This document shows positions 1 through 64,000 of a stretch of 64,000 nt of DNA, piece by piece. The notes below the pieces were generated by a model. It was given only the letters and a program-made list of their open reading frames with translations, did not search any database and was not told the origin of the DNA. Position 1 is the first letter of the stretch; the number at the start of each line of letters is the position of its first letter. The stretch lies in assembly GCA_016219925.1 (NCBI GenBank), contig JACRJU010000013.1:102566-166565 (forward strand), read 5' to 3'. The position numbers were made by a program, and so were the translations under genes. The stretch is from Candidatus Uhrbacteria bacterium. GTDB taxonomy: Bacteria > Patescibacteriota > Patescibacteriia > UBA9934 > GWF2-40-263.

Positions 1-440
1 CCGCGCGATTTTATCGTGACGCGGTGGAGGAGTGCGGATTAAAAAAGCTATTGGGTGCATGGGTGCGCGTGCCGGAATTTCAATCCCGCTCAGCCTATTT
101 TTCCGGGTTCAACGATCTGCTCTCAACAACCGACTTGCTGTGGACCAAACCAAGTGAGTTGTCGTTTTACTGCGGGCTTGGGATTGCCATTATTATGGCG
201 CCTCCGATTGGTTCACAGGAAGAATTTAATCGCGTATGGTTGGATTATGTGGGTGGCGGAGTTCCACAAAATGATCCAAAATACACGAGCGAATGGTTAT
301 TCGATTGGATTGACTCCGGTGGAATGGCGCGAATGGCTTGGAACGGATATGTGGAGGCTCCCACACACGGCACCTATCGCATTGAAGACCTCGTTTTAGG
401 AAGAAAAAGCGAGATTCATCCACTCCCTCTTATCGTATGA
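1..440 (+). CDS. hypothetical protein, 5'-partial; frame is open to the window start and the first in-frame start at 24 is GTG
   Basis: ORF 24..440 sits in a frame that stays open back to position 1. Its stop overlaps the next start (ATGA at 437-440), suggesting translational coupling. No recognisable motifs. Confidence 0.35.
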   Translation, partial: ARFYRDAVEECGLKKLLGAWVRVPEFQSRSAYFSGFNDLLSTTDLLWTKPSELSFYCGLGIAIIMAPPIGSQEEFNRVWLDYVGGGVPQNDPKYTSEWLFDWIDSGGMARMAWNGYVEAPTHGTYRIEDLVLGRKSEIHPLPLIV

Positions 441-2017
441 ACACCACTCTTCAACATTTGATCGATACGATCGTGCAGATGCAATCGCCCGAGACCGATG
501 AAGCGCAGGAGGATGTCATCAAAGTTTCCGACACGATTGCCGTCGCCGCTTCGGTTTATGAAACGGTGCGCAATACGCTTGAATACGACGATGAACATTT
601 GTTGCGTCGCAACGCTATTCGGCGAATCCTCAAGCGCCGATTGGGAGAGATCGATTCAAGCAAGCTTGCCTTAAAGTTGTTGCGTGAGCTTATTTGGGCA
701 AAGTATCTGCCCAACAAAACCATCCCGAACCAACAAGCGGACGTCGTCGCAACAGTTTTGGAAAAGTACAAGCGAATGTTTGGAAGTTTGGAAGAAGATA
801 CCAAAGATGGACAAAACGGTTATGCGTGGTTGCTTGATGCGCTTTCAACCGAAATTGAATATCAAGTGGCTCCGCCGTGTGTGGATGAATCCATGGCGAG
901 TTTTGCGTATCAAGCGCTCAAAGAGCGGGTGCAATTTGAGACCGCACTGATCGATCCCAAAGATCAGGATCTGCAACTCTATATTGCGGTTCATCGAGCG
1001 GTTTTGAAGTCCAATCGGGCCACTCTACGATATCGTTTGTTGACGCTTTATTATCCCAAATGGCGAACCGCCAATGCGGGCGATCAGGCCGTGAGCGAAG
1101 TGGCGATGAGTTTGAACACGGTGATGCATTCGATCGACGAGCAGATTACCAACCCGGCAGCGGAGGCGGTTTTCCGTTTTGTCCGCCGGCACAGCATGGT
1201 TTTCCATGTCATTGGCGACATTGCCAAGGATCATCCCGAGGCGTTTGCGTCCGCCGTCGAATCCCGCGATCTCAACACGCTTGACGCGGCGCTCACGGCC
1301 GCGGCAAGCGAACGCTATAAAACCTTTCGTTCGCGCTTGAGCCGAACGGTGGTGCGCGCGGCATTTTTTCTGCTTCTAACCAAGTCCATCTTGGCGTTTT
1401 TAGTTGAGTATCCCTATGAGGTCTTCTTACTTCAGACGACGGATTATCTTCCGCTGGCCGTGAACATTTTGTTCCCACCACTTCTGCTGGCGTTTATTGG
1501 ACTGACCGTGCGCATTCCGAAAAAGAAGAATACCGAGATGGTGCTCGAAGAAGCCCACGCCTTTTTGGAAGTGGGAGAGGAGCAAACGTTTTTATTCAAA
1601 CAACGTCGCCCATGGGGAAGCGGGCCGTTGTTTGCGATTTTCAATTTGCTTTATCTTATCTTTTTCGCTCTGACGGTTGTGGTCATTGCGTGGGGGCTTT
1701 ACGCATTCGGGTTCAATAGTCTTTCCATTTTTTTCTTCCTCTTCTTTCTTTCTCTTGTGGCGTATTTTGGCTTGCGCATTCGCAACACGCGCCGCGAGTA
1801 TCTGGTGATGGATTCATCGGGCGGTTTTTTTGGCATTTTGGGAGATATGATTTTTTTGCCGATCGTTCGCGTTGGCCGATGGATCGCTCTGCGCGCACCA
1901 CGTGTCAACATCTTCCTTTTCTTCTTTGATTTCATTATTGAAGCTCCGTTTAAGGCAACCATTGATGTGATTGAAAGTTGGTTTGCTTTCTTGCGCGAAA
2001 AGCGCGAAGAAATTTAG
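437..2017 (+). CDS. hypothetical protein with a soluble N-terminal domain and a hydrophobic multi-TM C-terminal region
   Basis: 526-aa ORF with an ATG start. The C-terminal about 200 aa are rich in F/L/I stretches consistent with TM helices. No catalytic motif recognised. Confidence 0.5.
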   Translation: MNTTLQHLIDTIVQMQSPETDEAQEDVIKVSDTIAVAASVYETVRNTLEYDDEHLLRRNAIRRILKRRLGEIDSSKLALKLLRELIWAKYLPNKTIPNQQADVVATVLEKYKRMFGSLEEDTKDGQNGYAWLLDALSTEIEYQVAPPCVDESMASFAYQALKERVQFETALIDPKDQDLQLYIAVHRAVLKSNRATLRYRLLTLYYPKWRTANAGDQAVSEVAMSLNTVMHSIDEQITNPAAEAVFRFVRRHSMVFHVIGDIAKDHPEAFASAVESRDLNTLDAALTAAASERYKTFRSRLSRTVVRAAFFLLLTKSILAFLVEYPYEVFLLQTTDYLPLAVNILFPPLLLAFIGLTVRIPKKKNTEMVLEEAHAFLEVGEEQTFLFKQRRPWGSGPLFAIFNLLYLIFFALTVVVIAWGLYAFGFNSLSIFFFLFFLSLVAYFGLRIRNTRREYLVMDSSGGFFGILGDMIFLPIVRVGRWIALRAPRVNIFLFFFDFIIEAPFKATIDVIESWFAFLREKREEI

Positions 2018-2022
2018 AGCTC

Positions 2023-3030
2023 ATGGCCACCAAGCGTCGTTACTGGCTTTCCTTCGTATTGTTTGGGATTTTTTTCCTTGGAGTTTTTGTGCTGTATTGG
2101 CTTTATCACAACCGTTTGGACCATCCCCAGCTTGAACCAACCCGCTATGGCATCACTTTTTCAACGGAGTATGCCGGGCAACTTGGTTTAGATGCGGCCC
2201 AGACCTATCGCTCTTTGATCGAGGATTTAGGAGTTCGTTCCGTGCGCTTGCCCGTGTATTGGTCGTCGATTGAGCGGGAAAAAGGATCGTATGATTTTGC
2301 GCTTTTGGATCAGTTGGTTGCGTATTCTCAGGCTATGAACGTCAAACTCACCCTTGTCGTTGGGACGAAGGTGCCACGCTGGCCGGAGTGCTATGTGCCA
2401 GATTGGGCGGAAGTTTTGGGCGTCAATGAACAGCAGAGAGCGGCTATTGATATGATCACGACCGTTGTCACGCGGTATAAAGATTCGAGCGCCGTTGAGC
2501 GCTGGCAGGTGGAAAATGAACCATTCTTTCCGTTTGGCACATGTCCCACCATGACCGTGGCTCAGTTTAGAGAGCGTGTTGAGGCCGTGCGAAAGCTTGA
2601 TCCGGCTCGGCCCATCCAGGTCACCGTGAGCGGAGAGATTGGTCCATGGTCGACCGAGACCGATGAGGCGGATATTTTGGGGGTCTCGATGTATCGGCTC
2701 ACCTGGAATGATTTGTTCGGCTACTTCATGTATCCCCTTTCGCCGGAGTATTATTATGTGCGCGCGCAACTCGCTCAGCAAAGAGTTTCCAAAGTGATTA
2801 TTTCAGAACTGCAAGCTGAACCCTGGTTTCCCGAACCGCGCGAAAAGCGTACACTGGCTCAGTGGTATCAATCATTTGATGCTCAAATGTTTGATAATAA
2901 TCTCCAGTTTGTGAAAGACACGCACTTGCCGGAAGTTTATTTGTGGGGAGCGGAGTGGTGGGCGCTCCTTAAAACGCATGGCGATGATCGATTGTGGAAT
3001 GTGGCGAAAGAAGTATTTGGAGGAGCCTAA
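2023..3030 (+). CDS. membrane-anchored glycoside hydrolase, GH5/cellulase-superfamily-like
   Basis: ATG at 2023 (the 1978 start would overlap the upstream gene). N-terminal TM helix (YWLSFVLFGIFFLGVFVLYWL). VENEP motif, the GH clan A acid/base Asn-Glu-Pro signature, and a downstream candidate nucleophile in ISELQAEPW. Confidence 0.5.
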   Translation: MATKRRYWLSFVLFGIFFLGVFVLYWLYHNRLDHPQLEPTRYGITFSTEYAGQLGLDAAQTYRSLIEDLGVRSVRLPVYWSSIEREKGSYDFALLDQLVAYSQAMNVKLTLVVGTKVPRWPECYVPDWAEVLGVNEQQRAAIDMITTVVTRYKDSSAVERWQVENEPFFPFGTCPTMTVAQFRERVEAVRKLDPARPIQVTVSGEIGPWSTETDEADILGVSMYRLTWNDLFGYFMYPLSPEYYYVRAQLAQQRVSKVIISELQAEPWFPEPREKRTLAQWYQSFDAQMFDNNLQFVKDTHLPEVYLWGAEWWALLKTHGDDRLWNVAKEVFGGA

Positions 3031-3038
3031 TTTTTTCT

Positions 3039-4454
3039 ATGTCTAAAATTCCTTCCTACGATGTTTTGGTTATTGGTTCTGGCGCCGCTGGGTTTTCTGC
3101 GGTTGAAGCCGCTCGAGCGCAGGAAGCGAGTGTCTGTTTGGTCGAAGCTGGACGACTTGGTGGAGAATGTCCCAACGATGCCTGCGTTCCATCCAAGGCT
3201 TTGCTCAAAGCTGCACAAGTGTATCGCCAAGCCCAACATGCCCGCGAGTTTGGTGTGCAACTTGGCCAGGTTTCTTTTGATTTTTCCGAAATAATGCGCT
3301 ACCGCCAGTCCGTAGTGAACGCGATCACTGGGGATGGCGAGCGCGGCGCGCGTTATGAAAAAATTCTCAAATCCATGAAGGTGGAGGTGAAATTTGGAAA
3401 AGCATCTTTTGTGGATGACCACATCGTTGAGGTCGGAGCATCTCAGGTTCAGGCTCGATCGGTGGTGATTGCCACAGGTTCTGTGGATTTTATTCCGCCC
3501 ATCCCCGGACTCGACAGCGTAAAATTTTTGGGAAGCGCGGATGCGATGAAGCTCAAACGTCAGCCTAAAGCGATTGCGATTATCGGAGGCGGACCTGTGG
3601 GCTGTGAACTTGCAACCTTTTTTGCCTTGATCGGCACGCGCGTCGTCTTGTTGCAAAGCGCTCCCATGGTTTTACATCGCGAGGACGAAGAGATTTCAAA
3701 ACTCGCCCGCCAAGCTCTTGAAGGATTGAAAATTGAATTGTTCACGAATGCAAGCGTGGTCGAAGTTGTTAATGGCGGGGGAGGAGTGTATGGTCTCAAA
3801 GTTGATGTGGCGGGGAATCGATCTATGCACGCGGTTGAACAGGTGCTTGTGGCAACAGGCAAGCGCGCGTGTACAAAAGGCTTGGCCGTTGAGGAAGCAG
3901 GCATCCGTTTGGGAAAACGCGGGGAGATTGAAACCAACAAAGAACAAAAGACGAACGTGCCGAATATTTTTGCCGCGGGCGATGTCGCTGGCGGAATGAT
4001 GTTTACTCACACGGCACATCACGAAGGCTGGGTGGCTGGCACAAACGCCGCGCTTGTGGCCAAAAAGAAACGCTCTACGCGACTCAAGAGTGATGAACGG
4101 GTGGTGCCGCGTTGTACGTTTGTTGTGCCTGAAGTGGCCTCTGTTGGTCTCACCCAAGCCGAAGCACAACAGGCGTTCAAACGTGTTTTGGTTGGTCGCG
4201 CTGATGTTTCTTCCCTAGGTCGATCGGTAACAGACAACGCGCGTTTTGGATTATTGAAAATCGTGGCTCATCCCAAAACACGCAAAGTGTTGGGCGGTCA
4301 CATGATGGGGGAGCGCGCGGGCGAAGTGATTCATGAGATCGCGCTTGCGATTCATCTGGGGGCCACCATCGATAAGCTCGCAACGCTCATCCATGCGTAT
4401 CCAACGTACAGTGAAGCCGTCGTTTCTGCGGCGGCAACGGCACAATTCGAATAG
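3039..4454 (+). CDS. FAD-dependent pyridine nucleotide-disulfide oxidoreductase (dihydrolipoyl dehydrogenase / mercuric-reductase-like class I)
   Basis: ATG at 3039 begins with MSKIPSYDVLVIGSGAAG (FAD Rossmann fold). Redox-active disulfide GGECPNDACVPSK. Second Rossmann fold AIIGGGPVGCE. C-terminal dimerisation motif HAYPTYSEA. Confidence 0.7.
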   Translation: MSKIPSYDVLVIGSGAAGFSAVEAARAQEASVCLVEAGRLGGECPNDACVPSKALLKAAQVYRQAQHAREFGVQLGQVSFDFSEIMRYRQSVVNAITGDGERGARYEKILKSMKVEVKFGKASFVDDHIVEVGASQVQARSVVIATGSVDFIPPIPGLDSVKFLGSADAMKLKRQPKAIAIIGGGPVGCELATFFALIGTRVVLLQSAPMVLHREDEEISKLARQALEGLKIELFTNASVVEVVNGGGGVYGLKVDVAGNRSMHAVEQVLVATGKRACTKGLAVEEAGIRLGKRGEIETNKEQKTNVPNIFAAGDVAGGMMFTHTAHHEGWVAGTNAALVAKKKRSTRLKSDERVVPRCTFVVPEVASVGLTQAEAQQAFKRVLVGRADVSSLGRSVTDNARFGLLKIVAHPKTRKVLGGHMMGERAGEVIHEIALAIHLGATIDKLATLIHAYPTYSEAVVSAAATAQFE

Positions 4455-4496
4455 GTCGCGTGATCCCTCGGTCTTCTTACTTCTTGTTTCTCCCCT

Positions 4497-5066
4497 ATGT
4501 CTTCCGGCGAAATCGTTTTTGACATCGAAACCCAGTCAGCCGCCCTTAGTGATCTTCGGGCCCTGCGTATGAGCGTCATTGGATGCTATTTTTATGATAC
4601 TGATTCGTTTGAAGTCTTTGAAGAAAATGAATTGCCACAGCTTTGGCGACGATTCGAGCATGCCAGCCGATTGATTGGTTACAATAGCAAAGGGTTTGAT
4701 TTGCCTGTCATGAACAACTACTACAGCGGGGATTTTCTCAAGTTTAATAATCTCGATATTTTGGAAGAAATCCATAAAGCGCTCGGGTTTCGCTTGAAAC
4801 TGGATGATGTGGCCGGCGCGACCATCGGTGCGCATAAATCTGGCCATGGGTTGCAGGCCGTAGAGTGGTGGAAACAGGGAGAGATCAACAAAATTAAAGA
4901 GTATTGTTTGCAGGACGTGAAGATCACGCGGGACGTGTATGAATATGGCCTCAAATATGGTGCGCTGGCTTACGAAGATCGGTTGTCGGGTCGCAAGGCG
5001 ATCCCGGTCAATTTTCGTAAAACCGAGCCCGTTCCGATGAAAATCAACCTAACGATGGGGCTTTGA
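4497..5066 (+). CDS. predicted 3'-5' exonuclease, RNase H-like / DEDD superfamily
   Basis: N-terminal IVFDIETQS matches the Exo I acidic motif. Conserved Y..GFD..., C.QD and R.VYEY blocks typical of small DnaQ/PolB-exo-like proteins. Confidence 0.5.
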   Translation: MSSGEIVFDIETQSAALSDLRALRMSVIGCYFYDTDSFEVFEENELPQLWRRFEHASRLIGYNSKGFDLPVMNNYYSGDFLKFNNLDILEEIHKALGFRLKLDDVAGATIGAHKSGHGLQAVEWWKQGEINKIKEYCLQDVKITRDVYEYGLKYGALAYEDRLSGRKAIPVNFRKTEPVPMKINLTMGL

Positions 5067-5085
5067 GGTGTGGATAAACAGGTCT

Positions 5086-5139
5086 TTGACGCACAAGATA
5101 TAGTGGTCTATCATAAAAGGTGACCACAATATGTAGTGG
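5086..5139 (+). promoter_or_regulatory. sigma70-type promoter (TTGACG-17-TATCAT) overlapped by two tandem NrdR-box-like 16-bp palindromes
   Basis: TTGACG at 5086-5091, a 17-nt spacer, TATCAT at 5109-5114. Box 1 GCACAAGATATAGTGG (5091-5106) and box 2 CCACAATATGTAGTGG (5124-5139) each match the published NrdR consensus acaCwAtATaTwGtgt at 13/16 positions. They lie 33 bp apart, upstream of a ribonucleotide reductase gene. Confidence 0.5.
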
Positions 5140-5380
5140 GGAAAGGCGTCGTGGCCAGAGACCCTTCCAGGAGTGAATAGGAATGATCCCAACGGGATTG
5201 TTTTTAGTCTGCTTGTGTTGCTTACAAAATGGGCGAGCTATCGGCTGACGCTGCGGTCGTCACCTCACCGTACATCGGTGTACGGCTCGGTGCCGTCCTC
5301 GCGTTGTAGCGATATCTCATCCCATTTTGAAACCAACACGTCTGGTTTTGAGCTGATGTCTGCGTGCTGTCAATCTTCTT

Positions 5381-5449
5381 GCGGTTTGAGCTATGTCGGA
5401 GGGAACAGCGACGAGGAGTCCGCTGGCCCGGAGACATAGCATAAACCGC
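5381..5449 (+). repeat. structured hairpin element copy 1 (17-bp closing stem with 2 mismatches, 36-nt conserved core) inside the nrdJ 5' leader
   Basis: gcggtttgagctatgtc / gacatagcataaaccgc form the closing stem around core GGAGGGAACAGCGACGAGGAGTCCGCTGGCCCGGAG. The core matches copy 2 at 32/36 positions. Confidence 0.55.
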
Positions 5450-5495
5450 AAAACAATACCGCCAACAGTTACTTTACTCCTCTGTTACTTCCTTT

Positions 5496-8400
5496 ATGTC
5501 CGATCAACCGATCTCTAAAGTTCAAGTTTCCTCCTTGGACACGACCAATGTGGCCGACGCGGTTTGGCAATTTATGACCTCCGTAAAATCGTTACGGAAG
5601 CGCGATGGATCAGAACAAGATTTTGATGCTCGCAAACTCACACACTCCATTCGAGCCGCGCTTTTGGCCGCCGGCATGAAGCCTTCGCTTTGCGAGAAGA
5701 TCACCTCGCAAGTCATTTCTCGTCTTACACATCAGTTTGATGGCCACAGTGTGCCGACATTTGCCGATGTGCGCGAAGCCGTTGAGGTGACGCTCATCGA
5801 TAACAATCTGATTCATGTTGCAAAGAAGTACTTGTCTTTTCGCGGATCGGAATCTCGCGCGGCGCAAACCGAGCGTTATGGAAAGGGGATTACTGTTGAT
5901 CGTTTTTTCACCAAAGAAGGCGTTCATCCTTATGACGAGATCGAATGGGAAAAACGTGACGCGGTTATTTCAGGATCCAAAGGGGAGGTTGTATTTGAAC
6001 AGAAAGGAGTTGAAGTTCCAAAATCGTGGACGCAGACTGCGACGAATATCGTTGTTTCAAAATATTTTTTTGGGACGATTGGCAAAGATGATCGCGAATA
6101 TTCGGTAAAACAGTTGGTTCACCGCGTCGCATCCACCATCGCCAACTGGGGTCGCAAGGACGGCTATTTCCAAACCGGAGAAGATGCGCAACATTTCGAA
6201 GACGAGCTTCATCATATTTTGGTCAATCAAATGGCCGCTTTTAACTCACCGGTCTGGTTTAACGTCGGGACGACTCGTCCCCCACAGTGTAGCGCCTGCT
6301 TTATCAATTCTGTTGAAGATGACATGCGTTCTATTTTGAATCTGTGCGTGACGGAAGGTACGTTGTTTAAGGGAGGCTCTGGGACAGGATCCAATCTCTC
6401 TAAACTCCGCTCCAAGCACGAATACTTAAGCGGAAGCAATGGCAAAGCCTCCGGTCCGATTTCGTTTATGAAGGGTCTTGATGCTTTTGCAGGAGTGATT
6501 AAAAGCGGAGGCAAAACGCGTCGAGCGGCCAAAATGGTGATTTTGGATATTACGCATCCCGATATTGACGATTTCATCATGTGTAAGGTGGAGGAAGAAA
6601 AGAAAGCCTGGGCGCTGATGGACGCCGGATACGATGGTTCGATTGACGGTCCGGCTTATGCCTCCATCTATTTTCAAAACGCCAACAACTCGGTGCGCGT
6701 GACGGATGATTTTATGCGCGCGTACGAGACCGACGACTCGTGGGCGACTCGCGCCGTCACAACCGGCGAACCGGTGAAAACCTGGAAAGCGCGCGAGCTC
6801 ATGGATATGATGGCCGATGCGGCATGGCAGTGCGGCGATCCGGGCATTCAATATGATACGACGATCAACGACTGGCACACCTGTTCGAACACGGATCGCA
6901 TTTACGCGTCCAATCCGTGCAGTGAGTACATGTTCCTCAATGACAGCGCTTGCAACCTCGCTTCGCTTAACCTCATGAAGTTTCGCAAGCTCGTCGGGAG
7001 CGAAATGGTGTTTGATGTGGAGTCTTTCAAAAAAGCCAATGAGGTCATCATCACCGCCATGGAAATTATCGTCGGCAATTCGGTCTATCCAACCCCGGCG
7101 ATCGAACAGAACAGCTATGACTACCGCCCACTGGGCATCGGCTACGCCAACCTCGGTGCTTTGCTTATGAGCCGCGGGCTTCCGTATGATTCGGATGCCG
7201 GTCGCAATCTCGCGGCGGCCATCACGTCTTTGCAAAGTGGTCACTGTTATTATCAATCGGCTAAGATTGCGGAAAAAGTCGGACCGTTTGCTGGCTACAA
7301 AGCCAATGAAGATCCTTGTTTGCGTGTGATGCGCAAACATCGCGATGCCTCTTATGAAGTGGCCACCGATGGAGTGCCGGCGGATTTGCTTAGCGCGTCT
7401 CGCGTGGCTTGGGACAATGTCGTTGAGCAGGCGAGCCAGTATGGTTTGCGCAACGCACAAATTAGCGTGATCGCTCCGACAGGAACCATTTCTTTCCTCA
7501 TGGATTGTGATACGACTGGCGTCGAACCGGATATCGCACTTGTGAAATACAAATGGTTGGTTGGGGGTGGGATGTTCAAGATTATCAACAACACAGTTCC
7601 TGAAGTTCTGACGCGTTTGGGATACACCCAAACGGAGCGCGATGATATTTTGGCCTTCATTGAAAAAAACGACACGATTGAAGGAGCTCCGCATGTGAAG
7701 ATCGAACATTTGCCGGTGTTTGATTGTGCGTTCAAGGCGGCCAATGGCACGCGTACGATTCAGTACATGGGTCATGTACGCATGATGGCCGCGGTTCAAC
7801 CGTTTGTTTCCGGCGCCATTTCCAAAACCGTAAACATGCCCCATGAAGCGACCGCGCAAGATATTGCCGACGTTTATGTGCAAGGATGGAAGCTCGGGCT
7901 CAAAGCGATCGCCATTTATCGTGATGGCTCCAAGCGCCAGCAGGCGTTGACGACATCCAAAGAAAGCGACGCGAAGAAACAAAATGAATCTTCTATCGTT
8001 GCGAAAAGCGAACCGAAGGCGAGTGGCGAGGCCATCTCAACGGTTACGACCCAGACTGATCAACGTCTCCGCCGACACCGCCTTTCCGATGAACGACGCG
8101 CCATCACGCACAAGTTTAAGGTCGGGCCGCATGAAGGATATATCACCGTCGGTCTCTATGATGATGGAGCGCCGGGAGAAATTTTTGTCACCATGTCCAA
8201 AGAGGGATCCGTCATTAGCGGACTGATGGATAGTTTTGCAACAGCGATTTCTATCGGCTTGCAATACGGTGTTCCCCTGGAAGTCTTGGTCAATAAATTC
8301 GTTCACATGCGATTTGAACCTTCCGGATATACCAACAACCCCCAAATCCGCATTGCCAAATCCATCACGGATTACATTTTCCGTTGGCTTGCCATCAAGT

Positions 8401-8669
8401 TTTTGCCGCGGGAGTCGCAGATGACTTTGGGCATTAACACGGTGGACGAATCGCTCGACCAGCCTGTGAAAACCGCGGACGAAAAAGTGGAATTCGCGAC
8501 TCCGACCGTTCCACAACCGAAATTATTTGAACGGACACAGAGTGATCACATCCAAACTTTCGATAATCAGTCAGATGCGCCAGCCTGCGACACGTGCGGT
8601 TCGATCATGGTGCGCAATGCCGCCTGTTATAAATGTTTGAATTGTGGGGGAACGAGCGGGTGTAGCTAA
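5496..8669 (+). CDS. nrdJ: adenosylcobalamin-dependent ribonucleoside-diphosphate reductase (class II) with N-terminal ATP-cone and C-terminal Cys4 zinc ribbon
   Basis: 1057 aa. ATP-cone-like N-terminus. NSPVWFNVGT and SNPCSEYMF active-site blocks of class I/II RNR. C-terminal CDTCGS...CYKCLNCGG zinc ribbon. Confidence 0.85.
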   Translation: MSDQPISKVQVSSLDTTNVADAVWQFMTSVKSLRKRDGSEQDFDARKLTHSIRAALLAAGMKPSLCEKITSQVISRLTHQFDGHSVPTFADVREAVEVTLIDNNLIHVAKKYLSFRGSESRAAQTERYGKGITVDRFFTKEGVHPYDEIEWEKRDAVISGSKGEVVFEQKGVEVPKSWTQTATNIVVSKYFFGTIGKDDREYSVKQLVHRVASTIANWGRKDGYFQTGEDAQHFEDELHHILVNQMAAFNSPVWFNVGTTRPPQCSACFINSVEDDMRSILNLCVTEGTLFKGGSGTGSNLSKLRSKHEYLSGSNGKASGPISFMKGLDAFAGVIKSGGKTRRAAKMVILDITHPDIDDFIMCKVEEEKKAWALMDAGYDGSIDGPAYASIYFQNANNSVRVTDDFMRAYETDDSWATRAVTTGEPVKTWKARELMDMMADAAWQCGDPGIQYDTTINDWHTCSNTDRIYASNPCSEYMFLNDSACNLASLNLMKFRKLVGSEMVFDVESFKKANEVIITAMEIIVGNSVYPTPAIEQNSYDYRPLGIGYANLGALLMSRGLPYDSDAGRNLAAAITSLQSGHCYYQSAKIAEKVGPFAGYKANEDPCLRVMRKHRDASYEVATDGVPADLLSASRVAWDNVVEQASQYGLRNAQISVIAPTGTISFLMDCDTTGVEPDIALVKYKWLVGGGMFKIINNTVPEVLTRLGYTQTERDDILAFIEKNDTIEGAPHVKIEHLPVFDCAFKAANGTRTIQYMGHVRMMAAVQPFVSGAISKTVNMPHEATAQDIADVYVQGWKLGLKAIAIYRDGSKRQQALTTSKESDAKKQNESSIVAKSEPKASGEAISTVTTQTDQRLRRHRLSDERRAITHKFKVGPHEGYITVGLYDDGAPGEIFVTMSKEGSVISGLMDSFATAISIGLQYGVPLEVLVNKFVHMRFEPSGYTNNPQIRIAKSITDYIFRWLAIKFLPRESQMTLGINTVDESLDQPVKTADEKVEFATPTVPQPKLFERTQSDHIQTFDNQSDAPACDTCGSIMVRNAACYKCLNCGGTSGCS

Positions 8670-8756
8670 GGAATCACAAGGATCACGTTTCGTTCGAGCC
8701 CCTTCAGTTGATGTAACCTCCTTCAGGATGACAGGCAAAGATTTCTTCGTACGATC

Positions 8757-8833
8757 GCGATGACGATCTATCCTGCCGGAGGGAACAACGGCGACGAGTC
8801 CGTTGGCCCGGAGGCAGGATAGATCGTCATCGC
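8757..8833 (+). repeat. structured hairpin element copy 2 (perfect 21-bp closing stem, 35-nt conserved core) immediately 3' of nrdJ
   Basis: gcgatgacgatctatcctgcc ... ggcaggatagatcgtcatcgc are perfect reverse complements. The core GGAGGGAACAACGGCGACGAGTCCGTTGGCCCGGAG matches copy 1. Confidence 0.55.
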
Positions 8834-8869
8834 ACTGACAAAACACAACTTTCGTAATTCACAGCTATA

Positions 8870-8898
8870 AAGAGGGCTCATCATGTCCCTCTTTTTTG
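8870..8898 (+). terminator. rho-independent terminator after nrdJ
   Basis: aagaggg-ctcatcatgt-ccctct stem-loop followed by TTTTT. Confidence 0.55.
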
Positions 8899-8925
8899 TT
8901 TTTGTGATAAAATGAGCTCGAACCT

Positions 8926-9426
8926 ATGGTTAACTTTCCGTTTAAGCGTCAAGAGGAAGTTCCGGCACAACCTCCGGAGGTTTTGCATTCTCTCGCACCG
9001 GAGGTTTCTTTGGAGCAGTCCAATGAACAGCCTGGGCAATCCCCTGAACAATCTCTCGATAAAAAACCAGAAGCCACAGAACCAACACGCCCAGCGGATT
9101 TGCCAACCACCACGCCCTTCAGAGCATCTCCGTCCGTCTCTGCTGATCCGATGATAAAGCGCATCGAATCTATTTTGGAAGAAGATATGACGGATTTATA
9201 TTTAAACCTGTCACCGAAGGATCAAGTCGTTTTTAAACAGAAAGGCGAGGAGACCCTGACGAAAATACGTGTGCTCATGCAAAAGACGAAAGTAAATGCG
9301 AAGAAAATTTTTGAGCTCATTCGTGCATGGCTCCGGCTGATCCCGGGCGTCAATCGGTTTTTTTTGGAACAGGAAGCCAAAATTAAGACAGATAAAATTC
9401 TGCTTTCCAAAGATCGCGAATCATGA
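8926..9426 (+). CDS. hypothetical protein, Pro/Glu/Ser-rich low-complexity N-terminus; first gene of a three-gene operon
   Basis: ATG at 8926. Its stop overlaps the next start (ATGA at 9423). No motif recognised. Confidence 0.4.
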   Translation: MVNFPFKRQEEVPAQPPEVLHSLAPEVSLEQSNEQPGQSPEQSLDKKPEATEPTRPADLPTTTPFRASPSVSADPMIKRIESILEEDMTDLYLNLSPKDQVVFKQKGEETLTKIRVLMQKTKVNAKKIFELIRAWLRLIPGVNRFFLEQEAKIKTDKILLSKDRES

Positions 9427-11972
9427 TCACTTCTCTGTTGTACCAAACGGACGTGCAAGAACCACTGATCAATGCCATCAATCTGACGGACTTCTTTTGG
9501 TTGGCGTGGGTCATTTTGGCCGTGGCCGCACTCGTTGGGGGACTTTTTGTTTTGCGAGGGATCTTGCGACGCGTTTTTGAAGCGCGCAATGCGACGTTCA
9601 ATAGCAAGACGCTTTTAATCACCCTTCCGAAATTCCGTCGTGAAGAGGAGAGCGAGCGCGGACCTCAAAAAGAACAGGTGCAAGAAACCATTTCCGCGGC
9701 CGAAGCGATTTTCGCTTCCATTGGCGGACTCAAAGCTGAACGAGGAATTAAAGCGTGGCTGTTGGGACGATCCGATGAGCTGGCATTTGAAATTGTCTCC
9801 GAGCACAAGCTCATCAGATTTTATGTCACGATTCCCAAACACATGCAGAGCTTTGTCGAGCAACAAATTTCTGCGGCCTATCCTGATGCTTTTTTGGAAG
9901 AAGTCGAGGACTTTAATATTTTCACCCCGACAGGCACGATTCTTGGAAGTCACTTGGGTTTTTCACGTCCGAATGCGTTTCCGATCAAAACCTATCGCAA
10001 ACTCGATCAAGATCCGCTCAATTCCATCACGAATGTTCTTTCAAAAATTCCGGACGGCGATGCGGCAGCGTTTCAGTTTGTGGTGCGCTCGTCGTATAAG
10101 AAATGGCGATCGTATGGAGTGGATTTGGCCAAGCGCATGCAACAAGGCGTGAGTTTGGAAGATGCGTTACGCGGGAAGAAAAAGGGAGATAAAGGAACGC
10201 TTGAAAAGTGGGGGATTTCGAGCGGCTCGCAACAGAAAGAGCCAGAGCAGGAGTATCGCTTGTCGCCGCAAGAAGAAGAAATTGTGAAAGGGCTTCAAGA
10301 GAAGGCGAGCAAGGCCGGAATGGATGTCAGTCTTCGGCTGATTTCGTGTTCCCAAAACGCCGCGACCGCAGAGTCGATTTTGCAAAACATGCTCAACGCG
10401 TTTTCGCAGTACAATGTGTACGAATATGGCAACTCGTTTGTGAAGCAAATCCCGCGATCGAAAAAACGTTTGATCTCGCAGTTTATCTATCGAGTTGTTT
10501 CTGAAAAGAACAAAATTGTTATGAACGCTGAGGAGATGGCGAGTCTCTGGCACTTGCCGCTTCCATGGACAGAAACGCCAAACATCAAATGGCTCGGCGC
10601 GCGTTCCGCCGCCGCTCCGGCTTCGATTCCGGGTCCGGACGATGGCGATATTGAGTTGGGATACAACGTGTATCGGGGCATCAAAACACCGGTGTGGATG
10701 AAGGCCAAAGATCGCACCCGCCACATGTACATCATTGGGAAGTCCGGTTCGGGAAAATCTCAAATGATCGCAAACCTTGCCATTCAGGACATTCGCGCAG
10801 GCCATGGTGTTGCTGTGGTCGAGCCGCATGGAGATTTGATTGAGCATATTTTGGGAAACATTCCGCGCGAGCGTATTGATGATGTGGTCGTGTTTAACCC
10901 GTCGGATCTCGAGCGACCTATGGGACTCAATATGCTGGAGTCCAAAGACGAAACAATGAAAGATTTTGCGGTTCAAGAGATGATCGCCATTTTTTATAAA
11001 TTGTTTCCGCCGGAAATGATCGGCCCGATGTTTGAGCACAACATGCGAAACGTGATGCTCACGCTCATGGCGGATCCCAATCAACCCGGAACGATCGCCG
11101 AGATTCCACGCATGTTTTCAGACGAGGCGTTTCAAAAACAGTGGGTGGCCAAAGTGAAAGACCCGGTGGTGCGTTCGTTTTGGGAAAACGAAATGGCCAA
11201 GACGAGCGACTTCCATAAATCGGAGATGTTGGGGTATCTCATCTCAAAGGTTGGACGGTTTGTAGAAAATGAAATGATGAGAAACATCATCGGCCAACAG
11301 CACAATTCGTTTGACTTCCGGGAGATCATGGACAAGAAGAAAATTTTGCTTGTCAATCTGTCCAAAGGAAAAACCGGTGATGTCAACGCGGAGCTTTTGG
11401 GACTCATCATCGTGTCGAAACTTCAGATGGCGGCGCTCACTCGCGCGGACATTCCGGAAGATCAACGCCACGACTTCTATTTGTACATCGACGAGTTCCA
11501 AAACTTCATTACCGATTCGATCGCAACTATTTTGTCAGAGGCGCGCAAGTATCGCTTGAATCTCATCATCGCTCATCAGTATATCGGCCAGCTTGTAAAA
11601 AATAATGATACGAAGATTAAGGAAGCGGTGTTCGGAAACGTTGGAACAACTTTTGTGGCGCGTATCGGTCCCGAAGATGTCGAGACACTCGAGAAGATGT
11701 ATTCGCCAGATTTTTCGGGATATGACCTGATCAACTCGGATAAATTTACGTGGTACGTGAAGATGATCGTCGATAATGCTCAACAAAAGCCGTTTACTCT
11801 CAAGTTCAATACGCCACCTTCAGGAGATCGGGAACTCGCCGAAGGGATCAAAGAACTTTCTCGCCTGAAATTCGGACATGACCGACGATTGGTCGAAGCG
11901 GATATTCTTGAACGCACACAACTTGGAGGCCCAACGCGCATGCAACAACCGCCAGCCATTGGAGAAAAATAA
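9423..11972 (+). CDS. large P-loop ATPase of the VirB4/VirD4 (TraC/TraG-type) type IV secretion / DNA-translocation ATPase superfamily, with N-terminal TM helix
   Basis: 849 aa. TM helix at about residues 23-45. Walker A IIGKSGSGKSQ. Walker B-like YLYIDEFQNF followed by RKYRLNLIIAHQ, matching the RKxG...TQ arrangement of T4SS ATPases. Confidence 0.55.
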   Translation: MITSLLYQTDVQEPLINAINLTDFFWLAWVILAVAALVGGLFVLRGILRRVFEARNATFNSKTLLITLPKFRREEESERGPQKEQVQETISAAEAIFASIGGLKAERGIKAWLLGRSDELAFEIVSEHKLIRFYVTIPKHMQSFVEQQISAAYPDAFLEEVEDFNIFTPTGTILGSHLGFSRPNAFPIKTYRKLDQDPLNSITNVLSKIPDGDAAAFQFVVRSSYKKWRSYGVDLAKRMQQGVSLEDALRGKKKGDKGTLEKWGISSGSQQKEPEQEYRLSPQEEEIVKGLQEKASKAGMDVSLRLISCSQNAATAESILQNMLNAFSQYNVYEYGNSFVKQIPRSKKRLISQFIYRVVSEKNKIVMNAEEMASLWHLPLPWTETPNIKWLGARSAAAPASIPGPDDGDIELGYNVYRGIKTPVWMKAKDRTRHMYIIGKSGSGKSQMIANLAIQDIRAGHGVAVVEPHGDLIEHILGNIPRERIDDVVVFNPSDLERPMGLNMLESKDETMKDFAVQEMIAIFYKLFPPEMIGPMFEHNMRNVMLTLMADPNQPGTIAEIPRMFSDEAFQKQWVAKVKDPVVRSFWENEMAKTSDFHKSEMLGYLISKVGRFVENEMMRNIIGQQHNSFDFREIMDKKKILLVNLSKGKTGDVNAELLGLIIVSKLQMAALTRADIPEDQRHDFYLYIDEFQNFITDSIATILSEARKYRLNLIIAHQYIGQLVKNNDTKIKEAVFGNVGTTFVARIGPEDVETLEKMYSPDFSGYDLINSDKFTWYVKMIVDNAQQKPFTLKFNTPPSGDRELAEGIKELSRLKFGHDRRLVEADILERTQLGGPTRMQQPPAIGEK

Positions 11973-11974
11973 TT

Positions 11975-12601
11975 ATGCCAGACGATCTCGAATATTTTGA
12001 ACAGCCATTTGAATCCGAACCGGATGTCGACGCTCACGCGAATCAGCGGGAATATGCGGACGTCAAAAATCAGCTTGCGGTTCAGATGCTCAAAAAAATG
12101 CGCGACAGTCTCACACATGTGATTCAGTTGCTTGAGGACGGGGATGCGCCGCGTGCCACGCGTCGGCTTGTTGATTTGGTGACACATCAAAAATCGTTTG
12201 AATCGAAATTGCAATCGCAAACAGGCAGTCGGGTCGTTGAAGGGGTTTTTGATGGACTCGCCATGGTTGGAGCGGACGGGGCGCGTTATGACGTATCGGC
12301 GAACTATGCTTCAAAATCTCGGCTCGTCGAAGGGGATATGCTCAAGCTCACCATTCAGCCCGATGGGACGTATGTGTTCAAGCAAATCGGACCGGTCGAA
12401 CGCGAGCGCCTCGTCGGTAAATTGCATCTCGATCCATCCACACAAGAACACGTTGTTCACTGCGGGGATCAGGTGTATAACGTGCTCACCGCTAGTGTGA
12501 CGTATCATAAAGGCATGCCGGGCGATGAGATGGTGATTGTGGTTCCGCGAGGAGGGCAATGCCGATGGGCGGCGGTTGAAAATATCGTGAATACCTCCTA
12601 G
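11975..12601 (+). CDS. hypothetical protein (third gene of the ATPase operon)
   Basis: ATG at 11975, 3 nt after the ATPase stop. 208 aa with no recognisable motif. Confidence 0.45.
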   Translation: MPDDLEYFEQPFESEPDVDAHANQREYADVKNQLAVQMLKKMRDSLTHVIQLLEDGDAPRATRRLVDLVTHQKSFESKLQSQTGSRVVEGVFDGLAMVGADGARYDVSANYASKSRLVEGDMLKLTIQPDGTYVFKQIGPVERERLVGKLHLDPSTQEHVVHCGDQVYNVLTASVTYHKGMPGDEMVIVVPRGGQCRWAAVENIVNTS

Positions 12602-12605
12602 AGAT

Positions 12606-14090
12606 ATGGCCCAAGCGCTCTATCGCATCTATCGCCCCGCGACGTTTGCAGACGTGGTTGGGCAGGAACCTGTTGCGACAACCATTCAAAATCAATTTCG
12701 CACCGGTCATCTGGCGCACGCATATGTGTTTACGGGACCGCGCGGCATCGGGAAGACCACCATGGCGCGGCTGGTGGCCAAATTGGCCAACTGCGAACAG
12801 CCAAAAGACGCCGAACCGTGCAATGCTTGTGAGGCGTGCCGGGAAATCGCTTCGGGAACATCGTTGGACGTTTTTGAAATTGATGCCGCGTCCAACACGG
12901 ATGTGGAAAACGTGCGCGAGAATATCATCAAGAGCGTGCGTTTTGCTCCCAATCGGTTGAAGAAAAAAGTTTTCATCATCGACGAGGTGCACATGCTTTC
13001 CACTTCGGCATTCAATGCGCTTTTGAAGACCCTTGAAGAGCCGCCTGAACATGTGCTGTTTGTTTTGGCCACGACGGAAATTCACAAAGTTCCTGAAACG
13101 ATCATCAGTCGCTGTCAGCGGTTTGATTTTCGCCGCATCCTACCTGAAGTTTTGCTTAAACGTTTGCAATACATCGTCAAACAAGAGCACGTCGATGTCG
13201 AGACTGATGTGCTTGAGCAGATCGTCAAACATTCTGGCGGGTGCGCACGCGATGCGGAAAGTTTGCTCGGCCAGGTATTGGCTTTGGGAGACAAAAAAAT
13301 CACCATGCAGGAAGCTAGCCTTGTTCTCCCCGCCAGCAACGAGATGATGGTGAAGCAGTTTTTAGACCTGCTATATCAGAAAAATGCCGCTGGTGCTGTG
13401 AGTGATCTGAACACCTTTCTTGAACAAGGGGTGGACCTGAAAGTTTTTATGGACGATATGCTTGAGGCTTTGCGAGCTCGATTATTCGGTCCAGAATCGG
13501 TGTTTGTCCGAGAAGCGCTCGAGCGGTTTTTGGAAGCTCGAGCTCAAATAAAAACAGATCATCTTCCTCAACTACCGATTGAACTCGCGATTGTGGAGTT
13601 GTGCGACCCTGTTCTGTCATCCCGAGCGACCACGCCTTCGGCGGGAGAACCGAGGGATCTCCCCGAGGATTTTAAATATCAGGGGGTTGATTCTGATTAT
13701 GTCGCCCCTATCATTGAGAGGCCAGCTGAGCGGGCCGAAGCAATCTCCGCAGATTCTACTGTTTTCGACACAATCCCCATTATTTCTCTCGACGAGGTTC
13801 GTAAAAAGTGGCCCCAAGTGTTCGAACAAATTCGGGAATGTAACGCATCGCTTCCGCTGTTTATGCAGACGTGTGAGGTATGCGGAGTGAACGGTGAGCA
13901 TGTTGAGTTGGGTTTTGGTTATGATCTCTACGTCCAAACCGTCAACAAAGATAAGAATCGTCGCGTGATCGAAGAGGCGTTTGAGAGGGTATTGGGCAGG
14001 CCGATGAAAGTCAAAGCGGTTGTAAAAAAGATGGCCGAGGACGAAACCGTTATTCAATTGATCGAACAATTTGGAGGGAGTATAGGATAA
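12606..14090 (+). CDS. dnaX: DNA polymerase III subunit gamma/tau
   Basis: N-terminus YRPATFADVVGQEPV...FTGPRGIGKTTMARLVAK...C.C..C zinc module, then FEIDAAS and the sensor region. A classic DnaX. Confidence 0.85.
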   Translation: MAQALYRIYRPATFADVVGQEPVATTIQNQFRTGHLAHAYVFTGPRGIGKTTMARLVAKLANCEQPKDAEPCNACEACREIASGTSLDVFEIDAASNTDVENVRENIIKSVRFAPNRLKKKVFIIDEVHMLSTSAFNALLKTLEEPPEHVLFVLATTEIHKVPETIISRCQRFDFRRILPEVLLKRLQYIVKQEHVDVETDVLEQIVKHSGGCARDAESLLGQVLALGDKKITMQEASLVLPASNEMMVKQFLDLLYQKNAAGAVSDLNTFLEQGVDLKVFMDDMLEALRARLFGPESVFVREALERFLEARAQIKTDHLPQLPIELAIVELCDPVLSSRATTPSAGEPRDLPEDFKYQGVDSDYVAPIIERPAERAEAISADSTVFDTIPIISLDEVRKKWPQVFEQIRECNASLPLFMQTCEVCGVNGEHVELGFGYDLYVQTVNKDKNRRVIEEAFERVLGRPMKVKAVVKKMAEDETVIQLIEQFGGSIG

Positions 14091-14152
14091 AAGAATGCGG
14101 GCTCTCTGGCATTCGAATATCTGTCGTAAAAAGTAAGACGTTCACCAAAAAT

Positions 14153-14179
14153 AAATCACCCACCGTTGGTGAGTGATTT
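14153..14179. terminator. bidirectional terminator hairpin between dnaX (+) and tRNA-Gln (-)
   Basis: aaatcaccca-ccgttgg-tgagtgattt forms a 10-bp stem with one mismatch, flanked by A/T runs. Confidence 0.4.
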
Positions 14180-14183
14180 ACTT

Positions 14184-14257
14184 TGGTTCCCGGACAGGGA
14201 TTCGAACCCCGATTAAGTGGACCAGAACCACTCGTCCTGCCGTTAGACGATCCGGGA
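14184..14257 (-). tRNA. tRNA-Gln (anticodon CTG), CCA encoded
   Basis: Reverse complement is TCCCGGATCGTCTAACGGCAGGACGAGTGGTTCTGGTCCACTTAATCGGGGTTCGAATCCCTGTCCGGGAACCA. It has a 7-bp acceptor stem, a D arm with GG, the anticodon loop TTCTGGT and a T-loop TTCGAAT. Confidence 0.85.
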
Positions 14258-14353
14258 GCGAAATGAGAGGAAAGCTAGACCACGCGAGTGGTCGGGCTTT
14301 CCCGAGTGAGTGTACCGGTATATGATCGGAGATCATCTCTGGGAGCTCGGCTC

Positions 14354-15304
14354 TCATTTACTAGAAGAAGGCGCGGAAAATATACCATTCACTTTAGCGA
14401 CCGTCAACGATTCGCCGATGTGTTTTATTTGGTGTTGCTGAATGGTGTAGCGCATGATCGCTTCTGCTACGTCCACTCCCGTTGCTCTTTCAAGTTCGGC
14501 AAAACCGGGGTTTGCGTTCACCTCAAGAACGAGTGGGCCACGGACAGAACGGATCAAATCAACGCCTGCGATCTCAAGTTCAAATGTTTTGGCAACACGC
14601 AGAGCCAATATCCGCTCGTCTGGCGAGAGCTCGACAGGTGTTCCCACACCACCGTGTGTGGCATTAGCGCGTACATCGCGTTCAGGGGCGGTGCGTTCCA
14701 TCGCGGCAACAATCTCACTGCCGACAACAAACACCCGCAAATCTTTTCGCTGTGCTTCTGCCACGAACTGCTGAACGAGGATTGGATTTCGATCGCGGAT
14801 GTTCAGATAATCCGCAATGGGCCCAAACGTTTCCTCGGAGTCCGCATAAAATACGCCCGATCCGACGGTTCCGAATGCGACTTTGATGATCACTGGGAAT
14901 CCCAGGCGCCGCGCCCCGTCTATCGCAAGGTCTGGCCTTTTGCAAATCACACTGGATGGATACGGAATGCCGAGCTGTTCGAACTGTTGAATCTGCTCGA
15001 TCTTATTTTTGGCTGGACCATAGGACCGCAAGCCGTTGATCACGCGATACCCCTGTGTTAAAAGGGCGCGCACCACGTGCGCGTGCAGTCCGGGCTCCTC
15101 AATAAAATTGGGCCGCGCAATAATAACATCCACCTGCGGCATGGCCTTTCCTTCATACCAAATTTCAGAGCCGGATAAACTAAAATAGGGTTCATACAAA
15201 TGAACAATCTGATGACCCATTTGAGTCGCCGCTTGTGTGAGTCGTTCCACCCCTGCGTATTGCTCGTCTTTGGGGGTGGAGAAGATAAGGATTCCGATGA
15301 TCAT
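14354..15304 (-). CDS. RimK-family ATP-grasp ligase (alpha-L-glutamate ligase-like)
   Basis: ATP-grasp blocks (VIIKVAFGTVGSGVF, ELEIAGVDLI, LEVNANPGF). The ATG at 15304 is chosen over the upstream start because it follows the hydrophobic N-terminus. Confidence 0.65.
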   Translation of the reverse strand: MIIGILIFSTPKDEQYAGVERLTQAATQMGHQIVHLYEPYFSLSGSEIWYEGKAMPQVDVIIARPNFIEEPGLHAHVVRALLTQGYRVINGLRSYGPAKNKIEQIQQFEQLGIPYPSSVICKRPDLAIDGARRLGFPVIIKVAFGTVGSGVFYADSEETFGPIADYLNIRDRNPILVQQFVAEAQRKDLRVFVVGSEIVAAMERTAPERDVRANATHGGVGTPVELSPDERILALRVAKTFELEIAGVDLIRSVRGPLVLEVNANPGFAELERATGVDVAEAIMRYTIQQHQIKHIGESLTVAKVNGIFSAPSSSK

Positions 15305-15317
15305 AGAAGTGGTGAAA

Positions 15318-16424
15318 TTATTTCGCCATGAAGAGTCGTTGAGTCGCCATCGGATGCAAAGCATCACGAGAAGAGAGGGCGTTGTTGCGCAATCCGTCGG
15401 CAAACATTTCGTCTAAGATATCTTCCACCTCACCTGGTGTGGTTGTTGTATGCAAGCGTTCTTTGAATCGTTTGGCTCCCTCGATGCCGCGGAAGTACCA
15501 GCTCAAGTGCTTGCGAAACGTGACGACTCCAGAGGGTCCATACTGTTCCACATGAAAAGCGAGATGGCGCTTGATGGTCTCGATGCGCTCGCGCAGAGTG
15601 ATAGCCGCAGGCGTACGTGAAGCGAGCAAGTCGCCAATCTGATTGAAGATCCAAGGATTTCCCAAAGCGCCTCGCGCGATCAAAACGCCATCACATCCCG
15701 TTTGGTCAAGCGCATCCAAAGTCAACGGCGCCGTGTGGATATCTCCATTAGCCAAAACGGGGATCGAAACGGCCTGTTTGACTTGCGCGATCCGATCCCA
15801 ATCAGACGATCCGGCATAGCCTTGAACTTTTGTGCGGCCATGGATAGTGATGAGATCCGCTCCAGCCTCTTCGATCACGTGCGCGAAGTCGAGGCACTCA
15901 GTCGGGTTGCTCCATCCGGCGCGAATTTTAATCGAAAGAGGAACCGTGATCGCCGCCTTCATTTTTTTAATGATGGCTATGGCGAGCCCCGGTTCTTTCA
16001 TGAGTGCCGCGCCGTTAAAGTTGTGCACAATTTTATAGACGGGACATCCCATATTAACATCAAACCCTTCTGGATGGTGCTCGGCCTCTATGAGGCGCGC
16101 GGCCTCTGCCATCGTGTCGGGATCACTCCCAAACAATTGTTGGACGATTGGTCGCTCATTAGGATGGATCTGTGTCATGTTGAGCGTCTTTTCGTTGCCA
16201 CGCACGACGGCTTCCGCACTCACCATTTCTCGAAAGACGATGACAGAAGAAGTGTCTTGAGTAACACAACGCACCGTACGACAAAATGCCGAGTCGGTCA
16301 TGTCAGCCATCGGCGAAAGCGCAATGATAGGGCGGGAGAGTGTTTTCCAATTGAGCGCCACAGCTGAAGAATAGTAGGAGAAAAATGCAAAACAATCAAG
16401 ATGTGGGTATAATAAAGTTATCAA
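15318..16424 (-). CDS. dus: tRNA-dihydrouridine synthase
   Basis: LSPMADMTD (the APMAGVTD-like FMN site). IKIRAGW, HGRT and NGDI motifs conserved in the Dus family. Start uncertain because there is no ATG near the expected N-terminus. Confidence 0.8.
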   Translation of the reverse strand: MITLLYPHLDCFAFFSYYSSAVALNWKTLSRPIIALSPMADMTDSAFCRTVRCVTQDTSSVIVFREMVSAEAVVRGNEKTLNMTQIHPNERPIVQQLFGSDPDTMAEAARLIEAEHHPEGFDVNMGCPVYKIVHNFNGAALMKEPGLAIAIIKKMKAAITVPLSIKIRAGWSNPTECLDFAHVIEEAGADLITIHGRTKVQGYAGSSDWDRIAQVKQAVSIPVLANGDIHTAPLTLDALDQTGCDGVLIARGALGNPWIFNQIGDLLASRTPAAITLRERIETIKRHLAFHVEQYGPSGVVTFRKHLSWYFRGIEGAKRFKERLHTTTTPGEVEDILDEMFADGLRNNALSSRDALHPMATQRLFMAK

Positions 16425-16557
16425 TTAACATCCACCAACAGACGGGCGGGTGGCGGCGACCAGGTCCCCTCTTTGCGAGCGATGTGCGAGCCTAAGAGGG
16501 TGGCCGACGACAGGCCCCGCCCAGATGGGTAAAAATTTTGACCGTAAATATCATTTT

Positions 16558-16950
16558 ATGTCCCACTCCCACTCTTCAGCCAACTATCTTTATCTGCTCG
16601 CCGCTTTTATCATTATCGTCCTTCTTGTCGTCGTGGCGTCCCGTGGCGCGAAGCCGTCTCGCTACGACTCCTTCGCCCAGTGTCTGACAGATAATGGCGT
16701 GAAGATGTTTGGCGCGTGGTGGTGTCCGCATTGTGCGAATCAGAAAAAAGAATTTGAAGGCGCTTTTGATAAGATCAATTATACCGAATGTTCCGAACCG
16801 GGCTCGCAGGCGATGAATCAAACTTGTAAAGACGCTGGGATTGAAGGCTATCCGACATGGGAATTTAAAGACGCCTCCCGACTTTCTGGTGAACAGACTC
16901 TTGAGACGCTCGGACAAAAAGCGGACTGTTCTCTGCCGACCAACCCATAG
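16558..16950 (+). CDS. membrane-anchored thioredoxin-fold thiol-disulfide oxidoreductase (DsbA-like, CPHC active site)
   Basis: N-terminal TM anchor, then WCPHC. The ATG at 16558 is preferred over the ORF-track start at 16450, which would translate a GC-rich hairpin region. Confidence 0.6.
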   Translation: MSHSHSSANYLYLLAAFIIIVLLVVVASRGAKPSRYDSFAQCLTDNGVKMFGAWWCPHCANQKKEFEGAFDKINYTECSEPGSQAMNQTCKDAGIEGYPTWEFKDASRLSGEQTLETLGQKADCSLPTNP

Positions 16951-16952
16951 GT

Positions 16953-17405
16953 ATGTCGGCTCGAATTATCCCATGGATTCTTGCGGCGTCTTTGCTCGGA
17001 CTTGCGATTTCTTCGTATTCGTTTTTGCACAACCGCGGTTTCACTTCCGGCTCGTTTTGCACGATCAATGAAACCGTCAATTGCGACGTGGTAAACAAAG
17101 GCGCATACTCAACAGTTGTCGGCATCCCTGTTGCGCTCGTGGGAGTGTTGGGTTACGGCTTTCTGGTTTTAGCCTCCATTCTCAAAGTGCGCGCCCCGCA
17201 CGATCGCCAACTCACACGCGTTTTACTCATCGCGAGCGTTCTCGGACTTGCCTTCAGTCTATACCTCACCTCGCTGGAGGCCTTCGTTCTGCATGCGTGG
17301 TGTCTGCTGTGTGTAAGTTCACAGATTATGATTATTCTTATTGTCATTCTCACAAGCTATCTTACTTATCACGAATCGTATGACCACCGAATTTCTCAAT
17401 CTTGA
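16953..17405 (+). CDS. vitamin K epoxide reductase (VKOR) family protein
   Basis: Four or five TM helices. The loop cysteine pair C..NETVNC and the TM CLLC active site are arranged as in bacterial VKOR homologues. Starts 3 nt after the DsbA-like stop. Confidence 0.65.
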   Translation: MSARIIPWILAASLLGLAISSYSFLHNRGFTSGSFCTINETVNCDVVNKGAYSTVVGIPVALVGVLGYGFLVLASILKVRAPHDRQLTRVLLIASVLGLAFSLYLTSLEAFVLHAWCLLCVSSQIMIILIVILTSYLTYHESYDHRISQS

Positions 17406-17604
17406 TATTGATGCCTTTTTTGAAGAGACCGTCGCGCGAGGACGCGAACAGGGCGTCGTGGATCAACCCAGCTATGATGATTTGGTTGAGCAGGTGATCG
17501 AACAGCACCGTTCGCTTGGCGAGATTCATGACGACGAACCGACCGAGGATATGGAAGAGCAGTTGCGCGGGCGATGGGAGGAGTATCTTGAACGCGTTGC
17601 TTGA
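17380..17604 (+). CDS. small acidic hypothetical protein (74 aa)
   Basis: ATG at 17380. Highly acidic. Overlaps the VKOR 3' end in another frame; may be spurious. Confidence 0.25.
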   Translation: MTTEFLNLDIDAFFEETVARGREQGVVDQPSYDDLVEQVIEQHRSLGEIHDDEPTEDMEEQLRGRWEEYLERVA

Positions 17605-17608
17605 TCGT

Positions 17609-18979
17609 ATGAAATTGTCTTTTCATGGAGCCGTTCGCGAGGTGACAGGATCGTGCATGCACCTCAAGGTGAAAGATACCGCGGGCGTAGAACACCGGTA
17701 TCTTTTTGATTGCGGGATGTTTCAAGGTGAGCATTTGTGCGGCGATAAAAACATGCGGCCGTTTGCTTTTGATCCCAAACACGTTGAAGCGGTTTTTGTG
17801 ACACACCCGCACGCAGACCACAATGGTCGGTTGCCTAAATTGATTAAAGAAGGATTTGCCGGACCAATTTATATGACCCCGCCTTGCACAGCGCTCTCGA
17901 GGCTCGTGTTGGAAGACGCTCATCACATCATGGCCGAGGAAGCGGAGAAATGCGGAAGTTCCGTGCTATATGAATTGGCGGACCTTTTGGGAACGTTTGA
18001 TCGCGTCAAAACCGTCGGCTATCACGAAGAGGTTGCGCCGGCGCCCGGCATCAAGATTTATTTTCATGAAGCGGGCCATGTGCTCGGCTCGGCCTATATC
18101 TCCGTTGAAGCAGAAGGCAAGCGGGTGATTTTTTCGGGAGACATTGGTAACGATGATGTGCCGATTCTTCCGCAGACCGAGGCGATCTCGCGCGCGGATG
18201 TCGTCGTGTGTGAATCCACCTATGGACATCGCGTCCACGAACCGATCGCCGAGCGCGAAACCAAACTGCGCGGTGCGCTTGAAGAAGTCATGACGAACAA
18301 AGGGGTTCTGCTCATTCCGGCGTTTTCCATTGAGCGCACACAAGAACTTCTTTACGCCTTGGATCGCCTGCTTGAGCATGAACTCAAGACAACCATGCCC
18401 ATTTTTCTTGATAGCCCGATGGCCATCAAAGCGACACAAGTGTATCGCGATTTCAAAGAGTACTTGCGGTTTGACTCGCCTATTTTGCAGGAGGCGGATC
18501 GTGATTTTTTCAGCTTCAAAAATTTGCGCGAAACGCTTACGGTTGAAGAATCCAAAGCCATTAACAATGTGCCCGCGCCTAAAGTGATTATCGCCGGTTC
18601 TGGCATGATGTCAGGCGGGCGTATCATGCATCACCTCATTCGTTATCTTCCCGATCCTTCCACGCGTCTGCTCATCATCGGTTATCAAGCCACCGGAACC
18701 ATTGGGCGCAAAATTTACGAGGGGGAAAAGCGCGTGCGTATTTTTGGCCAATCGGTTGAAGTGAAGGCAAAGACCGCCGCGATCGGTGCGTTTTCCGCGC
18801 ACGGCGATATGAACAAGCTCACACGCTGGCTGCATCCGGAATCCGGCAAAATTCCCACTGAAATTTTCCTCACACACGGGGACAGTGACGCGAAAGAAGT
18901 GTTTGCCACGCATTTGCGTCACGAGCTCGGCACGCAAGTCGTCATTCCAGAGTTCGAAAGCGAACATGAGATCTCGTGA
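17609..18979 (+). CDS. MBL-fold beta-CASP ribonuclease (RNase J / CPSF73-like metallo-hydrolase)
   Basis: The HPHADH metallo-beta-lactamase motif, with downstream D and H motifs and an RNA-metabolising beta-CASP layout. ATG at 17609. Confidence 0.7.
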   Translation: MKLSFHGAVREVTGSCMHLKVKDTAGVEHRYLFDCGMFQGEHLCGDKNMRPFAFDPKHVEAVFVTHPHADHNGRLPKLIKEGFAGPIYMTPPCTALSRLVLEDAHHIMAEEAEKCGSSVLYELADLLGTFDRVKTVGYHEEVAPAPGIKIYFHEAGHVLGSAYISVEAEGKRVIFSGDIGNDDVPILPQTEAISRADVVVCESTYGHRVHEPIAERETKLRGALEEVMTNKGVLLIPAFSIERTQELLYALDRLLEHELKTTMPIFLDSPMAIKATQVYRDFKEYLRFDSPILQEADRDFFSFKNLRETLTVEESKAINNVPAPKVIIAGSGMMSGGRIMHHLIRYLPDPSTRLLIIGYQATGTIGRKIYEGEKRVRIFGQSVEVKAKTAAIGAFSAHGDMNKLTRWLHPESGKIPTEIFLTHGDSDAKEVFATHLRHELGTQVVIPEFESEHEIS

Positions 18980-19002
18980 CAATCTTTTTGAGAAAGGATA
19001 GG

Positions 19003-20808
19003 ATGCTTTCGGCTATGTCACCGTCCCGCATCAGAAACTTTTGTATTATTGCTCACATCGATCATGGCAAGTCCACATTGTCTGACCGCTTATTGGAGAT
19101 GACCGGGACGGTCGACGCGCGCCATATGAAGGCGCAGATTTTAGATTCGATGGAACTCGAGCGCGAGAAAGGCATCACGATCAAGCTGGCGCCGGCGCGC
19201 ATGATGTATCGCGACATGGTGCTCAATCTCATTGATACGCCCGGACATGTTGATTTTACTTATGAAGTCAGTCGATCTTTGGCGGCAGTCGAAGGGGCAA
19301 TTTTGCTTGTGGATGCGACGCAAGGCATTCAGGCGCAGACGATCGGAAATTTGTATTTGGCGCTTGAGGAGGAGCTCGAGGTTATTCCGGTTCTGAACAA
19401 AATTGATTTACCAGCGGCAGATGTAGAAAAACGCACCCAGGAACTTGTTCAGCTTTTGGGATGCAAACCGGAAGAAATTTTGCGTGTGAGCGGGAAGACG
19501 GGGCAGGGCGTGGAGGTTTTGCTTGAGGCGATCGTTGAGCGCATTCCGCCGCCCTCGGGCCAACCCGAAGCACCTACGCGCGCGCTCATCTTCGATTCCT
19601 TTTATGATGATTACCGCGGCGTGATGGCATATGTGCGCGTGGTGGATGGCGCGTTAAAAAAAGGCGCGCGTGTGCATATGATCGCCACGGATAAGACACT
19701 TGAAGTCCTTGAGGTGGGCGCCGTGACCCCGGGAGGATTTAAAGCCTCGCCGGAGTTGGCGTGCGGACAGATTGGCTATGTGGTGACTGGTCTCAAAGAT
19801 ATTTCCGGTTGTCGCGTGGGAGATACCATCACCGAAGAAAACAAGCAGGCGAAAGTTGAGCCGCTGGCGGGATATAAAGAAGTGCGACCGATGGTGTATG
19901 CCGGTATTTTTCCAGAGCAAGGTGATGATTTTCATCGTCTGCGCGATGCCATCGAACGGCTCAAGCTTAACGATTCTGCGCTCAGATACGAGTCGGAACA
20001 TTCCCCGGCGCTCGGCTACGGTTTTCGCGTCGGGCTGTTGGGCATGTTGCATTTGGAAATTTTAAAGGAACGCTTGGAGCGAGAATTTGATCTTGCTCTG
20101 GTGGTTACGGTGCCATCGGTTGCTTACCGAGTTATTCTGCGTGCGGGCGGAATCGAAACGATTAAAAGCTCGCTTGATCTTCCCGACCCATCGTTTATTG
20201 AACACATCGAAGAGCCGTGGGTGAAAATTGATGTGGTGTGTCCTTCGGAATACATCGGGGCGGTGATGCAATTGGTGCAGGAACGGCGCGGGGTGTATCG
20301 CAATACGGAGTATCTGCTTGGCGATCGTGCGATTTTGCATTACGAGATTCCGCTCGCGATGATCATCGTTGATTTTTATGACAAGTTGAAGGGGGTCACG
20401 GCGGGGTACGCTTCCATGAATTACGAGGTGTTGGATTATCGCAACGCGGATGTCGTGCGCATGGATATTATGGTTGCGGAAGAATCGGTGGATGCGTTTG
20501 CCACGCTCGTGTATCGCGACGAGGCCGAGCGATCTGGGCGCCGTGTGCTCACCGTGCTCAAGGATACCATCCCACGAGAAAATTTTGTAATCAAACTGCA
20601 AGCAAGCGTGGGAGGAAAGGTCGTTGCCGCCGAGCGCATTTCGGCTCTGCGCAAAGACGTGACCGCCAAGCTCTACGGCGGAGACGTGACGCGCAAGCGC
20701 AAGTTGCTGGAAAAGCAGAAGAAAGGAAAAGCCAAAATGGCCGAGATTGGCCGCGGCCGCGTGAATATCCCCACAGATGCGTATTTGAAAGTATTAAAAC
20801 GAGAGTAA
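19003..20808 (+). CDS. lepA: translation elongation factor 4 (LepA)
   Basis: IRNFCIIAHIDHGKSTLSDR G1 motif, DTPGHVDF, NKID and a LepA-specific C-terminal domain. The SD-like AAGGATAGG lies 5 nt upstream of the ATG at 19003; the start could instead be at 19015. Confidence 0.9.
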   Translation: MLSAMSPSRIRNFCIIAHIDHGKSTLSDRLLEMTGTVDARHMKAQILDSMELEREKGITIKLAPARMMYRDMVLNLIDTPGHVDFTYEVSRSLAAVEGAILLVDATQGIQAQTIGNLYLALEEELEVIPVLNKIDLPAADVEKRTQELVQLLGCKPEEILRVSGKTGQGVEVLLEAIVERIPPPSGQPEAPTRALIFDSFYDDYRGVMAYVRVVDGALKKGARVHMIATDKTLEVLEVGAVTPGGFKASPELACGQIGYVVTGLKDISGCRVGDTITEENKQAKVEPLAGYKEVRPMVYAGIFPEQGDDFHRLRDAIERLKLNDSALRYESEHSPALGYGFRVGLLGMLHLEILKERLEREFDLALVVTVPSVAYRVILRAGGIETIKSSLDLPDPSFIEHIEEPWVKIDVVCPSEYIGAVMQLVQERRGVYRNTEYLLGDRAILHYEIPLAMIIVDFYDKLKGVTAGYASMNYEVLDYRNADVVRMDIMVAEESVDAFATLVYRDEAERSGRRVLTVLKDTIPRENFVIKLQASVGGKVVAAERISALRKDVTAKLYGGDVTRKRKLLEKQKKGKAKMAEIGRGRVNIPTDAYLKVLKRE

Positions 20809-20818
20809 AACAAGCCCG

Positions 20819-20855
20819 CCGTCCGTCATCCTCCATTTGACAGACGGTATTTTTT
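20819..20855 (+). terminator. rho-independent terminator after lepA
   Basis: ccgtccgtca-tcctccatt-tgacagacgg stem with one mismatch, followed by TATTTTTT. Confidence 0.5.
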
Positions 20856-20898
20856 CCTGCAAAAAGGTTCTTGGGTAACCCCACTTCTGGAGGAGATC

Positions 20899-22833
<1,935 letters not shown>

Positions 22834-22851
<18 letters not shown>

Positions 22852-22870
22852 GCTGGGCTTTTTTATTTTA
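22834..22870 (+). terminator. rho-independent terminator overlapping the acs stop codon
   Basis: gcccagc-cttcttcgtga-gctgggc followed by TTTTTTATTTT. Confidence 0.6.
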
Positions 22871-22917
22871 AAAAGGCTCTGTGTGCAGAGGGTTCTCAAG
22901 TGCGCTATACTCTTTTT

Positions 22918-23010
22918 ATGAAAAAGAAAGCCTTTCGCACTTTTTGGATGGTGATTGCCATCCTCGTTATTCTTTCGATGGTGATGTTTATGTTTCAGTT
23001 GGGGTACTAA
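22918..23010 (+). CDS. putative 30-aa hydrophobic peptide (MKKKAFRTFWMVIAILVILSMVMFMFQLGY)
   Basis: An ATG 7 nt downstream of a TATACT -10-like hexamer, encoding a single predicted TM helix. It ends (TAA at 23008) immediately before an AAGGAG at 23012-23017 in the recJ upstream region. Below the ORF-track size cutoff; speculative. Confidence 0.2.
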   Translation: MKKKAFRTFWMVIAILVILSMVMFMFQLGY

Positions 23011-23098
23011 GAAGGAGCTTCTGTCCAAACACTGGCACTTCAACGCCCTCATCGACGATGCCATTCGTCAACAATTCCCGGAGATCCATCCGGTTCTT

Positions 23099-24799
23099 TT
23101 GCAGTTGCTTTATAATCGGGGCGTGCGCACGCAGGAAGACATAGATGTCTTTCTGTGTCCGGATTGGAGCCGGGATATTTTTCCGTCTGGAGCGTTCATA
23201 CACATGGACGAAGCGGTCGCTCGCGTGATGCGAGCTCTTGAGAGCGGGGAAGTCATCACGGTTCATGGCGATTATGATGCGGATGGCGTGTGTGGATCGA
23301 CGGTATTGATGACAACGCTTCGCGACATCTGTCGTGCGCTTCATTTTGATGAACACAAGACCACCTCCTACATCCCGCATCGAGAGAAGGAAGGGTATGG
23401 ATTGTCCATTGCGACCATGGAGCATTTGTCTGAACACGAAAAGTCGTCACTTGTGATCACAGTTGATTGTGGCATCAGCAACAAGCCAGCCATCGATCGT
23501 GGTCGCGAACTCGGTGTGGATACGATCGTGTGCGATCATCACACCATGCCAGAACAGCTTCCCGAGCAAGCGATTTTGATTCACCCGCTCGTGCCGGGCG
23601 AGACCTATCCGAATAAACAGTTGTGTGGCACGGGTGTTGCGTTCAAGCTTGCCTGTGCGTTATATGATGCGGCGCGCGCGCGAGGCGCGCAGATTGTTGA
23701 GGGGCATGAAAAATGGTTGCTTGATTTGGTGGCGATCGCAACCGTTACGGACATCATGCCTTTGCTTGGAGAAAATCGCGCGCTTGAGTTGTTCGGTCTT
23801 TGTGTGCTCAATAAGACGCGTCGCGTGGGTTTGCGAAAGTTAATTGAAGTCGCTGGAGCAAAGTGGGGAGAACTCGACACGGTGGCGATTGGCTTTGTGA
23901 TTGGTCCGCGTCTCAATGCCGCGGGGCGGATGAATCATGCCAGCGAAGCGCTTGAACTGTTGATCGAAGAGGATGAAATACATGCAACTGAGATGGCTTT
24001 GCGTCTGCATGAGACGAATAGTGAGCGCCAAAAAGTTTCAAAAAAGATGTATGAGGAAGCACGCGTCATCCTAAGCGAAGTGAAGGATCCCAAGTCCTCA
24101 AATCTATTGATCGTGGTCTCCGATTCCTGGTCTCCCGGCCTTGTGGGCCTTGTTGCCAGCCGGCTTGTGAATGAATACAACCGTCCGGTGTATGTGATCG
24201 GTAAATATGAGGATGTGTATATTGGATCCGGCCGTACGGTCGGAACGTTTGATGTGACCGCGGCTCTGCGTTCAGCTTCTGCTTATTTGGAAAAATTTGG
24301 TGGACATCCGCAGGCGTGTGGGTTTTCTATTCGAGGTGAGGAGAATTTGGCGCGCGCGATCGAGGCCTTTCAGGTTTTTGCTGACGCTTTGATCACGCCT
24401 GACGATTTGGTTTCAACTCTTTCTTGCGAAGCGGAGCTTGTTCTTGAAGAGGTGAATTGGGAATTGTTTGATGCGATTGAGCAGATGCGTCCATTTGGAC
24501 GAGGAAATGAGGAGCCACTCTTCTGTGCGCGTGGGCTCTCGGTTGTTTCGTTCACGACCGTTGGAAGTGATGGCAAACATTTGAAACTGATGGTTCGTTC
24601 GCCCGGCGGCCGCATACTCCCCGCGATTGCTTTTGGATTCGGTCATCTGGCCGAGTCGCTAAACTTATTGCCCGAGCCTGTCGAGGGCTGCACGAGCAAT
24701 AAGATTGATCTCGCCTTCTACATCCGCGTCAACGAGTGGAACGGCAACCGCGAGTTGCAGTTGTTTGTGGAGGATATTCGGCTCGTTGTGCTATCATAA
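23099..24799 (+). CDS. recJ: single-stranded-DNA-specific exonuclease RecJ (DHH/DHHA1)
   Basis: GDYDADGV, DCGIS and DHH family motifs, then DHHA1 (GGHPQACGF) and a C-terminal OB-like domain. The ORF-track start at 23099 is TTG. The reading frame is open back to 22985 and encodes a conserved RecJ N-terminal region (HPVLLQLLYNRGV) with no canonical start codon, so the true start is uncertain. Confidence 0.75.
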   Translation: MQLLYNRGVRTQEDIDVFLCPDWSRDIFPSGAFIHMDEAVARVMRALESGEVITVHGDYDADGVCGSTVLMTTLRDICRALHFDEHKTTSYIPHREKEGYGLSIATMEHLSEHEKSSLVITVDCGISNKPAIDRGRELGVDTIVCDHHTMPEQLPEQAILIHPLVPGETYPNKQLCGTGVAFKLACALYDAARARGAQIVEGHEKWLLDLVAIATVTDIMPLLGENRALELFGLCVLNKTRRVGLRKLIEVAGAKWGELDTVAIGFVIGPRLNAAGRMNHASEALELLIEEDEIHATEMALRLHETNSERQKVSKKMYEEARVILSEVKDPKSSNLLIVVSDSWSPGLVGLVASRLVNEYNRPVYVIGKYEDVYIGSGRTVGTFDVTAALRSASAYLEKFGGHPQACGFSIRGEENLARAIEAFQVFADALITPDDLVSTLSCEAELVLEEVNWELFDAIEQMRPFGRGNEEPLFCARGLSVVSFTTVGSDGKHLKLMVRSPGGRILPAIAFGFGHLAESLNLLPEPVEGCTSNKIDLAFYIRVNEWNGNRELQLFVEDIRLVVLS

Positions 24800-24807
24800 C
24801 GCCACGT

Positions 24808-25392
24808 ATGAAAAAATTAATTCTGGCTTCCACATCGCCGCGGCGCAAAGAATTAATGGAATTGATGCGATTGCCGTTTGAGGCGGTCGCGAGTGATTAT
24901 GAGGAGGATATGACGCTTGATCTTCCTGTACAGGAACTGGTTCAGCATCTGGCTTTAGGCAAGGCACAAGCTGTTGTCTCGCGCTATAAGGAAGCTTTGG
25001 TGATCGGGGGAGATACCATTGTCGTGTTGGATGAGCATCGGCTTGGCAAGCCGCACACATCGGAGCGCGCCCGCGAAATGTTGGCCCTTCTGCGCGGCCG
25101 CACCCATCAAGTCATGACCGGTCATGCCGTCATTGACACGGCGACCGGAAAAACCAAGACAGCCGTTTCTATTTCGGACGTGACGTTTTCGGCCTACACT
25201 GACGAACAGATCGATGCGTATGTCTGTACGGGAGAGCCGCTGGATCGTGCGGGTGCTTATGCCATTCAAGGTCTGGCTTCGTTGTTCACCCAGGAGATCA
25301 AAGGCGACTATTTCGGCGTTCTTGGCCTTTCGGTTGTGACCCTCGCGCGTTTGCTTGGCGAATTCGGCGTGGATGTATGGAACAATATATGA
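24808..25392 (+). CDS. maf: Maf-like nucleoside triphosphate pyrophosphatase (septum formation protein Maf)
   Basis: LILASTSPRRKELM N-terminus, GGDTIV, and AGAYAIQG near the C-terminus. Confidence 0.8.
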   Translation: MKKLILASTSPRRKELMELMRLPFEAVASDYEEDMTLDLPVQELVQHLALGKAQAVVSRYKEALVIGGDTIVVLDEHRLGKPHTSERAREMLALLRGRTHQVMTGHAVIDTATGKTKTAVSISDVTFSAYTDEQIDAYVCTGEPLDRAGAYAIQGLASLFTQEIKGDYFGVLGLSVVTLARLLGEFGVDVWNNI

Positions 25393-26588
25393 CGGGATTT
25401 TTCACCTTCAACATTTTTCTCTTGGTCGGCGGAACGCTTTTGTTCACGTTGATCTTTGGAAGATTCATGGAAAAAATCCGCGTGCCATGGGTATTCGCGG
25501 CCCTTCTGCTTGGTGCCATCTTTGCCGCCTTCGGCCCATCGTTTGTCTTGCTTACTTCCTCGAGCACATTCACATTTTTGGCCGAGATCGGCATGTATCT
25601 GTTGTTATTTTTGATCGGGCTTGAACTTAATGTGGATCAGATGCGCAAACGCCTTGGGTTCATCTTGCCGGCGACCTGCATCATCATCCTTTCTGAAGGG
25701 GCCATCGGGGCTTTGGTGGTGCACGCCGTGTTTGGGTATTCATGGATTCTTTCATTTCTAGTGGCGCTTTCGTTTGCCACGGTTGGGGAGGAGATTCTCA
25801 TCCCGATTTTGCAAGAATTCAACATGGTCAATAGCGCTTTGGGTCAGCTCATCATTGGTATTGGCACGGTCGATGACGGTTTTGAAATTATTCTACTGGC
25901 TTTCGTGAGCCTGCTCATCGGGACCTGGGCGCGAGCGGACATCTGGATTGTGCTTGGAAGTTTGGCGGCCATGTTTTTGTTGCTTGCGCTTTTATTGCGA
26001 TTACGCACGAGACCTCAGCAATTTCGATTTAAACGCATTGAGACACTCTTTCCGTTTGTCCTTGCTCTCTTTTTTGTTTTCATCGGAGTGGGTTCATTCG
26101 CACAAGCCGCGCCTCTGGGTGCCATCATGGCCGGGATCGGGGTGCGACTTTTTTTGCCAACCGCACGTCGCGAAATGATCGAGAGCGAAATCAAATCCAT
26201 GGCGTATGGGTTTTTCGCTCCGTTGTTTTTCGTCTGGGTCGGTGCTCAACTCGATATCCATTATCTCTTTTCTTCCCCACTCATCGTCGTGCTTATCATG
26301 ATTATTTCCAGCGGGACCAAAATGCTCGTCAGTCTATTGGTCGGTTCCCGCCAGCTTGGTCTGCGCGGAGCGACTCTGCTAGGTCTGGGTCTCTCTGTTC
26401 GGTTCAGCACCAGTATTATCATTATCAAAGTGCTGTTTGATCACCGCCTTATCGGCGCGGATGTGTATAGCGTGATCGTGGCTTCGAGTATCGTGTTTCA
26501 ATTTGTGATTCCGGTTGTGTTCGCCCGACTCATGGCGAAATGGGGAACTCATCCCCGATTCGCGCGCGTCATCACACCATTAACCTAG
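25377..26588 (+). CDS. cation:proton antiporter (Na+/H+ exchanger family, CPA-type)
   Basis: 403 aa with about 11 TM helices and the glycine-rich segments typical of the sodium/hydrogen exchanger family. Confidence 0.65.
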   Translation: MEQYMTGFFTFNIFLLVGGTLLFTLIFGRFMEKIRVPWVFAALLLGAIFAAFGPSFVLLTSSSTFTFLAEIGMYLLLFLIGLELNVDQMRKRLGFILPATCIIILSEGAIGALVVHAVFGYSWILSFLVALSFATVGEEILIPILQEFNMVNSALGQLIIGIGTVDDGFEIILLAFVSLLIGTWARADIWIVLGSLAAMFLLLALLLRLRTRPQQFRFKRIETLFPFVLALFFVFIGVGSFAQAAPLGAIMAGIGVRLFLPTARREMIESEIKSMAYGFFAPLFFVWVGAQLDIHYLFSSPLIVVLIMIISSGTKMLVSLLVGSRQLGLRGATLLGLGLSVRFSTSIIIIKVLFDHRLIGADVYSVIVASSIVFQFVIPVVFARLMAKWGTHPRFARVITPLT

Positions 26589-26591
26589 TCT

Positions 26592-27311
26592 ATGTCCACA
26601 TTGTGGTTCAAAAGAAAAACGTATGGTTTGGGATGGATGCCCGTAACGTGGCAAGGGTGGCTTGTTACCGCGGCTTTTGTCCTTCTTGTGGTTGGAGATT
26701 TTTTGCGCATTGACCGCGCTTCTCATTCCGTTTCGGATACGCTTATTTCCTTTGCCCCGCAGTTTATAGCTTTGTTGGCGTTACTGATCGGCATCTGTTT
26801 TCTTAAAGGTGAGACCCCCAAGTGGCAATGGGGGTCATCTAAACTTATCACGTTCGTTTGGTTTTTAGTCGTTTCTCATGCGGCCGGAGGGATCGGGGCT
26901 CTTTTTACCACCGCTGCCGTGAGTGGCTGGTATCGCACGCTTGTCAAGCCGACATTCAATCCACCCGCATCGGTGTTTGGTCCGGTCTGGTCATTGTTGT
27001 ATACCCTCATGGCGGTGAGCGCCTATATGGTTTGGCGCGCTCGTTCACCGGCATCCGACAAGAGTCGAGCCTTGCGAGTGTTTGGTCTTCAGCTCGTGCT
27101 TAATGCGTTGTGGTCTCCGATATTTTTCGGTCTTCATCGTCCGGATTTGGCTTTTGGGGTTTTGATGGCTCTCTGGTTTTCCATTATTTGGATGATCGTC
27201 GCGTTTGCGAAATGTTCCAAAGCCGCCGCTTGGCTGTTGGTTCCGTATGTCGCTTGGGTGACCTTTGCGCTTGTCTTAAATTTTTTTCTCTGGACGCTTA
27301 ATCCCTTATGA
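26592..27311 (+). CDS. TspO/MBR (tryptophan-rich sensory protein) family protein with an about 85-aa N-terminal membrane extension
   Basis: The C-terminal 150 aa carry the TspO hallmarks (GWYRTL.KP.FNPP, LNALWSPIFFGL, LLVPYVAWVTFA.LN). The N-terminus adds two hydrophobic helices. Confidence 0.65.
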   Translation: MSTLWFKRKTYGLGWMPVTWQGWLVTAAFVLLVVGDFLRIDRASHSVSDTLISFAPQFIALLALLIGICFLKGETPKWQWGSSKLITFVWFLVVSHAAGGIGALFTTAAVSGWYRTLVKPTFNPPASVFGPVWSLLYTLMAVSAYMVWRARSPASDKSRALRVFGLQLVLNALWSPIFFGLHRPDLAFGVLMALWFSIIWMIVAFAKCSKAAAWLLVPYVAWVTFALVLNFFLWTLNPL

Positions 27312-28393
27312 GGGATCAACTCAAACGTCTGCAACATTTTTTTGAAAAATACGAGCGAGTCCTTTTGCCGTTCATGTTGTTGTTTGGAGTTTCGACCGAT
27401 TACCTTGCGTTTAAGACTATTGATACTAACGTCGCTTTTTTGTGGCTGGGCTTGCATCTCATGCTCGCGCCGGTGGCTATTTTTTATATCAATCGATATG
27501 ACGCCGGGCTTGTCAGGATCCAAAATAAATTCACGTCCACCGCACGCATGTTCGCGCCGCTTCTTCTTCAGCTCTCCTTCGGCGCTCTGCTCAATGCGTC
27601 GTTTGTGTTTTATTGGTTCAGCGCATCGTTTTCCGTGAGTTGGCCGTTTTTTGTCGTGGTAGTCCTGCTTATGGTTTCAAATGATGTTTTTCGCCACTGG
27701 TTTGTCCGGCCGGCCGTGCAGATCGGAGTGTATTTCTTCGCCTGCTTTTCTGTGCTTGCTCTGATGATTCCGTATTTGGCGAATTCGATTGAAGCCCGCT
27801 GGTTTTATACGGCGGGGTTAGTCAGTGTTGTCGTGGTCGAGACTTTTGGATACGGGCTTTCTCGCTCCATAAAACCGGTGAAGCACTCCCATGTCTGGAT
27901 GCCACTCGCAGGGGTATTTATTGTTATGAACGGACTCTACTTTTTTAATCTCATCCCTCCCATTCCTCTTTCGTTGCGTGAAGCCGAGATCGCTCATCGG
28001 ATTGATCGCCTCGACGGCTCGTACCGCCTTGCGGTTGAACCGGAAAATTGGCTGGAACGATTTCTTCCCGGACAAACCATTCACGTGCGCCCGGGGGAAT
28101 CTGTTTATCTCTTTAGTTCTATATTCGCACCAGCCAAATTGAACACAAAGATTGTTCATCGTTGGCAGGTATTTGATAACGAGTCGCGTGCGTGGATTGA
28201 TAAGGATCAGTTGTCGTTTTACGTGAGTGGCGGGCGCGAAGAGGGGTATCGCGGCTATTCGCGTAAGTCGACGATTGTTCCGGGGAAATGGCGCGTGCGC
28301 ATCGAAACCGTGCGCGGCCAAGTGATTGGCATTGTTTCTGTGCGTATTATAAATGTTGATCAATCGCCTGTTTTTGTGGAAGAAGAGCATTAG
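27308..28393 (+). CDS. hypothetical polytopic membrane protein with a C-terminal soluble beta-rich domain
   Basis: 361 aa with about 6 TM helices, then a hydrophilic C-terminal 130 aa. ATG overlaps the TspO stop. Confidence 0.5.
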   Translation: MRDQLKRLQHFFEKYERVLLPFMLLFGVSTDYLAFKTIDTNVAFLWLGLHLMLAPVAIFYINRYDAGLVRIQNKFTSTARMFAPLLLQLSFGALLNASFVFYWFSASFSVSWPFFVVVVLLMVSNDVFRHWFVRPAVQIGVYFFACFSVLALMIPYLANSIEARWFYTAGLVSVVVVETFGYGLSRSIKPVKHSHVWMPLAGVFIVMNGLYFFNLIPPIPLSLREAEIAHRIDRLDGSYRLAVEPENWLERFLPGQTIHVRPGESVYLFSSIFAPAKLNTKIVHRWQVFDNESRAWIDKDQLSFYVSGGREEGYRGYSRKSTIVPGKWRVRIETVRGQVIGIVSVRIINVDQSPVFVEEEH

Positions 28394-28399
28394 CCATTC

Positions 28400-28452
28400 T
28401 TGACAAGATTGCTTGTCGATGGCAGAATCCAGCCGGGTTTGCAACAAGGAGG
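28400..28452 (+). promoter_or_regulatory. strong sigma70 promoter (TTGACA-17-CAGAAT) plus canonical SD AAGGAGG for the small GC-rich ORF
   Basis: TTGACA 28400-28405, CAGAAT 28423-28428, AAGGAGG 28446-28452, 7 nt before the ATG at 28460. Confidence 0.5.
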
Positions 28453-28459
28453 ATGACCC

Positions 28460-28699
28460 ATGCAGTTGCGTTACAACGATGCTTCGTTTACCAAGGCGCC
28501 GGAGGCGGCGCGCTTTCTTCTGCGACTTGAGAACCGTTGGACGAAATCCCGTTCCTTCGAAGGATGGATGACCGACGGCACGAGCGCGACCTTCACGCTC
28601 TTCCGCGACGCTGAACGTCCCGACCACGGGTACATCACCCTGGGTAGCTTCGAGCTCGAGAACACCAAGTTCGTCGTCACGATCGAAACCGACCCCTGA
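28460..28699 (+). CDS. hypothetical 79-aa protein (GC-rich, self-contained expression cassette)
   Basis: Perfect promoter and SD upstream, and a hairpin-plus-T-run terminator downstream (28700-28735). About 60% GC. No recognisable family. Confidence 0.45.
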   Translation: MQLRYNDASFTKAPEAARFLLRLENRWTKSRSFEGWMTDGTSATFTLFRDAERPDHGYITLGSFELENTKFVVTIETDP

Positions 28700-28743
28700 C
28701 CCGTCCTTCCAGCGGGTTCTTTTTTTTGCTAAAATTAAATTAT

Positions 28744-29691
28744 ATGATCACCTCTTCCAAATCTTCCGTCGCTAAAGACGTGTTCGCTTACCTTCTGACA
28801 TTCGTCATGCTCTATATCGGTGTGATCGATTTAATCTCACTGCTTTGGAACGTGATTGGCGTTCAGTTTCCCGATCCGGCTTCAGGCAACTGGATGAATC
28901 CTTACGATCCCATGCGCAATGCGCTCGCTTCGCTCATCATTGTCTGGCCGGTATTTCTGTTGATGACGCGTTATCTCGTGCGCGACCTGAAGCGCCATCC
29001 GGAAAAGGGTGATCTCTGGGTGCGCCGATGGCTGACCTATCTCACCGTATTTGTTGCCGCTATGACCATCATTGTTGATCTCATCACTCTGTTGAACTCT
29101 TTTTTGGGTGGGGAACTTACGACGCGGTTCGTGCTCAAGGTGTTGGTGGTCCTTGCGGTCGCGGCGTGCGTGCTTGGATATGAATTTTGGGAATTGAAAC
29201 GCAAACCGGAGGAGGGGAAGCGTCAATTTGGACTCATGGCGGGCGCAAGTATCGTATTGATCCTCGCTAGTATTGTTGCAGGATTTGTTTTTGTGGGCAC
29301 GCCGAAAACAGCCAGACAGGAAAAACTCGATGCCCAGCGTGTTTCTGATTTGCAAAGCATCCAAAGTCAGCTTGTGACTTATTGGAATCAAAAAAATATA
29401 CTGCCGGAATCGCTCGATGCCTTGCGTGATCCGATTTCCGGTTTTGTGGTGCCTGTTGATCCTGTGACGCGCGAAGTTTATGGCTACGAAAAAACAGGCG
29501 GCCTCGCTTTTAATCTCTGCGCGACTTTTGATCGCCCAACGGCCAAGTGGCAGAAAGGCCAGACGGCGGCGACCCCTGTTTTTGACCCGTATGGCAATCG
29601 GATGAGCGATGACTGGAATCACGAAAGCGGGCAGGCGTGTTTTTCCCGTACGATTGATCCGCTACTGAACAAGATTCCGGTAAAAAAATAG
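28744..29691 (+). CDS. hypothetical membrane protein (four TM helices in the N-terminal half, soluble C-terminal domain)
   Basis: ATG at 28744. The ORF-track start at 28726 is a TTG inside the upstream terminator T-run. Confidence 0.5.
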   Translation: MITSSKSSVAKDVFAYLLTFVMLYIGVIDLISLLWNVIGVQFPDPASGNWMNPYDPMRNALASLIIVWPVFLLMTRYLVRDLKRHPEKGDLWVRRWLTYLTVFVAAMTIIVDLITLLNSFLGGELTTRFVLKVLVVLAVAACVLGYEFWELKRKPEEGKRQFGLMAGASIVLILASIVAGFVFVGTPKTARQEKLDAQRVSDLQSIQSQLVTYWNQKNILPESLDALRDPISGFVVPVDPVTREVYGYEKTGGLAFNLCATFDRPTAKWQKGQTAATPVFDPYGNRMSDDWNHESGQACFSRTIDPLLNKIPVKK

Positions 29692-29734
29692 ACCCGAGGA
29701 GGGTCTGAGAAGTGAGGAGTGTGAAGCCTTGGTT

Positions 29735-31660
29735 CTACAGGTAAGGCTTGAGCAGTTCGACGAGGACGCCGAGGATGGGGATCAGGATGCCGCCGATGAT
29801 GGCCTCGCCAGCGATGAGACCGGCGGCCATTGGCCGAGCGAACAGGCTGAACGCGCCGTCCTTCCCCTTGGAGAACTGCTTCCACGCGGCGCTCGTGACA
29901 CTGCCCAGAGCGATTGCGATCGTCAGCGACGGAGACAGGATCAGAGCGAAGCCGACGGCCGAGGGGATCGGCATCCACCAGAAGCGCATGCGTTCGTTGC
30001 CATCCTCGTCGAGCATGATGACGCCGGACTTGTCGCGCTTGCGCACCGCGAGCAGCATCTCCATGATGATGCCCAGAAGCGCGGCCGCGATCGACGCGGA
30101 GAGGGCGCCATGCGGCAGAGCCGACAGACCCTTCTCCATCACCATCGCGAGCGAAGCGATCTTCAGCGCCGTTGGCGCCGTGAGCTGTCCCGGCTCGAGG
30201 CCGATGTGGTAGGCGTGTTCCAAGGACGTGAAGACCACTGGAAGCAGAAGGCACGCGATCGGGATCATCAGGAGTTGAGCGACGATGAGCGTGCGGAACT
30301 TGCCGCCCAGCCGCCGAGCGACCCAGAACGACGCGATGGTCGACTCCGACGAGGCTTGCGGGTCAGCCGCGATGTGCGCGGCGTTCAGGTTTTGCTGGAT
30401 GCGATCCGGCCAAATCAGGCCGAACAGGAACTGTGTGGCGTTCGCCATGAGCGACACCGGTCCTGTACCGGTGATGCCCAGAACGCGCAGGCCGGCGATG
30501 ATGAGCACCGGCTGAATCGATACGGCGACCAGCACTTCGTACCACGGCATCGAGAACCAGGCGTCCTGCAACCAGACGAGCGCGACGACGCACACGGCGA
30601 TGCCGGTCCAGATCCACCAGCGCGGGATCGTCTCGTCCGCGAGACTCGGCTTGGGCGTCTGTGCAAGGTCCGGGTTGCGCCGGCGCTTGATCCAGTTGCG
30701 GATGAGCGGGATGCCCACGCCCGTGAGCGCGGCGGTGACCATCATGGCCGTAGCGGGCCACATCGTCCATTGAACGACTTCCTTGAAGTGCGAGGGCGTA
30801 GCGAGGTACTTCGCCGCATTCGCGCAGTTGGTCGTGAGAAAGTCGTTCACCGTGGCCTTTCCAATCAGCTCACGGCACTGTTCCCAATGCTCCGGAGCGG
30901 TTCCACTGAGAGCGACGAGCTGTCCGACCGTCTCGCCGTACGTGGAAATCAGCCACACACCGATGAGCCCCGAAAGACCCACGGAGAGCGGGACGAGCAT
31001 GCCCGTACCGAAGCCCGCGAACTCGAGACCGAGAGCAAGGCCCAGGGCGGGCTTGCCGACGAATTCCACGGTGATGTTCAGGCCGGCGCGGATGAAGGTC
31101 ACAGCGGCCGCAACGGCCGTCGTCACCGTCAGGACAGTGCGTCGCTGGGTGGCTCTTTCGGTTGCCGCTGGATCGGTGAGGGTCTCGGCGACGCTCTGCA
31201 CGGCCTTGCCGGTCGGCCAGGGGAGCGAAGGATCGTCGAGAATCATCCGACGCGGCAGAGCGCCGACGAAGACGCCGAGGTTAGCGCTCACGAGCAGCCA
31301 CAGGGAGATCTGCCACCATTCGGGGTTGAACCCGATGGGATGATGGAAGACGTTCTGGATGTAGCAGAACGCCGCGAGGATGACCACCATGAACGACACG
31401 CCCGAGACCACGTTGATCATGGTCTGGACGAGGTTGAGCTGGATGGCCATTCGTCCGTTTGAACGCGCGGCCTGATGGCCGAGCACGGCGGCGGCCAGGA
31501 ACATGCCGCCATAGGTCAGATCGACCCCCAGCCCGAGCTTGAGCGTGAGGTAGGGACCTGCGGCTGTTGCCACGGCGCAGATGAGAGCGCCCATGACGAG
31601 CACCCTCCAGTTGAGGTCTCCGTCACGGAGCTCGGCCTTGAGCCGATCGAGCCAGTTCAT
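29735..31660 (-). CDS. OPT-family oligopeptide transporter
   Basis: 641 aa with about 16 TM helices and OPT-family conserved blocks. About 66% GC. SD GAGGTGA lies 4 nt before the ATG. Confidence 0.75.
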   Translation of the reverse strand: MNWLDRLKAELRDGDLNWRVLVMGALICAVATAAGPYLTLKLGLGVDLTYGGMFLAAAVLGHQAARSNGRMAIQLNLVQTMINVVSGVSFMVVILAAFCYIQNVFHHPIGFNPEWWQISLWLLVSANLGVFVGALPRRMILDDPSLPWPTGKAVQSVAETLTDPAATERATQRRTVLTVTTAVAAAVTFIRAGLNITVEFVGKPALGLALGLEFAGFGTGMLVPLSVGLSGLIGVWLISTYGETVGQLVALSGTAPEHWEQCRELIGKATVNDFLTTNCANAAKYLATPSHFKEVVQWTMWPATAMMVTAALTGVGIPLIRNWIKRRRNPDLAQTPKPSLADETIPRWWIWTGIAVCVVALVWLQDAWFSMPWYEVLVAVSIQPVLIIAGLRVLGITGTGPVSLMANATQFLFGLIWPDRIQQNLNAAHIAADPQASSESTIASFWVARRLGGKFRTLIVAQLLMIPIACLLLPVVFTSLEHAYHIGLEPGQLTAPTALKIASLAMVMEKGLSALPHGALSASIAAALLGIIMEMLLAVRKRDKSGVIMLDEDGNERMRFWWMPIPSAVGFALILSPSLTIAIALGSVTSAAWKQFSKGKDGAFSLFARPMAAGLIAGEAIIGGILIPILGVLVELLKPYL

Positions 31661-31770
31661 GATGTCACCTCGTGTTTGGACCCAAGAATGGGTGATGCGA
31701 CGTTAGCAGAGTGAGACCTGTGCGTCAAGACATTTCGCTTTGATGAGCGTTTTTGATACGATGAAACCAT

Positions 31771-32136
31771 ATGACAAATCTTCGCATTGCCAATACGGCC
31801 ATCTTTTTGTCCGTCGCGGTTCTTCACGCGATGCGCATCGCGTACAAATTGCCAGTGTTCGTCGGCTCCATCGAACTCTCGCTCTGGCTCTCGGTCGTTG
31901 CCGTGATCGGCGCCGGAGTATTGAGCTGGATGAACTGGCGCACGATTCATGCACCCGGCAAAACCGAATGGCTCAAGCTTTTGCTTGCCCTATTCGTTGT
32001 TGATGCCGCAATCGTGTTTTATTCCTGGGTTTCCGGTTTGTCCTTTTGGGGAATCGCTAACACTCAATTCGCTTGGATTTTGTTGTTTGATTTAGTGGTG
32101 ATCGTACTGTTGTCGTGGACGGCGCGGAAAAAATAA
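31771..32136 (+). CDS. small hypothetical membrane protein (121 aa, 4 TM)
   Basis: ATG start; a hydrophobic ORF with nothing further recognisable. Confidence 0.4.
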   Translation: MTNLRIANTAIFLSVAVLHAMRIAYKLPVFVGSIELSLWLSVVAVIGAGVLSWMNWRTIHAPGKTEWLKLLLALFVVDAAIVFYSWVSGLSFWGIANTQFAWILLFDLVVIVLLSWTARKK

Positions 32137-32138
32137 TT

Positions 32139-32552
32139 ATGCACGTGCGTATTTACACGGATGGAGGGTCGCGGGGAAATCCGGGACCGGCGGCTTCGGC
32201 CGCGGTGATCAAGACAGTACATGCCGGTAAAGAAGGCGAAACGATTGCAGAGGTTTCGAAGTTTTTGGGTCGGGAGACGAATAATCAAGCGGAGTACACC
32301 GCGATCATTATTGGTTTACAGAAAGCGCATCGGCTCGGGGCCAAGCAAGTCGAGGTGTACATGGATTCCGAACTTGCCACCCGTCAGCTCAACGGACAAT
32401 ATAAAGTGAAAGACGCCGGAATCGCCAAACGATTTTTAGAAGTGAAAAATTTAATACAGGCTTTTAATCGCGTGACGTTTACGCATGTGCGGCGCGAGCG
32501 CAACAAAGAAGCGGATGCGCTTGTCAACAAAGTCCTCGATGCGAACGCGTGA
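32139..32552 (+). CDS. rnhA: ribonuclease HI
   Basis: YTDGGSRGNPGPAA..., then E...AEY.A and a C-terminal DA..N. The RNase H catalytic D-E-D-D residues are in place. Confidence 0.85.
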   Translation: MHVRIYTDGGSRGNPGPAASAAVIKTVHAGKEGETIAEVSKFLGRETNNQAEYTAIIIGLQKAHRLGAKQVEVYMDSELATRQLNGQYKVKDAGIAKRFLEVKNLIQAFNRVTFTHVRRERNKEADALVNKVLDANA

Positions 32553-32601
32553 TCCAAGAGGCATGCTGCAGTTTGGAATTTTGTGATACACTATTTCCAC
32601 T

Positions 32602-33705
32602 ATGGCTTTGTTCGGTAAAGCAAAAAAAGGAGGAACGCTTGGCGTTGACATCGGCGCAAACAGCATCAAGCTCGTTGAACTTGGCAGCGAAAGGGGACGC
32701 GCCAAACTGCTCACCTATGGCTATGGAGAGCTGCCATTTGGCAATCAGGGCGGACTTCTCATGGACAATCCCAAAGCCGCGGGCGAATTGCTGGCGGAAA
32801 TTTGTAAAGCCTCGGGATGTCAATCCACCATTACGATGGCCGCGTTGCCGACGTCGAATGTGTTTACAACGATTTTATCGCTTCCCGCTACGAAAGATCC
32901 CAAGCAAGTCAAATCGCTCATTGATGCCGAGGTGGAAAAAATGTCGCCACTTCCGATTTCCGAGATGATTACCTACTCGACGTTTTTAGATGGGGAGGGC
33001 AAGAAGGCGGAGAAATCTCAAAAAGCTGAAAGGGCAGAGAAAGCGGATAAGTATGTGCGCGTGTTGGTCACCGGTGCTGCAAAGACGCTTGTGCAGAAGT
33101 ATATTGAGATATTCCGTACAGCCAAACTACAACTGCAAGCCTTGGATACAGAATCTTTTGCGTTGATTCGTTCTCTCATTGGCAAAGACCGCAGTGCGAT
33201 CATGCTTATTGACATGGGGGCCAAACGGACAAACATCACTGTTGTGGAAAAGGGGATTCCGTTTGTAACGCGCAGTGTGAATATTGGCGGGGATACGCTT
33301 ACGAGCCGCATTCAATCCAGCTTGCATCTCCCCGCGGACAAAGCCGAGCAGATGAAGCGTGATTTTTCCGATGCGGCCGCGGAGCCGTCTGATCTTCCCG
33401 GCGGTTTGTCGCCGGTGCTTGAGCCGGTTATTCAACCGCTGGTGAATGAAATCAAGTATTCCTTTGAACTGTATGCAAGCATGGAATTGACGCAAATCAA
33501 AAAGGTGGAAAAGATTATCTTGACTGGCGGTTCTGCTCACTTGCCTCGCGTGCCAGAATATCTTTCTGAAACCTTGAATTTGAACGTGTATCGCGGCAAT
33601 CCGTGGGCGCGCGTCGTCTATCCGCAGGATTTGTCGATCGTGTTGGAGGAGATCGGGCCGCGCATGAGCGTCGCGATCGGGCTTGCGATGCGAGATATGG
33701 AATAA
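32602..33705 (+). CDS. pilM: type IV pilus assembly protein PilM (actin-like ATPase fold)
   Basis: LGVDIGANSIKLVEL N-terminus, ILTGGSAHLP near the C-terminus, and typical PilM length. Confidence 0.8.
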   Translation: MALFGKAKKGGTLGVDIGANSIKLVELGSERGRAKLLTYGYGELPFGNQGGLLMDNPKAAGELLAEICKASGCQSTITMAALPTSNVFTTILSLPATKDPKQVKSLIDAEVEKMSPLPISEMITYSTFLDGEGKKAEKSQKAERAEKADKYVRVLVTGAAKTLVQKYIEIFRTAKLQLQALDTESFALIRSLIGKDRSAIMLIDMGAKRTNITVVEKGIPFVTRSVNIGGDTLTSRIQSSLHLPADKAEQMKRDFSDAAAEPSDLPGGLSPVLEPVIQPLVNEIKYSFELYASMELTQIKKVEKIILTGGSAHLPRVPEYLSETLNLNVYRGNPWARVVYPQDLSIVLEEIGPRMSVAIGLAMRDME

Positions 33706-33718
33706 CGAAATCCTAAGA

Positions 33719-33965
33719 TCATTTGAACCTGTCCTCTCAAAACACGCGGTCGGCCATCGTTGATTTTAGACTGTCGATTGTACCCGCCGCTCGTGTCTCG
33801 GGATCGCGAAGCCTTATTGCCTGAGCCTGTCGAAGGCAATGGCGATCCCGGAGCGGAGCGAGTGCAGTGAACAAAATTTTGTTTGTTCACTACCGAGCGA
33901 GCGAACGGGATATGACCTTTGGTCATATCCCTACGACACGGTTTTGATCGGACAGGTTCAAATGA
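33719..33965. repeat. 247-bp element bounded by perfect 16-bp inverted repeats (tcatttgaacctgtcc / ggacaggttcaaatga) containing three nested hairpins; MITE-like or structured leader RNA
   Basis: Left inverted repeat 33719-33734, right inverted repeat 33950-33965. Internal hairpins at 33799-33850, 33867-33890 (9-bp perfect stem) and 33907-33931 (11-bp perfect stem). Confidence 0.5.
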
Positions 33966-34011
33966 CTTGATCACTATCTTCTTATTTCCTACTCCTTCTC
34001 CTCTCCCCCCT

Positions 34012-34521
34012 ATGTCCAAATCTTCACGCGGTTTTACTCTTTTGGAAATTTTGGTCGTGATCGCGATCATCGCGCTCATTGGCGTTTTTGCGGCCGTTGC
34101 CGTGAACGCCGCCCGATCCAAACAACGCGATGCCACACGGCTTGCGAACATCCGTCAGTTGCAAAGCGCCCTTGAAGATCACTTCAATGAAGGGAACACG
34201 TATCCCGCGGGCGAACTTCTGCCGCTGGGCGATCCGACAACGAGTGCGTGTCTGGGTCTCAATGGATTCCTCGGAGATTGTTCTTCCGAGAGCGCGGTAT
34301 TTTTGCGCATCGTGCCGGGGACTTATGCTGACGGTCTTAAAGGCGATGTGACCTGCGGTGATCCCGCGCGTAAGGCCTTTTGCTACACCCAACGAGCTGG
34401 AGGAGACAAATACGTGATTCATTTCGAACTGGAAAACGCTCTGCCATCTATCGGTCTTCAAAAGGGGGTGAACTGTGCCATTGCCGATGGGATGCAGGCA
34501 GGGGTGTGTCCAGAAGAATAG
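34012..34521 (+). CDS. type IV pilin (prepilin with N-terminal methylation motif)
   Basis: MSKSSRGFTLLEILVVIAIIALIG has a G-F cleavage site with E at +5. C-terminal cysteine pairs are present. Confidence 0.8.
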   Translation: MSKSSRGFTLLEILVVIAIIALIGVFAAVAVNAARSKQRDATRLANIRQLQSALEDHFNEGNTYPAGELLPLGDPTTSACLGLNGFLGDCSSESAVFLRIVPGTYADGLKGDVTCGDPARKAFCYTQRAGGDKYVIHFELENALPSIGLQKGVNCAIADGMQAGVCPEE

Positions 34522-34526
34522 GGGAT

Positions 34527-34550
34527 AAAACAGGGTGCGAGCCCTGTTTT
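34527..34550 (+). terminator. hairpin terminator after the pilin gene
   Basis: aaaacaggg-tgcgag-ccctgtttt, a 9-bp perfect stem ending in a T-run. Confidence 0.5.
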
Positions 34551-34569
34551 ATGATAGAATAGGGGCGCT

Positions 34570-37328
<2,759 letters not shown>

Positions 37329-37336
37329 TATTTACT

Positions 37337-37627
37337 ATGGATATCACTCATCTTGCTAAACTCGCTCGTCTAGCGCTCACCCCTGAAGAAATTCAATCCT
37401 ATCAAGGACAGCTCGGTTCGATTTTGCAGTATGTCGATACCCTTCAGGAGCTGGATACCGAACAGGTGCCCGAGCTTCAACACGCGATTGAAGTGACAAA
37501 CGTTTTTCGTTTAGACGTTCCGGAGGGATGTGAGATGGACGTTCGTGAACGATCGCTCAAAAATTTTTCCAATCGTAGTGAGGATCTTCTTAAAGTGCAG
37601 GCGGTTTTTGATGGCCGGACCGAATAA
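37337..37627 (+). CDS. gatC: Asp-tRNA(Asn)/Glu-tRNA(Gln) amidotransferase subunit C
   Basis: 96 aa with LARLALTPEE...L..IL.YVD.L in the typical GatC pattern. Immediately upstream of gatA. Confidence 0.8.
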   Translation: MDITHLAKLARLALTPEEIQSYQGQLGSILQYVDTLQELDTEQVPELQHAIEVTNVFRLDVPEGCEMDVRERSLKNFSNRSEDLLKVQAVFDGRTE

Positions 37628-37629
37628 TT

Positions 37630-39078
37630 ATGGATATTTCTTCTTTGACACTCACTCAAGCCAAATCTTTGTTGGCCGATGGTGATATCACTAGTGAGGC
37701 GCTTGTGAGCGGACATCTCAAGCGTATCGATGAACAAAACGAGAATTTGCACGCCTTGCTTGGCGTTTCAGAACAGGCGCTTGATGAAGCTCGACAGGCA
37801 GACACTCGCAGAGCCAAGGGTGAAGATGGAGGAGTTTTGGCGGGGATTCCGATAGCGATTAAAGATAATATTCTCGTTCAAGGTTGGGAAAACACCAGTT
37901 GCTCGCAAGTGCTTGAGGGACATCGCAGCGCGTATAGCGCCACAGTTGTCGAACGCCTCAAAGCGGCGGGCGCTATTTTGATTGGTCGTACAAACATGGA
38001 CGAATTTGCCATGGGATCCTCTACAGAGTCCTCGCATTTCGGCCCGACGAAAAATCCTTGGGACGCAGAGCGCGTCCCAGGGGGCTCAAGCGGCGGATCC
38101 GCCGCGGCCGTTGCGGCTGGATTTGTTCCGGCCGCTCTGGGTTCTGATACGGGCGGATCGATCCGCCAGCCCGCTTCCCTCTGCGGCGTGGTTGGGCTCA
38201 AACCAACGTACGGACGAGTGTCGCGCTATGGGTTGATGGCCATGGCATCCTCGCTCGATCAAATCGGCCCGATCACACGCACCGTGGAAGATGCGGCGCT
38301 GGTTTTGCAGGTGATCGAAGGAAAGGATCCGCGCGACGCTACCAGTGTTGAACTTCAAGAAACCACCATCCCGGAGCTTATGACCGATTCCTTAGAAGGA
38401 ATGACTTTGGGGATTCCGGACGAATATTTTTTGGAAGGCATGGACGACACGATCAAATCGCTCGTGATGGATGCGGTCGCACAGCTCAAAGAACGCGGCG
38501 CAACGGTTGAAAAAATTTCCATGCCGCATGCGAAGTACGCGCTCGCCGCTTATTATGTGCTGATGCCTTGCGAGGCAAGTTCGAACCTCGGACGATTTGA
38601 TGGTCTGCGATTCGGCTACCATTCCAGCGGCAACACTCTTACCGAAACGTATGAGCGTTCCCGTGGAGAAGGGTTTGGATCAGAAGTGAAGCGGCGGATT
38701 TTGTTGGGATCGTATGCGCTCTCGGCTGGGTATTATGATGCGTATTATCGCAAAGCGCTCAAGGTGCGCACGCTGATCAAGCGCGATTTCGATGACGCGC
38801 TTAAACGGGTGGATGCCATCGTAACTCCGACCAGTCCATGCGTCGCCTGGAAGCTCGGAGAAAAATTCGGCGATCCACTCACGATGTATCTTTCTGACAT
38901 CTACACCATCACCGCGAATCTTGCGACGGTGCCGGCGATTTCTCTGCCATGTGGGTTCTCCGAAGGTCTTCCAGTCGGGTTGCAACTGATGGGTCGCCCA
39001 TTTGATGAGCAGACGCTCTATCGGATTGGCATGGCCTATCAGAAAGTTACAGACTGGCACACCCGAACGCCCGTATGA
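37630..39078 (+). CDS. gatA: Asp-tRNA(Asn)/Glu-tRNA(Gln) amidotransferase subunit A (amidase signature)
   Basis: GIPIAIKDNI, the GGSSGGSAAAVAAG amidase signature, and the Ser-cisSer-Lys triad context. Confidence 0.9.
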   Translation: MDISSLTLTQAKSLLADGDITSEALVSGHLKRIDEQNENLHALLGVSEQALDEARQADTRRAKGEDGGVLAGIPIAIKDNILVQGWENTSCSQVLEGHRSAYSATVVERLKAAGAILIGRTNMDEFAMGSSTESSHFGPTKNPWDAERVPGGSSGGSAAAVAAGFVPAALGSDTGGSIRQPASLCGVVGLKPTYGRVSRYGLMAMASSLDQIGPITRTVEDAALVLQVIEGKDPRDATSVELQETTIPELMTDSLEGMTLGIPDEYFLEGMDDTIKSLVMDAVAQLKERGATVEKISMPHAKYALAAYYVLMPCEASSNLGRFDGLRFGYHSSGNTLTETYERSRGEGFGSEVKRRILLGSYALSAGYYDAYYRKALKVRTLIKRDFDDALKRVDAIVTPTSPCVAWKLGEKFGDPLTMYLSDIYTITANLATVPAISLPCGFSEGLPVGLQLMGRPFDEQTLYRIGMAYQKVTDWHTRTPV

Positions 39079-39827
39079 TTCCTTATTTTCATTTCACGAC
39101 CATTCCTTTGGGCCCCATCACCATCCAGGTGTGGGGTCTTATGGTTGCACTCGGAATTTTGGCTGGCGCCTGGGCGGCAGGGAAGATGGCTAGAACGCGT
39201 GGTCAAGATCCGCAGTTAATTTGGGATCTCACGTTTTGGGTGATCATCGGCGCGTTTTTGTTCGCGCGTCTGTTCCATATTTTTTACGAACCGCAGATGT
39301 ATGCTCAATCTCCTGTTGAGATTTTTAAAATTTGGCACGGCGGTCTTTCCGTGATGGGGGGTTTTTTCGGTGCAGCGCTGTTCGGCATTTTTTTTCTAAA
39401 AAGAAAGCACGCAGATATTTTTGCGTACGCCGATACGGCGGTGTTTGGGCTACCTTTGGGTTTATTCATTGGTCGAATCGGATGTTTTTTGACGCATCTT
39501 CATCCGGGCACACGAACAAGTTTTTTTTTAGGGGTTCTGTATCCTGATGGTGTCAGGCACGATCTTGGCCTTTATCTCTCAATCAACGGACTCATTCTTT
39601 TTCTCGTCTTTCTTGTGTTCGCACGAAGACGTTCGGCTTCGGGGACTTATATGGTCACCTTCTTACTTTGGTACGGCACGGTTCGTTTTTTTCTGGATTT
39701 TCTTCGCGCAACCGATGGCCCGATTGTTGATGCTCGTTACGCTCATCTCACCCCCGCGCAATATGTCGCCATGGTGATGATTGCAGGCGGCCTGTGGTTG
39801 CGATGGTATCGAAAGGCACATCAGTAA
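39075..39827 (+). CDS. lgt: prolipoprotein diacylglyceryl transferase
   Basis: Lgt N-terminal pattern (I.IGPI.I..WGL), the GRIGCF signature region, and about 7 TM helices. Confidence 0.85.
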   Translation: MIPYFHFTTIPLGPITIQVWGLMVALGILAGAWAAGKMARTRGQDPQLIWDLTFWVIIGAFLFARLFHIFYEPQMYAQSPVEIFKIWHGGLSVMGGFFGAALFGIFFLKRKHADIFAYADTAVFGLPLGLFIGRIGCFLTHLHPGTRTSFFLGVLYPDGVRHDLGLYLSINGLILFLVFLVFARRRSASGTYMVTFLLWYGTVRFFLDFLRATDGPIVDARYAHLTPAQYVAMVMIAGGLWLRWYRKAHQ

Positions 39828-39843
39828 TCAGACGGAACGATCC

Positions 39844-39877
39844 CCTGCCGGAGGGAACAACGGCAACGAGTTCGTCG
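39844..39877 (+). repeat. structured hairpin element copy 3 (5' two-thirds only, no closing stem) downstream of lgt
   Basis: The 21-nt stretch cctgccggagggaacaacggc is identical to copy 2 (8771-8791). The element then diverges and lacks the 3' GGCCCGGAG segment. Confidence 0.45.
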
Positions 39878-39981
39878 GATATATCTGTCGAAAAAAAATT
39901 GACAAATTGTTCATTTAAAAATAGCCTGAAATCAGGTTCTTTTTTATCTATCCACATTTTTGTTGAAATTTATTGTTGACT

Positions 39982-40752
39982 ATGTCTAAACCTCCTAAAC
40001 TGACGGTGAAGACACTTGATGCCATTGGCCTTCGACAGAAGGACATGGACGTCTATGTCTCGCTGTTAAAACTTGGGACAGCTCCTTTGCGCAAGCTCGC
40101 AGATGAGTGCAGTCTCAATCGAGGAACGACCTATGATACGCTCAAGCGTCTTTTGGATCTGGGCCTCGTCAGTTTTGTGGATTCGAAAACGCATCGATTC
40201 TTTACGGCGGAAGATCCCAAGAAACTGACAGGGGTTGCCACACGGCGTGAAGTTGCTGTTCAGGAAGCTCGAGGGGATCTGCAAGAAGCGATCCCACACC
40301 TGCAGGAGCTTCTGGGATGGAGTAAGCACCGACCATCGGTGCGCTATTACGAGGGCGAGGTGGGCGTGCGGGATATTTTGGAAGACCTTCTGAAGACGTG
40401 CGCCCACGCGTCCGACAAAATGTATCGGGTGTATTCTTCTGCGGGCGTGCGCGATCTGATCTTGCACGCGTGGCCGGGATTCACCAAAACGCGCATTCAA
40501 AAAAAAATTCGCGTCAAAGCGATCGCGGTTGGAGAAGGGGGCCGCACGTTCGGACTTGATGAGCGCCGTTGGCTCTCGCACGAACAGCAATCCCCAACGT
40601 ACATTTTCATCTATCAACACAAAACGGCTTATATCTCCGTGGATGATCATCGCGAATTGTTTGGAGTGGTGATCGAAGACGATGCTATCACCTTGACCCA
40701 GACGATGATTTTTGATTCACTGTGGGGTCAGCTTTCCAAGGAGGATGAATGA
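39982..40752 (+). CDS. TrmB-family transcriptional regulator (N-terminal wHTH)
   Basis: N-terminal LDAIGL...VY..LLKLG.APLRKLA......R.TTYD.LKRL...GLV, with a TrmB-like C-terminal sugar-sensing-type domain. The ORF-track start at 39973 is TTG; ATG at 39982. Confidence 0.55.
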   Translation: MSKPPKLTVKTLDAIGLRQKDMDVYVSLLKLGTAPLRKLADECSLNRGTTYDTLKRLLDLGLVSFVDSKTHRFFTAEDPKKLTGVATRREVAVQEARGDLQEAIPHLQELLGWSKHRPSVRYYEGEVGVRDILEDLLKTCAHASDKMYRVYSSAGVRDLILHAWPGFTKTRIQKKIRVKAIAVGEGGRTFGLDERRWLSHEQQSPTYIFIYQHKTAYISVDDHRELFGVVIEDDAITLTQTMIFDSLWGQLSKEDE

Positions 40753-40881
40753 TTCTGGGCGACTGTGCTTATGCTTGCCATGAGCCAAGCCGGGCCGAAT
40801 CATCTATGCTTGTTGCGTATATGAAAAGGCAATAGCCCACCTCATTTGACCAAGGGCGTTGTACCTTCCGCGGAGCCTGCC

Positions 40882-41895
40882 ATGAGTGAAACTGACGATT
40901 TAGGGGGAGTTTACCACATCACGGATCGTGAGATTCGGGACAGGGAGTTGACCGGAACGATCCGTCCAACAGATCGAGTGGTGATCCCAGCCAAACATGA
41001 AGGAGCGACCATTCAGCGCACGCTGGAGTACCTCCTGCGTCTTGGCTTCCATCCTCGGCAGATTATCGTGCTCGTCAACGGTTCAACGGCCGTCGATGGA
41101 GAACCCGACGACACAGCCGACAAGGCGATGACTGTCGATTCTGATCTGCAGGTTCTCCATCAGAGTGACCTGCTCGACGCCGCGCTCGTCGCACGCCTGA
41201 CGTGCGACTACAAGATCAACGAGAACAGGCTGCACGGCAAGGGAACGGCGATGTTCGCCGCGCTCGTCGCCCTCCACCGGGCCGGAACGTCTCTGGACGC
41301 GCGGATCATCTTTCTGGATGCCGACATCCAGAACAGCTTCGAGGTCGATCCGGTCGGTCGCCTGTTGATCGGCGCCGACTTCTTCCCGCACGAGGTCAAG
41401 CTGGTCAAGCTGGCTTCGCTTGGACGTGACAACGCGGGCATCCACGCGTTCCTCTCCACGCTCGTCGGGGATTACATGAAGATCGGCGCCCTGCGCTGGC
41501 CGCTGTGCGGACAGGTCGTGGTGCGCTGGGAAGACTTGCGTCAGATGCGTCTGGCGGGCGGCTACGCGGTCGAGATGGCCATGATGATGGATCTCGTCGA
41601 GCGTGCGCATTCCCCGGTGGTGTTCGGGGAAGTCGAGATCGGCGCCGTGCTGATCGACAAGCACAACACGGACCGTGTCCACACGCGCATGTACGCGCAG
41701 ATCATGTGGTTCGCCGGTCAGGTGCAAATGATGGGGTACGGATTGGGCCGTCTCACGTCCAATCTGATGGCCCACATCAATGCCCAGGATCCCTTCCAAA
41801 TCTGGGTGCCGGTCAAGGAATCCGGTCTGGGTTCCAACGAGCTGGAGGATCGCTACCCCGATGCGATCTTTCCCTCGATCGCGGAACTCTTCTAG
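40882..41895 (+). CDS. GT-A fold glycosyltransferase, glucosyl-/mannosyl-3-phosphoglycerate synthase-like (GT81-like)
   Basis: RVVIPAKHE...TIQRTL NDP-sugar binding start, the DxD motif in FLDADIQ, and a conserved His-rich C-terminal region. About 64% GC. The ORF-track start at 40846 is TTG; ATG at 40882. Confidence 0.55.
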   Translation: MSETDDLGGVYHITDREIRDRELTGTIRPTDRVVIPAKHEGATIQRTLEYLLRLGFHPRQIIVLVNGSTAVDGEPDDTADKAMTVDSDLQVLHQSDLLDAALVARLTCDYKINENRLHGKGTAMFAALVALHRAGTSLDARIIFLDADIQNSFEVDPVGRLLIGADFFPHEVKLVKLASLGRDNAGIHAFLSTLVGDYMKIGALRWPLCGQVVVRWEDLRQMRLAGGYAVEMAMMMDLVERAHSPVVFGEVEIGAVLIDKHNTDRVHTRMYAQIMWFAGQVQMMGYGLGRLTSNLMAHINAQDPFQIWVPVKESGLGSNELEDRYPDAIFPSIAELF

Positions 41896-41972
41896 ACGGT
41901 TCGTCCCTCACGTCTCGGGCGCCTCAGCTGTGACTGGCGCCCGCTTTTTATTAGTGATACGATTTTTTTCGT

Positions 41973-43079
41973 ATGAATGTTTTACGTATTGGCCTCATTG
42001 GAGCCGGATATATTGGACGTGAACACGCGCGCTGTCTGCGACTCATCGCTCCGTTGTTTGACGGGAAGGTTCAAGTGCTCGCCATTGCGGATACGAACAA
42101 ACAGGCCGCGCAGTTTGCGGCTCGCCAGTTTGCTATTCCGGTTGCAACGGCGAATGTGGATGAGGTGATCGATCACCCAGAGATCAATGTGATCTTTAGC
42201 TGTGTCCCGACCAAATTTCATCTTGATGTCATGCAAAAAGCGGTGGCAAAAGGTAAAGCCGTTTTTTGTGAAAAGCCCTTTGCGGTTTCGCTTGAGGACG
42301 CTCATCGTCTGCATGATCTTTTAACCAAAAACCAAACCCCTCATCAAGTGGGGTTTGTGCTTCGTTACGCGCCGACGTACCACGCACTCAAAAAAATGCT
42401 CGTAACGCACGCTGACGTCTCACCGTTGCGCACGGTGATTTTGCGCGACGATCAAGTGTTTCCGATTCAAGGGATTTCGCATTTTACCGATTGGCGCAGT
42501 CGCGTGGAGCTTGCGGGCGCGGGAGTTTTGATCGAACACGGGATCCACGATATTGATTTATTTGAGTGGTTATTTGGGCCCATCAAACGAGTGAGCGCGC
42601 GCATGAGTAATTTCGCCGGCTATCCCGGTATCGAGGATTACATCGAGATTCGTATGGAGTTTGAAAGCGGGGTCAGCGCTAACATGATTCATGTATGGCA
42701 TGAGATCGGGGCGCATCAATCCATTCGTCATTTTGAAATTTTCTTCCAAAAGGCTCTCATCACGCTCGATACGTACGACATGCATCACATAAACGTGCGC
42801 GATCAAGAAGCGGAAAAAACCTACGAGCGTCCGGATTTATTCAAACTCGTAAAAGACGATCCGTTGTTTACCGATGTGGCTGACCGTGAAGATTTGTTAT
42901 TTGTCAGCGATTATTACGCTCTACAAGATTATTGGTTTGTAAGAAATCTGCTTGAGGACAAGCCGCTTTTCCCAACCATCCAAGATGGATTGCGCGCATT
43001 TACGCTTGCGTACGCTTGTTACGAGAGCGCAAAAAAAGACGGCGCATGGGTTGCGACGTCTTCAAAAAAACCGGCTTAA
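41973..43079 (+). CDS. Gfo/Idh/MocA-family NAD(P)-dependent oxidoreductase
   Basis: LRIGLIGAGYIGREH Rossmann fold, with the EKP motif (FCEKPFA) characteristic of the family. Confidence 0.8.
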   Translation: MNVLRIGLIGAGYIGREHARCLRLIAPLFDGKVQVLAIADTNKQAAQFAARQFAIPVATANVDEVIDHPEINVIFSCVPTKFHLDVMQKAVAKGKAVFCEKPFAVSLEDAHRLHDLLTKNQTPHQVGFVLRYAPTYHALKKMLVTHADVSPLRTVILRDDQVFPIQGISHFTDWRSRVELAGAGVLIEHGIHDIDLFEWLFGPIKRVSARMSNFAGYPGIEDYIEIRMEFESGVSANMIHVWHEIGAHQSIRHFEIFFQKALITLDTYDMHHINVRDQEAEKTYERPDLFKLVKDDPLFTDVADREDLLFVSDYYALQDYWFVRNLLEDKPLFPTIQDGLRAFTLAYACYESAKKDGAWVATSSKKPA

Positions 43080-43445
43080 GAAATTTTTCTTTTTGGGAAT
43101 CAGCGCTGACGGCGGAGTGACGGATGATTTGAGCGATTCAACGAACTGTACGAGACGCGCCATTTCGCGCTGGACAATCGGACCCTCATACTCGCCCGAG
43201 TGCGCATGAGCCCCTTCGTAGCTCGCTTCTTTTTGATCGACATGCAAGTTGATTTGCATGCCTTGGTTTTTATCTTCAGCGTAGGCGTGATAGCGGGGGA
43301 ATCGTTCTCCGGTCACGCGCCGAATAAAACTGATCTGTCCGCTTCGCGTGCGCTGTTCGCCATAGCCGGCGCGACGCATAAGGTTGCGCGTGTGATCGGA
43401 CAAGGGTCCGGCGATCCAATGTTGCATACATGCTGATCGTACCAT
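43062..43445 (-). CDS. hypothetical His-rich small protein, paralog B of a tandem pair
   Basis: Shares the blocks RR.., FPR[FY]HAY, QI[DN]LH[FV]D, YEG, EM.R[IL] and PPS with the adjacent upstream gene. Its ATG directly abuts the upstream stop (TAAATG). Confidence 0.5.
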   Translation of the reverse strand: MVRSACMQHWIAGPLSDHTRNLMRRAGYGEQRTRSGQISFIRRVTGERFPRYHAYAEDKNQGMQINLHVDQKEASYEGAHAHSGEYEGPIVQREMARLVQFVESLKSSVTPPSALIPKKKNFLSRFF

Positions 43446-43835
43446 TTATTTGAAGAGCATATCAAACCAGTTTTGTTCTTTTGATGGAGGGGAGGCGGGA
43501 CGTGTGAGACGTTCGGTTCCGGCAACGCGAGGGACGTGGTCTTCGAGAATTTCGGTGATGCGACGCATCTCATCAGACACTCGGCTTCCCTCATAAGCCC
43601 ATGTTTGATCGTGATTTCCTTTGTGTCCAATGGGATCAAGCGCGTCGAAATGAAGATCGATTTGTAGTTTGTTTGCTATCTCAATCGAGTAGGCGTGGAA
43701 CCGAGGGAACGCTGGATCATTCAGCCGTCGGTGATAACACGGTCGGCCATCTTTGGCGCAATGATAATCATATCCGATGCGTTTCATGGCGGCTTCGATC
43801 GAGACGTGGGGAGAAAGTGTAAAAGACTTTCTCAT
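43446..43835 (-). CDS. hypothetical His-rich small protein, paralog A of a tandem pair
   Basis: See paralog B. 129 aa. A TTGACA -35-like hexamer lies upstream. Confidence 0.5.
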   Translation of the reverse strand: MRKSFTLSPHVSIEAAMKRIGYDYHCAKDGRPCYHRRLNDPAFPRFHAYSIEIANKLQIDLHFDALDPIGHKGNHDQTWAYEGSRVSDEMRRITEILEDHVPRVAGTERLTRPASPPSKEQNWFDMLFK

Positions 43836-43917
43836 ATCCCCTTTACTGTCGCGCGTCTACAAACGTTTTGTCAAGCGTCTTTCAAAATAAAAAAACCGCT
43901 GCGATGAGGCAGACGGG

Positions 43918-44559
43918 CTAGGGAGACTCGCGGCGGTGGCAGGCCTTGTCGTAGGCGGAACTGCCGATCAGCACGCGGTTGAGCTTGTCGCTCGAGGTCA
44001 GGTAGAGCTGGAGCGTGTCGTCGTTGACGTGTGGGAGGGGGACGTATTTCCCCCTGTGCGCGGTTGCGAACGCTTGACGCTCTGCCTCGTCTTGAAAGAA
44101 GAAACCGTGACGGCCACGGATTGCGTTTTCGACCTGGACGAAGTCGTCGCACGAGAGCGCGTCGATGGCTTCCTTGGGGATGCGCTCGTTGTCGAATACG
44201 TGTTGGATGGCGACTTCCAGGGCAGTCGGCGTGGCCGAGGCCGGAAGCGGTTGCGCATCGCTTTGGCCAGGAGCGGTGTCCGCGAGCGATCCCGCGTCGG
44301 GTTCTCCGACTCCCAGCGCGTCCGCGGCCATCGCCGCATCTGCGCTGTCCGGCGCGCTGCCTGCATCCGGCTGGCCGATCGAGCTGGTGTCGGTCGCCGC
44401 GGAAGCCGTGGCATCATTGATGTCCGAACCGGCATCGACGATCGAGGCCGCATGGTCCGGTTCTGCGGCGGAGGCCCTCATGATGAGGTGCCAGGGCAGG
44501 ACGAGCACGGCGGCGAAAAGCACCGCCAATGCCGTGCGAGAGAACGTGGATGGGTTCAC
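43918..44559 (-). CDS. secreted Ala/Asp-rich protein with a C-terminal conserved domain (possibly YARHG-like)
   Basis: GTG start at 44559 with SD AGAGGTG 4 nt upstream. Signal peptide MNPSTFSRTALAVLFAAVLVLPWHLIMRASA. A low-complexity A/D/S linker, then a C-terminal FVQVENAIRGRHGFFFQ block. About 66% GC. Confidence 0.5.
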   Translation of the reverse strand: MNPSTFSRTALAVLFAAVLVLPWHLIMRASAAEPDHAASIVDAGSDINDATASAATDTSSIGQPDAGSAPDSADAAMAADALGVGEPDAGSLADTAPGQSDAQPLPASATPTALEVAIQHVFDNERIPKEAIDALSCDDFVQVENAIRGRHGFFFQDEAERQAFATAHRGKYVPLPHVNDDTLQLYLTSSDKLNRVLIGSSAYDKACHRRESP

Positions 44560-44625
44560 GGAGCACCTCTTGATATCTGGACGAGGAATTTCGCCAGGAA
44601 AATAACTTACAGATAGTATGGGGAA

Positions 44626-44654
44626 TTGTCAATCGTGTTGAGGTTTTGTATACT
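44626..44654 (+). promoter_or_regulatory. sigma70-type promoter TTGTCA-17-TATACT upstream of tRNA-Ser
   Basis: TTGTCA 44626-44631, TATACT 44649-44654. The tRNA starts 155 nt downstream. Confidence 0.4.
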
Positions 44655-44808
44655 TCCACTGCTCATTGAGCGCCCCCGTCAGAATCTTTCCCTGTCATCC
44701 CGGTTTTCCTCCCTCGAGATGACAGAATGCGAGATGGCACAGAGGCGCAGCGTTGAGAGAAAAATCAAGAATGACAAAGGGAGGGAAGCGTTCAAAAAAT
44801 TGATTCAC

Positions 44809-44896
44809 GGAGAGGTCGCATAGAGGTCGATTGCGCGCGCTTGGAAAGCGCGTATACCGCAAGGTATCGAGGGTTCGAATCCCTCCCTCTCCGCCA
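44809..44896 (+). tRNA. tRNA-Ser (anticodon GGA), class II with long variable arm, CCA encoded
   Basis: GGAGAGGTCGCATAGAGGTCGATTGCGCGCGCTTGGAAAGCGCGTATACCGCAAGGTATCGAGGGTTCGAATCCCTCCCTCTCCGCCA. The acceptor stem is 7 bp, the anticodon loop is TTGGAAA, the variable arm is 16 nt and the T-loop is TTCGAAT. Confidence 0.85.
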
Positions 44897-44935
44897 GCTA
44901 AAAAGGACTCATGTTTTGAGTCCTTTTTAGCTGGC
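44893..44935 (+). terminator. long perfect hairpin terminator overlapping the tRNA-Ser 3' end
   Basis: gccagctaaaaaggactca-tgtt-ttgagtcctttttagctggc, a 19-bp perfect inverted repeat. Confidence 0.6.
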
Positions 44936-44979
44936 TTCGTTTAATGTAAAAACCGGCCCGTGGGGTCGGTGGTGATGTG

Positions 44980-45783
44980 TCACGTCTGCATCGGCGCGAC
45001 GTGGATCTTTCCTCGTTGGTCGGACGTTTTGGCGTTTCGCAGCTGAGCGTCTGCGCTCTCGAACAGACGTTCGAAGATGCCTTCGACACTGCTACCGGGA
45101 ATGATGATCTGGCTTGCCACGCCGATCGTCACCCCTTGGTGAATGGCGGTGCCGCCGACCATGCATGGTCCGGCTTGCGTGTTGTGCACGATCCGGTTGG
45201 CAACGTATTCGCCGTTGTTCACGACCGCAGTCCATGTCGGATCGACACCTCCGCTTTGGTCAAAAGCGGAAGATGCCAGGTCGCGGTCACGATGTCCGGC
45301 GCGTTCGGCCGGCGGCTGGCTGGCGGAAGTGAAGACAACGAATTCCTCGCCGCCCCATCGAACCACAACGTCCGAACCACGCAGCCATCGCTTGAGAATG
45401 TTGGCGAACCAGATGAGTACGTGATCGCCCGTCGTGTGTCCGTACTGTTTGTTCACGCGACCGCAGTAGTCGAGATCGAGCACGAGCACGGAGACGGTCC
45501 CGTGAAAGGGCACGCCGCCGATGCGGCTCAGTCGTTCAGAGATCATCTGTCGCCCAGGCTCTCGTCGCAGGAGGCCTGTGAGCGGACAGTGAATCTCCCG
45601 AGTGTTCTGTTGCATGAGCAGGGTGCGGCCGGCTGTACTCCGGACGAACGTTTCGATGATGTTCCTGTCGCTGGCTGTGGGGAAGATTCCGGTTTGGTCT
45701 TCCAATCCGCCAGGGTACCGCAGAACGAGTTCTCCTTCCGGTGTGTACCGGATGGAAACCCCATTGCCGTTTTGACTTCCCAT
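44980..45783 (-). CDS. GGDEF-domain diguanylate cyclase (no recognisable sensor domain)
   Basis: The RWGGEEF active-site (GGEEF) motif with upstream D..D..N GGDEF blocks. A 267-aa protein, about 63% GC. Confidence 0.75.
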   Translation of the reverse strand: MGSQNGNGVSIRYTPEGELVLRYPGGLEDQTGIFPTASDRNIIETFVRSTAGRTLLMQQNTREIHCPLTGLLRREPGRQMISERLSRIGGVPFHGTVSVLVLDLDYCGRVNKQYGHTTGDHVLIWFANILKRWLRGSDVVVRWGGEEFVVFTSASQPPAERAGHRDRDLASSAFDQSGGVDPTWTAVVNNGEYVANRIVHNTQAGPCMVGGTAIHQGVTIGVASQIIIPGSSVEGIFERLFESADAQLRNAKTSDQRGKIHVAPMQT

Positions 45784-45904
45784 GTCCTACCTCATGACCT
45801 CTATTGAGAGGGTGACCGTCCACCCTAGCTCAAAAATAGGAAATTGTCAACTGATCGTGTTCAGTATTCTTTGCGCTTGGGGGTGAATAAGGTAGGCTGT
45901 GATC

Positions 45905-47701
45905 ATGTTAGATCCGAAAGATGAAATCAAACAAAAAATTGATATCGTCGAACTCATCGGCGAATATTTGACGCTCAAACCCGCCGGGACACACGCGTTT
46001 AAAGCCGTTTGTCCGTTTCATGCCGAGAAAACGCCGTCGCTTCATGTCTCATCCGATCGTCAGATTTGGCACTGCTTTGGATGCGGGGAAGGAGGTGATT
46101 GTTTAAGTTTCGTCATGAAGATGGAGGGAATGGATTTTGCCGAGGCGCTGATGCACCTCGGCCAGAAGGTGGGGGTGGAGGTGAAGCGTTTTGCGACGCC
46201 GCAGGGCAATCAGAATCTGCGGCTGTCCGAAATCAACGAACTGGCCGCTCGGTATTATCAAAAAGTTCTTGAGCAATCATCGGGGGCTCAAGAAGCACGT
46301 GCGTATGTGCAGAAGCGTGGGATCACCTCGGAACTCTCAACGCGTTTTGGACTCGGATATGCGATGGACCAATGGGACGGCCTCTGTATTTTTTTGCTCA
46401 AGCGCGGGTATGCCCAACAGGAAATTGTGGCCGCGGGTTTAGGCCAGACCAAACGATCGGGTTCTGGGTTGATTGATCGCTTTCGCGGACGACTGATGAT
46501 TCCTCTACGCGACCAGCATGGGAAGACCGTGGGCTTCACCGGTCGATTGATCGCGTCCGCTGTAGGTCCCGACGCTTCCGCTTCGCCAAAATATCTCAAC
46601 TCCCCTGAAACGCCGATCTATCACAAAGGTCGTCTGTTGTATGGATTAGATTTGGCCAAGCGAGCGAGTAAAGAGGCGAAGGCAATCATTATTGTCGAAG
46701 GTAATTTGGATGTGGTGGCTTCGCACAAGGCCGGCGTCGAGCATGTGGTTGCGAGTTCAGGCACCGCGCTCACGCGCGATCAATTTGAACTCCTCTCTCG
46801 TTACACGCAAACGGTCATTTTTTGTTTTGATCAAGACGCGGCGGGCCTCACCGCCGCCAAACGAGGCGTCTCGATCGCGCACGCGCTTCAGTTTGATATC
46901 CGAGCGATCTTGCTTCCAGACGGGGCTAAAGATCCAGACGATCTCGTGCAAAAGGATCCTATGGCTTGGCGACATCTCTGCGAGACATCCATTCCGTTTA
47001 TGGCGTATCTCGTCAGTCGAACCATCAAAGGAAAAAATCTTACGAGCATTGATGACAAGCGTGAGATTTCAAAAGAGTTACTCCCAGCGATTGCAGAGAT
47101 GAGTGACCCTGTGGAGCAAGAACACTGGCTTGGCGAAGTCAGCAGACTGTTGAGCACGGATGAAAGCGCGCTCCGGCGAGCGATCAGACCGTCTCCCATA
47201 GAAAAAAAATCTGCCCCGCTTTCACCCATCCATACCGGACGTCTCAATAAAGAGGGGCAGGCGTTTGCGCTTTTGTTTGGACTTGCCTTAAGCGATGAGG
47301 ATCACGCTCGAACATTTTTTGAAAATCCTCCGTCCTTGCCACGAGAGACGTCCGGTTTGTCCGAGCTTTACACCAAAGCGGAAATCCTTTATCATTCCGG
47401 CAGTAACGCACCCCATCACACATTTTTTTCGCGGCTTCGCTCTGCTCTTGAAGCGCAACAACGAGATGACCTGATTGGCTCTCTCGACACGATCGCCCTT
47501 CTGGCAGAGACAACCTTCGAGGCTATGGAGTCCAAAGAGGTGCCACAATTTATTGAGACCCTGCGCGACGTGCTTGCACGCCACTTTTCGCGAGAGCGAC
47601 GCCGGGCATTGGCCGAGCACATTCGCGATGCGGAACGCTCGGGCGACCAAGAAGCCGTTCGTCGGCTTCTGGAGGAATTAAATTTTGAAAAAGATCCATA
47701 A
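45905..47701 (+). CDS. dnaG: DNA primase
   Basis: CPFHAEKTPSLHV...WHCFGCGEGGD zinc-binding domain, the RNA polymerase core, and a TOPRIM with EG..D (IIVEGNLDV) and DQDAAG. AAGGTAGG lies 9 nt before the ATG at 45905; the ORF-track start at 45899 is GTG. Confidence 0.85.
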   Translation: MLDPKDEIKQKIDIVELIGEYLTLKPAGTHAFKAVCPFHAEKTPSLHVSSDRQIWHCFGCGEGGDCLSFVMKMEGMDFAEALMHLGQKVGVEVKRFATPQGNQNLRLSEINELAARYYQKVLEQSSGAQEARAYVQKRGITSELSTRFGLGYAMDQWDGLCIFLLKRGYAQQEIVAAGLGQTKRSGSGLIDRFRGRLMIPLRDQHGKTVGFTGRLIASAVGPDASASPKYLNSPETPIYHKGRLLYGLDLAKRASKEAKAIIIVEGNLDVVASHKAGVEHVVASSGTALTRDQFELLSRYTQTVIFCFDQDAAGLTAAKRGVSIAHALQFDIRAILLPDGAKDPDDLVQKDPMAWRHLCETSIPFMAYLVSRTIKGKNLTSIDDKREISKELLPAIAEMSDPVEQEHWLGEVSRLLSTDESALRRAIRPSPIEKKSAPLSPIHTGRLNKEGQAFALLFGLALSDEDHARTFFENPPSLPRETSGLSELYTKAEILYHSGSNAPHHTFFSRLRSALEAQQRDDLIGSLDTIALLAETTFEAMESKEVPQFIETLRDVLARHFSRERRRALAEHIRDAERSGDQEAVRRLLEELNFEKDP

Positions 47702-47740
47702 CTCTCTCACGCGCATGACGCTGAGACGGTGACGTTTCCT

Positions 47741-48970
47741 ATGCAGAAAAAAAAGGGTGTGAAGAAGCCGGTCAAGAAGCCGGCAAAAAAGATGGGGGTA
47801 AAAAAATTGACGATTCGTTCAAAGCCAAAAGTCGCTCCGGCTCCGGCTAAAACTCCTGCAGTGCGCTATAAGCGCGCCGAACCTCCCTCGCGGGAGGTGC
47901 TCGATCGGTTGATGGAAAAAGGCAAGCAACGCGGATACATCACGGAGAACGAGGTGTTGTTTACGTTTAGCGATGTAGAAGATTACGTGGAGATGTTTGA
48001 AGAATTTTTGGATCGCATGGAGCGGATGGGAGTGCATTTTGTTGAACTCAAGGAAGGCATTCTCGGACACGCGGCGGACCGTGACGAAGTGTATGACAAG
48101 ATCCGTCTCACGCACGAAAAACAAAAAGGGATTTCGGTTCCTGAACTTACGCAAGATTCCATCCAAATGTATCTGCGCGAGATTGGAAAGATCCCCTTGT
48201 TGAATGGCGAACAAGAAGTGGCGCTGGCCAAGCGTAAGGAGCGTAATGAAAAAGAAGCCGAGCGACGTCTCATCGAAGCCAACCTTCGATTGGTTGTATC
48301 CATTGCCAAGAAGTTTGTGGGTAAGCAGATGTCTCTTCTCGATCTGATTCAAGAAGGCAACATCGGGTTGTTTCGCGCGGTAAAAAAGTTTGAGTATCGC
48401 AAAGGATACAAGTTTTCAACGTATGCGACGTGGTGGATTCGCCAAGCCATTACCCGCGCGCTTGCCGACCAGTCGCGCACGATCCGCATTCCGGTTCACA
48501 TGGTTGAGACGATCAACCGTTTCCAACAGATCGAACGCCAACTGATTCAAGACCTCGGCCGCGAACCGCTTCCTGAAGAGATCGCGGCGGAAATGGGGGA
48601 GAGTGTAGCTAAAGTGCGGCACATTCGGAAGATTTCGCAAGAAACGGTTTCCCTTGAAACGTCCGTTGGAGATGATGACGAAGATTCTAAGCTTGAAGAT
48701 TTTCTTGAAGACGTCAAGACGATTTCGCCGGATCGTCAGGCCGCGCGTGAATTGCTCAAAGATTATGTCACCAAAGCGATGGAAGGACTTACCCCGCGCG
48801 AACAGAAGATTTTGGAAATGCGGTTTGGCTTAACCGACGGCGTGTCGCACACGCTCGAAGAAGTGGGCCGCGAGTTCGATGTGACGCGCGAGCGCATCCG
48901 TCAAATCGAAGCCAAGGCGCTTGAAAAAATCCAAGCAAATCCGCTCATCGAGAAATTAAGAGATTACTAG
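47741..48970 (+). CDS. rpoD: RNA polymerase primary sigma factor (sigma-70)
   Basis: [11 protein letters not shown] (region 1.2), [15 protein letters not shown]...[18 protein letters not shown] (region 2), [14 protein letters not shown], and regions 3 and 4. Sits in a dnaG-rpoD operon. ATG at 47741; the ORF-track start at 47729 is GTG. Confidence 0.85.
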
Positions 48971-49028
48971 CATTTTTTTGCAACGATTTTGTTAGACTGG
49001 CGATATAGTTCGTGTAAAGGTCGCCCCT

Positions 49029-49661
49029 ATGTCTATAACCCAAAAGGAGGTCGCCAATGCCCAACATGACCCAGAGGCATTCGGGCGGTTGTATGACGAG
49101 TACTACCAGCCCGTCTTTGGGTTTATGTATAGCCGCACTGGAAATTGTGAGCTCGCCAAAGATCTTACGAGCGAAACGTTCTTTCAGGCTTTAAAGAATC
49201 TCCATCGCTATCAGCCGCGCGAAGGCGCATCGTTTAAGTCGTGGCTGTTCGCGATCGCGGTTGCGCAAATCGGCAACTATTATCGTCACCGAGCTAAGAT
49301 GTTCGAGGTCACGGTTGAGGAAGCTCCGGAGATTATCGGACACGCAGATTTTCAACCAGACCTCGCGTATCAAATGGGGGAAGACGCCGACGAGTTGCAA
49401 GAGAAAATCGAATTGCTTCGCCGCATGATGAAAGAACTGAACGGGAAACAACACGATATTTTGACTCTGCGATTTTTTTCCAAGATGACCGTTCCGGAGA
49501 TTGCTGTAACGCTCAAAATGAAGGAAGGCACGATCAAGTCCCATATTCATCGAGCACTAAAAAAACTTCAGGATCTCATGACGCTAACCGATCGCTCATC
49601 CGTTCTCACACCCCAGACCTCTCGTTCCACAATGTATGAACCACAATCCGCTCAAAATTGA
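49029..49661 (+). CDS. ECF-subfamily sigma-70 factor
   Basis: Region 2 (FGRLYDEYYQPVFGFMYSRTGNCELAKDLTSETF) and region 4 HTH (LTLRFFSKMTVPEIAVTLKMKEGTIKSHIHRALKKL). Confidence 0.75.
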   Translation: MSITQKEVANAQHDPEAFGRLYDEYYQPVFGFMYSRTGNCELAKDLTSETFFQALKNLHRYQPREGASFKSWLFAIAVAQIGNYYRHRAKMFEVTVEEAPEIIGHADFQPDLAYQMGEDADELQEKIELLRRMMKELNGKQHDILTLRFFSKMTVPEIAVTLKMKEGTIKSHIHRALKKLQDLMTLTDRSSVLTPQTSRSTMYEPQSAQN

Positions 49662-50046
49662 AGACCTGCTTGAGCCCGCCGGTTCAATTGAATCGCGCGA
49701 AGATTTGTCGCACCGTTATGCATTGCGCCGCGAATTGTTGTGTTCACGGCATTTTGAAGATGCGCGTGCGGCATCGCGTATGCCGGTCGGACGATGGGCG
49801 GCTTTTGGCGCGCCTCTTTTGGCCGGCGGGATGTTGGTTTTGCTCGTCTCATTTACCGGTGCACCTTCTGGAGAAGCAAGCCCGATCGTTCGTCAGACAG
49901 GAGATACCAAAGTCGTTCAAGCAACGCCTGTGATTGATTTGCCTGTTGCGGTCAATGACTTCATTGATTTGCGCGAACCAACAACGATGCCTCAAACCGT
50001 GAAATTTGTTCCCGTGCAAACGGCCAGTCACGTCTTGTTGCGCTAA
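49636..50046 (+). CDS. putative membrane-spanning anti-sigma factor
   Basis: Overlaps the ECF sigma 3' end by 26 nt. 136 aa with one central TM helix (WAAFGAPLLAGGMLVLLV). Assignment is from genomic context only. Confidence 0.4.
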   Translation: MNHNPLKIEDLLEPAGSIESREDLSHRYALRRELLCSRHFEDARAASRMPVGRWAAFGAPLLAGGMLVLLVSFTGAPSGEASPIVRQTGDTKVVQATPVIDLPVAVNDFIDLREPTTMPQTVKFVPVQTASHVLLR

Positions 50047-50293
50047 CGTGGCGCATGGTAAAATTAAAGCACTCCACAGAAACTCATTTGGGCAAAACTT
50101 GGCTGTCGGGTTTAGAACCAGAGTCGCTTTGGCGGCTTTGTCAGAACCCTGCGATACGGCCTCATCAGCAGGCCAAACAAAACAGGACGGTCATTCGGCG
50201 AAAGCTGAAACGCAGGTCCTGTTGGAACGTCTCCGGCGCCGCCGGATATCCAATTGTCGCAAGCCAAATTGAGTGCTGTGGAGTTTTGTGTTT

Positions 50294-51190
50294 TCAATGA
50301 GGTGAAAGATAAAGTTTTTCACATCGCTTGCAGATGAATTTTTCTTGGATCAATTTATTGATGAGCGAAGTGATCCAAAGATGGTCTGCCGCACCATAAG
50401 TGGCGTCAACTAATGGACCGATGTTTTGATGAACGATACCTTTTGAATGTTCACGGATCACGCGCAGAATGCGTCCGCGGTAAATGCGATCGGGAAAGCG
50501 TTTTCCGGGATGGATATGTTCATGTGCGCGAGGCGTCAAGCGTTGAGGTTTGCCCACGCGTCCAGAGAGAAATTTCGCGGCGGCTTTGCACTGCGTGCGC
50601 AGGGGACAGCGCGCGCACGCGGGTTGTTTTGTGCACACCAGACTCGCTAAATCGAAAAGCGCTTGAGGGACGTCGTAGAATGCCTCGCGCTTGGGCAGAA
50701 CCTGATCGAAATATTTTTGTAGACGCGTGTCAACATTTTGAGAAGGGAAAGGTATGCCGAGAAATAGGCGAGCGAGAACACGACGGATGTTGGTGTCGAG
50801 GGGCATGAGGCGTTCGTGTGCGCTAAAGGTTCGAATAGCCGCCGCGGTATAAGGGCCGATGCCCTTGAGCGCGCGCCACGCTTGCAAAGAATCTGGAACG
50901 CCGCGAGCGACGATCTGTCGCGCGATCTCGCGCAACATCAGAGGTCGTCGATTATATCCAAGACCGGCCCATGCGTGCAGGAGAGCTGGGGTTTTCGCGC
51001 GCGCGAGTTTTTCAAAGGTTGGAAATGCACGCATCCATTTATCATAAAACAACAGGACGCGATCGACCTGCGTTTGTTGGAGCATGATTTCGCTGATGAG
51101 AATGCGGTAGGGATCGCACGTTTGGCGCCACGGAAGATTCCGTCCATGTTTCCGATACCAGCGTAAGAGGTTTTGAGAAACGGTCTGCAC
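50294..51190 (-). CDS. A/G-specific adenine DNA glycosylase-like (MutY/HhH-GPD family with 4Fe-4S loop); no NUDIX-like C-terminal domain recognised
   Basis: The N-terminus QTVSQNLLRWYRKHGRNLPWRQ aligns with MutY. The HhH-GPD motif (LKGIGPYTAAAI) and the C-x6-C-x2-C-x5-C cluster CTKQPACARCPLRTQC are present. GTG start at 51190. Confidence 0.7.
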   Translation of the reverse strand: MQTVSQNLLRWYRKHGRNLPWRQTCDPYRILISEIMLQQTQVDRVLLFYDKWMRAFPTFEKLARAKTPALLHAWAGLGYNRRPLMLREIARQIVARGVPDSLQAWRALKGIGPYTAAAIRTFSAHERLMPLDTNIRRVLARLFLGIPFPSQNVDTRLQKYFDQVLPKREAFYDVPQALFDLASLVCTKQPACARCPLRTQCKAAAKFLSGRVGKPQRLTPRAHEHIHPGKRFPDRIYRGRILRVIREHSKGIVHQNIGPLVDATYGAADHLWITSLINKLIQEKFICKRCEKLYLSPH

Positions 51191-51537
51191 AGGATCTTTA
51201 TTTTAACCTCTTGACAGCCTCTTGCAAGGCCGTTCTAGGGTAGGTATCATAGTTCCACTAAATCATAACGTATTTGCGTATACGTATGTTGCTTCCATAC
51301 AGTTTCGTCATGGACGATGAAGACTGGGGATCTGACGACGACGAGGACAAAGAGGGTATGGGTTCCGACGTCGAAGAGAGTGATGACGCTGATGACGATG
51401 GTGACGACGCCGATGGTGGGGAAGAGTGGTAGATATAAAACAGACCTTTCATAGGTCTGTTTTTCTATTGACGAAAGGAGGTATTTCATGTACGATAGCG
51501 ACGCCGCAACGGGATAAGGCTAAAGACTTTTGGAGGA

Positions 51538-52290
51538 ATGATGAAATTCGTGCGGATCAGGTGGTTCGTCAAGACGTGGCTCATGAACCGACGGTTCAAG
51601 TCACTCGATGGCCTTTCCAGGCGCGTCGCGCGCTGGCTCACCGACCACTGGACGGCCAACCAGATCACGCTTCTGGGTGTCGCGCTGTGTGTGCCCATGA
51701 CGGCGTTGTTCTGGGCAGACCTGTACTTTCCCGCTTCCGTTCTGCTGACGTTGAGCCTGCTCACCGACTTCGCCGACGGGGCCCTCGCGCATTACCAGCA
51801 AGGTCTGCGCCCGCCCATGTCGCTCGAAGAAGAGCGACGCCTTACGCTCAAACAGCGCATCGACTACCGCGGGGTCACGCATCTGGGCAAAGCCTTCGAC
51901 CCCGTTGTCGACAAGGTTCGGTTCTTCTGCGTCGTCTACGCGCTCGGCTGGGGCATCGTCAACACCGGCCTCGTTATCGCCCTTACGGTCGTGGCGGTGA
52001 CCCTCACGGTCATCCGGCCGATCAAGCGTTGGATGAAGATGGGCGATGCCAGGTCCAACCGCTTTGGCAAGTTCAAGATCTGGGCGGAGATCGCGGCGCT
52101 CGCGCTTCTGATCATCCATCCGACCAGTACAGTGCTTCTTCACCTCACCTTCGCTGTGGCTCTGGCGTTCGGATGCTTCTCGCTTCTGGGACACCTGCTT
52201 GCCGCCTACGTGGCCCTGCGCACGCGTCGCGCCTCGCGCCGCCGTTCGCGCGCTTCTCGCCGTGTACAGCCCGCGACGGTCGACTCCTGA
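51538..52290 (+). CDS. CDP-alcohol phosphatidyltransferase family protein
   Basis: D..DG..AR...G.....D...D pattern (DFADGALAHYQQG...GKAFDPVVDK) within 5-6 TM helices. GGAGG lies 4 nt before the ATG. About 64% GC. Confidence 0.65.
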   Translation: MMKFVRIRWFVKTWLMNRRFKSLDGLSRRVARWLTDHWTANQITLLGVALCVPMTALFWADLYFPASVLLTLSLLTDFADGALAHYQQGLRPPMSLEEERRLTLKQRIDYRGVTHLGKAFDPVVDKVRFFCVVYALGWGIVNTGLVIALTVVAVTLTVIRPIKRWMKMGDARSNRFGKFKIWAEIAALALLIIHPTSTVLLHLTFAVALAFGCFSLLGHLLAAYVALRTRRASRRRSRASRRVQPATVDS

Positions 52291-52317
52291 CTCCTCCCAG
52301 GGGTCTTTTTTTGACTC

Positions 52318-52346
52318 TTGTCAGAGGGGAGAAGGGTTGTTATAAT
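52318..52346 (+). promoter_or_regulatory. sigma70 promoter TTGTCA-17-TATAAT driving tRNA-Asn
   Basis: TTGTCA 52318-52323, TATAAT 52341-52346. The tRNA begins about 80 nt downstream, after two small leader hairpins. Confidence 0.5.
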
Positions 52347-52427
52347 CCTGGCGGTCCCCTGTCATTGCGAAGGAGGTTCAAGCGATTGAAGCCATTTCCG
52401 CACTGTGGAAATCGTCAGACAATTTAT

Positions 52428-52502
52428 TCCGGGGTAGCTCAGCGGCAGAGCGGCTCGCTGTTAACGAGATGGTCGTGGGTTCGATCCCCACCCCCGGAGC
52501 CA
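52428..52502 (+). tRNA. tRNA-Asn (anticodon GTT), CCA encoded
   Basis: TCCGGGGTAGCTCAGCGGCAGAGCGGCTCGCTGTTAACGAGATGGTCGTGGGTTCGATCCCCACCCCCGGAGCCA. The anticodon loop is CTGTTAA and the T-loop TTCGATC. Lies inside a spurious long ORF (51426..52715). Confidence 0.85.
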
Positions 52503-52582
52503 AGCAGGTCGGTCAGTCGAAAGACTGGTCGTTTTGTTTTGTATGGTAAACTTATTCTCAAAATGTCTATAGACAAACTGAT

Positions 52583-52978
52583 ATGCCTCCAGATCTTCAA
52601 CTCCATCATTGCGCCAAGCAGATTACACGAGGCCGTTTGGATTTCGTGCTTCGTCTGTTTGAGCACCTCGGCTGTCAAATTTTTTATCGCGAAGAGGGCG
52701 CGACCTGGGCGATGATCGGACAGGCCGGTTTACGCTTCAGCATTCAGTTTATTGAATGCGACCGAACGCCGATTCCCATTGAACTCAAACGAGAAAATCA
52801 TGTCGCCTTTATTTCATCAGATCCGCAACAAGAGATGGCGAGGATTGAGCAGTGGATTAAAGCTGAAGGCAAAACGATTGTTACGGGTTCATGGTCAACA
52901 AAGGAACACTATTTCGATTGCCCCGACGTATTCGTTGATTTTGTGGTTGAAATTATGCATCGATCCATTGTCGAATAG
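52583..52978 (+). CDS. hypothetical protein, possibly VOC (glyoxalase/bleomycin-resistance-like) fold
   Basis: 131 aa with an alternating beta/alpha pattern and conserved His/Glu positions (HHCAK, HVAF, E..H). Weak assignment. Confidence 0.35.
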   Translation: MPPDLQLHHCAKQITRGRLDFVLRLFEHLGCQIFYREEGATWAMIGQAGLRFSIQFIECDRTPIPIELKRENHVAFISSDPQQEMARIEQWIKAEGKTIVTGSWSTKEHYFDCPDVFVDFVVEIMHRSIVE

Positions 52979-52986
52979 CAGACTTT

Positions 52987-53859
52987 ATGAACCGAAAATT
53001 CCTTTCCCTTTTTGTCGTCATTGTCGTTTTGTTTATTTTTTGGGTTGTCTACGCTCTTTATTCAACCACAGAGAAATCCAACACATCTCTCAGCGGATGG
53101 TTTATAGGGAATCAGATTTGGAGTGGACATATTTTTGTGACTGGTGATGTTGAAATTTTGGGGCGCCTTACTGTTTTGCCTGGGACAAAGGTGACCTTTT
53201 CTGTCGGTGATGATCGTCAGCGAGGGGATGAGGTGCCGGCTGACGGTTTTAATGATAAAGATCCCACACGACTGAAGTCGTACTCGACAACTCACTCGAG
53301 TCTTTTTGTGTTGAGAGAATTTATGGCCATCGGTACTCAAAACCAACCGATTTTGTTTACTTCAGTTGCAGAACAACCTCAAGTGGCGGATTGGGAGGCT
53401 ATCATTTTTCAGGGTGATGGGAGCATTGTGGATCACACCATTGTTGAATATACTCGCAACGGACTGAATCCTATCGGTAAACAACCGCACAGTATTATTC
53501 AAAACACGATATCGCGACATGCATTTTGGGGAGCGATATCTTCGGCACATTCAAATATAAAGATAGTGAACAATATTTTGTCTGATGCTGGACATGAAGG
53601 GATTGATCTCAAGTTCGACGGCGACCAAGAAATTACTGGCAACAAGATTGATGATTGTCATACAGGTATCGCGTCTATCTCCGGCTTCCAGCTCATCAAA
53701 AATAACACCATTAAAAACTGCGGCGATGGTGTCTACATCAGTCCACAATCAAAAGCCATCTCCGTTGACAACACGTTTACGTCCGCCCCTGCAGAAAGTC
53801 GCCGCGTTTGGCGATACGGGGATTATGAAATTCCAATTTTTGGCGATCCTGAAATTTAA
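52987..53859 (+). CDS. membrane-anchored right-handed parallel beta-helix repeat protein
   Basis: N-terminal TM helix, then repeated G.D/N-containing turns (NNILSDAGHEGIDL, GNKIDDCHTGIA, NNTIKNCGDGVYI) typical of pectate-lyase-like beta-helices. Confidence 0.5.
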   Translation: MNRKFLSLFVVIVVLFIFWVVYALYSTTEKSNTSLSGWFIGNQIWSGHIFVTGDVEILGRLTVLPGTKVTFSVGDDRQRGDEVPADGFNDKDPTRLKSYSTTHSSLFVLREFMAIGTQNQPILFTSVAEQPQVADWEAIIFQGDGSIVDHTIVEYTRNGLNPIGKQPHSIIQNTISRHAFWGAISSAHSNIKIVNNILSDAGHEGIDLKFDGDQEITGNKIDDCHTGIASISGFQLIKNNTIKNCGDGVYISPQSKAISVDNTFTSAPAESRRVWRYGDYEIPIFGDPEI

Positions 53860-53894
53860 AAAAATCCAGAGCCGGAAGCTCTGGGGAAGAAGGC

Positions 53895-54781
53895 CTACCA
53901 CTCGGAGGCGACGACGTGATCGAGGAACGTGCCGAGTTGCGGGGCGCGTGCTTGGGCCGCCGCGGTGATCTCCGCATGGCTGGGCAGATCGTGGTCGTCG
54001 GTGACGATGAAGGCCGCGAAGACCTGCATGGCGCCTCTCGCGTTGTCCATGTTCTCGAGCGCGATGAGTCGAAGTTCGGGATCGAGCGACATCCCGACCG
54101 TGTCGACCCCCACGACTTCCAGAGGCGGCGTTCGAAAGCTCCTCCGAAGCCGGGACCGGGAATCATGATGTGTACACCTCTGTCCAGCGCATTCAATCCG
54201 GCGCGCGCGGCGGCCTCGGTAAAGGTGCTTCGGATCAGAGGGCGGTCGACCCCGGACTCTTTGTGAAAGAGCCAGAGGAGGTGTTCGGACATGACGAATT
54301 CTGCTTCGGCGCCGTTCAGATACGGCATGGGCAGATGCGCACTGACGAGCGTCGTCGGTTGAACGACCGTTCCCGTTTTTGCCGTGGCCGAGATGCCTCC
54401 GACGGAGCTGGTGATGACGATTCGTGTGCCAGCGCCCTTGAGCGCGAGCAGGACCGACATCCATCTGCGAATTAGCGATTCCATTCCAGCCCGTTCTTGG
54501 TACAGATGCACCCGCCCTTGGCTGATCACAACCTTGCGGTCGTGCCAAGTTCCGAGAAGGAACTTGTTGGGGTGGCCAGCGCCGTTTCCGGCGGCGATGC
54601 CGACTTGTTGGAAGGTCAGCTCTTGTTCTGGCACGAAACCTCTGTCGACCAAAACAGCTGGATCCGACCAGCCCGTTCCCAGAACGAGAGCGAGTCGATC
54701 TGGGGTCGATGCTGGGTCCAGACCCGCATCACGCAGAATGCGTTGTCCGGACTTCATGAGTCGTCCCACGAGAGCCTCCAT
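53895..54781 (-). pseudogene. purine nucleoside phosphorylase (PNP/MTAP family) disrupted by a frameshift near 54130
   Basis: The N-terminal two-thirds (MEALVGRLMKS...LVLGTGW...SQGRVHLYQE...GPGFGGAFE) sit in one frame (ORF 53777..54889). The conserved C-terminal third (TPPLEVVGVDTVGMSLDPELRLIA...FIVTDDHD) sits in another frame (ORF 53895..54548). The two frames meet at about 54125-54140. Could alternatively be a sequencing error. Confidence 0.55.
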
Positions 54782-54848
54782 ACACGGCAAGAGCGTGCTG
54801 GCTGATCTTATCAAGGAAAACAACAAAGTCAATTGAGGTCTAGTCACA

Positions 54849-54877
54849 TTGACAAAAAACCCTCTTTCGCGTATACT
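54849..54877 (+). promoter_or_regulatory. consensus sigma70 promoter TTGACA-17-TATACT for csp, followed by an about 85-nt 5' UTR
   Basis: TTGACA 54849-54854, TATACT 54872-54877. A long 5' UTR is typical of cold-shock genes. Confidence 0.55.
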
Positions 54878-54963
54878 CATGGCACGCAAAACGACTCAAC
54901 GTGGAGATCCAACAAATTTCCCACAAGAGGCGAAATTTGTGGATAATTCACCTAACGCAACCT

Positions 54964-55161
54964 ATGAACGGTACAATCAAGCGATTGACGGACAAGGGGT
55001 TCGGCTTCATCGCCCAGGACGGCGCAGAGAAAGACTTGTTTTTTCACTCGTCCGCTCTCGTCGGTGCAAGCTTCGACGAACTCCGTGAAGGCGATGCGGT
55101 GACGTTTGACACCGAAGACTCTGACAAGGGTCCTCGTGCCACCAACGTCAAGCGCGCCTAA
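54964..55161 (+). CDS. cold-shock protein (CspA family)
   Basis: MNGTIKRLTDKGFGFIAQDGAEKDLFFHSSAL carries the RNP1 (KGFGFI) and RNP2 (FFHSSAL) motifs. Confidence 0.85.
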   Translation: MNGTIKRLTDKGFGFIAQDGAEKDLFFHSSALVGASFDELREGDAVTFDTEDSDKGPRATNVKRA

Positions 55162-55175
55162 GAGTCATCAAAAAT

Positions 55176-55202
55176 CCCCTCGGGATAATCCGAGGGGTTT
55201 TT
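55176..55202 (+). terminator. rho-independent terminator after csp
   Basis: cccctcgg-gataat-ccgagggg, an 8-bp GC stem followed by TTTTT. Confidence 0.65.
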
Positions 55203-55244
55203 GTTTCCGTTGGCGTTGTTTTCTGCTAAAGTACGCTCATTGCT

Positions 55245-57734
55245 ATGATATCTCCATTTGCGGAAACGGCCGTGGCTTCTTCGTCGGAAGTCGCAAAAAA
55301 ATTTGAAACAGACATCCAAAACGGTTTGACCTCCGCGCAAGCAACAACGCGGTTGTTGACGTATGGAAGAAACACGCTAGCTGGATCAGAACCTTCCACG
55401 TGGGATCTGATCGTGCGACAGTTTCGATCAGTGTTTGTGTGGCTTTTGATTTTTGCGGCCGCGCTTTCTTTTATCCTTCATCAACGATTGGACGGCACGC
55501 TCATTGTCGTTTTTGTGCTTCTCAATGTTTTTCTCACTTTTTTTCAGGAATATAAATACCAGCACATTTTAGCAACGCTCAAAAAATATTTCGTCGCGCA
55601 TTCCCGTGTCATTCGCGATGGCAAACAGGAAGAGATCATGAGCCCACAACTCGTTCTCGGAGACGTTGTCGTATTGGAGCCCGGAGACCTCGTGCCCGCA
55701 GATGTGCGGTTGTTTGAAGCGGTTGATTTTACTTTGGACGAATCGGTGCTTACCGGAGAATCACAGGCCGTAGAAAAATCGGCCGATGATTTAAGCACGC
55801 CTCCACAAAATCTTTTCGCCGCGCAAAATATCGCCTTTGCGGCCACGCATGTGGTGAGCGGCACGGGGCGTGGGATTGTGATTGCAACAGCTTCTCATAC
55901 GCAGGCTGGATCGGCGGCCAAGCTCGCCACCCAAACCAAACGCGTCAGCAATTTTGAACAGGTGATGGATCAATTTAGTGTGTTCATGTTGCGCCTGGTG
56001 ATCGGAACGCTTCTGGTTTTGTTCGTTCTGCACTATGTGATCAAAGGGCCAACGGTTCAGATCGGTGAGCTTCTGATCTTTTTTATCGCGCTTGCGGTTT
56101 CGGTTGTCCCCGAGGCGCTTCCGGTTGTTTTCACCTTTGCCCTTTCAAACGGCGCCGCGCATCTTGCGCGCCACAAAGTCGTTGTCAAACGCCTCACCAG
56201 CATAGAGGATTTGGGCAACATAGATATTTTGTGTACGGATAAAACCGGCACGATCACGCAAGGCGAAATGGTGCTGGTGGAAGTGAGCGATGGAGATGGA
56301 CACACGCTTCAAATCGCGCGCGTGGGCATCCCGGAATCTGACGCGCGAGAAAATCCGTTTGATAAAGCGATTGCGAAAGCCGAAGGGTCGATGTCTGCGC
56401 AGATCGTTGAAGTTGTGGACCGTATCGGCTTTGATCCAACGCAACGATTTGATCTCACCCTTGTAAAAAACCCCAAGCCGATGTTGATCATGCGTGGGGC
56501 ACCGGAGTCCGTTGCGGAACATTGTGCGATGAGCGTGGAGCAAAAAGCGCAGATGACGAAATGGATTGAACAAGAAGGTCGAAAAGGTCGCCGCGTTTTG
56601 GCTGTGGCACAGCGTTTCTTTGAGACGATTCCCGATAACTGGTCACAGCCTGACGGGTTGTTGTTTCTTGGGATGCTTTCATTTGAGGATCCGCTTAAGC
56701 CAACCTCTCTGGCCGCGGTAAAAAAAGCTCAAGCTCTTGGCTTGAGTATTAAGGTATTAACGGGCGATCGACCGGAAGTGGCCGGAGCGATCGCTACGCA
56801 AGTCGGGCTGATTAAGGATCCGGATGAAGTGATGACGGGAGAACAACTTTTTGCTTTGCCGGCCGATCAACAGCTGAATGCGGCTCGTCGGTGTCACGTC
56901 TTTGCGCGCGTCACCCCCGAGGATAAGCTCGAGATTATTCGATTATTAAAGGAGCATGCGCGGGTTGGATTTTTGGGGGAGGGGATCAATGACGCTCCAG
57001 CTTTGAAAGAAGCCCATGTGGGCATTGTCGTCGAGTCTGCTTCTGATGTGGCGCGCGAATCCGCGGACATCGTTCTGCTTCAACAAAGTTTGATGGTGAT
57101 TTTGGAGGGCGTTGAGCGCGGGCGCATCGTTTCAGCGAACACCCTCAAATACATCAAGACGACGTTGGCATCCAATTTCGGTAACTTTTATTCTGTGGCC
57201 ATCGCTTCGCTTTTTATTCCGTATCTGCCCATGCTTCCGATTCAGATCCTGCTCGTCAATCTGCTCTCGGATTTCCCCATGATTGCCATTTCAACCGATA
57301 CCGTCGAGGCGTCTGCGCTTTCAAAACCCAGAGGCATGGATCTGCGCGAGATGGGATTTGTCACCACCTTTTTTGGGGTGATCAGTTCCGTGTTCGATTT
57401 CATTTTATTTGGGGCGTTCTTTCGCACGAGCGCGGCGCTTCTGCAAACGGCCTGGTTTATTGAAAGCATTTTGACCGAACTGTTTGCGATTCTTTCTCTG
57501 CGTACCCATAAATGGTTTTTTCTCACACGCCCGCCAGCTCGCTTACTCTCTTCCCTCATTATCGGTGCAACGATTGTGACTCTCGCACTTCCGTTGTGGA
57601 GCGTTACGCGCGGACTGTTTTCCTTCGCCGCGATTTCTCGTCCACAACTGTTGAGCGTCATTGGCATCATTGCGGCGTATTTTGTCGCGATGGAAATCTC
57701 AAAAAAATTATTCTACCGGTATGTCCATGATTGA
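55245..57734 (+). CDS. cation-transporting P-type ATPase (P-type IIA/IIIB-like, Ca2+/Mg2+ type)
   Basis: DKTGTIT phosphorylation site, TGES, PEALP in TM4, GEGINDAPALK hinge, and a 10-TM topology. Confidence 0.85.
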   Translation: MISPFAETAVASSSEVAKKFETDIQNGLTSAQATTRLLTYGRNTLAGSEPSTWDLIVRQFRSVFVWLLIFAAALSFILHQRLDGTLIVVFVLLNVFLTFFQEYKYQHILATLKKYFVAHSRVIRDGKQEEIMSPQLVLGDVVVLEPGDLVPADVRLFEAVDFTLDESVLTGESQAVEKSADDLSTPPQNLFAAQNIAFAATHVVSGTGRGIVIATASHTQAGSAAKLATQTKRVSNFEQVMDQFSVFMLRLVIGTLLVLFVLHYVIKGPTVQIGELLIFFIALAVSVVPEALPVVFTFALSNGAAHLARHKVVVKRLTSIEDLGNIDILCTDKTGTITQGEMVLVEVSDGDGHTLQIARVGIPESDARENPFDKAIAKAEGSMSAQIVEVVDRIGFDPTQRFDLTLVKNPKPMLIMRGAPESVAEHCAMSVEQKAQMTKWIEQEGRKGRRVLAVAQRFFETIPDNWSQPDGLLFLGMLSFEDPLKPTSLAAVKKAQALGLSIKVLTGDRPEVAGAIATQVGLIKDPDEVMTGEQLFALPADQQLNAARRCHVFARVTPEDKLEIIRLLKEHARVGFLGEGINDAPALKEAHVGIVVESASDVARESADIVLLQQSLMVILEGVERGRIVSANTLKYIKTTLASNFGNFYSVAIASLFIPYLPMLPIQILLVNLLSDFPMIAISTDTVEASALSKPRGMDLREMGFVTTFFGVISSVFDFILFGAFFRTSAALLQTAWFIESILTELFAILSLRTHKWFFLTRPPARLLSSLIIGATIVTLALPLWSVTRGLFSFAAISRPQLLSVIGIIAAYFVAMEISKKLFYRYVHD

Positions 57735-58695
57735 GGTGAAAAATCTTTCCAAACGATTTGGTGATCTCGAAGCGGTCAAAGGCATTTTTTTTGAAGTGGC
57801 ACAAGGAGAGATTTTCGGATTTCTTGGACCCAACGGAGCAGGAAAATCCACCAGTATCAGCATGCTTGCAACGATTCTCTCACCCACGAGCGGGGACGCC
57901 TTCGTGAATGGTCAAAGTGTTTTACACAACCGTAACGGAGTGCGTGCGTCTATCGGACTAGTTTTTCAAGATCCGTCGCTTGATGATCGCCTCACAGCCA
58001 TGGAAAATTTACGTTTTCATGCCCAGCTCTATGGCGTTCCCAAATCAGAATTCAAAAAACGCGCGCAAGAAGTTCTTGAACTTGTTGATCTTTCCGACCG
58101 CGCGCAAGACCTCATTCGTACCTTTTCGGGCGGCATGAAGCGACGCTTAGAAATCGCCCGTGGCCTCATTCATTACCCGCGCGTCTTGTTTCTTGATGAA
58201 CCGACCATTGGCCTTGATCCCCAAACACGGTCTCATCTTTGGGAGTATATTTTACGGCTTAAGCGAGAAAAAGGGATGACGATTTTTATGACGACGCATT
58301 ATATGAACGAAGCGGAATACTGCGACCGCATCGCCATCATCGATCAGGGAACAATTGTGGCGCTTGATACTCCGGCGGCTCTTAAGAAACGTCTCGGAGG
58401 AGATGTGGTGAGGATGCAGAGCTTGAATAAAGAGGCATTGGTTGCCGAATTGAAACGACGTTATGGCACAGAGGTGCATGTGGACGGGGAAAGCGTTCTC
58501 ATAGAAGTGGAAAACGGAGAATCGTTTTTACCAAAACTGTTTCAAGATTTGCAGACGACCATTCGTTCGATTGAACTGCGCAAACCAACGCTTGACGATG
58601 TTTTTTTGGCGTTGACCGGTCGTGCGATTCGTGCGGAAGAGGCGTCAAGCAAAGATCAATTTCGCCAGCACGCTCGCATGCGTGGCTTGCGCTAA
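57721..58695 (+). CDS. ABC transporter ATP-binding protein (ABC-2/DrrA-like exporter)
   Basis: Walker A GPNGAGKST, signature LSGGMKRRLEIAR, Walker B VLFLDEPT. Overlaps the P-type ATPase stop by 14 nt. Confidence 0.8.
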   Translation: MSMIEVKNLSKRFGDLEAVKGIFFEVAQGEIFGFLGPNGAGKSTSISMLATILSPTSGDAFVNGQSVLHNRNGVRASIGLVFQDPSLDDRLTAMENLRFHAQLYGVPKSEFKKRAQEVLELVDLSDRAQDLIRTFSGGMKRRLEIARGLIHYPRVLFLDEPTIGLDPQTRSHLWEYILRLKREKGMTIFMTTHYMNEAEYCDRIAIIDQGTIVALDTPAALKKRLGGDVVRMQSLNKEALVAELKRRYGTEVHVDGESVLIEVENGESFLPKLFQDLQTTIRSIELRKPTLDDVFLALTGRAIRAEEASSKDQFRQHARMRGLR

Positions 58696-58705
58696 AACTT
58701 TTGTT

Positions 58706-59491
58706 ATGTCCATCTTCCTTCAGACCATATTGACCATTTGGCATCGCGAGCTGATTCGCTATGTTCGCGATCGTACACGCATTTTAACGACATTCATTCA
58801 GCCGCTCATGTTTTTGGCGATTTTTGGGGTGGGACTTCAGTCGGCTTTTGCCACTCAGAACAGTGGGTTTGATTTTGTCCAGTTTATGTTTCCCGGCATC
58901 ATCGCCATGAATGTGATGGGCGTAGCCTTTTTTTCAACCGTCTCAACGGTTTGGGATCGTGAATTTGGATTTTTGAAAGAGATTCTCGTCGCGCCCGTGC
59001 CGCGCAGTGCGATCGCTCTCGGCAAAACGCTCGGGGCGACATCGATCGCTTCCATCCAAGCCTTGATCTTGCTCGCGCTCGCGCCGTTCCTTCATCTGAA
59101 AATTTTTTTTTTTCAACTTCCCGCGCTTCTCGGCGTCATGCTTTTGTTGGCGTTTGCTATTTCCGGATTGGGCTTACTTATTTCGTCGCGCATGAGAACG
59201 ACCGAAAGCTTTGGGTTGCTTATGCAGGTGTTGGTTTTTCCGATGTTCTTTCTGTCCGGTGCTTTTTTCCCTCTGACCTCCGTTCCGAGCTGGATGTCCG
59301 TGCTTGCTCACATCAATCCGCTCACCTATGGCGTGGATGGGATGAGGCAAATTTTGCTTCGTCCGACCTTAGACGCGGCCGTTCTTTCGCGCATTGAACT
59401 CTACACGCTTTCTACGGACGTTCTTTTCCTCGTTGGATTTTCTGTGGGGATGGTTTCCCTTGCCGTGTGGGCGTTTGATAAAAAATCTTAG
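58706..59491 (+). CDS. ABC-2 family transporter permease
   Basis: 6 TM helices with the typical ABC-2 permease layout, following the ATPase. Confidence 0.7.
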   Translation: MSIFLQTILTIWHRELIRYVRDRTRILTTFIQPLMFLAIFGVGLQSAFATQNSGFDFVQFMFPGIIAMNVMGVAFFSTVSTVWDREFGFLKEILVAPVPRSAIALGKTLGATSIASIQALILLALAPFLHLKIFFFQLPALLGVMLLLAFAISGLGLLISSRMRTTESFGLLMQVLVFPMFFLSGAFFPLTSVPSWMSVLAHINPLTYGVDGMRQILLRPTLDAAVLSRIELYTLSTDVLFLVGFSVGMVSLAVWAFDKKS

Positions 59492-59498
59492 TCGAAGT

Positions 59499-60263
59499 AT
59501 GTTATCGCGCGTTGCAAAAAAAAATTTGAAACGGGATAAAAATGTTTTAGGGAAAAAATGGCTGAAAACCTACGGTCAGTATTTTTCAGATCCAAAAAAT
59601 ATTCATGATTTTGTTCATGCCGTTACGCCGCGCTTGCCAAATCGCCCACTCAACATCTTGTATGTTGCTTCCGCTTCTGGATTGCTCGGCGAGGCTTTGC
59701 TCAAACACTTGGGTCGCGGCCGACTGACCCTTGTAGATATTTCTCAAGAACATCTTGAACAAAATATCAATCTTCAAACAAAAAAGATCCGGAACGATCT
59801 TCTCAAACTTCATTTGACTGAACGATTTGATCTGATCATCATGCGCAGTTCGCTTGATTATTTTCCCTCACGCAAGATGCAAGTCAAAGTGCTTGGGATT
59901 ATTAAGCGGCATCTCAAAAAAGGGGGACTCTTTATCAACCAACCCGCCTACATCACGGATCTCAATGAGCGTGATGCGATCAGTGCATTATATTGTCAGA
60001 TCAGAAAGATCGGAGATCGATTTTTTCAATCAAGCGACCTTGCGGATATTTATGCCCAGGCGGGTTTTAAGCAGTTAGAACGCATTGGGACAAGTCGGAA
60101 ATTGATCGTGACAGAGGCGGATCACAAAAAACGTTACGACCTTACCGCGGCCGACATTCATAAAGGTCAGGCGATTCTCAACGGAATTTCAGGTCTGTCG
60201 CACGCGACGCCGAACGGGTATCGTCTGGTGTTTGAGTTCCCAGTTTTTCTTTCAAGAGGGTGA
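59499..60263 (+). CDS. class I SAM-dependent methyltransferase
   Basis: Rossmann-like motif I region (ILYVASASGLLGEAL) and D/E acidic motif II (TLVDIS). Weak family assignment. Confidence 0.5.
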   Translation: MLSRVAKKNLKRDKNVLGKKWLKTYGQYFSDPKNIHDFVHAVTPRLPNRPLNILYVASASGLLGEALLKHLGRGRLTLVDISQEHLEQNINLQTKKIRNDLLKLHLTERFDLIIMRSSLDYFPSRKMQVKVLGIIKRHLKKGGLFINQPAYITDLNERDAISALYCQIRKIGDRFFQSSDLADIYAQAGFKQLERIGTSRKLIVTEADHKKRYDLTAADIHKGQAILNGISGLSHATPNGYRLVFEFPVFLSRG

Positions 60264-60933
60264 GTTCTTTTGTTGTTAATGGTCGCGTTGCACCCACCGG
60301 AAGATCACCGAGCAAAATGTTCATGACGCGAATACGTTTGAGTGAATTGACGTTGTAGCCGAGTTGTTCGCACATGCGACGGATTTGTCGATTTCGTCCT
60401 TCGGTCAAGACGATTTGAAAACGATTTAAAGCCATCCGTTTCGTCCGGGCTTTTTTGGTTCGTGATCCCAAGATCATCAGGCTGTCTTCCATTCGCTTTA
60501 AGGCTTCCGCGGTGATCTCCCGATCAACAACAACATCGTATTCTTTTTCGTGATCGCCACGCGGATGAGTGATCGCCTCTGATAGTTCTCCGTCGTTGGT
60601 CAGCAAAAGCAGGCCGCTTGAGGCCACATCAAGTCGGCCGATCGGGAATAGGCGATGTCGAAGATGCAAAAACGTGGCGACCGTATCGCGCCCATTGGGA
60701 TCAACAGAAGTCATAATGCCAACGGGTTTATGAAACGCCAGATATTGATGCGCCGGTCGCGTGCTTTGAACACGCTTGCCGTTTACGCGGATATCTTCTT
60801 CACCGGTTACCCCTAAACCCTTTTGCGCCACGACGCCGTTCACGAGAACTTTTCCGGCATCAATGAGAGCGTCCGCTGTTCGCCGTGAACAGATACCACG
60901 TTCTGCCAAGAATTTATTAATCCTCACGGGCAT
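60178..60933 (-). CDS. rRNA pseudouridine synthase (RsuA/RluB family) with N-terminal S4 domain
   Basis: S4 domain (RINKFLAERGICSRR), the catalytic GRLD motif (PIGRLDVASSGLLLLTNDG) and a K/R-rich C-tail. The 3' end overlaps the convergent methyltransferase gene by 86 nt. Confidence 0.8.
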   Translation of the reverse strand: MPVRINKFLAERGICSRRTADALIDAGKVLVNGVVAQKGLGVTGEEDIRVNGKRVQSTRPAHQYLAFHKPVGIMTSVDPNGRDTVATFLHLRHRLFPIGRLDVASSGLLLLTNDGELSEAITHPRGDHEKEYDVVVDREITAEALKRMEDSLMILGSRTKKARTKRMALNRFQIVLTEGRNRQIRRMCEQLGYNVNSLKRIRVMNILLGDLPVGATRPLTTKELTLLKEKLGTQTPDDTRSASRATDLKFR

Positions 60934-60938
60934 AGGCG

Positions 60939-61979
60939 CTATTTTTTTGTTGCGTAAAGCTGACCGCAGGCGGCGGCGATATCTTCTCCCATGGTTCGTC
61001 GTTTCGTCACGGTGAGACCATGCGTATCAAGATACGCGAAAAAGTCTTCAAGCCCTTTGGAAGTTGAGCATTGCAGTCCGCCGTCGGTAAAATTGTAAGG
61101 GATGAGGTTCACGCGGATATGGCCAATCTGACTCACAAAATCAACCAAGGCTTTGGCGTGTTGGAGGCTATCATTGACTCCGCGCAGCATCACATATTCA
61201 AAAGTGAGATGATGGCGGCGATTGCCGAATTTTTTCAAATAGCGCTTGGCCCAATCAGAAAGGGCTGGCAGAAAATCATCGTAGGAGGTTGGAACGATCC
61301 GTTTTCGTGTTTCAGGATCTGCGCTGTGAAGAGAAATCGCTAGGCGCACATGGGGCCAGTTTGGATCATTGAGTAATTTTTCCAGTCGCGGCAAGACCCC
61401 TACGGTCGAGACGGTGATACGCGTTTCTCCAATCGAGGTGTGCGTGATAATCGTTTGAATAGCGTCGCGCACGCAAGAATAATTTGCCATCGGTTCACCC
61501 ATGCCCATAAACACGATGTTGGAAATGCGGGTGGGGAGTTCGGGATGCTTTTTGAGAAATGCCATCCAAAAACGATATTGATCAATGATTTCATCAGAGG
61601 TCAGATTGCGTATGAGGCCCATTTTTCCCGTTGCGCAAAAAACACACCGCATGGCACATCCGACCTGGGAAGAAACACAAATCGTCCAGGCTCCGCGCGG
61701 ATTTTGCATCAGAACGGTTTCAATTTTGTTCCCATCCTCCACTTCCAACAAGGCTTTGAAGGTATCTTGTTTAGCGCTTTGTTGGACGATCGATTCGGTG
61801 ACGCACAGCCACGGAATCGTCGTTTGTATTTTTTCCCGCAAAATTTTTGGCAACACTGCAACATCGCTCCAACAAGAATACGCCGGGTCAAACAAAGCTG
61901 CGGTGAACTGTTTCCAGCGGTACGCAGGTTCATCCGGCGCCAGAGTGTCAAAACGTTCTTTTCGTGTTTGGATGGCCAT
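60939..61979 (-). CDS. rlmN: radical SAM 23S rRNA/tRNA (adenine-C2)-methyltransferase, RlmN/Cfr family
   Basis: CAMRCVFCATG radical-SAM cluster motif, MGMGEP, and the C-terminal catalytic Cys region. The ATG at 61979 is preferred over the GTG at 62066. Confidence 0.8.
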   Translation of the reverse strand: MAIQTRKERFDTLAPDEPAYRWKQFTAALFDPAYSCWSDVAVLPKILREKIQTTIPWLCVTESIVQQSAKQDTFKALLEVEDGNKIETVLMQNPRGAWTICVSSQVGCAMRCVFCATGKMGLIRNLTSDEIIDQYRFWMAFLKKHPELPTRISNIVFMGMGEPMANYSCVRDAIQTIITHTSIGETRITVSTVGVLPRLEKLLNDPNWPHVRLAISLHSADPETRKRIVPTSYDDFLPALSDWAKRYLKKFGNRRHHLTFEYVMLRGVNDSLQHAKALVDFVSQIGHIRVNLIPYNFTDGGLQCSTSKGLEDFFAYLDTHGLTVTKRRTMGEDIAAACGQLYATKK

Positions 61980-62042
61980 ATCAAGCGCACGGAGAATATC
62001 ACATTCAACGAAAATTGTCACCCGTGATAGGATAAGGTCGTT

Positions 62043-62501
62043 ATGTCTAAACACACGATGGAACACACCTTTACTATGATTGCCTCTGTCTATTTGGTTT
62101 TACAAAATGCGCGCGGGGAAGGGCTCTTGTTGAAACGGAAAAATACGGGATTCAAAGATGGAGAGTATGGGCTCCCCGCAGGACATGTGGATGGAGGAGA
62201 AACATTGAGCGAAGCGATGCGTCGCGAGGCGCGAGAGGAAATTGGGATTGAGATTGCCCCAAAGGATTTGACATTAGCTCATGTGATGCATCGAAATTGT
62301 GGCGATCATGAGCGGTTGGATTTTTTCTTTACGTGTCATCGGTATCGAGGAGAAGTGCGTAATTGTGAAGAAGGAAAGTGTGAAGAATTACGGTGGTGTT
62401 CCCTTGATGTCCTTCCTGAAAAGACGATCGACTATTACGTTCAAGCATTTTCCGCGATCAAGCACGGAGTGTTGTATGGCGAGTTTGGGTGGATTGATTG
62501 A
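62043..62501 (+). CDS. NUDIX hydrolase
   Basis: The Nudix box GLPAGHVDGGETLSEAMRREAREEIGI matches the GX5EX7REUXEEXGU signature. Confidence 0.75.
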   Translation: MSKHTMEHTFTMIASVYLVLQNARGEGLLLKRKNTGFKDGEYGLPAGHVDGGETLSEAMRREAREEIGIEIAPKDLTLAHVMHRNCGDHERLDFFFTCHRYRGEVRNCEEGKCEELRWCSLDVLPEKTIDYYVQAFSAIKHGVLYGEFGWID

Positions 62502-62526
62502 CACCGAGACGCGTGGCACGTATACT
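62498..62526 (+). promoter_or_regulatory. consensus sigma70 promoter TTGACA-17-TATACT for upp
   Basis: TTGACA 62498-62503, TATACT 62521-62526. SD GGAGG lies 5 nt before the ATG at 62560. Confidence 0.5.
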
Positions 62527-62559
62527 TTCGCCAGCCAACGGATGGCTCTGGAGGACTTC

Positions 62560-63219
62560 ATGTCCAACGTGACCGTGATCGATCATCCGCTCGCGCGCGC
62601 CGCTCTGACGGTATGCCGCGACGCCAACACCCCCAGCGGTGGACCATTCGCCCGCCAGATGGCGCGCGTCGGACGCGTCCTGGCCCCGTACGCTCTGGCT
62701 GGCATCGAGACCGACGCCAAGCGTGTCCAAACCCCGCTTGAGGTCGGCCACGATGGCGTGATCCAGCACGGCAAGGTCGCGCTGGTTCCCATCCTGCGGG
62801 CTGGCAAGGCGCTCGAACAACCGTTCGCCGACCTGCTCGAGCGATACTGCGTCTGGGACCTGGGTCTACGTCGCAACGAGCAGACGCTCAAGCCCGAGCA
62901 GTACCTCAACCGCATCCCCGAGCGTGTGCCCGCCGTTGTCCAGCACACGATCGTGCTGGAGATCATGCTCGCGACCGGCGGCTCGAGCGTCCACGCGGTG
63001 GACATTCTCAAGGAGCGCGGAGCGACGAAGATCACGTTCGTGTGCGTCGTTAGCGCGCCCGAAGGCATCCGCAAGCTGTCGGAAGCGCATCCGGATGTCG
63101 ACATCTTCACCGTCGCCGTTGACGAACGCCTCACCACCATGGAGGATGCGTTCCCTCCCGGCTACATCGTTCCGGGACTGGGCGATGCCGGCAGGCGCCT
63201 CAACGACTCGGCCGAGTGA
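62560..63219 (+). CDS. upp: uracil phosphoribosyltransferase
   Basis: VIDHPLARAALT N-terminus, ALVPILRAG, the PRPP-binding VLEIMLATGGS motif, and the C-terminal YIVPGLGDAG. About 65% GC. Confidence 0.85.
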   Translation: MSNVTVIDHPLARAALTVCRDANTPSGGPFARQMARVGRVLAPYALAGIETDAKRVQTPLEVGHDGVIQHGKVALVPILRAGKALEQPFADLLERYCVWDLGLRRNEQTLKPEQYLNRIPERVPAVVQHTIVLEIMLATGGSSVHAVDILKERGATKITFVCVVSAPEGIRKLSEAHPDVDIFTVAVDERLTTMEDAFPPGYIVPGLGDAGRRLNDSAE

Positions 63220-63242
63220 TCAACTCGTTCGGCCCCCTTCGA

Positions 63243-63268
63243 CCCCTCAACGTGAGGGATTTTTTGTT
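63243..63268 (+). terminator. terminator hairpin after upp, embedded in the 3' end of the convergent helicase gene
   Basis: ccctca-acg-tgaggg followed by ATTTTTTG. Confidence 0.4.
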
Positions 63269-64000
63269 GGCCGATGTCGGCTGTGGCCACTTTGGCCACT
63301 GCGTCCTTGGCGATGGAACGGCCGTCCGCCAGAGCGATAAGCCCGCGGGGGGCGTTCAGGAACAGAGGCGGGAGCTTCGACGAATCGTTCGAGCGTTTCA
63401 CCGGTGTGTGATTTTACCGAGAGCCGCATGTTGATAAGCCGTTCAATTTGTCTGATGTCGTTTTTTTGTTCTGGAACCGCAAAGGAAATCGCTTTCCCAG
63501 CGCGACCAGCTCGACCAGTGCGTCCAATGCGATGCACATAGTCTTCCGTGTGATCCGGCAGATCAAAGTTCAACACCAATTCGATCCCTGTCACATCAAT
63601 CCCGCGAGCGGCGATATCCGTTGCAACAAGCACGCGGTACGCGCCGGATTTGAATCCCTCAAGGGCCTGCTTTCGCTGGGCAAGCGATCGGTTGGAGTGC
63701 AGTTCAGCTGAAGTGTGTCCCATCTGGCGCACGGCGCGGGCGATTTTTTTTGCTCCATGCTTGGTGCGACTAAAAACCAAAATCGTTCCGCGATACTCGC
63801 CCAGCACTTTTTGCAATAGACTCAATTTATCCGCTTTGGACACGATAAAAACTTCTTGATCCACATGCTCGGCTGCGGTGCCAGATCGCGCGACCTCAAC
63901 ACGCAAAGGTTGTTTCATATATTTTCGCGCGATTTGGGCAATCTGTTCTGGCATGGTCGCGGAAAACAAAAGCGTCTGTCGTTCCGTTGGAACGCCAGTC
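63247..64000 (-). CDS. DEAD-box ATP-dependent RNA helicase, C-terminal part (N-terminus beyond the window end)
   Basis: LFSATMP (motif III), ARGID (motif V), HRIGRTGRAG (motif VI) and an R/G-rich C-terminal tail. The frame is open to position 64000. Confidence 0.8.
   Translation of the reverse strand, partial: TGVPTERQTLLFSATMPEQIAQIARKYMKQPLRVEVARSGTAAEHVDQEVFIVSKADKLSLLQKVLGEYRGTILVFSRTKHGAKKIARAVRQMGHTSAELHSNRSLAQRKQALEGFKSGAYRVLVATDIAARGIDVTGIELVLNFDLPDHTEDYVHRIGRTGRAGRAGKAISFAVPEQKNDIRQIERLINMRLSVKSHTGETLERFVEAPASVPERPPRAYRSGGRPFHRQGRSGQSGHSRHRPTKNPSR

What the first reader, a model, noticed from the sequence alone, without database searches (positions are those of the whole stretch)
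5086..5139. nrdJ promoter carries two NrdR-box-like palindromes in the classic overlapping-promoter arrangement
GCACAAGATATAGTGG (5091-5106) and CCACAATATGTAGTGG (5124-5139) each match the NrdR consensus acaCwAtATaTwGtgt at 13/16 positions. They are direct copies of one another. Box 1 lies between a TTGACG -35 and a TATCAT -10, with an exact 17-nt spacer. Box 2 covers the predicted transcription start. This is the architecture described for NrdR-repressed RNR operons. It implies an nrdR gene elsewhere in the genome and places the transcription start about 375 nt upstream of the nrdJ ATG.
Basis: partly seen in the sequence, partly recalled or inferred. Interest (0 to 1): 0.5.

Follow-up and report, generated by a model that had tools for sequence, protein, structure and literature searches.

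The report
NrdR operator on nrdJ promoter

Summary
GCACAAGATATAGTGG (5091-5106) and CCACAATATGTAGTGG (5124-5139) are the only two matches to the NrdR consensus in the 64 kb window. Box 1 fills the 17-nt spacer between TTGACG and TATCAT. Box 2 starts 9 nt after the -10. The gene at 5496-8669 is a class II RNR with an ATP-cone, from a Candidatus Uhrbacteria MAG.

Tandem consensus-like boxes 32-33 bp apart occur in 41 of 54 related loci, always just upstream of nrdJ and nowhere else in 791 kb. All six positions that the literature calls critical are present in both window boxes. The 17-bp linker lies within the experimentally functional range.

No nrdR lies in the window, and I could not locate it in this genome. 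A relative with the same gene order carries nrdR and a boxed nrdJ on one contig.

Three features were missed. A perfect DnaA box (5069-5077) is conserved in most relatives. A conserved terminator-like hairpin with a U-tract sits in the leader (5178-5208). Two inserted palindromes make this leader unusually long.

Verdict: real, ordinary, and a new member of a known kind.

The parts
5069..5077 (-). Perfect DnaA box (TTATCCACA on the minus strand; TGTGGATAA as read on plus). It sits 8 nt upstream of the -35 and is centred about -48 from the predicted start.
   Evidence: There are only 2 exact copies in the window, against 0.24 expected. An exact box lies within 45 nt upstream of NrdR box 1 in 34 of 43 unique related loci, 23 in reverse and 11 in forward orientation. 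The background is 14 boxes in 712 kb. It forms a conserved block in alignment A2.
5086..5091 (+). -35 hexamer TTGACG
   Evidence: The promoter scan gives 10/12 with a 17-nt spacer. TTGAC is conserved at this position in the close clade.
5091..5106 (.). NrdR box 1, GCACAAGATATAGTGG, occupying the -35/-10 spacer
   Evidence: It has 3 mismatches to the published consensus and scores 23.4 bits on a PWM built from relatives only. C4, A6, A8, T9, T11 and G13 are all present. It is conserved in relatives.
5109..5114 (+). -10 hexamer TATCAT; the predicted transcription start is about 5120-5122
   Evidence: Found by the promoter scan. It aligns with TAAAAT, TACAAT or TATAAT in relatives. The start position is inferred only.
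5124..5139 (.). NrdR box 2, CCACAATATGTAGTGG, at about +3 to +19
   Evidence: It has 3 mismatches to the consensus and scores 24.8 bits on the PWM; the next best site in the window scores 12.2. All six conserved positions are present. Box starts are 33 bp apart, giving a 17-bp linker.
5140..5177 (+). Conserved 5' leader segment: a GGAA(A)GG...CCCTTCC helix followed by AGGAGTGAA
   Evidence: GTGGGGAAG and CCTTCCAGGAGT recur in close relatives. The helix is predicted for the window RNA but was not recovered by RNAalifold.
5178..5208 (+). Terminator-like hairpin (AUAGGAAUGAUCCC-AAC-GGGAUUGUUUUUA) with a U-tract, within the nrdJ leader
   Evidence: The predicted fold is -12 kcal/mol. A hairpin plus T-run lies 20-90 nt after box 2 in most relatives. 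The consensus stem has 9 pairs, 3 of them with compensatory changes. It is also present where the upstream gene differs.
5215..5339 (+). Long imperfect palindrome hp1, inserted in the leader
   Evidence: Inverted repeat found; fold of -57.5 kcal/mol, z -4.4. It is shared only with L004 at the same place: the apical ~50 nt are nearly identical, while the outer stems differ yet both pair. It is absent from the nearest relatives L173 and L174.
5379..5451 (+). Palindromic repeat element hp2 (core GGAGGGAAC...GGCCCGGAG at 5398-5433), inserted in the leader
   Evidence: Fold z -7.9. A second copy lies at 8757-8833, a partial copy at 39844-39871, and a copy in L004. It is absent from the nearest relatives.
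5496..8669 (+). nrdJ, a class II (B12-dependent) ribonucleotide reductase of 1057 aa with an N-terminal ATP-cone
   Evidence: Pfam hits: PF03477, PF08471, PF02867 (E 8.5e-140) and PF12637. It is 100% identical to MBI5370120.1, Candidatus Uhrbacteria bacterium.
8870..8904 (+). Probable nrdJ terminator: AAGAGGG-10 nt loop-CCCTCTT followed by a T-run. The next gene has its own extended -10 (TGATAAAAT at 8905-8913).
   Evidence: Read directly from the sequence. The scan tool did not list it because the loop exceeds 8 nt. The extended -10 was found.

Best explanation
This is the operator-promoter of a monocistronic nrdJ gene in a Candidatus Uhrbacteria (Patescibacteria/CPR) bacterium. Two 16-bp NrdR boxes lie one on each side of the -10 element. 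Box 1 fills the -35/-10 spacer and box 2 lies just downstream of the start site. Their centres are 33 bp apart, about three helical turns.

By analogy with the solved Streptomyces NrdR-DNA complex, the inferred mechanism is as follows. An NrdR tetramer loaded with dATP plus ATP binds both boxes through its zinc ribbons. It bends the DNA sharply and excludes RNA polymerase, which shuts off nrdJ when dNTPs accumulate. ATP-only NrdR forms higher oligomers that do not bind, so nrdJ is transcribed.

Two further conserved elements probably act on the same promoter. A consensus DnaA box sits just upstream of the -35, which would couple expression to replication initiation as at E. coli nrdAB. An intrinsic-terminator-like hairpin with a U-tract lies about 60-90 nt into the leader and may attenuate transcription.

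What is shown: the sequence elements, their statistical specificity, their conservation, and the presence of NrdR in the clade. What is inferred: binding, repression, the transcription start, and the roles of DnaA and the hairpin.
For: The boxes are the only two consensus matches in the 64 kb window, and a sigma-70-type promoter overlaps them. The window encodes an RpoD-type sigma factor. The downstream gene is a class II RNR.

All 30 genome-derived Uhrbacteria-type loci show tandem boxes at 32 or 33 bp. C2, A3, C4, A6, T11, G13 and G15 are invariant or nearly so. The metagenome loci and the nearest relatives show the same pattern.

Alignment A2 shows conserved blocks exactly at the DnaA box, -35, box 1, -10 and box 2, with variable sequence between them. 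Tandem pairs defined by the literature consensus alone occur in 41/54 loci. They lie only upstream of nrdJ and nowhere else in 791 kb. A PWM scan gave the same result over 778 kb.

From the literature: boxes are 16 bp, with six conserved positions (PMC13584703). Spacers of 15-17 bp bind and repress well (PMC12051234). A tetramer binds two boxes about three turns apart, with D15 and R17 providing specificity (PMC9110341).

Uhrbacteria NrdR proteins keep D15, R17 and R26-R29. In one relative, nrdR and a boxed nrdJ lie 83 kb apart on a single 668-kb contig with the same local gene order.
Against: No nrdR gene lies in the window, and I could not identify one in this particular genome. There are no transcription-start, binding or expression data. 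The 17-bp linker is one longer than the commonest 15-16. The PWM was trained on these same promoters, so only the literature-consensus control is independent. The related loci share ancestry, so counts of loci overstate the number of independent observations. A terminator-like hairpin between promoter and gene means that NrdR may not be the only control on nrdJ, or even the dominant one.
Confidence: 0.9

Rival explanations
1. Relic operator. The boxes are genuine NrdR-type sites, but this genome has lost nrdR, so they no longer regulate anything.
For: No nrdR lies in the 64 kb window or in the extra 10 kb upstream in L001. CPR genomes are reduced. I did not find the same-genome NrdR among the listed homologues.
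Against: Both boxes are intact at all critical positions and score as well as the best sites in relatives. Unselected sites would decay. NrdR is widespread in Uhrbacteria. A syntenic relative has nrdR 83 kb from nrdJ, a distance that would fall outside this window.
Confidence: 0.05
2. The palindromes are bound by a different regulator, or they resemble NrdR boxes only by chance.
For: No binding data exist. Short AT-rich palindromes flanked by CAC/GTG could in principle serve other dimeric regulators.
Against: The chance expectation is 0.17 single hits per window, yet two adjacent hits at operator spacing were found. The pair is conserved only upstream of the RNR gene across 791 kb. The consensus, box length, spacing and promoter overlap all match NrdR sites.
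Confidence: 0.02
3. Most nrdJ control is exerted after initiation by the conserved leader hairpin with its U-tract, through attenuation or premature termination. Under this view NrdR is only a secondary brake.
For: The hairpin plus T-run is conserved in position in most relatives, and also where the upstream gene differs. Several other genes in this window (at least 8) have near-leaderless extended -10 promoters, so a long structured nrdJ leader stands out.
Against: I found no conserved alternative (antiterminator) pairing. Covariation is modest, with 3 of 9 pairs compensatory. In L172 the hairpin sits 9 nt from the ATG with a poor U-tract. Where the exonuclease gene lies upstream, the hairpin could simply be that gene's terminator. 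There is no Rfam match. This view adds to NrdR control and does not exclude it.
Confidence: 0.25
4. nrdJ is transcribed mainly from a second promoter closer to the ATG, or by read-through from the upstream exonuclease gene. In that case the boxed promoter is not the main start.
For: The leader is about 375 nt and contains a terminator-like hairpin. The exonuclease gene ends only 3 nt before the DnaA box, with no terminator in between.
Against: No sigma-70-type match lies in 5140-5495, and I saw no clear extended -10 there when reading the sequence. In relatives the same boxed promoter lies 30-270 nt from the ATG, with no other conserved promoter-like block. About 200 nt of the window's extra length comes from two inserted palindromes.
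Confidence: 0.08

Closest known systems
NrdR operators of bacterial RNR operons, for example Streptomyces coelicolor nrdRJ (cryo-EM structure 7P3F; PMC9110341)
   Same: There are two partially palindromic 16-bp boxes with C4, A6, A8, T9, T11 and G13, centres about three helical turns apart, overlapping the RNA-polymerase binding site of an RNR gene. In this case too the gene is a class II nrdJ.
   Different: The linker is 17 bp here (16-17 across the clade) where 15-16 is most common. nrdR is not co-transcribed with this nrdJ and lies elsewhere; in relatives it follows ftsA-ftsZ. The host is a CPR/Patescibacteria bacterium in which nothing has been tested experimentally.
Escherichia coli nrdAB promoter, which has DnaA boxes upstream of the -35 as well as NrdR boxes (PMC8203912; PMC12176259)
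   Same: A consensus DnaA box immediately upstream of the -35 is combined with tandem NrdR boxes on the same RNR promoter. This suggests joint control by replication-initiator status and by the dNTP/ATP ratio.
   Different: There is a single 9-mer here, whereas E. coli has three boxes. The regulated gene is class II, not class Ia. The box orientation flips between Uhrbacteria subclades. DnaA binding and its direction of effect (activation or repression) are unknown.
Leader intrinsic-terminator attenuators of bacterial biosynthetic operons, for example E. coli pyrBI (recalled from general knowledge, not tested here)
   Same: A GC-stem hairpin followed by a U-tract, preceded by an A-rich stretch, sits between the promoter and the coding region.
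   Different: I found no leader peptide, antiterminator or ligand-binding fold. The element could be a stability element, or the terminator of the upstream gene.

Membership tests
NrdR operator (tandem NrdR boxes) | Two 16-bp partially palindromic boxes matching the consensus, with the conserved positions C4, A6, A8, T9, T11 and G13 | tested here: met
   Both boxes match the consensus at 13/16 and carry all six positions when read against PMC13584703.
NrdR operator (tandem NrdR boxes) | A linker that places the box centres an integer number of helical turns apart (15-16 bp typical; 14-17 functional) | tested here: met
   The linker is 17 bp (5107-5123). Relatives have 16 or 17. Spacers of 15-17 bp bind and repress well for four NrdR proteins tested (PMC12051234). 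This is at the upper end of the usual range.
NrdR operator (tandem NrdR boxes) | Location in the promoter of a ribonucleotide reductase operon, overlapping the RNA-polymerase binding site | tested here: met
   Box 1 lies in the -35/-10 spacer and box 2 starts 9 nt after the -10. The downstream gene is nrdJ. The promoter is predicted, not mapped.
NrdR operator (tandem NrdR boxes) | Conservation of the sites upstream of orthologous RNR genes, and specificity for them | tested here: met
   Sites occur in 41/54 loci by the literature consensus, only upstream of nrdJ, with none elsewhere in 791 kb. The footprint is visible in alignment A2.
NrdR operator (tandem NrdR boxes) | An nrdR gene (Zn-ribbon plus ATP-cone) in the same genome | not testable with these tools
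Indirect support: NrdR is common in Uhrbacteria. One syntenic relative has nrdR and a boxed nrdJ on the same contig, and its NrdR keeps the DNA-reading residues.
NrdR operator (tandem NrdR boxes) | Nucleotide-dependent binding of NrdR, and repression in vivo | not testable with these tools
   This needs EMSA/MST and reporter or transcript measurements.
DnaA-regulated promoter | A 9-mer matching TTATCCACA next to the promoter, conserved in orthologous promoters | tested here: met
   An exact box lies at 5069-5077. Exact boxes occur in 34/43 unique loci, in both orientations, against a background of 14 per 712 kb.
DnaA-regulated promoter | DnaA binding, and an effect on transcription | not testable with these tools
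   There are no data. The parallel with E. coli nrdAB comes from the literature only (PMC8203912).
Intrinsic terminator / leader attenuator | A stable stem-loop followed directly by a U-tract on the transcribed strand | tested here: met
   The hairpin at 5178-5206 folds at -12 kcal/mol and is followed by UUGUUUUUA. Analogous hairpins occur in most relatives.
Intrinsic terminator / leader attenuator | A conserved alternative (antiterminator) structure, or a sensor that makes termination conditional | tested here: inconclusive
   No conserved alternative pairing was seen. The upstream GGAAG/CTTCC helix was not recovered by RNAalifold. There is no Rfam family match.

The most novel reading that the evidence does not exclude
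Uhrbacteria nrdJ may be under three stacked controls that are conserved across the clade. These would be a DnaA box, an NrdR operator, and a leader RNA (GUGGGGAAG...CCUUCCAGGAG followed by a terminator hairpin). The leader could be a previously undescribed conditional attenuator or riboswitch-like element that senses nucleotide or translation status. In a genome whose other genes are largely leaderless, it would be a CPR-specific RNA regulator of dNTP supply.
Probability: 0.12. Interest if true: 0.55.

Novelty: new member of a known kind. Interest (0 to 1): 0.3.

Why it matters
The result shows that the standard bacterial logic for controlling dNTP synthesis is retained in a reduced, uncultured CPR lineage. 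That logic is NrdR sensing dATP/ATP at a promoter-overlapping operator. The promoter also appears to pair it with a DnaA box, as in E. coli. This gives an anchored promoter model for Uhrbacteria, with a -35/-10 form in one subclade and an extended -10 form in another. It also gives a concrete prediction of where nrdR lies in these genomes, namely after ftsA-ftsZ. In itself the result is confirmatory, since large surveys have already catalogued tens of thousands of NrdR sites. The conserved leader hairpin and the palindromic insertions are the only parts that might lead somewhere new.

Tried and rejected
(1) I tried to find nrdR in the same genome. A regex for the NrdR Zn-ribbon/RRRR motif, Pfam scans of small ORFs, and tblastn with two Uhrbacteria NrdRs, FtsZ, FtsA and pyruvate kinase found nothing in the window. 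Two NrdR homologue searches and three cluster look-ups gave no accession near MBI5370120.1.

(2) I tested for a known RNA family in the leader. Rfam gave no hit at the gathering threshold over the whole window, and none at E<=10 for 5000-5600.

(3) I considered a leader peptide or Shine-Dalgarno coupling. AGGAG followed by ATG/GTG just before the hairpin looked like a small upstream ORF. However, the ORF length and sequence are not conserved, and this genome rarely uses SD sequences (16 of 55 genes by a loose test). I dropped the idea.

(4) I looked for a conserved P1 helix or antiterminator in the leader. The helix is predicted for the window RNA but not supported by RNAalifold on 19 sequences.

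(5) I asked whether the hairpin is merely the terminator of the upstream exonuclease gene. It persists in loci that lack that gene upstream, so this is unlikely to be its only role, though it is not excluded.

(6) ORFs 5173-5439 (+) and 5222-5437 (-) inside the leader have no Pfam match and lie within the palindromes. I treat them as spurious.

(7) NrdR boxes upstream of the nrdR-nrdJ operon of other Uhrbacteria (L083) are only degenerate half-sites around a TATAAT. This is not informative.

Full report
OBSERVATION. TTGACG is at 5086-5091, GCACAAGATATAGTGG at 5091-5106, TATCAT at 5109-5114, and CCACAATATGTAGTGG at 5124-5139. A search with the published consensus ACACWATATATWGTGT at up to 3 mismatches, on both strands, finds only these two sites in the 64 kb window. 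The expected count is 0.17, and one shuffle in 100 reached two. The promoter scan lists TTGACG/17 nt/TATCAT as the best sigma-70-type match in 4400-6000, at 10 of 12. The box starts are 33 bp apart, so the linker is 17 bp. Box 2 begins 9 nt after the -10. A start at the usual distance (about 5120-5122) therefore falls 2-4 nt upstream of box 2, not inside it. This is a small correction.

CONTEXT. ORF 5496-8669 encodes a 1057-aa class II ribonucleotide reductase. It has an ATP-cone, the class II N-terminal domain, the RNR barrel (E 8.5e-140) and a TSCPD domain. The protein is identical to MBI5370120.1, 'vitamin B12-dependent ribonucleotide reductase [Candidatus Uhrbacteria bacterium]', recorded on a 281,942-bp contig. 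The window therefore comes from a CPR/Patescibacteria MAG. The window also encodes DnaG and an RpoD-type sigma factor, so sigma-70 promoter rules are reasonable. The gene directly upstream (4497-5066) is an RNase-H-fold, PolB-exonuclease-like protein. This exonuclease-nrdJ pair is syntenic in most relatives.

COMPARATIVE TEST. I fetched nrdJ loci from species-representative genomes, from metagenomes, and for the two nearest relatives. In every one of the 30 genome-derived Uhrbacteria-type loci the best box pair lies upstream of nrdJ, with starts 32 bp (10 loci) or 33 bp (20 loci) apart. The clade consensus is mCACwAnATnTwGTGk. C2, A3, C4, A6, T11, G13 and G15 are invariant or nearly so.

An alignment of 24 close-clade promoters (A2) shows conserved blocks at TGTGGATAA, TTGAC, box 1, TAnAAT and box 2, with freely varying sequence between them. 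This is a classic phylogenetic footprint. In the more distant subclade the -35 is poor. There the -10 follows box 1 directly, so the GTGG end of box 1 supplies a TGn extended -10.

As an independent control I used only the literature consensus, requiring <=4 mismatches per box and 30-35 bp between starts. Tandem pairs appear in 41 of 54 loci. All lie immediately upstream of nrdJ, and none lies elsewhere in 791 kb. A PWM built from relatives gives the same picture over 778 kb. In the window that PWM scores the two boxes at 23.4 and 24.8 bits, against 12.2 for the next best site.

AGREEMENT WITH WHAT IS KNOWN OF NrdR SITES. NrdR sites are two partially palindromic 16-bp boxes, usually 15-16 bp apart, overlapping the RNA-polymerase site. 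The highly conserved positions are C4, A6, A8, T9, T11 and G13, and C4 and G13 are critical (PMC13584703). Both window boxes have all six. Four NrdR proteins bind best at spacers of 15-17 bp, and a reporter is repressed at 15-17 bp (PMC12051234). The clade's 16-17-bp linker is therefore functional, though at the upper end of the range. In the cryo-EM structure a dATP/ATP-loaded tetramer binds two boxes about three turns apart, with D15 and R17 reading the bases. ATP-only NrdR forms a dodecamer that does not bind DNA (PMC9110341).

IS THERE AN NrdR? None lies in the window or in the 10 kb upstream of nrdJ held as L001 (about 5.5 kb of it beyond the window start). NrdR is, however, abundant in Patescibacteria, including Uhrbacteria. 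In Uhrbacteria it sits just after ftsA-ftsZ, and those genes are also absent from the window.

The strongest indirect evidence is one ENA contig of 668,191 bp. It carries NrdR (P0321) at about 394.3 kb. It also carries a long-type NrdJ (P0110, 68% identical to the window's) at about 478.0 kb. The local order there is the same as in the window: glycosyl hydrolase, pyridine-nucleotide-disulphide oxidoreductase, exonuclease, nrdJ. The promoter architecture is also the same: TGTGGATAA, TTGAC, CCACAACATATTGTGG, TCTAAAAT, CCACAAGATGTTGTGG. That NrdR keeps D15, R17 and R26-R29. I could not link an NrdR to the window's own genome. That prediction stays open.

(a) A perfect DnaA box, TGTGGATAA (TTATCCACA on the minus strand), lies at 5069-5077, 8 nt upstream of the -35. 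It is one of only two exact copies in the window, against 0.24 expected. An exact box lies within 45 nt upstream of box 1 in 34 of 43 unique loci. It is in reverse orientation in the close clade and forward in the distant one. The background is 14 boxes in 712 kb. Retention despite the orientation flip argues for selection. This parallels E. coli nrdAB, where DnaA boxes upstream of the promoter modulate expression. Similar control has been proposed for B. subtilis and Caulobacter (PMC8203912).

(b) The leader holds a conserved terminator-like hairpin with a U-tract at 5178-5208, predicted at -12 kcal/mol. Comparable hairpins with T-runs lie 20-90 nt after box 2 in most relatives. RNAalifold on 19 leaders predicts a 9-bp stem with 3 compensatory pairs. 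The hairpin persists where the upstream gene is different or divergent. It matches no Rfam family. I infer a possible attenuator, but I found no antiterminator.

(c) The 375-nt leader is long because of two inserted palindromes. hp1 (5215-5339) is shared only with L004. hp2 (5379-5451) belongs to a small repeat family with further copies at 8757-8833 and 39844-39871 and one in L004. The nearest relatives (84% and 82% NrdJ identity) lack both palindromes and have leaders of about 85-135 nt.

(d) Several other genes in the window (at least 8) have an extended -10 (TGATAnnnT) 9-13 nt before the ATG, and Shine-Dalgarno sequences are scarce. Any long leader therefore stands out in this genome.

MECHANISM AND CONFIDENCE. 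The best-supported reading (0.9) is a genuine NrdR operator overlapping the nrdJ promoter. It represses transcription when dATP rises relative to ATP. The enzyme's own ATP-cone adds allosteric control at the protein level; this follows from the domain content and general knowledge of ATP-cones. Roles for DnaA and for the leader hairpin are plausible additions but are inferred only.

NOVELTY. NrdR operators are textbook, and tens of thousands have been catalogued bioinformatically. This one is a new member of a known kind. The DnaA-box pairing in a CPR lineage and the conserved leader hairpin are modestly interesting leads. Interest 0.3.

Noticed in passing
window 5069-5077 (-); also L002-L032, L089-L110, L172-L174 just upstream of NrdR box 1: A perfect DnaA box (TTATCCACA) sits immediately upstream of the nrdJ -35. 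It is conserved in 34/43 unique relatives, with its orientation flipped between subclades. This parallels E. coli nrdAB.
   Followed up: yes
window 5140-5208 (+): A conserved nrdJ leader: GUGGGGAAG-like and CCUUCCAGGAG motifs, then a terminator-like hairpin with a U-tract. It is present in most relatives and has no Rfam match. It may be an attenuator.
   Followed up: partly
window 5379-5451, 8757-8833, 39844-39871; L004:91-143 (-): A repeat family with a conserved ~36-nt apical core (GGAGGGAAC...GGCCCGGAG) sitting on long perfect stems. The stems are non-homologous between the two window copies and only partly shared with L004 (fold z -7.5 to -9.1). The copies are intergenic or in a UTR. The element may be REP/MITE-like or an unknown structured RNA.
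   Followed up: partly
window 5215-5339; L004:9825-9945: A 125-nt imperfect palindrome lies in the nrdJ leader and is shared only with L004 at the same position. The apical ~50 nt are nearly identical, while the outer stems differ yet both pair. It is absent from the nearest relatives.
   Followed up: partly
window 8905-8913, 31754-31762, 32584-32592, 34552-34560, 35305-35313, 41955-41963, 55224-55232, 43464-43456 (-): Extended -10 motifs (TGATAnnnT) lie 9-13 nt before start codons, and Shine-Dalgarno sequences are scarce (16/55 genes by a loose test). This suggests mostly leaderless or near-leaderless mRNAs in this Uhrbacteria genome.
   Followed up: partly
window 4497-5066 (+) with 5496-8669: An RNase-H-fold, PolB-exonuclease-like gene (PF13482/PF10108) lies directly upstream of nrdJ in nearly all Uhrbacteria loci, down to 47% identity. 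This is a conserved exonuclease-RNR gene pair of unknown significance.
   Followed up: partly
window 54938-54946 (-): The only other exact DnaA box in the window lies just upstream of the cold-shock-domain coding region of ORF 54901-55161.
   Followed up: no
L082, L083-L088, L169-L171: In Uhrbacteria, nrdR follows ftsA-ftsZ. In one subgroup it is followed by a shorter nrdJ that lacks the ATP-cone. Upstream of that nrdR there are only degenerate NrdR half-sites around a TATAAT.
   Followed up: partly
window 9423-11972 (+); L173, L174: A TrwB/TraG-like type IV coupling protein gene lies two genes downstream of nrdJ. This arrangement is conserved in the nearest relatives.
   Followed up: no
window 45899-48970 (+); 14187-14257 (-), 44809-44893 (+), 52428-52499 (+): There is a dnaG-rpoD gene pair and three tRNA genes. 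ORF 51426-52715 overlaps the tRNA at 52428-52499, so it is probably not a real gene over its whole length.
   Followed up: no

What the first reader, a model, noticed from the sequence alone, without database searches (positions are those of the whole stretch)
5140..5495. Roughly 355-nt structured leader in front of nrdJ, with a terminator-like hairpin and the hairpin element
Between the predicted start site and the nrdJ ATG there is no plausible ORF; the 88-aa ORF 5173..5439 has no start context and is probably spurious. The region contains a small hairpin plus T-run (5186-5205, atccc-aac-gggat TGTTTTT) that could act as an attenuator. It also holds a 7-bp hairpin (5268-5285) and copy 1 of the conserved hairpin element (5381-5449). 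A leader this long and structured suggests post-initiation control, such as attenuation, a riboswitch-like sensor or a protein-binding site, in addition to NrdR. I checked for a cobalamin riboswitch and found no convincing B12-box.
Basis: seen in the sequence. Interest (0 to 1): 0.5.

Follow-up and report, generated by a model that had tools for sequence, protein, structure and literature searches.

The report
Patchwork nrdJ leader with conserved terminator
The long untranslated stretch in front of the B12-dependent ribonucleotide reductase gene of this Uhrbacteria (CPR) genome is a short terminator-like hairpin, conserved before this gene across the group, followed by two long hairpin repeats found only in this lineage; it is probably a simple transcription attenuator padded by repeats, not a riboswitch.

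Summary
Comparison with 38 related Uhrbacteria nrdJ loci splits the roughly 375-nt leader into two parts.

(1) Conserved control region. It holds a DnaA box, a sigma-70 promoter overlapped by two NrdR boxes, and then the small hairpin plus T-run (5178-5206). A hairpin plus T-run occupies this position in 31 of 39 leaders by a strict rule, against 5.8% of random windows. The stems differ between clades. The close-clade sequence motif occurs only at nrdJ.

(2) Lineage-specific filler. Syntenic relatives have 135-259-nt spacers where the window has 429. The extra sequence is a 125-nt long hairpin shared with one other genome (L003) and one copy of a dispersed 77-99-nt hairpin repeat. A second copy lies just after nrdJ. 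About 60 distinct copies turned up in groundwater metagenomes. All 22 outer-stem pairs covary, G·U pairs outnumber A·C mismatches on one strand, and there are no target-site duplications.

No Rfam family matches. The spacer between NrdR box 2 and the hairpin is 0-91 nt, too variable for a shared aptamer. The 88-aa ORF is spurious.

Best reading: a promoter-proximal intrinsic-terminator attenuator of unknown input, plus REP-like insertions.

The parts
5069..5077 (+). DnaA box TGTGGATAA just upstream of the -35
   Evidence: The 8-mer core lies upstream of the nrdJ promoter in 32 of 33 Uhrbacteria loci. Background is 0.078 per kb, and most of that background is this site. It is invariant in alignment A1.
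5086..5114 (+). Sigma-70-type promoter, -35 TTGACG, 17-nt spacer, -10 TATCAT; predicted start near 5122
   Evidence: Consensus scan scores 10 of 12. TTGAC and TAAAAT-like hexamers are conserved in relatives. The start site is not mapped.
5092..5105 (.). NrdR box 1 (CACAAGATATAGTG), between -35 and -10
   Evidence: Pairs of boxes 32-33 nt apart are seen in most of the 33 related loci; several show only one box at the mismatch threshold used. These are the only two strong matches in the 64-kb window.
5125..5138 (.). NrdR box 2 (CACAATATGTAGTG), at about +4 to +17 of the transcript
5140..5168 (+). Clade-specific hairpin P1 (GGAA.GG ... CC.UUCC)
   Evidence: Appears in the MFE of the 5' leader. 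GGGGAAG...CCCTTCC recurs in L004, L005, L012, L027 and L082. In L001 and L155 an equivalent hairpin is itself followed by the T-run.
5167..5173 (+). Invariant CCAGGAG (Shine-Dalgarno-like) of the close clade; role unexplained
   Evidence: Invariant columns in A6. Absent in L153, L001, L154 and L155. SD motifs are rare in this genome.
5178..5206 (+). Terminator-like hairpin plus U-run (core 5186-5198, T-run 5199-5205): the candidate attenuator
   Evidence: Fold of -8.1 kcal/mol. Conserved in position in 26 of 33 plus 5 of 6 leaders, against 5.8% of random windows. Model R2 hits only nrdJ leaders in 696 kb. It forms in the full-length MFE of most leaders.
5183..5248 (+). Mini-ORF (MIPTGLFLVCLCCLQNGRAIG*) whose AUG lies in the 5' arm of the terminator; probably not a conserved peptide
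   Evidence: AUGAUCC is invariant in the close clade. ORF length varies from 3 to more than 25 codons. The start codon is missing in L010, L011, L031, L001, L154 and L155.
5215..5339 (.). 125-nt long imperfect hairpin ('middle module'); its tip is the 7-bp hairpin 5268-5285
   Evidence: z is -5.4 on the + strand and -8.7 on the - strand. Shared only with L003 at the same position, with a conserved apex and a lower stem that differs but still pairs. Absent from syntenic relatives L081-L084 and L153-L158.
5379..5451 (+). Copy 1 of the dispersed hairpin repeat (conserved apex 5398-5432)
   Evidence: z -7.9. Model R1 scores 77 bits. Absent from all other nrdJ leaders.
5173..5439 (+). 88-aa ORF, spurious
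   Evidence: No Pfam hit. It runs across the two inserted hairpins, which relatives lack.
5496..8669 (+). nrdJ, class II (B12-dependent) ribonucleotide reductase with ATP-cone
   Evidence: Pfam. 100% identical to a Candidatus Uhrbacteria protein.
8757..8833 (+). Copy 2 of the hairpin repeat, 87 nt after the nrdJ stop, with a perfect 21-bp outer stem
   Evidence: z -9.5. R1 scores 89 bits. The region is absent from relatives.
8870..8897 (+). Actual nrdJ terminator (AAGAGGG...CCCTCTT plus T-run), conserved in relatives
   Evidence: Alignment A2.
39844..39878 (+). Partial, degenerate copy 3 of the hairpin repeat, after lgt
   Evidence: It does not fold like the full copies and is not found by R1.

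Best explanation
The leader is a composite of two parts.

Part 1 (5069-5206) is the conserved nrdJ control region of Uhrbacteria. It holds a DnaA box, then a sigma-70 promoter occluded by two NrdR boxes. About 55-85 nt into the transcript lies an intrinsic-terminator-type hairpin with a U-run. I infer that this hairpin stops a fraction of the transcripts that escape NrdR repression. That would make it a promoter-proximal attenuator. Its default state is 'terminator formed', and read-through would be set by RNA polymerase kinetics or a trans-acting factor, not by an RNA aptamer.

Part 2 (about 5207-5495) is lineage-specific filler. It consists of a 125-nt long hairpin shared with only one other genome, and one copy of a dispersed, REP-like 77-99-nt hairpin repeat. 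A second copy of that repeat lies in the nrdJ 3' UTR. These insertions lengthen and structure the leader. They are not a dedicated nrdJ sensor; at most they affect mRNA stability or processing.

Shown: the anatomy, the conservation, the specificity of the motif to nrdJ, the absence of the filler from relatives, and the repeat family with its covariation.

Inferred: the transcription start, that the hairpin terminates transcription, and that termination is partial or regulated.
For: Conserved part:
- NrdR boxes lie upstream of nrdJ in the 33 relatives first examined, as pairs 32-33 nt apart in most of them.
- The -35 and -10 hexamers and the DnaA box are conserved.
- A hairpin plus T-run follows box 2 within 130 nt in 26 of 33 plus 5 of 6 leaders, against 5.8% of random windows.
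- At least six unrelated stem sequences are used, for example GAUCCC/GGGAUU, CCCAGA/UCUGGG, CUCCC/GGGAG, GGGGCA/UGCCUC and GGGGAAUG/CCUUCCUU.
- The hairpin persists where the upstream gene is divergent: L011, L013, L014, L028.
- In several relatives only 30-41 nt separate the hairpin from the ATG, so nrdJ transcripts must pass through it.
- The close-clade motif model R2 gives strong hits only at nrdJ leaders in 696 kb.
- The terminator forms in the full-length MFE of most leaders.

Filler:
- Syntenic relatives have 153, 203 and 182 nt and 135-259 nt where the window has 429.
- They have 70-94 nt after nrdJ where the window has 256.
- The middle module is found only in L003.
- The repeat is found by R1 only in the window (two copies) and in L003 among 43 nrdJ loci.
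- The metagenome scan gave 68 matching stretches. About 61 distinct copies align as a hairpin with 22 of 22 outer pairs covarying and 91.8% paired, against about 40% when the partners are slid.
- The repeat sits in tandem and convergent intergenic regions in either orientation.
- It is present between two genes in L116 whose window orthologues (17516..18979 and lepA at 19004) are about 25 nt apart.
Against: - No transcript ends are mapped, so both the promoter and termination are predictions.
- The window's hairpin alone is weak: -8.1 kcal/mol, z -1.4.
- Within the close clade the stem shows conservation but no covariation.
- About 8 of 39 leaders fail the strict rule. L154 looks truly weak.
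- No consistent antiterminator structure was found, so 'regulated' as opposed to 'constitutively leaky' is unproven.
- The invariant CCAGGAG and AUGAUCC of the close clade are more conserved than pairing requires and remain unexplained.
- Both copies of the repeat lie in the same orientation and bracket nrdJ, and the middle module sits at the same place in L003. A local role for the insertions is therefore not excluded.
Confidence: 0.6

Rival explanations
1. Ribosome-coupled attenuation. The conserved AGGAG and the AUG in the 5' arm of the terminator form a start site for a mini-ORF. A 30S or 70S ribosome sitting there melts the terminator, so nrdJ transcription follows translational capacity.
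For: CCAGGAG-N7-12-AUGAUCC is invariant in 12 aligned close-clade leaders. The 5' arm is more conserved than its pairing partner. The same motif appears in L156-L158. AGGAG lies unpaired between P1 and the terminator.
Against: The ORF varies from 3 to more than 25 codons with no conserved peptide. There is no start codon in L010, L011 and L031, no AGGAG in L153, and the whole module is missing in L001, L154 and L155, which still have a hairpin plus U-run. SD motifs are rare in this genome and nrdJ itself has none. The AUG emerges only about 20 nt before the U-run is made, which leaves little time for ribosome loading.
Confidence: 0.1
2. Insulator terminator plus a second promoter. The hairpin ends read-through from the upstream exonuclease gene (and from the NrdR promoter), and nrdJ is transcribed mainly from an unrecognised promoter closer to the ATG.
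For: The upstream gene is co-directional in 26 of 33 loci and has no terminator of its own before the promoter. Many genes here have very short leaders. A CATACT-N6-ATG arrangement in L006 and L012 could be a leaderless-type -10. In P. acnes, nrdRJ has two promoters and only one is NrdR-controlled (PMC3848588).
Against: NrdR boxes and the DnaA box are conserved at the upstream promoter (DnaA box in 32 of 33 loci), which only makes sense if that promoter drives nrdJ. The hairpin persists where the upstream gene is divergent. In seven relatives only 30-41 nt lie between the hairpin and the ATG. No promoter-like site was found at 5207-5495 in the window.
Confidence: 0.1
3. The inserted long hairpins are themselves nrdJ-specific regulatory RNA structures, for example protein or RNase III sites at both ends of the mRNA that set its stability.
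For: Copies 1 and 2 lie in the same orientation in the 5' and 3' UTRs of nrdJ. The middle module occupies the same leader position in L003. The folds are very stable.
Against: The same repeat occurs at about 60 unrelated intergenic sites, in both orientations relative to genes. It is absent from 41 of 43 nrdJ loci examined. The chance that two of three copies fall in adjacent spacers is roughly 0.1 by my estimate.
Confidence: 0.07
4. The small hairpin plus T-run has no function. It is a chance or neutral feature of an AT-rich leader.
For: z is -1.4 in the window. The terminator-like count in the region is not above shuffles. There is no covariation inside the close clade.
Against: 31 of 39 against 5.8%. 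The position is conserved while the surrounding leader is not alignable. Unrelated stems are used in different clades.
Confidence: 0.05
5. A riboswitch or other ligand-sensing aptamer lies in the leader.
For: The leader is long and strongly structured (z -4.7). RNR genes are riboswitch-controlled elsewhere (cobalamin riboswitches before nrdAB and nrdDG, PMC3848588).
Against: No Rfam hit at E<=10. RNAalifold finds no conserved structure apart from the terminator and the box palindrome. The distance from box 2 to the hairpin is 0-91 nt. The structured bulk is repeat insertions that relatives lack.
Confidence: 0.03
6. The 88-aa ORF (5173-5439) or the antisense 71-aa ORF encodes a protein.
For: Open frames exist.
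Against: No Pfam hit. The frames run through two hairpin repeats whose copies differ by 1-2-nt indels. The region is absent in relatives.
Confidence: 0.02

Closest known systems
Intrinsic-terminator attenuators in bacterial 5' leaders (for example pyrBI, pyrG, trp, and premature terminators seen by Term-seq); named from my own knowledge
   Same: A stem-loop followed directly by a U-run, placed between promoter and start codon and conserved in orthologous leaders. The A-rich 5' flank pairs with the U-run.
   Different: No conserved antiterminator, leader peptide or aptamer could be identified. The sensing input, if there is one, is unknown. Termination itself is unproven.
NrdR operators (two palindromic NrdR boxes overlapping nrd promoters); consensus recalled from Rodionov and Gelfand 2005, and nrd-boxes in P. 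acnes (PMC3848588)
   Same: Two boxes 33 nt apart, one between -35 and -10 and one over the start. Boxes are conserved upstream of nrdJ in the relatives.
   Different: Here the operator is followed by a conserved leader terminator and preceded by a conserved DnaA box. The nrdR gene was not found among the 10 small ORFs tested in the window.
Cobalamin riboswitches in front of RNR genes
   Same: A long structured 5' UTR in front of a ribonucleotide reductase gene.
   Different: No model match. Those riboswitches precede B12-independent RNRs (nrdAB, nrdDG; PMC3848588), not nrdJ.
Long nrdAB 5' UTR of Pseudomonas aeruginosa (PMC12528414)
   Same: A long RNR leader that lowers transcript level and stability without an identified element.
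   Different: It is a different RNR class and organism with no sequence relation. Here the length is explained by repeat insertions.
REP / BIME / REPIN elements (PMC3733652, PMC3116915, PMC2817692; titles and abstracts seen)
   Same: For the hairpin repeat: extragenic, palindromic and multi-copy, in either orientation, mostly at gene 3' ends, sometimes in adjacent inverted pairs or nested mosaics, and without target-site duplications.
   Different: It is 77-99 nt rather than 20-40 bp. The conserved, asymmetric part is the apex (GNA/GGA internal loop, GGG/CCC, AA bulge, 5-6-bp helix, CGA..AGU loop), not a GTAG or CGTC tag at the foot. The stems diverge by compensatory changes. RAYT association was not tested.
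DnaA control of ribonucleotide reductase promoters (E. coli nrdAB; my own knowledge)
   Same: A consensus DnaA box immediately upstream of the RNR promoter.
   Different: Here it sits before a class II nrdJ in CPR bacteria. The orientation flips between clades.

Membership tests
Cobalamin riboswitch (Rfam RF00174) or any other Rfam cis-regulatory family | Match to the family covariance model (B12 box and conserved helices) | tested here: not met
   cmscan of 5000-5600 on both strands at E<=10 gave 0 matches. At gathering thresholds the whole window gave only 3 tRNAs.
Intrinsic terminator / transcription attenuator | G+C-containing stem-loop followed directly by a U-run on the sense strand | tested here: met
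   5186-5198 atccc-aac-gggat with extension to 5178-5206, then TGTTTTT. The tool's own scan listed it only in the minus-strand reading.
Intrinsic terminator / transcription attenuator | Located between the promoter and the start codon of the regulated gene | tested here: met
   It lies 64 nt downstream of the -10 hexamer end (5114 to 5178), about 56 nt into the predicted transcript, and 289 nt before the ATG. The promoter is predicted and conserved in A1, but not mapped.
Intrinsic terminator / transcription attenuator | Conserved in orthologous leaders beyond chance | tested here: met
   26 of 33 plus 5 of 6 against 5.8% of random windows. Stems differ between clades.
Intrinsic terminator / transcription attenuator | Mutually exclusive antiterminator structure or another identifiable switch | tested here: inconclusive
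   Folding of transcripts truncated before the 3' arm shows no consistent pairing of the 5' arm (z near 0 in most). Clade C (L018, L019, L021, L023, L025) allows GGAGG:CUCC(C) pairing.
Intrinsic terminator / transcription attenuator | RNA 3' ends at the U-run, with read-through that varies by condition | not testable with these tools
   No transcript data are available.
Leader-peptide attenuation | Conserved translated leader ORF overlapping the terminator/antiterminator | tested here: not met
   The ORF runs 3 to more than 25 codons and the peptide is not conserved. The start codon or the whole module is absent in L010, L011, L031, L001, L154 and L155.
NrdR operator | Two palindromic boxes about three helical turns apart, overlapping the promoter | tested here: met
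   5092-5105 and 5125-5138. Box pairs occur in most of the 33 relatives.
NrdR operator | nrdR gene present in the genome | tested here: inconclusive
   None of the 10 small ORFs scanned in the window has an ATP-cone. The rest of the genome is not available.
REP / BIME (for the hairpin repeat) | Extragenic, hairpin-forming, multi-copy | tested here: met
   Intergenic contexts. 22 of 22 outer pairs covary. There are 3 copies in 64 kb, and up to 4 per 13-15 kb in L087, L096 and L111.
REP / BIME (for the hairpin repeat) | 20-40 bp unit with a conserved GTAG or CGTC tag at one end | tested here: not met
   The unit is 77-99 nt. The foot is variable and the apex is conserved. Columns 33-36 read GNAG with a variable N.
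REP / BIME (for the hairpin repeat) | Associated RAYT (IS200-like Y1) transposase gene | not tested
   Only 64 kb of the genome is available, and the neighbourhoods of the metagenome copies were not annotated.
MITE (for the hairpin repeat) | Target-site duplication flanking terminal inverted repeats | tested here: not met
   Direct repeats at the stem feet are no longer than in mismatched-flank controls.
Integron attC site (for the hairpin repeat) | Conserved R''/R' boxes (RYYYAAC / GTTRRRY) at the foot with a variable apex | tested here: not met
   Alignment A5 shows the opposite pattern, a variable foot and an invariant apex.

The most novel reading that the evidence does not exclude
The 77-99-nt hairpin repeat, together with the other long-hairpin modules seen alongside it, may be an undescribed class of strand-specifically folding element in CPR genomes. 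It would fold as single-stranded DNA or RNA, and its invariant asymmetric apex would be the recognition site of an unknown protein. The family would spread without target-site duplications and remodel UTRs. In this genome it brackets the only ribonucleotide reductase gene and has roughly doubled its leader.

The excess of G·U pairs over A·C mismatches on the AGGGAAC strand holds whatever the direction of the flanking genes (32:11 in sense contexts, 21:3 in antisense contexts). That pattern is not what a passive mRNA element would show.
Probability: 0.25. Interest if true: 0.65.

Novelty: new member of a known kind. Interest (0 to 1): 0.4.

Why it matters
Uhrbacteria and other CPR bacteria have tiny genomes and depend on salvaged nucleotides. 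NrdJ is their route to dNTPs.

The comparison suggests that this one gene carries a conserved three-layer control region: a DnaA box, an NrdR operator and a leader terminator. This gives a concrete, testable picture of regulation in organisms that cannot yet be grown easily.

It also gives a practical warning. A long, strongly folding leader can be produced by insertion of hairpin repeats, so length and fold energy alone do not indicate a riboswitch.

The hairpin repeat family is itself worth recording. It is abundant in some groundwater CPR genomes, shows textbook covariation, has a strand bias, and matches no Rfam family.

Tried and rejected
- Rfam at gathering and at E<=10: nothing in the leader.
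- Coding potential of the 88-aa and 71-aa ORFs: rejected.
- RNAalifold on 15 leaders: only the terminator and the NrdR-box palindrome were predicted, with no covariation. Within the close clade, pair counts do not exceed shuffles.
- Antiterminator search by folding transcripts truncated before the 3' arm: no consistent alternative pairing.
- Hammerhead-like reading of the repeat loop (CGAnGAGUC): rejected. The element is an unbranched hairpin and Rfam ribozyme models do not match.
- K-turn, SRP-like, attC and PyrR-site resemblances: considered from memory and rejected on anatomy.
- Small protein encoded in the repeat (SD plus ATG in the stem): rejected, because copies differ by 1-2-nt indels and some have an in-frame TAG.
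- Target-site duplications around the repeat: none.
- Viral contigs: no copy of the repeat.
- BLAST of the middle module against about 2 Mb of fetched loci: found only in L003.
- Second promoter close to the nrdJ ATG: none found in the window. A weak CATACT-N6-ATG occurs in a few relatives.
- Non-Uhrbacteria nrdJ loci (L032-L080): my box pattern found only 3 box pairs and no leader terminator, which is uninformative.
- Literature searches for CPR repeats or nrdJ leader attenuators: nothing relevant in the held library.

Full report
**What is there.** The window comes from a Candidatus Uhrbacteria (CPR/Patescibacteria) contig; the product of 5496-8669 is 100% identical to a protein so named. 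That product is a class II ribonucleotide reductase with ATP-cone, barrel and TSCPD domains. The upstream gene (4497-5066) is an RNase H-like exonuclease, which leaves a 429-nt spacer.

A sigma-70-type promoter, TTGACG(5086)-17-TATCAT(5114), scores 10 of 12. It is overlapped by two NrdR-type palindromes at 5092-5105 and 5125-5138. The predicted start is therefore near 5122 and the leader about 373 nt.

- The whole leader folds with z -4.7.
- The repeat copy folds with z -7.9, the 7-bp hairpin with z -2.7, and the small hairpin alone with only z -1.4.
- No Rfam family matches 5000-5600 even at E<=10.

**Comparison with relatives.** A scan of species-representative genomes gave 31 Uhrbacteria-type nrdJ loci (L001-L031). 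Exact-protein look-ups added nine closer ones.

All of the first 33 loci examined carry NrdR boxes, mostly as pairs 32-33 nt apart. The proximal box lies 87-259 nt from the ATG, against 371 nt in the window.

Syntenic relatives have the same exonuclease-nrdJ-166-aa-TrwB gene order:
- Upstream spacers are 153, 203 and 182 nt and 135-259 nt, against 429.
- Downstream spacers are 70-94 nt, against 256.

So the window carries extra DNA on both sides of nrdJ.

**The conserved element.** Immediately after NrdR box 2, nearly every leader has a hairpin followed by a T-run.
- With a strict rule (at least 5 bp, at least 3 G-C pairs, at most 1 mismatch, at least 6 T in the 9 nt around the stem end), 26 of 33 leaders score, against 5.8% of 1,496 random 130-nt windows from the same loci. 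Five of six further relatives also score.
- The stems are unrelated between clades: GAUCCC/GGGAUU, GGUCCC/GGGAUU, CCCAGA/UCUGGG, CUCCC/GGGAG, GGGGCA/UGCCUC, GGGGAAUG/CCUUCCUU.
- The rest of the leader cannot be aligned.
- Within the close clade the stem is conserved in sequence and shows no covariation.
- A covariance model of the close-clade motif (R2) gives strong hits only at nrdJ leaders in 696 kb. The few weaker hits below E about 0.02 also fall in nrdJ leaders.
- The hairpin persists where the upstream gene is divergent.
- In several genomes only 30-41 nt separate it from the ATG. Transcripts from the NrdR-controlled promoter must therefore pass through it.

This is the anatomy of a promoter-proximal intrinsic terminator acting as an attenuator.

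**What the attenuator is not.**
- The distance from box 2 to the hairpin ranges from 0 to 91 nt. RNAalifold finds no other conserved helix. A shared aptamer is therefore excluded.
- Folding of transcripts truncated before the 3' arm gives no consistent antiterminator, and the terminator forms in most full-length folds.
- In the close clade an invariant CCAGGAG lies 7-12 nt before an invariant AUGAUCC in the 5' arm. This 5' arm is more conserved than its pairing partner, which looks like a start site.
- Against that reading, the ORF varies from 3 to more than 25 codons. The start codon is absent in L010, L011 and L031, and AGGAG is absent in L153. L001 and L155 lack the whole module, and there a P1-like hairpin is followed directly by the T-run. 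L154 also lacks the module and has only a weak hairpin.
- SD motifs are rare in this genome.

I therefore keep ribosome coupling as a minor rival. The input to the attenuator remains unknown. It could be constitutive partial termination, NTP-dependent polymerase kinetics at the U-run, or a trans-acting factor.

**The filler.** Two modules account for the extra length.

- It occurs at the same leader position only in L003 (MAG DeMMO2_27), with an identical apex and a lower stem that differs yet still pairs.
- It folds better on the minus strand: -65.7 against -57.5 kcal/mol in the window, and -68.2 against -53.5 in L003.

(b) 5379-5451 is one copy of a repeat that is also present at 8757-8833 and, degenerate, at 39844-39878.
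- A pattern scan of metagenome contigs found 68 stretches. After removing 7 stemless chance hits, about 61 distinct copies remain.
- They align without effort (A5) as an unbranched hairpin. From the foot upward it has an outer stem of about 20-30 bp, a 3x3 internal loop (GNA/GGA), a GGG/CCC helix, an AA bulge, a 5-6-bp helix and a CGA(N1-2)AGU loop.
- All 22 outer pairs show compensatory changes. 91.8% of cells pair, against 35-42% with slid partners, and 0 of 500 shuffles reach the observed value.
- The apex invariance is partly imposed by the search pattern.

**Behaviour of the repeat.**
- Copies lie in tandem (12 sense, 13 antisense) and convergent (10) intergenic regions, and rarely in divergent ones (3). 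Often they fill the whole spacer.
- On the AGGGAAC strand, G·U pairs outnumber A·C mismatches 87 to 24. This holds in both sense (32:11) and antisense (21:3) gene contexts. One particular strand therefore folds, whatever the direction of host-gene transcription.
- There are no target-site duplications.
- Model R1 finds up to four copies per 13-15 kb in some contigs, including an adjacent inverted pair. It finds none in 41 of 43 nrdJ loci examined and none in viral contigs.
- In L116 the repeat and a second, 165-nt hairpin family (hp2) fill a 338-nt spacer. The window orthologues of the flanking genes (17516..18979 and lepA at 19004) are about 25 nt apart.
- hp2 is itself dispersed. In L093 and L121 its arms enclose a copy of the repeat.

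These properties resemble REP/BIME/REPIN elements, but the size and the position of the conserved motif differ from theirs.

**Verdict.** The length and overall structure of the leader are explained by lineage-specific hairpin insertions rather than by a sensor. Termination, the start site and the input signal remain to be shown experimentally.

Noticed in passing
window 5069-5077; equivalent position in L001-L031 and L081-L084: A consensus DnaA box (TGTGGATAA / TTATCCACA) sits just upstream of the nrdJ -35 in 32 of 33 Uhrbacteria loci. Its orientation flips between clades. Background frequency is 0.078 per kb. This suggests DnaA control of the class II RNR.
   Followed up: partly
L116 3452-3615; also L102, L134, L126, L111, L105, L087, L093, L121, L131: A second dispersed long-hairpin family (hp2, about 165 nt) occurs in the same metagenome contigs. 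In L093 and L121 its arms flank a copy of the 77-99-nt repeat, giving a nested mosaic like a BIME.
   Followed up: partly
window 5379-5451 and 8757-8833: The two full copies of the hairpin repeat lie in the same orientation and bracket nrdJ. By my rough estimate, two of three copies falling in adjacent spacers has a chance of about 0.1, so this may be coincidence.
   Followed up: no
window 5167-5173 and 5183-5189; alignment A6: CCAGGAG and AUGAUCC are invariant in the close clade, and the 5' arm of the terminator is more conserved than its 3' partner. No explanation fits all clades.
   Followed up: partly
window, starts of long ORFs (for example 437, 27308, 35325, 32602, 41973, 5496): Shine-Dalgarno motifs are scarce. 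Only 20 of 45 long ORFs have any SD-preceded start candidate, and many ATGs follow pyrimidine-rich sequence or a TGnTAnAAT-like -10 at very short distance. A YCCU-AUG context recurs at nrdJ in relatives.
   Followed up: partly
L002, L006, L009, L012, L014, L016, L018-L020, L025, L030 (record titles): Several MAG records titled 'uncultured Gammaproteobacteria bacterium' carry nrdJ 64-82% identical to the Uhrbacteria gene, with the same leader architecture. Their taxonomic labels are probably wrong.
   Followed up: no
P0004, P0011, P0031, P0068, P0072: Some close NrdJ homologues are about 1,360-1,430 aa long and carry intein/homing-endonuclease domains (PF14528, PF14890). The window's NrdJ has no intein.
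   Followed up: no
L155 about 520-565 and L156 about 640-680: Other nrdJ control regions have picked up their own extra perfect hairpins, upstream of the DnaA box in L155 and downstream of the attenuator in L156. Hairpin gain around this gene appears to be recurrent.
   Followed up: no
window 32115-32552: This ORF has RNase H / RVT_3 domains. A weak NrdR-box-like match (GACAATATAAAGTG) lies inside it at 32395 and is probably chance.
   Followed up: no
L013 13209-13233: A 25-nt stretch about 50 nt after the L013 nrdJ stop is 96% identical to the apex of the L003 middle module (ACCGTAC...GTACGGCTCGG). It hints that this module may also occur elsewhere.
   Followed up: no

What the first reader, a model, noticed from the sequence alone, without database searches (positions are those of the whole stretch)
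5381..8833. Conserved 36-nt RNA core inside two long hairpins with unrelated closing stems, bracketing nrdJ
Two elements, 5381-5449 and 8757-8833, each fold as a long hairpin, with closing stems of 17 bp (2 mismatches) and 21 bp (perfect). The terminal regions share a core at 32/36 identity: GGAGGGAACA[G/A]CG[A/G]CGA[G/C]GAGTCCG[C/T]TGGCCCGGAG. The closing-stem sequences are completely unrelated (gcggtttgagctatgtc versus gcgatgacgatctatcctgcc). Inside the core a small helix shows a compensatory change, A11:T26 in copy 2 versus G11:C26 in copy 1. Conservation of structure with free variation of stem sequence is the signature of a functional structured RNA or protein-binding hairpin, not a simple repeat. 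One copy lies in the nrdJ 5' leader, about 50 nt before the ATG. The other sits immediately after the nrdJ stop, ahead of an ordinary terminator. The core contains the SD-like GGAGG. I do not recognise it as any named riboswitch or repeat family.
Basis: seen in the sequence. Interest (0 to 1): 0.78.

Follow-up and report, generated by a model that had tools for sequence, protein, structure and literature searches.

The report
Mobile palindromic hairpin repeat of Uhrbacteria
The two hairpins around nrdJ are real and structurally conserved, but they are copies of a small, apparently undescribed insertion element scattered through the genomes of some candidate-phyla-radiation bacteria, not a control element of nrdJ.

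Summary
There are two long hairpins at 5381-5449 and 8757-8833, they share a 36-nt apical core (32/36 identical), and a truncated third copy lies at 39838-39877.

With 20 further copies from CPR (Uhrbacteria-like) genomes and metagenomes, the closing stem covaries at 20 of 21 pairs while the core stays nearly invariant. Stem mismatches are G.U on the element's own strand 22:5, including in copies antisense to host genes. The hairpin therefore matters as a single strand.

It is not nrdJ-specific. Three syntenic relatives (80-84% NrdJ identity) lack both copies and keep only the promoter, NrdR boxes and terminator.

It behaves as a mobile repeat:
- A clean 96-nt in-frame insertion sits in an HD-phosphohydrolase gene.
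- A ~119-nt insertion sits at the SecD/SecF junction.
- One copy is nested inside a larger TIR element.
- One contig holds a tandem array.
- Degenerate and truncated copies exist.
- An assembly breaks at a copy.
- No linked gene was found.

The genic copy is nevertheless more conserved than its host gene.

Best reading: a new RPE/REP/MITE-like palindromic element whose conserved apex is a recognition module. The mobilising enzyme is unknown. The same 19 specified module bases, on a similar hairpin, cap a conserved 5' leader in soil Actinomycetota. Rfam has no match.

The parts
5379..5451 (+). Copy 1 of the hairpin element. It has a 19-position closing stem (one G.U, one A.A mismatch) and lies in the nrdJ 5' UTR.
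   Evidence: Fold z = -8.0. Inverted repeat I2, 5379-5397 / 5433-5451. CM R1 scores 83 bits. Absent from the orthologous leaders in L127, L128 and L129.
5398..5433 (+). 36-nt conserved apical module of copy 1. Layout: GGA/GGA 3x3 internal loop, GGG/CCC helix, AA/G bulge, 6-bp inner helix, 8-nt loop.
   Evidence: Exact pattern match. Fold of the core alone. Invariant columns in the 22-copy alignment A2.
8757..8833 (+). Copy 2 of the hairpin element. It has a 21-bp perfect closing stem and lies in the nrdJ 3' UTR, upstream of the conserved terminator.
   Evidence: Fold z = -9.3. Inverted repeat I1 is 100% complementary. CM R1 scores 93 bits. Absent from L127, L128 and L129. A short-read assembly of the same organism breaks inside its left arm.
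8778..8813 (+). 36-nt apical module of copy 2, the A11:U26 variant.
39838..39877 (+). Truncated, dead copy of the copy-2 subfamily. It keeps a left-arm remnant (cccctgcc) and about 30 nt of core with 3 substitutions. The 3' part of the core and the right arm are missing. It lies just after lgt.
   Evidence: Sequence. CGGAGGGAACA match. Only a partial CM hit, 9.7 bits, model positions 31-53. Fold not better than shuffles, z = -1.35.

Best explanation
The two hairpins are members of a dispersed family of small non-coding palindromic insertion elements in Candidatus Uhrbacteria and related Patescibacteria.

A unit is about 80-120 nt. It consists of a nearly invariant 34-36-nt apical module carried on a 16-24-bp stem. 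In the two insertions that could be mapped exactly, there are also 16-38 nt of extra sequence on the 5' side and only 2-5 nt on the 3' side.

Copies land in intergenic spacers in either orientation, at gene junctions, and in frame inside genes. In this genome two copies happen to sit in the 5' and 3' untranslated regions of nrdJ. nrdJ's own control elements (promoter, two NrdR boxes, terminator) are separate and are conserved in relatives that lack the hairpins.

Shown:
- Presence/absence at orthologous sites.
- Exact insertion junctions in two cases.
- Covariation of the stem.
- A mismatch spectrum showing that the hairpin is selected on the element's own strand, whatever the direction of host transcription.

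Inferred:
- The element moves through a single-stranded intermediate in which the hairpin forms.
- The conserved apex is the recognition site of the mobilising factor. An HUH-type single-strand DNA transposase (IS200/IS605-, RAYT- or IS91/Helitron-like) is the most economical candidate. A reverse transcriptase is the alternative.
- Stem sequence drifts because only pairing matters.
- Once transcribed within host mRNAs such as nrdJ, a 17-21-bp helix should act as an RNase III target or a stabilising stem-loop. This would be a side effect, not a dedicated nrdJ switch.
For: Family and structure:
- The degenerate core finds copies in one 'bacterium DeMMO2_27' MAG (4 contigs) and a Candidatus Uhrbacteria MAG, and in about 16 low-GC metagenome contigs.
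- The window itself is Candidatus Uhrbacteria.
- In 22 copies, 20 of 21 closing-stem pairs change on both sides and 87% of cells are paired. The covariation score is 0.55, against 0.17 when shuffled and 0.10-0.14 when slid.
- Stem mismatches are G.U on the element strand 22 times, A.C 5 times and other 9 times (binomial p = 0.0008).
- In a recount with one stem trimmed, copies antisense to their flanking genes show 7 G.U and 0 A.C.

Not nrdJ-specific:
- L127, L128 and L129 have the same gene order and 80-84% NrdJ identity but no copy on either side.
- A further 16 kb of the window organism and 21 kb of the L127 genome hold none.

Insertion events:
- A clean 96-nt (32-codon) in-frame insertion containing the whole hairpin is present in the HD-domain gene of P0121 and P0122. 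It is absent from P0123 and P0124, which are about 90% identical to P0121 in the protein alignment.
- A ~119-nt insertion sits exactly at the SecD/SecF junction of L134, where L131 and L132 have overlapping genes.
- Both insertions are bounded by AATC on each side.

Repeat behaviour:
- A copy is nested in the centre of a 193-nt element with 21-nt terminal inverted repeats, found in two unrelated contexts.
- L133 holds a head-to-tail array.
- L002 holds a degenerate second copy.
- The window holds a truncated copy.
- An assembly breaks at copy 2.
- Elements are co-oriented with a flanking gene in about 17 of 22 copies and antisense in 5.
- No shared neighbour gene lies within 4 kb.
- There is no Rfam match.
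Against: - No transposase, HUH enzyme, reverse transcriptase or integrase was found in about 50 window genes or next to any copy. The mobilising step is pure inference.
- The AATC repeat is seen only at the two mapped insertions, both in one genome, and is not general.
- The arms are not conserved terminal repeats and do not lie at the insertion termini.
- Copy number looks low: 2.5 copies in 80 kb of this organism.
- The orthologous genic copies L134 and L130 are better conserved (core 33/34, arms 39/44) than the host gene (82% overall, 65% at third codon positions). This points to selection on the inserted copy itself, which a purely selfish dead-on-arrival repeat does not predict.
- The same module occurs in Actinomycetota in a leader fixed about 80 nt before start codons. 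That fits an RNA-level function better than a lineage-specific transposon.
Confidence: 0.65

Rival explanations
1. It is a host-functional structured RNA module, for example a binding site for a conserved RNA-binding protein or nuclease, or an mRNA processing, stability or translation element. On this view it has been duplicated to many transcripts, and mobility is incidental.
For: - The core is nearly invariant across contigs of 38-56% GC.
- The same 19 specified bases, on the same hairpin architecture, cap a conserved ~150-nt 5' leader in soil Actinomycetota. That leader sits 76-83 nt before the start codon of many genes and recurs at the same gene families in different samples.
- The genic copy is conserved above coding constraint.
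- There is a G.U bias on the sense strand.
- Several copies lie 10-16 nt before start codons.
- Copies 1 and 2 both lie sense within the predicted nrdJ transcript.
Against: - Five of 22 copies are antisense to both neighbours yet keep the same-strand G.U signature.
- One copy is inside a coding frame and is apparently translated through (96 nt, no stop).
- Truncated and degenerate copies are tolerated.
- Close relatives lack the copies at the same genes.
- The genes served have no common function.
Confidence: 0.25
2. It is an nrdJ-specific cis-regulatory RNA (a riboswitch-like leader plus a 3' element) that brackets the gene.
For: Only the positions in this window: one copy in the leader and one after the stop codon.
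Against: - Both copies are absent from three syntenic nrdJ loci.
- None of the other copies with enough flanking sequence lies next to an nrdJ-like gene.
- The conserved leader holds a promoter and two NrdR-box-like repeats instead.
- There is no Rfam match.
Confidence: 0.02
3. It is a retro-mobile, SINE-like element. The hairpin would be the 3'-terminal recognition stem-loop for a reverse transcriptase. Copies would be made from RNA and would vary in how far they extend on the 5' side.
For: - In both mapped insertions the 3' side is short and the 5' extension varies (16 versus 38 nt), with a short flanking repeat.
- The element has a strand-specific structure that tolerates G.U.
- A conserved loop with a freely varying stem is what stringent-type LINE/SINE 3' stem-loops show (PMC5135761, abstract seen, plus general knowledge).
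Against: - There are only two mapped events, and the two 5' extensions are not clearly nested versions of one sequence (8 of 13 identical by eye from the sequences).
- No reverse transcriptase was found near any copy or in the window.
- No bacterial precedent is known to me.
- Head-to-tail arrays are not typical of retro-insertion.
Confidence: 0.08
4. It is an ordinary intrinsic terminator or a solitary CRISPR repeat.
For: - Some copies are flanked by A-rich 5' and T-rich 3' tracts, e.g. L118, L005, L041.
- The core is 36 nt long, and one contig has units with a ~68-nt period.
Against: - Copies 1 and 2 have no T-run after the stem, and copy 2 is followed by a separate conserved terminator.
- The 'spacers' of the L133 array are the same arm sequence repeated, not unique spacers.
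- All other copies are solitary.
Confidence: 0.03

Closest known systems
Rickettsia palindromic elements (RPE)
   Same: Both are small palindromic repeats in a reduced-genome, host-dependent lineage. Both insert in intergenic DNA and in frame inside protein-coding genes, adding a peptide without destroying the gene (PMC10969869, read). Here this is the 32-codon insertion in the HD gene, retained in two lineages.
   Different: - The host phylum is unrelated, and sequence relatedness was not tested.
- Units are shorter: about 80-120 nt, against about 150 bp for RPEs.
- Only one genic site was found among about 24 copies.
- Here the apex is conserved and the arms vary, whereas RPE families are defined by conserved sequence throughout (from memory).
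REP / REPIN elements mobilised by RAYT (Y1 HUH) transposases, and IS200/IS605-derived palindrome-associated elements
   Same: - The recognition unit is a ~35-nt imperfect palindrome with bulges.
- Action is on one strand as a folded single strand, with no terminal inverted repeats in the classical sense.
- These systems have short specific flanking tetranucleotides. Here AATC bounds both mapped insertions.
- Mismatch tolerance is strand-specific.
   Different: - REPs are extragenic, present in hundreds of copies, carry a conserved 5' GTAG, and are conserved in the stem.
- REPINs are doublets of inverted REPs.
- IS200/IS605 ends carry two different subterminal hairpins.
- Here there is a single hairpin with a conserved apex and a variable stem, copy number is low, one copy is genic, and no Y1 gene was found.
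Bacterial MITEs such as Correia/NEMIS and ERIC
   Same: These are non-coding, dispersed and insertion-polymorphic. They nest into one another, form long hairpins in transcripts and can alter mRNA fate. Correia arms are cut by RNase III (PMC10969869).
   Different: MITEs are defined by conserved terminal inverted repeats matching a parent IS, and by target-site duplications. Here the arms differ from copy to copy, do not lie at the insertion ends, and no parent IS is known.
Integron attC sites
   Same: Both are recombination substrates recognised as a folded single strand, by structure and not sequence. This explains free stem variation and strand specificity.
   Different: In attC the conserved boxes are at the base of the stem and the apex is variable, which is the reverse of this element. 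No integron context or integrase is present here.
IS91 / Helitron-type rolling-circle elements and stringent LINE/SINE 3' stem-loops
   Same: Both have a subterminal hairpin a few nucleotides from the 3' end, a variable 5' part, and recognition of loop plus pairing instead of stem sequence.
   Different: The resemblance is in anatomy only. No Rep/helicase or reverse transcriptase was found, and only two insertions are mapped.

Membership tests
MITE (miniature inverted-repeat transposable element) | Small, non-coding, multi-copy and dispersed | tested here: met
   Units are 80-120 nt. One MAG holds at least 5 copies, the window holds 2.5, and about 16 metagenome contigs hold further copies.
MITE (miniature inverted-repeat transposable element) | Presence/absence at orthologous sites (evidence of insertion) | tested here: met
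   Seen on the nrdJ flanks, in the HD gene and at the SecD/SecF junction.
MITE (miniature inverted-repeat transposable element) | Conserved terminal inverted repeats at the element ends, matching a parent IS | tested here: not met
   The arms differ between copies. In both mapped insertions the hairpin is offset from the 5' end by 16-38 nt. No parent IS was found.
MITE (miniature inverted-repeat transposable element) | Target-site duplication | tested here: inconclusive
   AATC lies on both sides of the two mapped insertions, both in one genome. It is not a general flank feature.
REP / REPIN-RAYT | Imperfect palindrome of 20-40 nt with a conserved 5' tetranucleotide, extragenic, in hundreds of copies | tested here: not met
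   The core is a 36-nt imperfect palindrome. However, one copy is genic, density is about 1 per 30 kb, and there is no GTAG.
REP / REPIN-RAYT | Cognate RAYT (Y1 transposase) gene in the genome, typically flanked by REPs | not testable with these tools
   None was found within 4 kb of copies or in the 64-kb window. Whole genomes could not be scanned.
Rickettsia palindromic elements | In-frame insertion into protein-coding genes with the reading frame kept open | tested here: met
   A 96-nt, 32-codon insertion with no stop is kept in two lineages.
Rickettsia palindromic elements | Sequence membership in one of the RPE families of Rickettsia | not tested
   No RPE sequences were compared. The host phylum is different, so only the behaviour is claimed to be similar.
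IS200/IS605-type single-strand elements | Strand-specific folded hairpin as the recognised substrate | tested here: inconclusive
   G.U to A.C is 22:5 on the element strand, whatever the host gene direction. This is compatible with single-strand DNA or RNA.
IS200/IS605-type single-strand elements | Two distinct subterminal hairpins (left and right ends) and a TnpA gene or donor | tested here: not met
   Each unit has only one hairpin, and no TnpA was found.
Named structured RNA family (Rfam 15) | Match to a curated covariance model | tested here: not met
   There were no relevant hits at gathering score or at E<=10, in the window or in 14 related loci.
nrdJ cis-regulatory leader | Conserved at orthologous nrdJ loci | tested here: not met
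   Absent from L127, L128 and L129.
CRISPR repeat | Array of repeats separated by unique spacers | tested here: not met
   Copies are solitary. The one array (L133) repeats the same arm sequence between cores.
Intrinsic terminator | Stem-loop followed directly by a U-tract | tested here: not met
   There is no T-run after copy 1 or copy 2. Some other copies do have one.

The most novel reading that the evidence does not exclude
The 34-36-nt module (GGA/GGA internal loop, GGG/CCC helix, AACA bulge, short hairpin) is an ancient, cross-phylum recognition domain.

In Patescibacteria it would be the business end of a new class of non-autonomous single-strand mobile element. That element would be Helitron-, IS200- or SINE-like, with a structure-read, sequence-free stem.

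In soil Actinomycetota the same module would be the sensor or binding domain of an undescribed global 5' leader that sequesters the ribosome-binding site of dozens of housekeeping genes.

One conserved protein or ligand would read both.
Probability: 0.15. Interest if true: 0.8.

Novelty: new variant of a known kind. Interest (0 to 1): 0.5.

Why it matters
Small palindromic repeats are known from many bacteria. I found no description of one in candidate-phyla-radiation bacteria, in Rfam or in the searchable literature.

This family has an unusual anatomy. The apex is conserved and the stem is free to vary as long as it pairs, and pairing is selected on one strand only. That makes it a clean natural case of structure-based recognition of a single-stranded nucleic acid.

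It also shows that these very small genomes tolerate, and even conserve, an in-frame hairpin insertion in an enzyme gene.

In practice:
- The covariance model built here can flag such copies, so that they are not mistaken for gene-specific riboswitches or small RNAs.
- It explains assembly breaks in CPR metagenomes.
- It gives a handle (the 36-nt module) for fishing out the unknown partner protein.

The Actinomycetota leader that shares the module may be a separate, larger discovery.

Tried and rejected
- **Rfam.** Searches at gathering and at E<=10 on the window, the nrdJ region, 14 related loci and one high-GC locus gave only tRNAs, RNase P and chance hits.
- **Viral contigs.** The module pattern gave 0 hits.
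- **Arms copied from flanking target DNA.** Tested by aligning each left arm to 200 nt of both flanks against shuffles. There was no consistent signal, only a nearby imperfect direct repeat of the left arm for copy 1 (5341-5359). The HD insertion shows that both arms arrive with the element.
- **Linked gene.** All-against-all BLASTP of ORFs within 4 kb of copies found no shared family. Pfam on about 50 window genes found housekeeping genes only.
- **Frequency of translated copies.** The protein database was searched with concatenated six-frame peptides of the core. This was unproductive (one hit), although that hit revealed the tandem array L133.
- **L003 and L046 as orthologous copies.** Rejected. 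Only a 193-nt unit is shared, which revealed the nesting in a larger element with terminal inverted repeats.
- **AATC as a general flank motif.** Not general.
- **Unbiased high-GC copies lacking the exact pattern.** nhmmer found none in the held loci. The invariance of the module in that class is therefore partly imposed by the search pattern.
- **Resemblances recalled from memory and rejected by reading the sequences.**
  - K-turn: the required register breaks the closing stem.
  - SRP RNA helix 8: the 11:26 covariation fixes a different register.
  - tRNA T-loop, 16S helix 45, CsrA GGA sites, hammerhead core: partial matches only.
  - Inverton: a 35-bp invertible segment is too short.
- **Intron-like excision.** Judged unlikely, because the genic insertion is a multiple of three with no stop codon.


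Full report
**1. Observation**

The degenerate 36-nt core occurs exactly twice in the window, at 5398-5433 and 8778-8813 on the + strand. None is expected by chance.

Both copies sit at the apex of long hairpins that fold far better than shuffled sequence: z = -8.0 and -9.3. The arms are unrelated in sequence. The cores differ at four positions, and positions 11 and 26 change together (G:C versus A:U).

The proposed third copy near 39844-39877 is only a 5' fragment of the copy-2 type. The flanked gene is a class II ribonucleotide reductase with ATP-cone and TSCPD domains. Rfam has nothing at these sites.

**2. Relatives**

A scan of one genome per species found the exact degenerate core in four contigs of a MAG called 'bacterium DeMMO2_27' and in a Candidatus Uhrbacteria MAG. 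Every hit had its own long closing stem.

The hits sort into three groups:
- About 16 low-GC contigs carry hairpins like the window's.
- About 70 high-GC soil contigs carry a different, larger element that has the same module at the apex of a hairpin.
- About 25 are chance matches inside genes.

Viral contigs gave none. The window's NrdJ is 100% identical to a protein of a Candidatus Uhrbacteria bacterium on a 282-kb contig.

**3. Structure**

In an alignment of 22 low-GC copies (A2), I tested a structure with four parts: the closing stem, a GGA/GGA loop, a GGG/CCC helix with an AA/G bulge, and a 6-bp inner helix.
- 20 of 21 closing-stem pairs show changes on both sides, and 87% of cells are paired.
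- The covariation score is 0.55, against 0.17 after shuffling and 0.10-0.14 when the partner is slid by 1-3 columns.
- The inner 11:26 pair is G:C in 10 copies, A:U in 5 and G.A in 7.

Many stems share outer GGAGCG..CGCTCC ends and inner CATGTC..GACATG ends and vary in between. Others, including copy 2, are entirely different.

Stem mismatches are G.U on the element's strand 22 times, A.C 5 times and other 9 times (p = 0.0008). A recount by orientation, with one stem trimmed, gives 21 G.U against 5 A.C. It shows that the bias holds in copies antisense to their neighbouring genes (7 versus 0). The hairpin is therefore selected as a single strand of fixed polarity, and host transcription does not set that polarity.

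**4. Not an nrdJ element**

Three contigs share the window's gene order (exonuclease, nrdJ, hypothetical, TrwB-like ATPase) and have 80-84% NrdJ identity. The covariance model built from A2 finds no copy in them. Their intergenic regions are shorter.

The upstream alignment shows what is conserved (and for the sequence):
- a promoter-like TTGACG-17-TATCAT at 5086-5114;
- two 15-nt repeats at 5092-5106 and 5125-5139, with the look and spacing of NrdR boxes (identified from memory of the consensus, not tested);
- a small hairpin with a T-run at about 5186-5205, shared with L127 and L128 but not L129.

Downstream, only the terminator at about 8869-8897 is shared.

The window-specific DNA upstream of nrdJ holds copy 1 plus a second, unrelated 125-nt imperfect hairpin at 5215-5339. 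A further 16 kb of the window organism and 44 kb in total of the 82%-identity relative contain no copy.

**5. Evidence of insertion**

*(a) HD-domain gene.* In contig L068/L134 the element lies inside an HD-domain phosphohydrolase gene. Close homologues, about 90% identical to P0121 in the protein alignment, lack exactly 32 residues. The DNA alignment shows a clean 96-nt insertion carrying 16 nt, the whole hairpin and 2 nt. Neither arm is native, so the stem arrives with the element.

*(b) SecD/SecF junction.* In the same contig a second copy sits where relatives have overlapping genes. The insertion is about 119 nt: a 38-nt 5' extension that supplies a new SecD stop codon, the hairpin, and 5 nt. 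Both insertions are bounded by AATC on each side. This is not a general feature of other copies.

*(c) Nesting.* L003 and L046 share only a 193-nt unit with 21-nt terminal inverted repeats and the hairpin at its centre, in otherwise unrelated DNA.

*(d) Tandem array.* L133 holds three head-to-tail units. One of them has about 95 nt inserted into its core.

*(e) Decay.* L002 has a second, slightly degenerate copy, and the window has a truncated one.

*(f) Assembly break.* A short-read assembly of the window organism ends inside the left arm of copy 2.

*(g) Orientation.* About 17 copies are co-oriented with a neighbouring gene and 5 are antisense.

*(h) No linked gene.* No gene recurs within 4 kb of copies. 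About 50 window genes are housekeeping, with no transposase, reverse transcriptase or integrase.

**6. Evidence of constraint**

The core is nearly invariant across contigs of 38-56% GC. The genic copy is orthologous in L134 and L130.
- The host gene is 82% identical in DNA, and 65% at third codon positions.
- The core is 33/34 identical, the arms 39/44 and the 5' extension 11/16.

The hairpin is therefore kept by more than coding constraint, at least in that case. The 96-nt length and the open frame argue that it is translated through and not spliced out.

**7. Mechanism**

What is shown:
- The element is an inserted, dispersed repeat.
- Its hairpin is selected on its own strand.
- The apex is the conserved part.

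From this I infer that it propagates through a single-stranded intermediate in which the hairpin forms, and that the apex is what the mobilising factor reads.

The anatomy of the two mapped insertions is a hairpin a few nucleotides from the 3' end, a variable 5' part, no terminal inverted repeats and a flanking tetranucleotide. This fits HUH-type single-strand DNA transposition best (IS200/IS605, RAYT, IS91/Helitron). An RNA-copying route is the alternative. No enzyme was found, so this step is inference with low confidence.

In the nrdJ mRNA both copies are predicted to be transcribed in sense. A 17-21-bp helix should be a substrate for RNase III or a barrier to exonucleases, as shown for Correia elements (PMC10969869). 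This was not tested here.

The SD-like GGAGG is unlikely to be a ribosome-binding site. Only 7 of 34 genes in the window have any such motif.

**8. The Actinomycetota element**

The high-GC hits come from soil Actinomycetota. A 90%-identity cluster mate of one downstream protein is annotated from an Actinomycetota MAG. They form a ~150-nt unit:
- a 12-bp outer helix (TCGCGTTCCTGG / CCAGGGGCGCGA);
- hairpin 1, with the module at its apex;
- hairpin 2;
- a purine-rich stretch and the start codon directly after the outer helix.

The start codon lies 76-83 nt after the module in most loci. The genes are diverse housekeeping genes, and several gene families recur in different samples. The stems show conserved G.U pairs and compensatory changes.

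The model built only from the low-GC copies scores these elements 30-46 bits over its full length, though much of that score is imposed by the search pattern. No pattern-free copies were available to test how conserved the module really is in this class. Rfam has no match.

This raises the possibility that the module has an RNA-level role, which is the main rival to the purely mobile reading.

**9. Limits**

- Gene calls around copies are my own ORF calls.
- Only two junctions are exact, and both are from one genome.
- Whole genomes could not be scanned.
- No expression data were available.
- The literature library contained no description of such an element in these bacteria. That is weak evidence of novelty.

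Noticed in passing
window 5215-5339: A second, unrelated long imperfect hairpin lies in the nrdJ leader just upstream of copy 1. It has 19-nt outer arms that are 89% complementary and a 20-nt inner pair. It is absent from the relatives and unique among all sequences held.
   Followed up: partly
window 5086-5139: A promoter-like TTGACG-17-TATCAT overlaps two 15-nt repeats (CACAAGATATAGTGG and CACAATATGTAGTGG, 33 nt apart) that look like NrdR boxes. They are conserved in L127, L128 and L129. This is the likely real control region of nrdJ.
   Followed up: partly
window 5150-5205: A conserved leader segment ends in a small hairpin (ATCCC-AAC-GGGAT) followed by TGTTTTT. It is shared with L127 and L128 but not L129, and could be an attenuator or leader element of nrdJ.
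   Followed up: no
L006-L125 (about 70 loci, e.g. L014 3250-3400): A ~150-nt two-hairpin element closed by a 12-bp outer helix occurs in soil Actinomycetota. The same GGAGGGAACA..GGCCCGGAG module sits at one apex. The start codon of many different housekeeping genes lies 76-83 nt after the module. It is not in Rfam and may be an undescribed global 5' leader.
   Followed up: partly
L003 4215-4407; L046 457-651: A 193-nt element with 21-nt terminal inverted repeats (GGTCGTTYGCATCCTCTGTTC) carries the hairpin at its centre. It occurs in two otherwise unrelated contexts. A single related terminal repeat is present in L118.
   Followed up: partly
L133 120-430 (- strand): A head-to-tail array of three hairpin units has a period of about 68 nt, with right arms shortened to 10 nt. 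One unit has about 95 nt inserted inside its core. A gene caller had read the array as a 163-aa protein.
   Followed up: partly
window, upstream of most start codons (e.g. 4472-4496, 5471-5495): Shine-Dalgarno-like motifs are rare (7 of 34 genes). Many leaders are pyrimidine-rich instead (..ctcccct ATG, ..cttccttt ATG).
   Followed up: no
L134 11649-18373: A block of Fic, RadC, DNA methylase, Vsr, UvrD-like helicase and unknown genes lies between the HD gene and mnmA. Those two genes are adjacent in L131, L132, L135 and L136. It is probably an inserted defence or mobile island.
   Followed up: no
L134 2319-2391: Another long, nearly perfect hairpin with an unrelated sequence (GGTAGCCGCAGGCTTTAGCCTGC...) lies between a DUF1653 gene and secD. 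This suggests further palindromic repeat families in these genomes.
   Followed up: no
NrdJ homologues P0004, P0011, P0031, P0068, P0072: Several close Uhrbacteria NrdJ homologues are 1363-1427 aa long and carry intein/LAGLIDADG domains (PF14528, PF14890). The window's NrdJ has no intein.
   Followed up: no
window 5341-5359: An imperfect direct repeat of copy 1's left arm (GGTTTTGAGCTGATGTC versus GGTTTGAGCTATGTC) lies 22 nt upstream of it. It may be a remnant of an older copy or of a duplication.
   Followed up: partly
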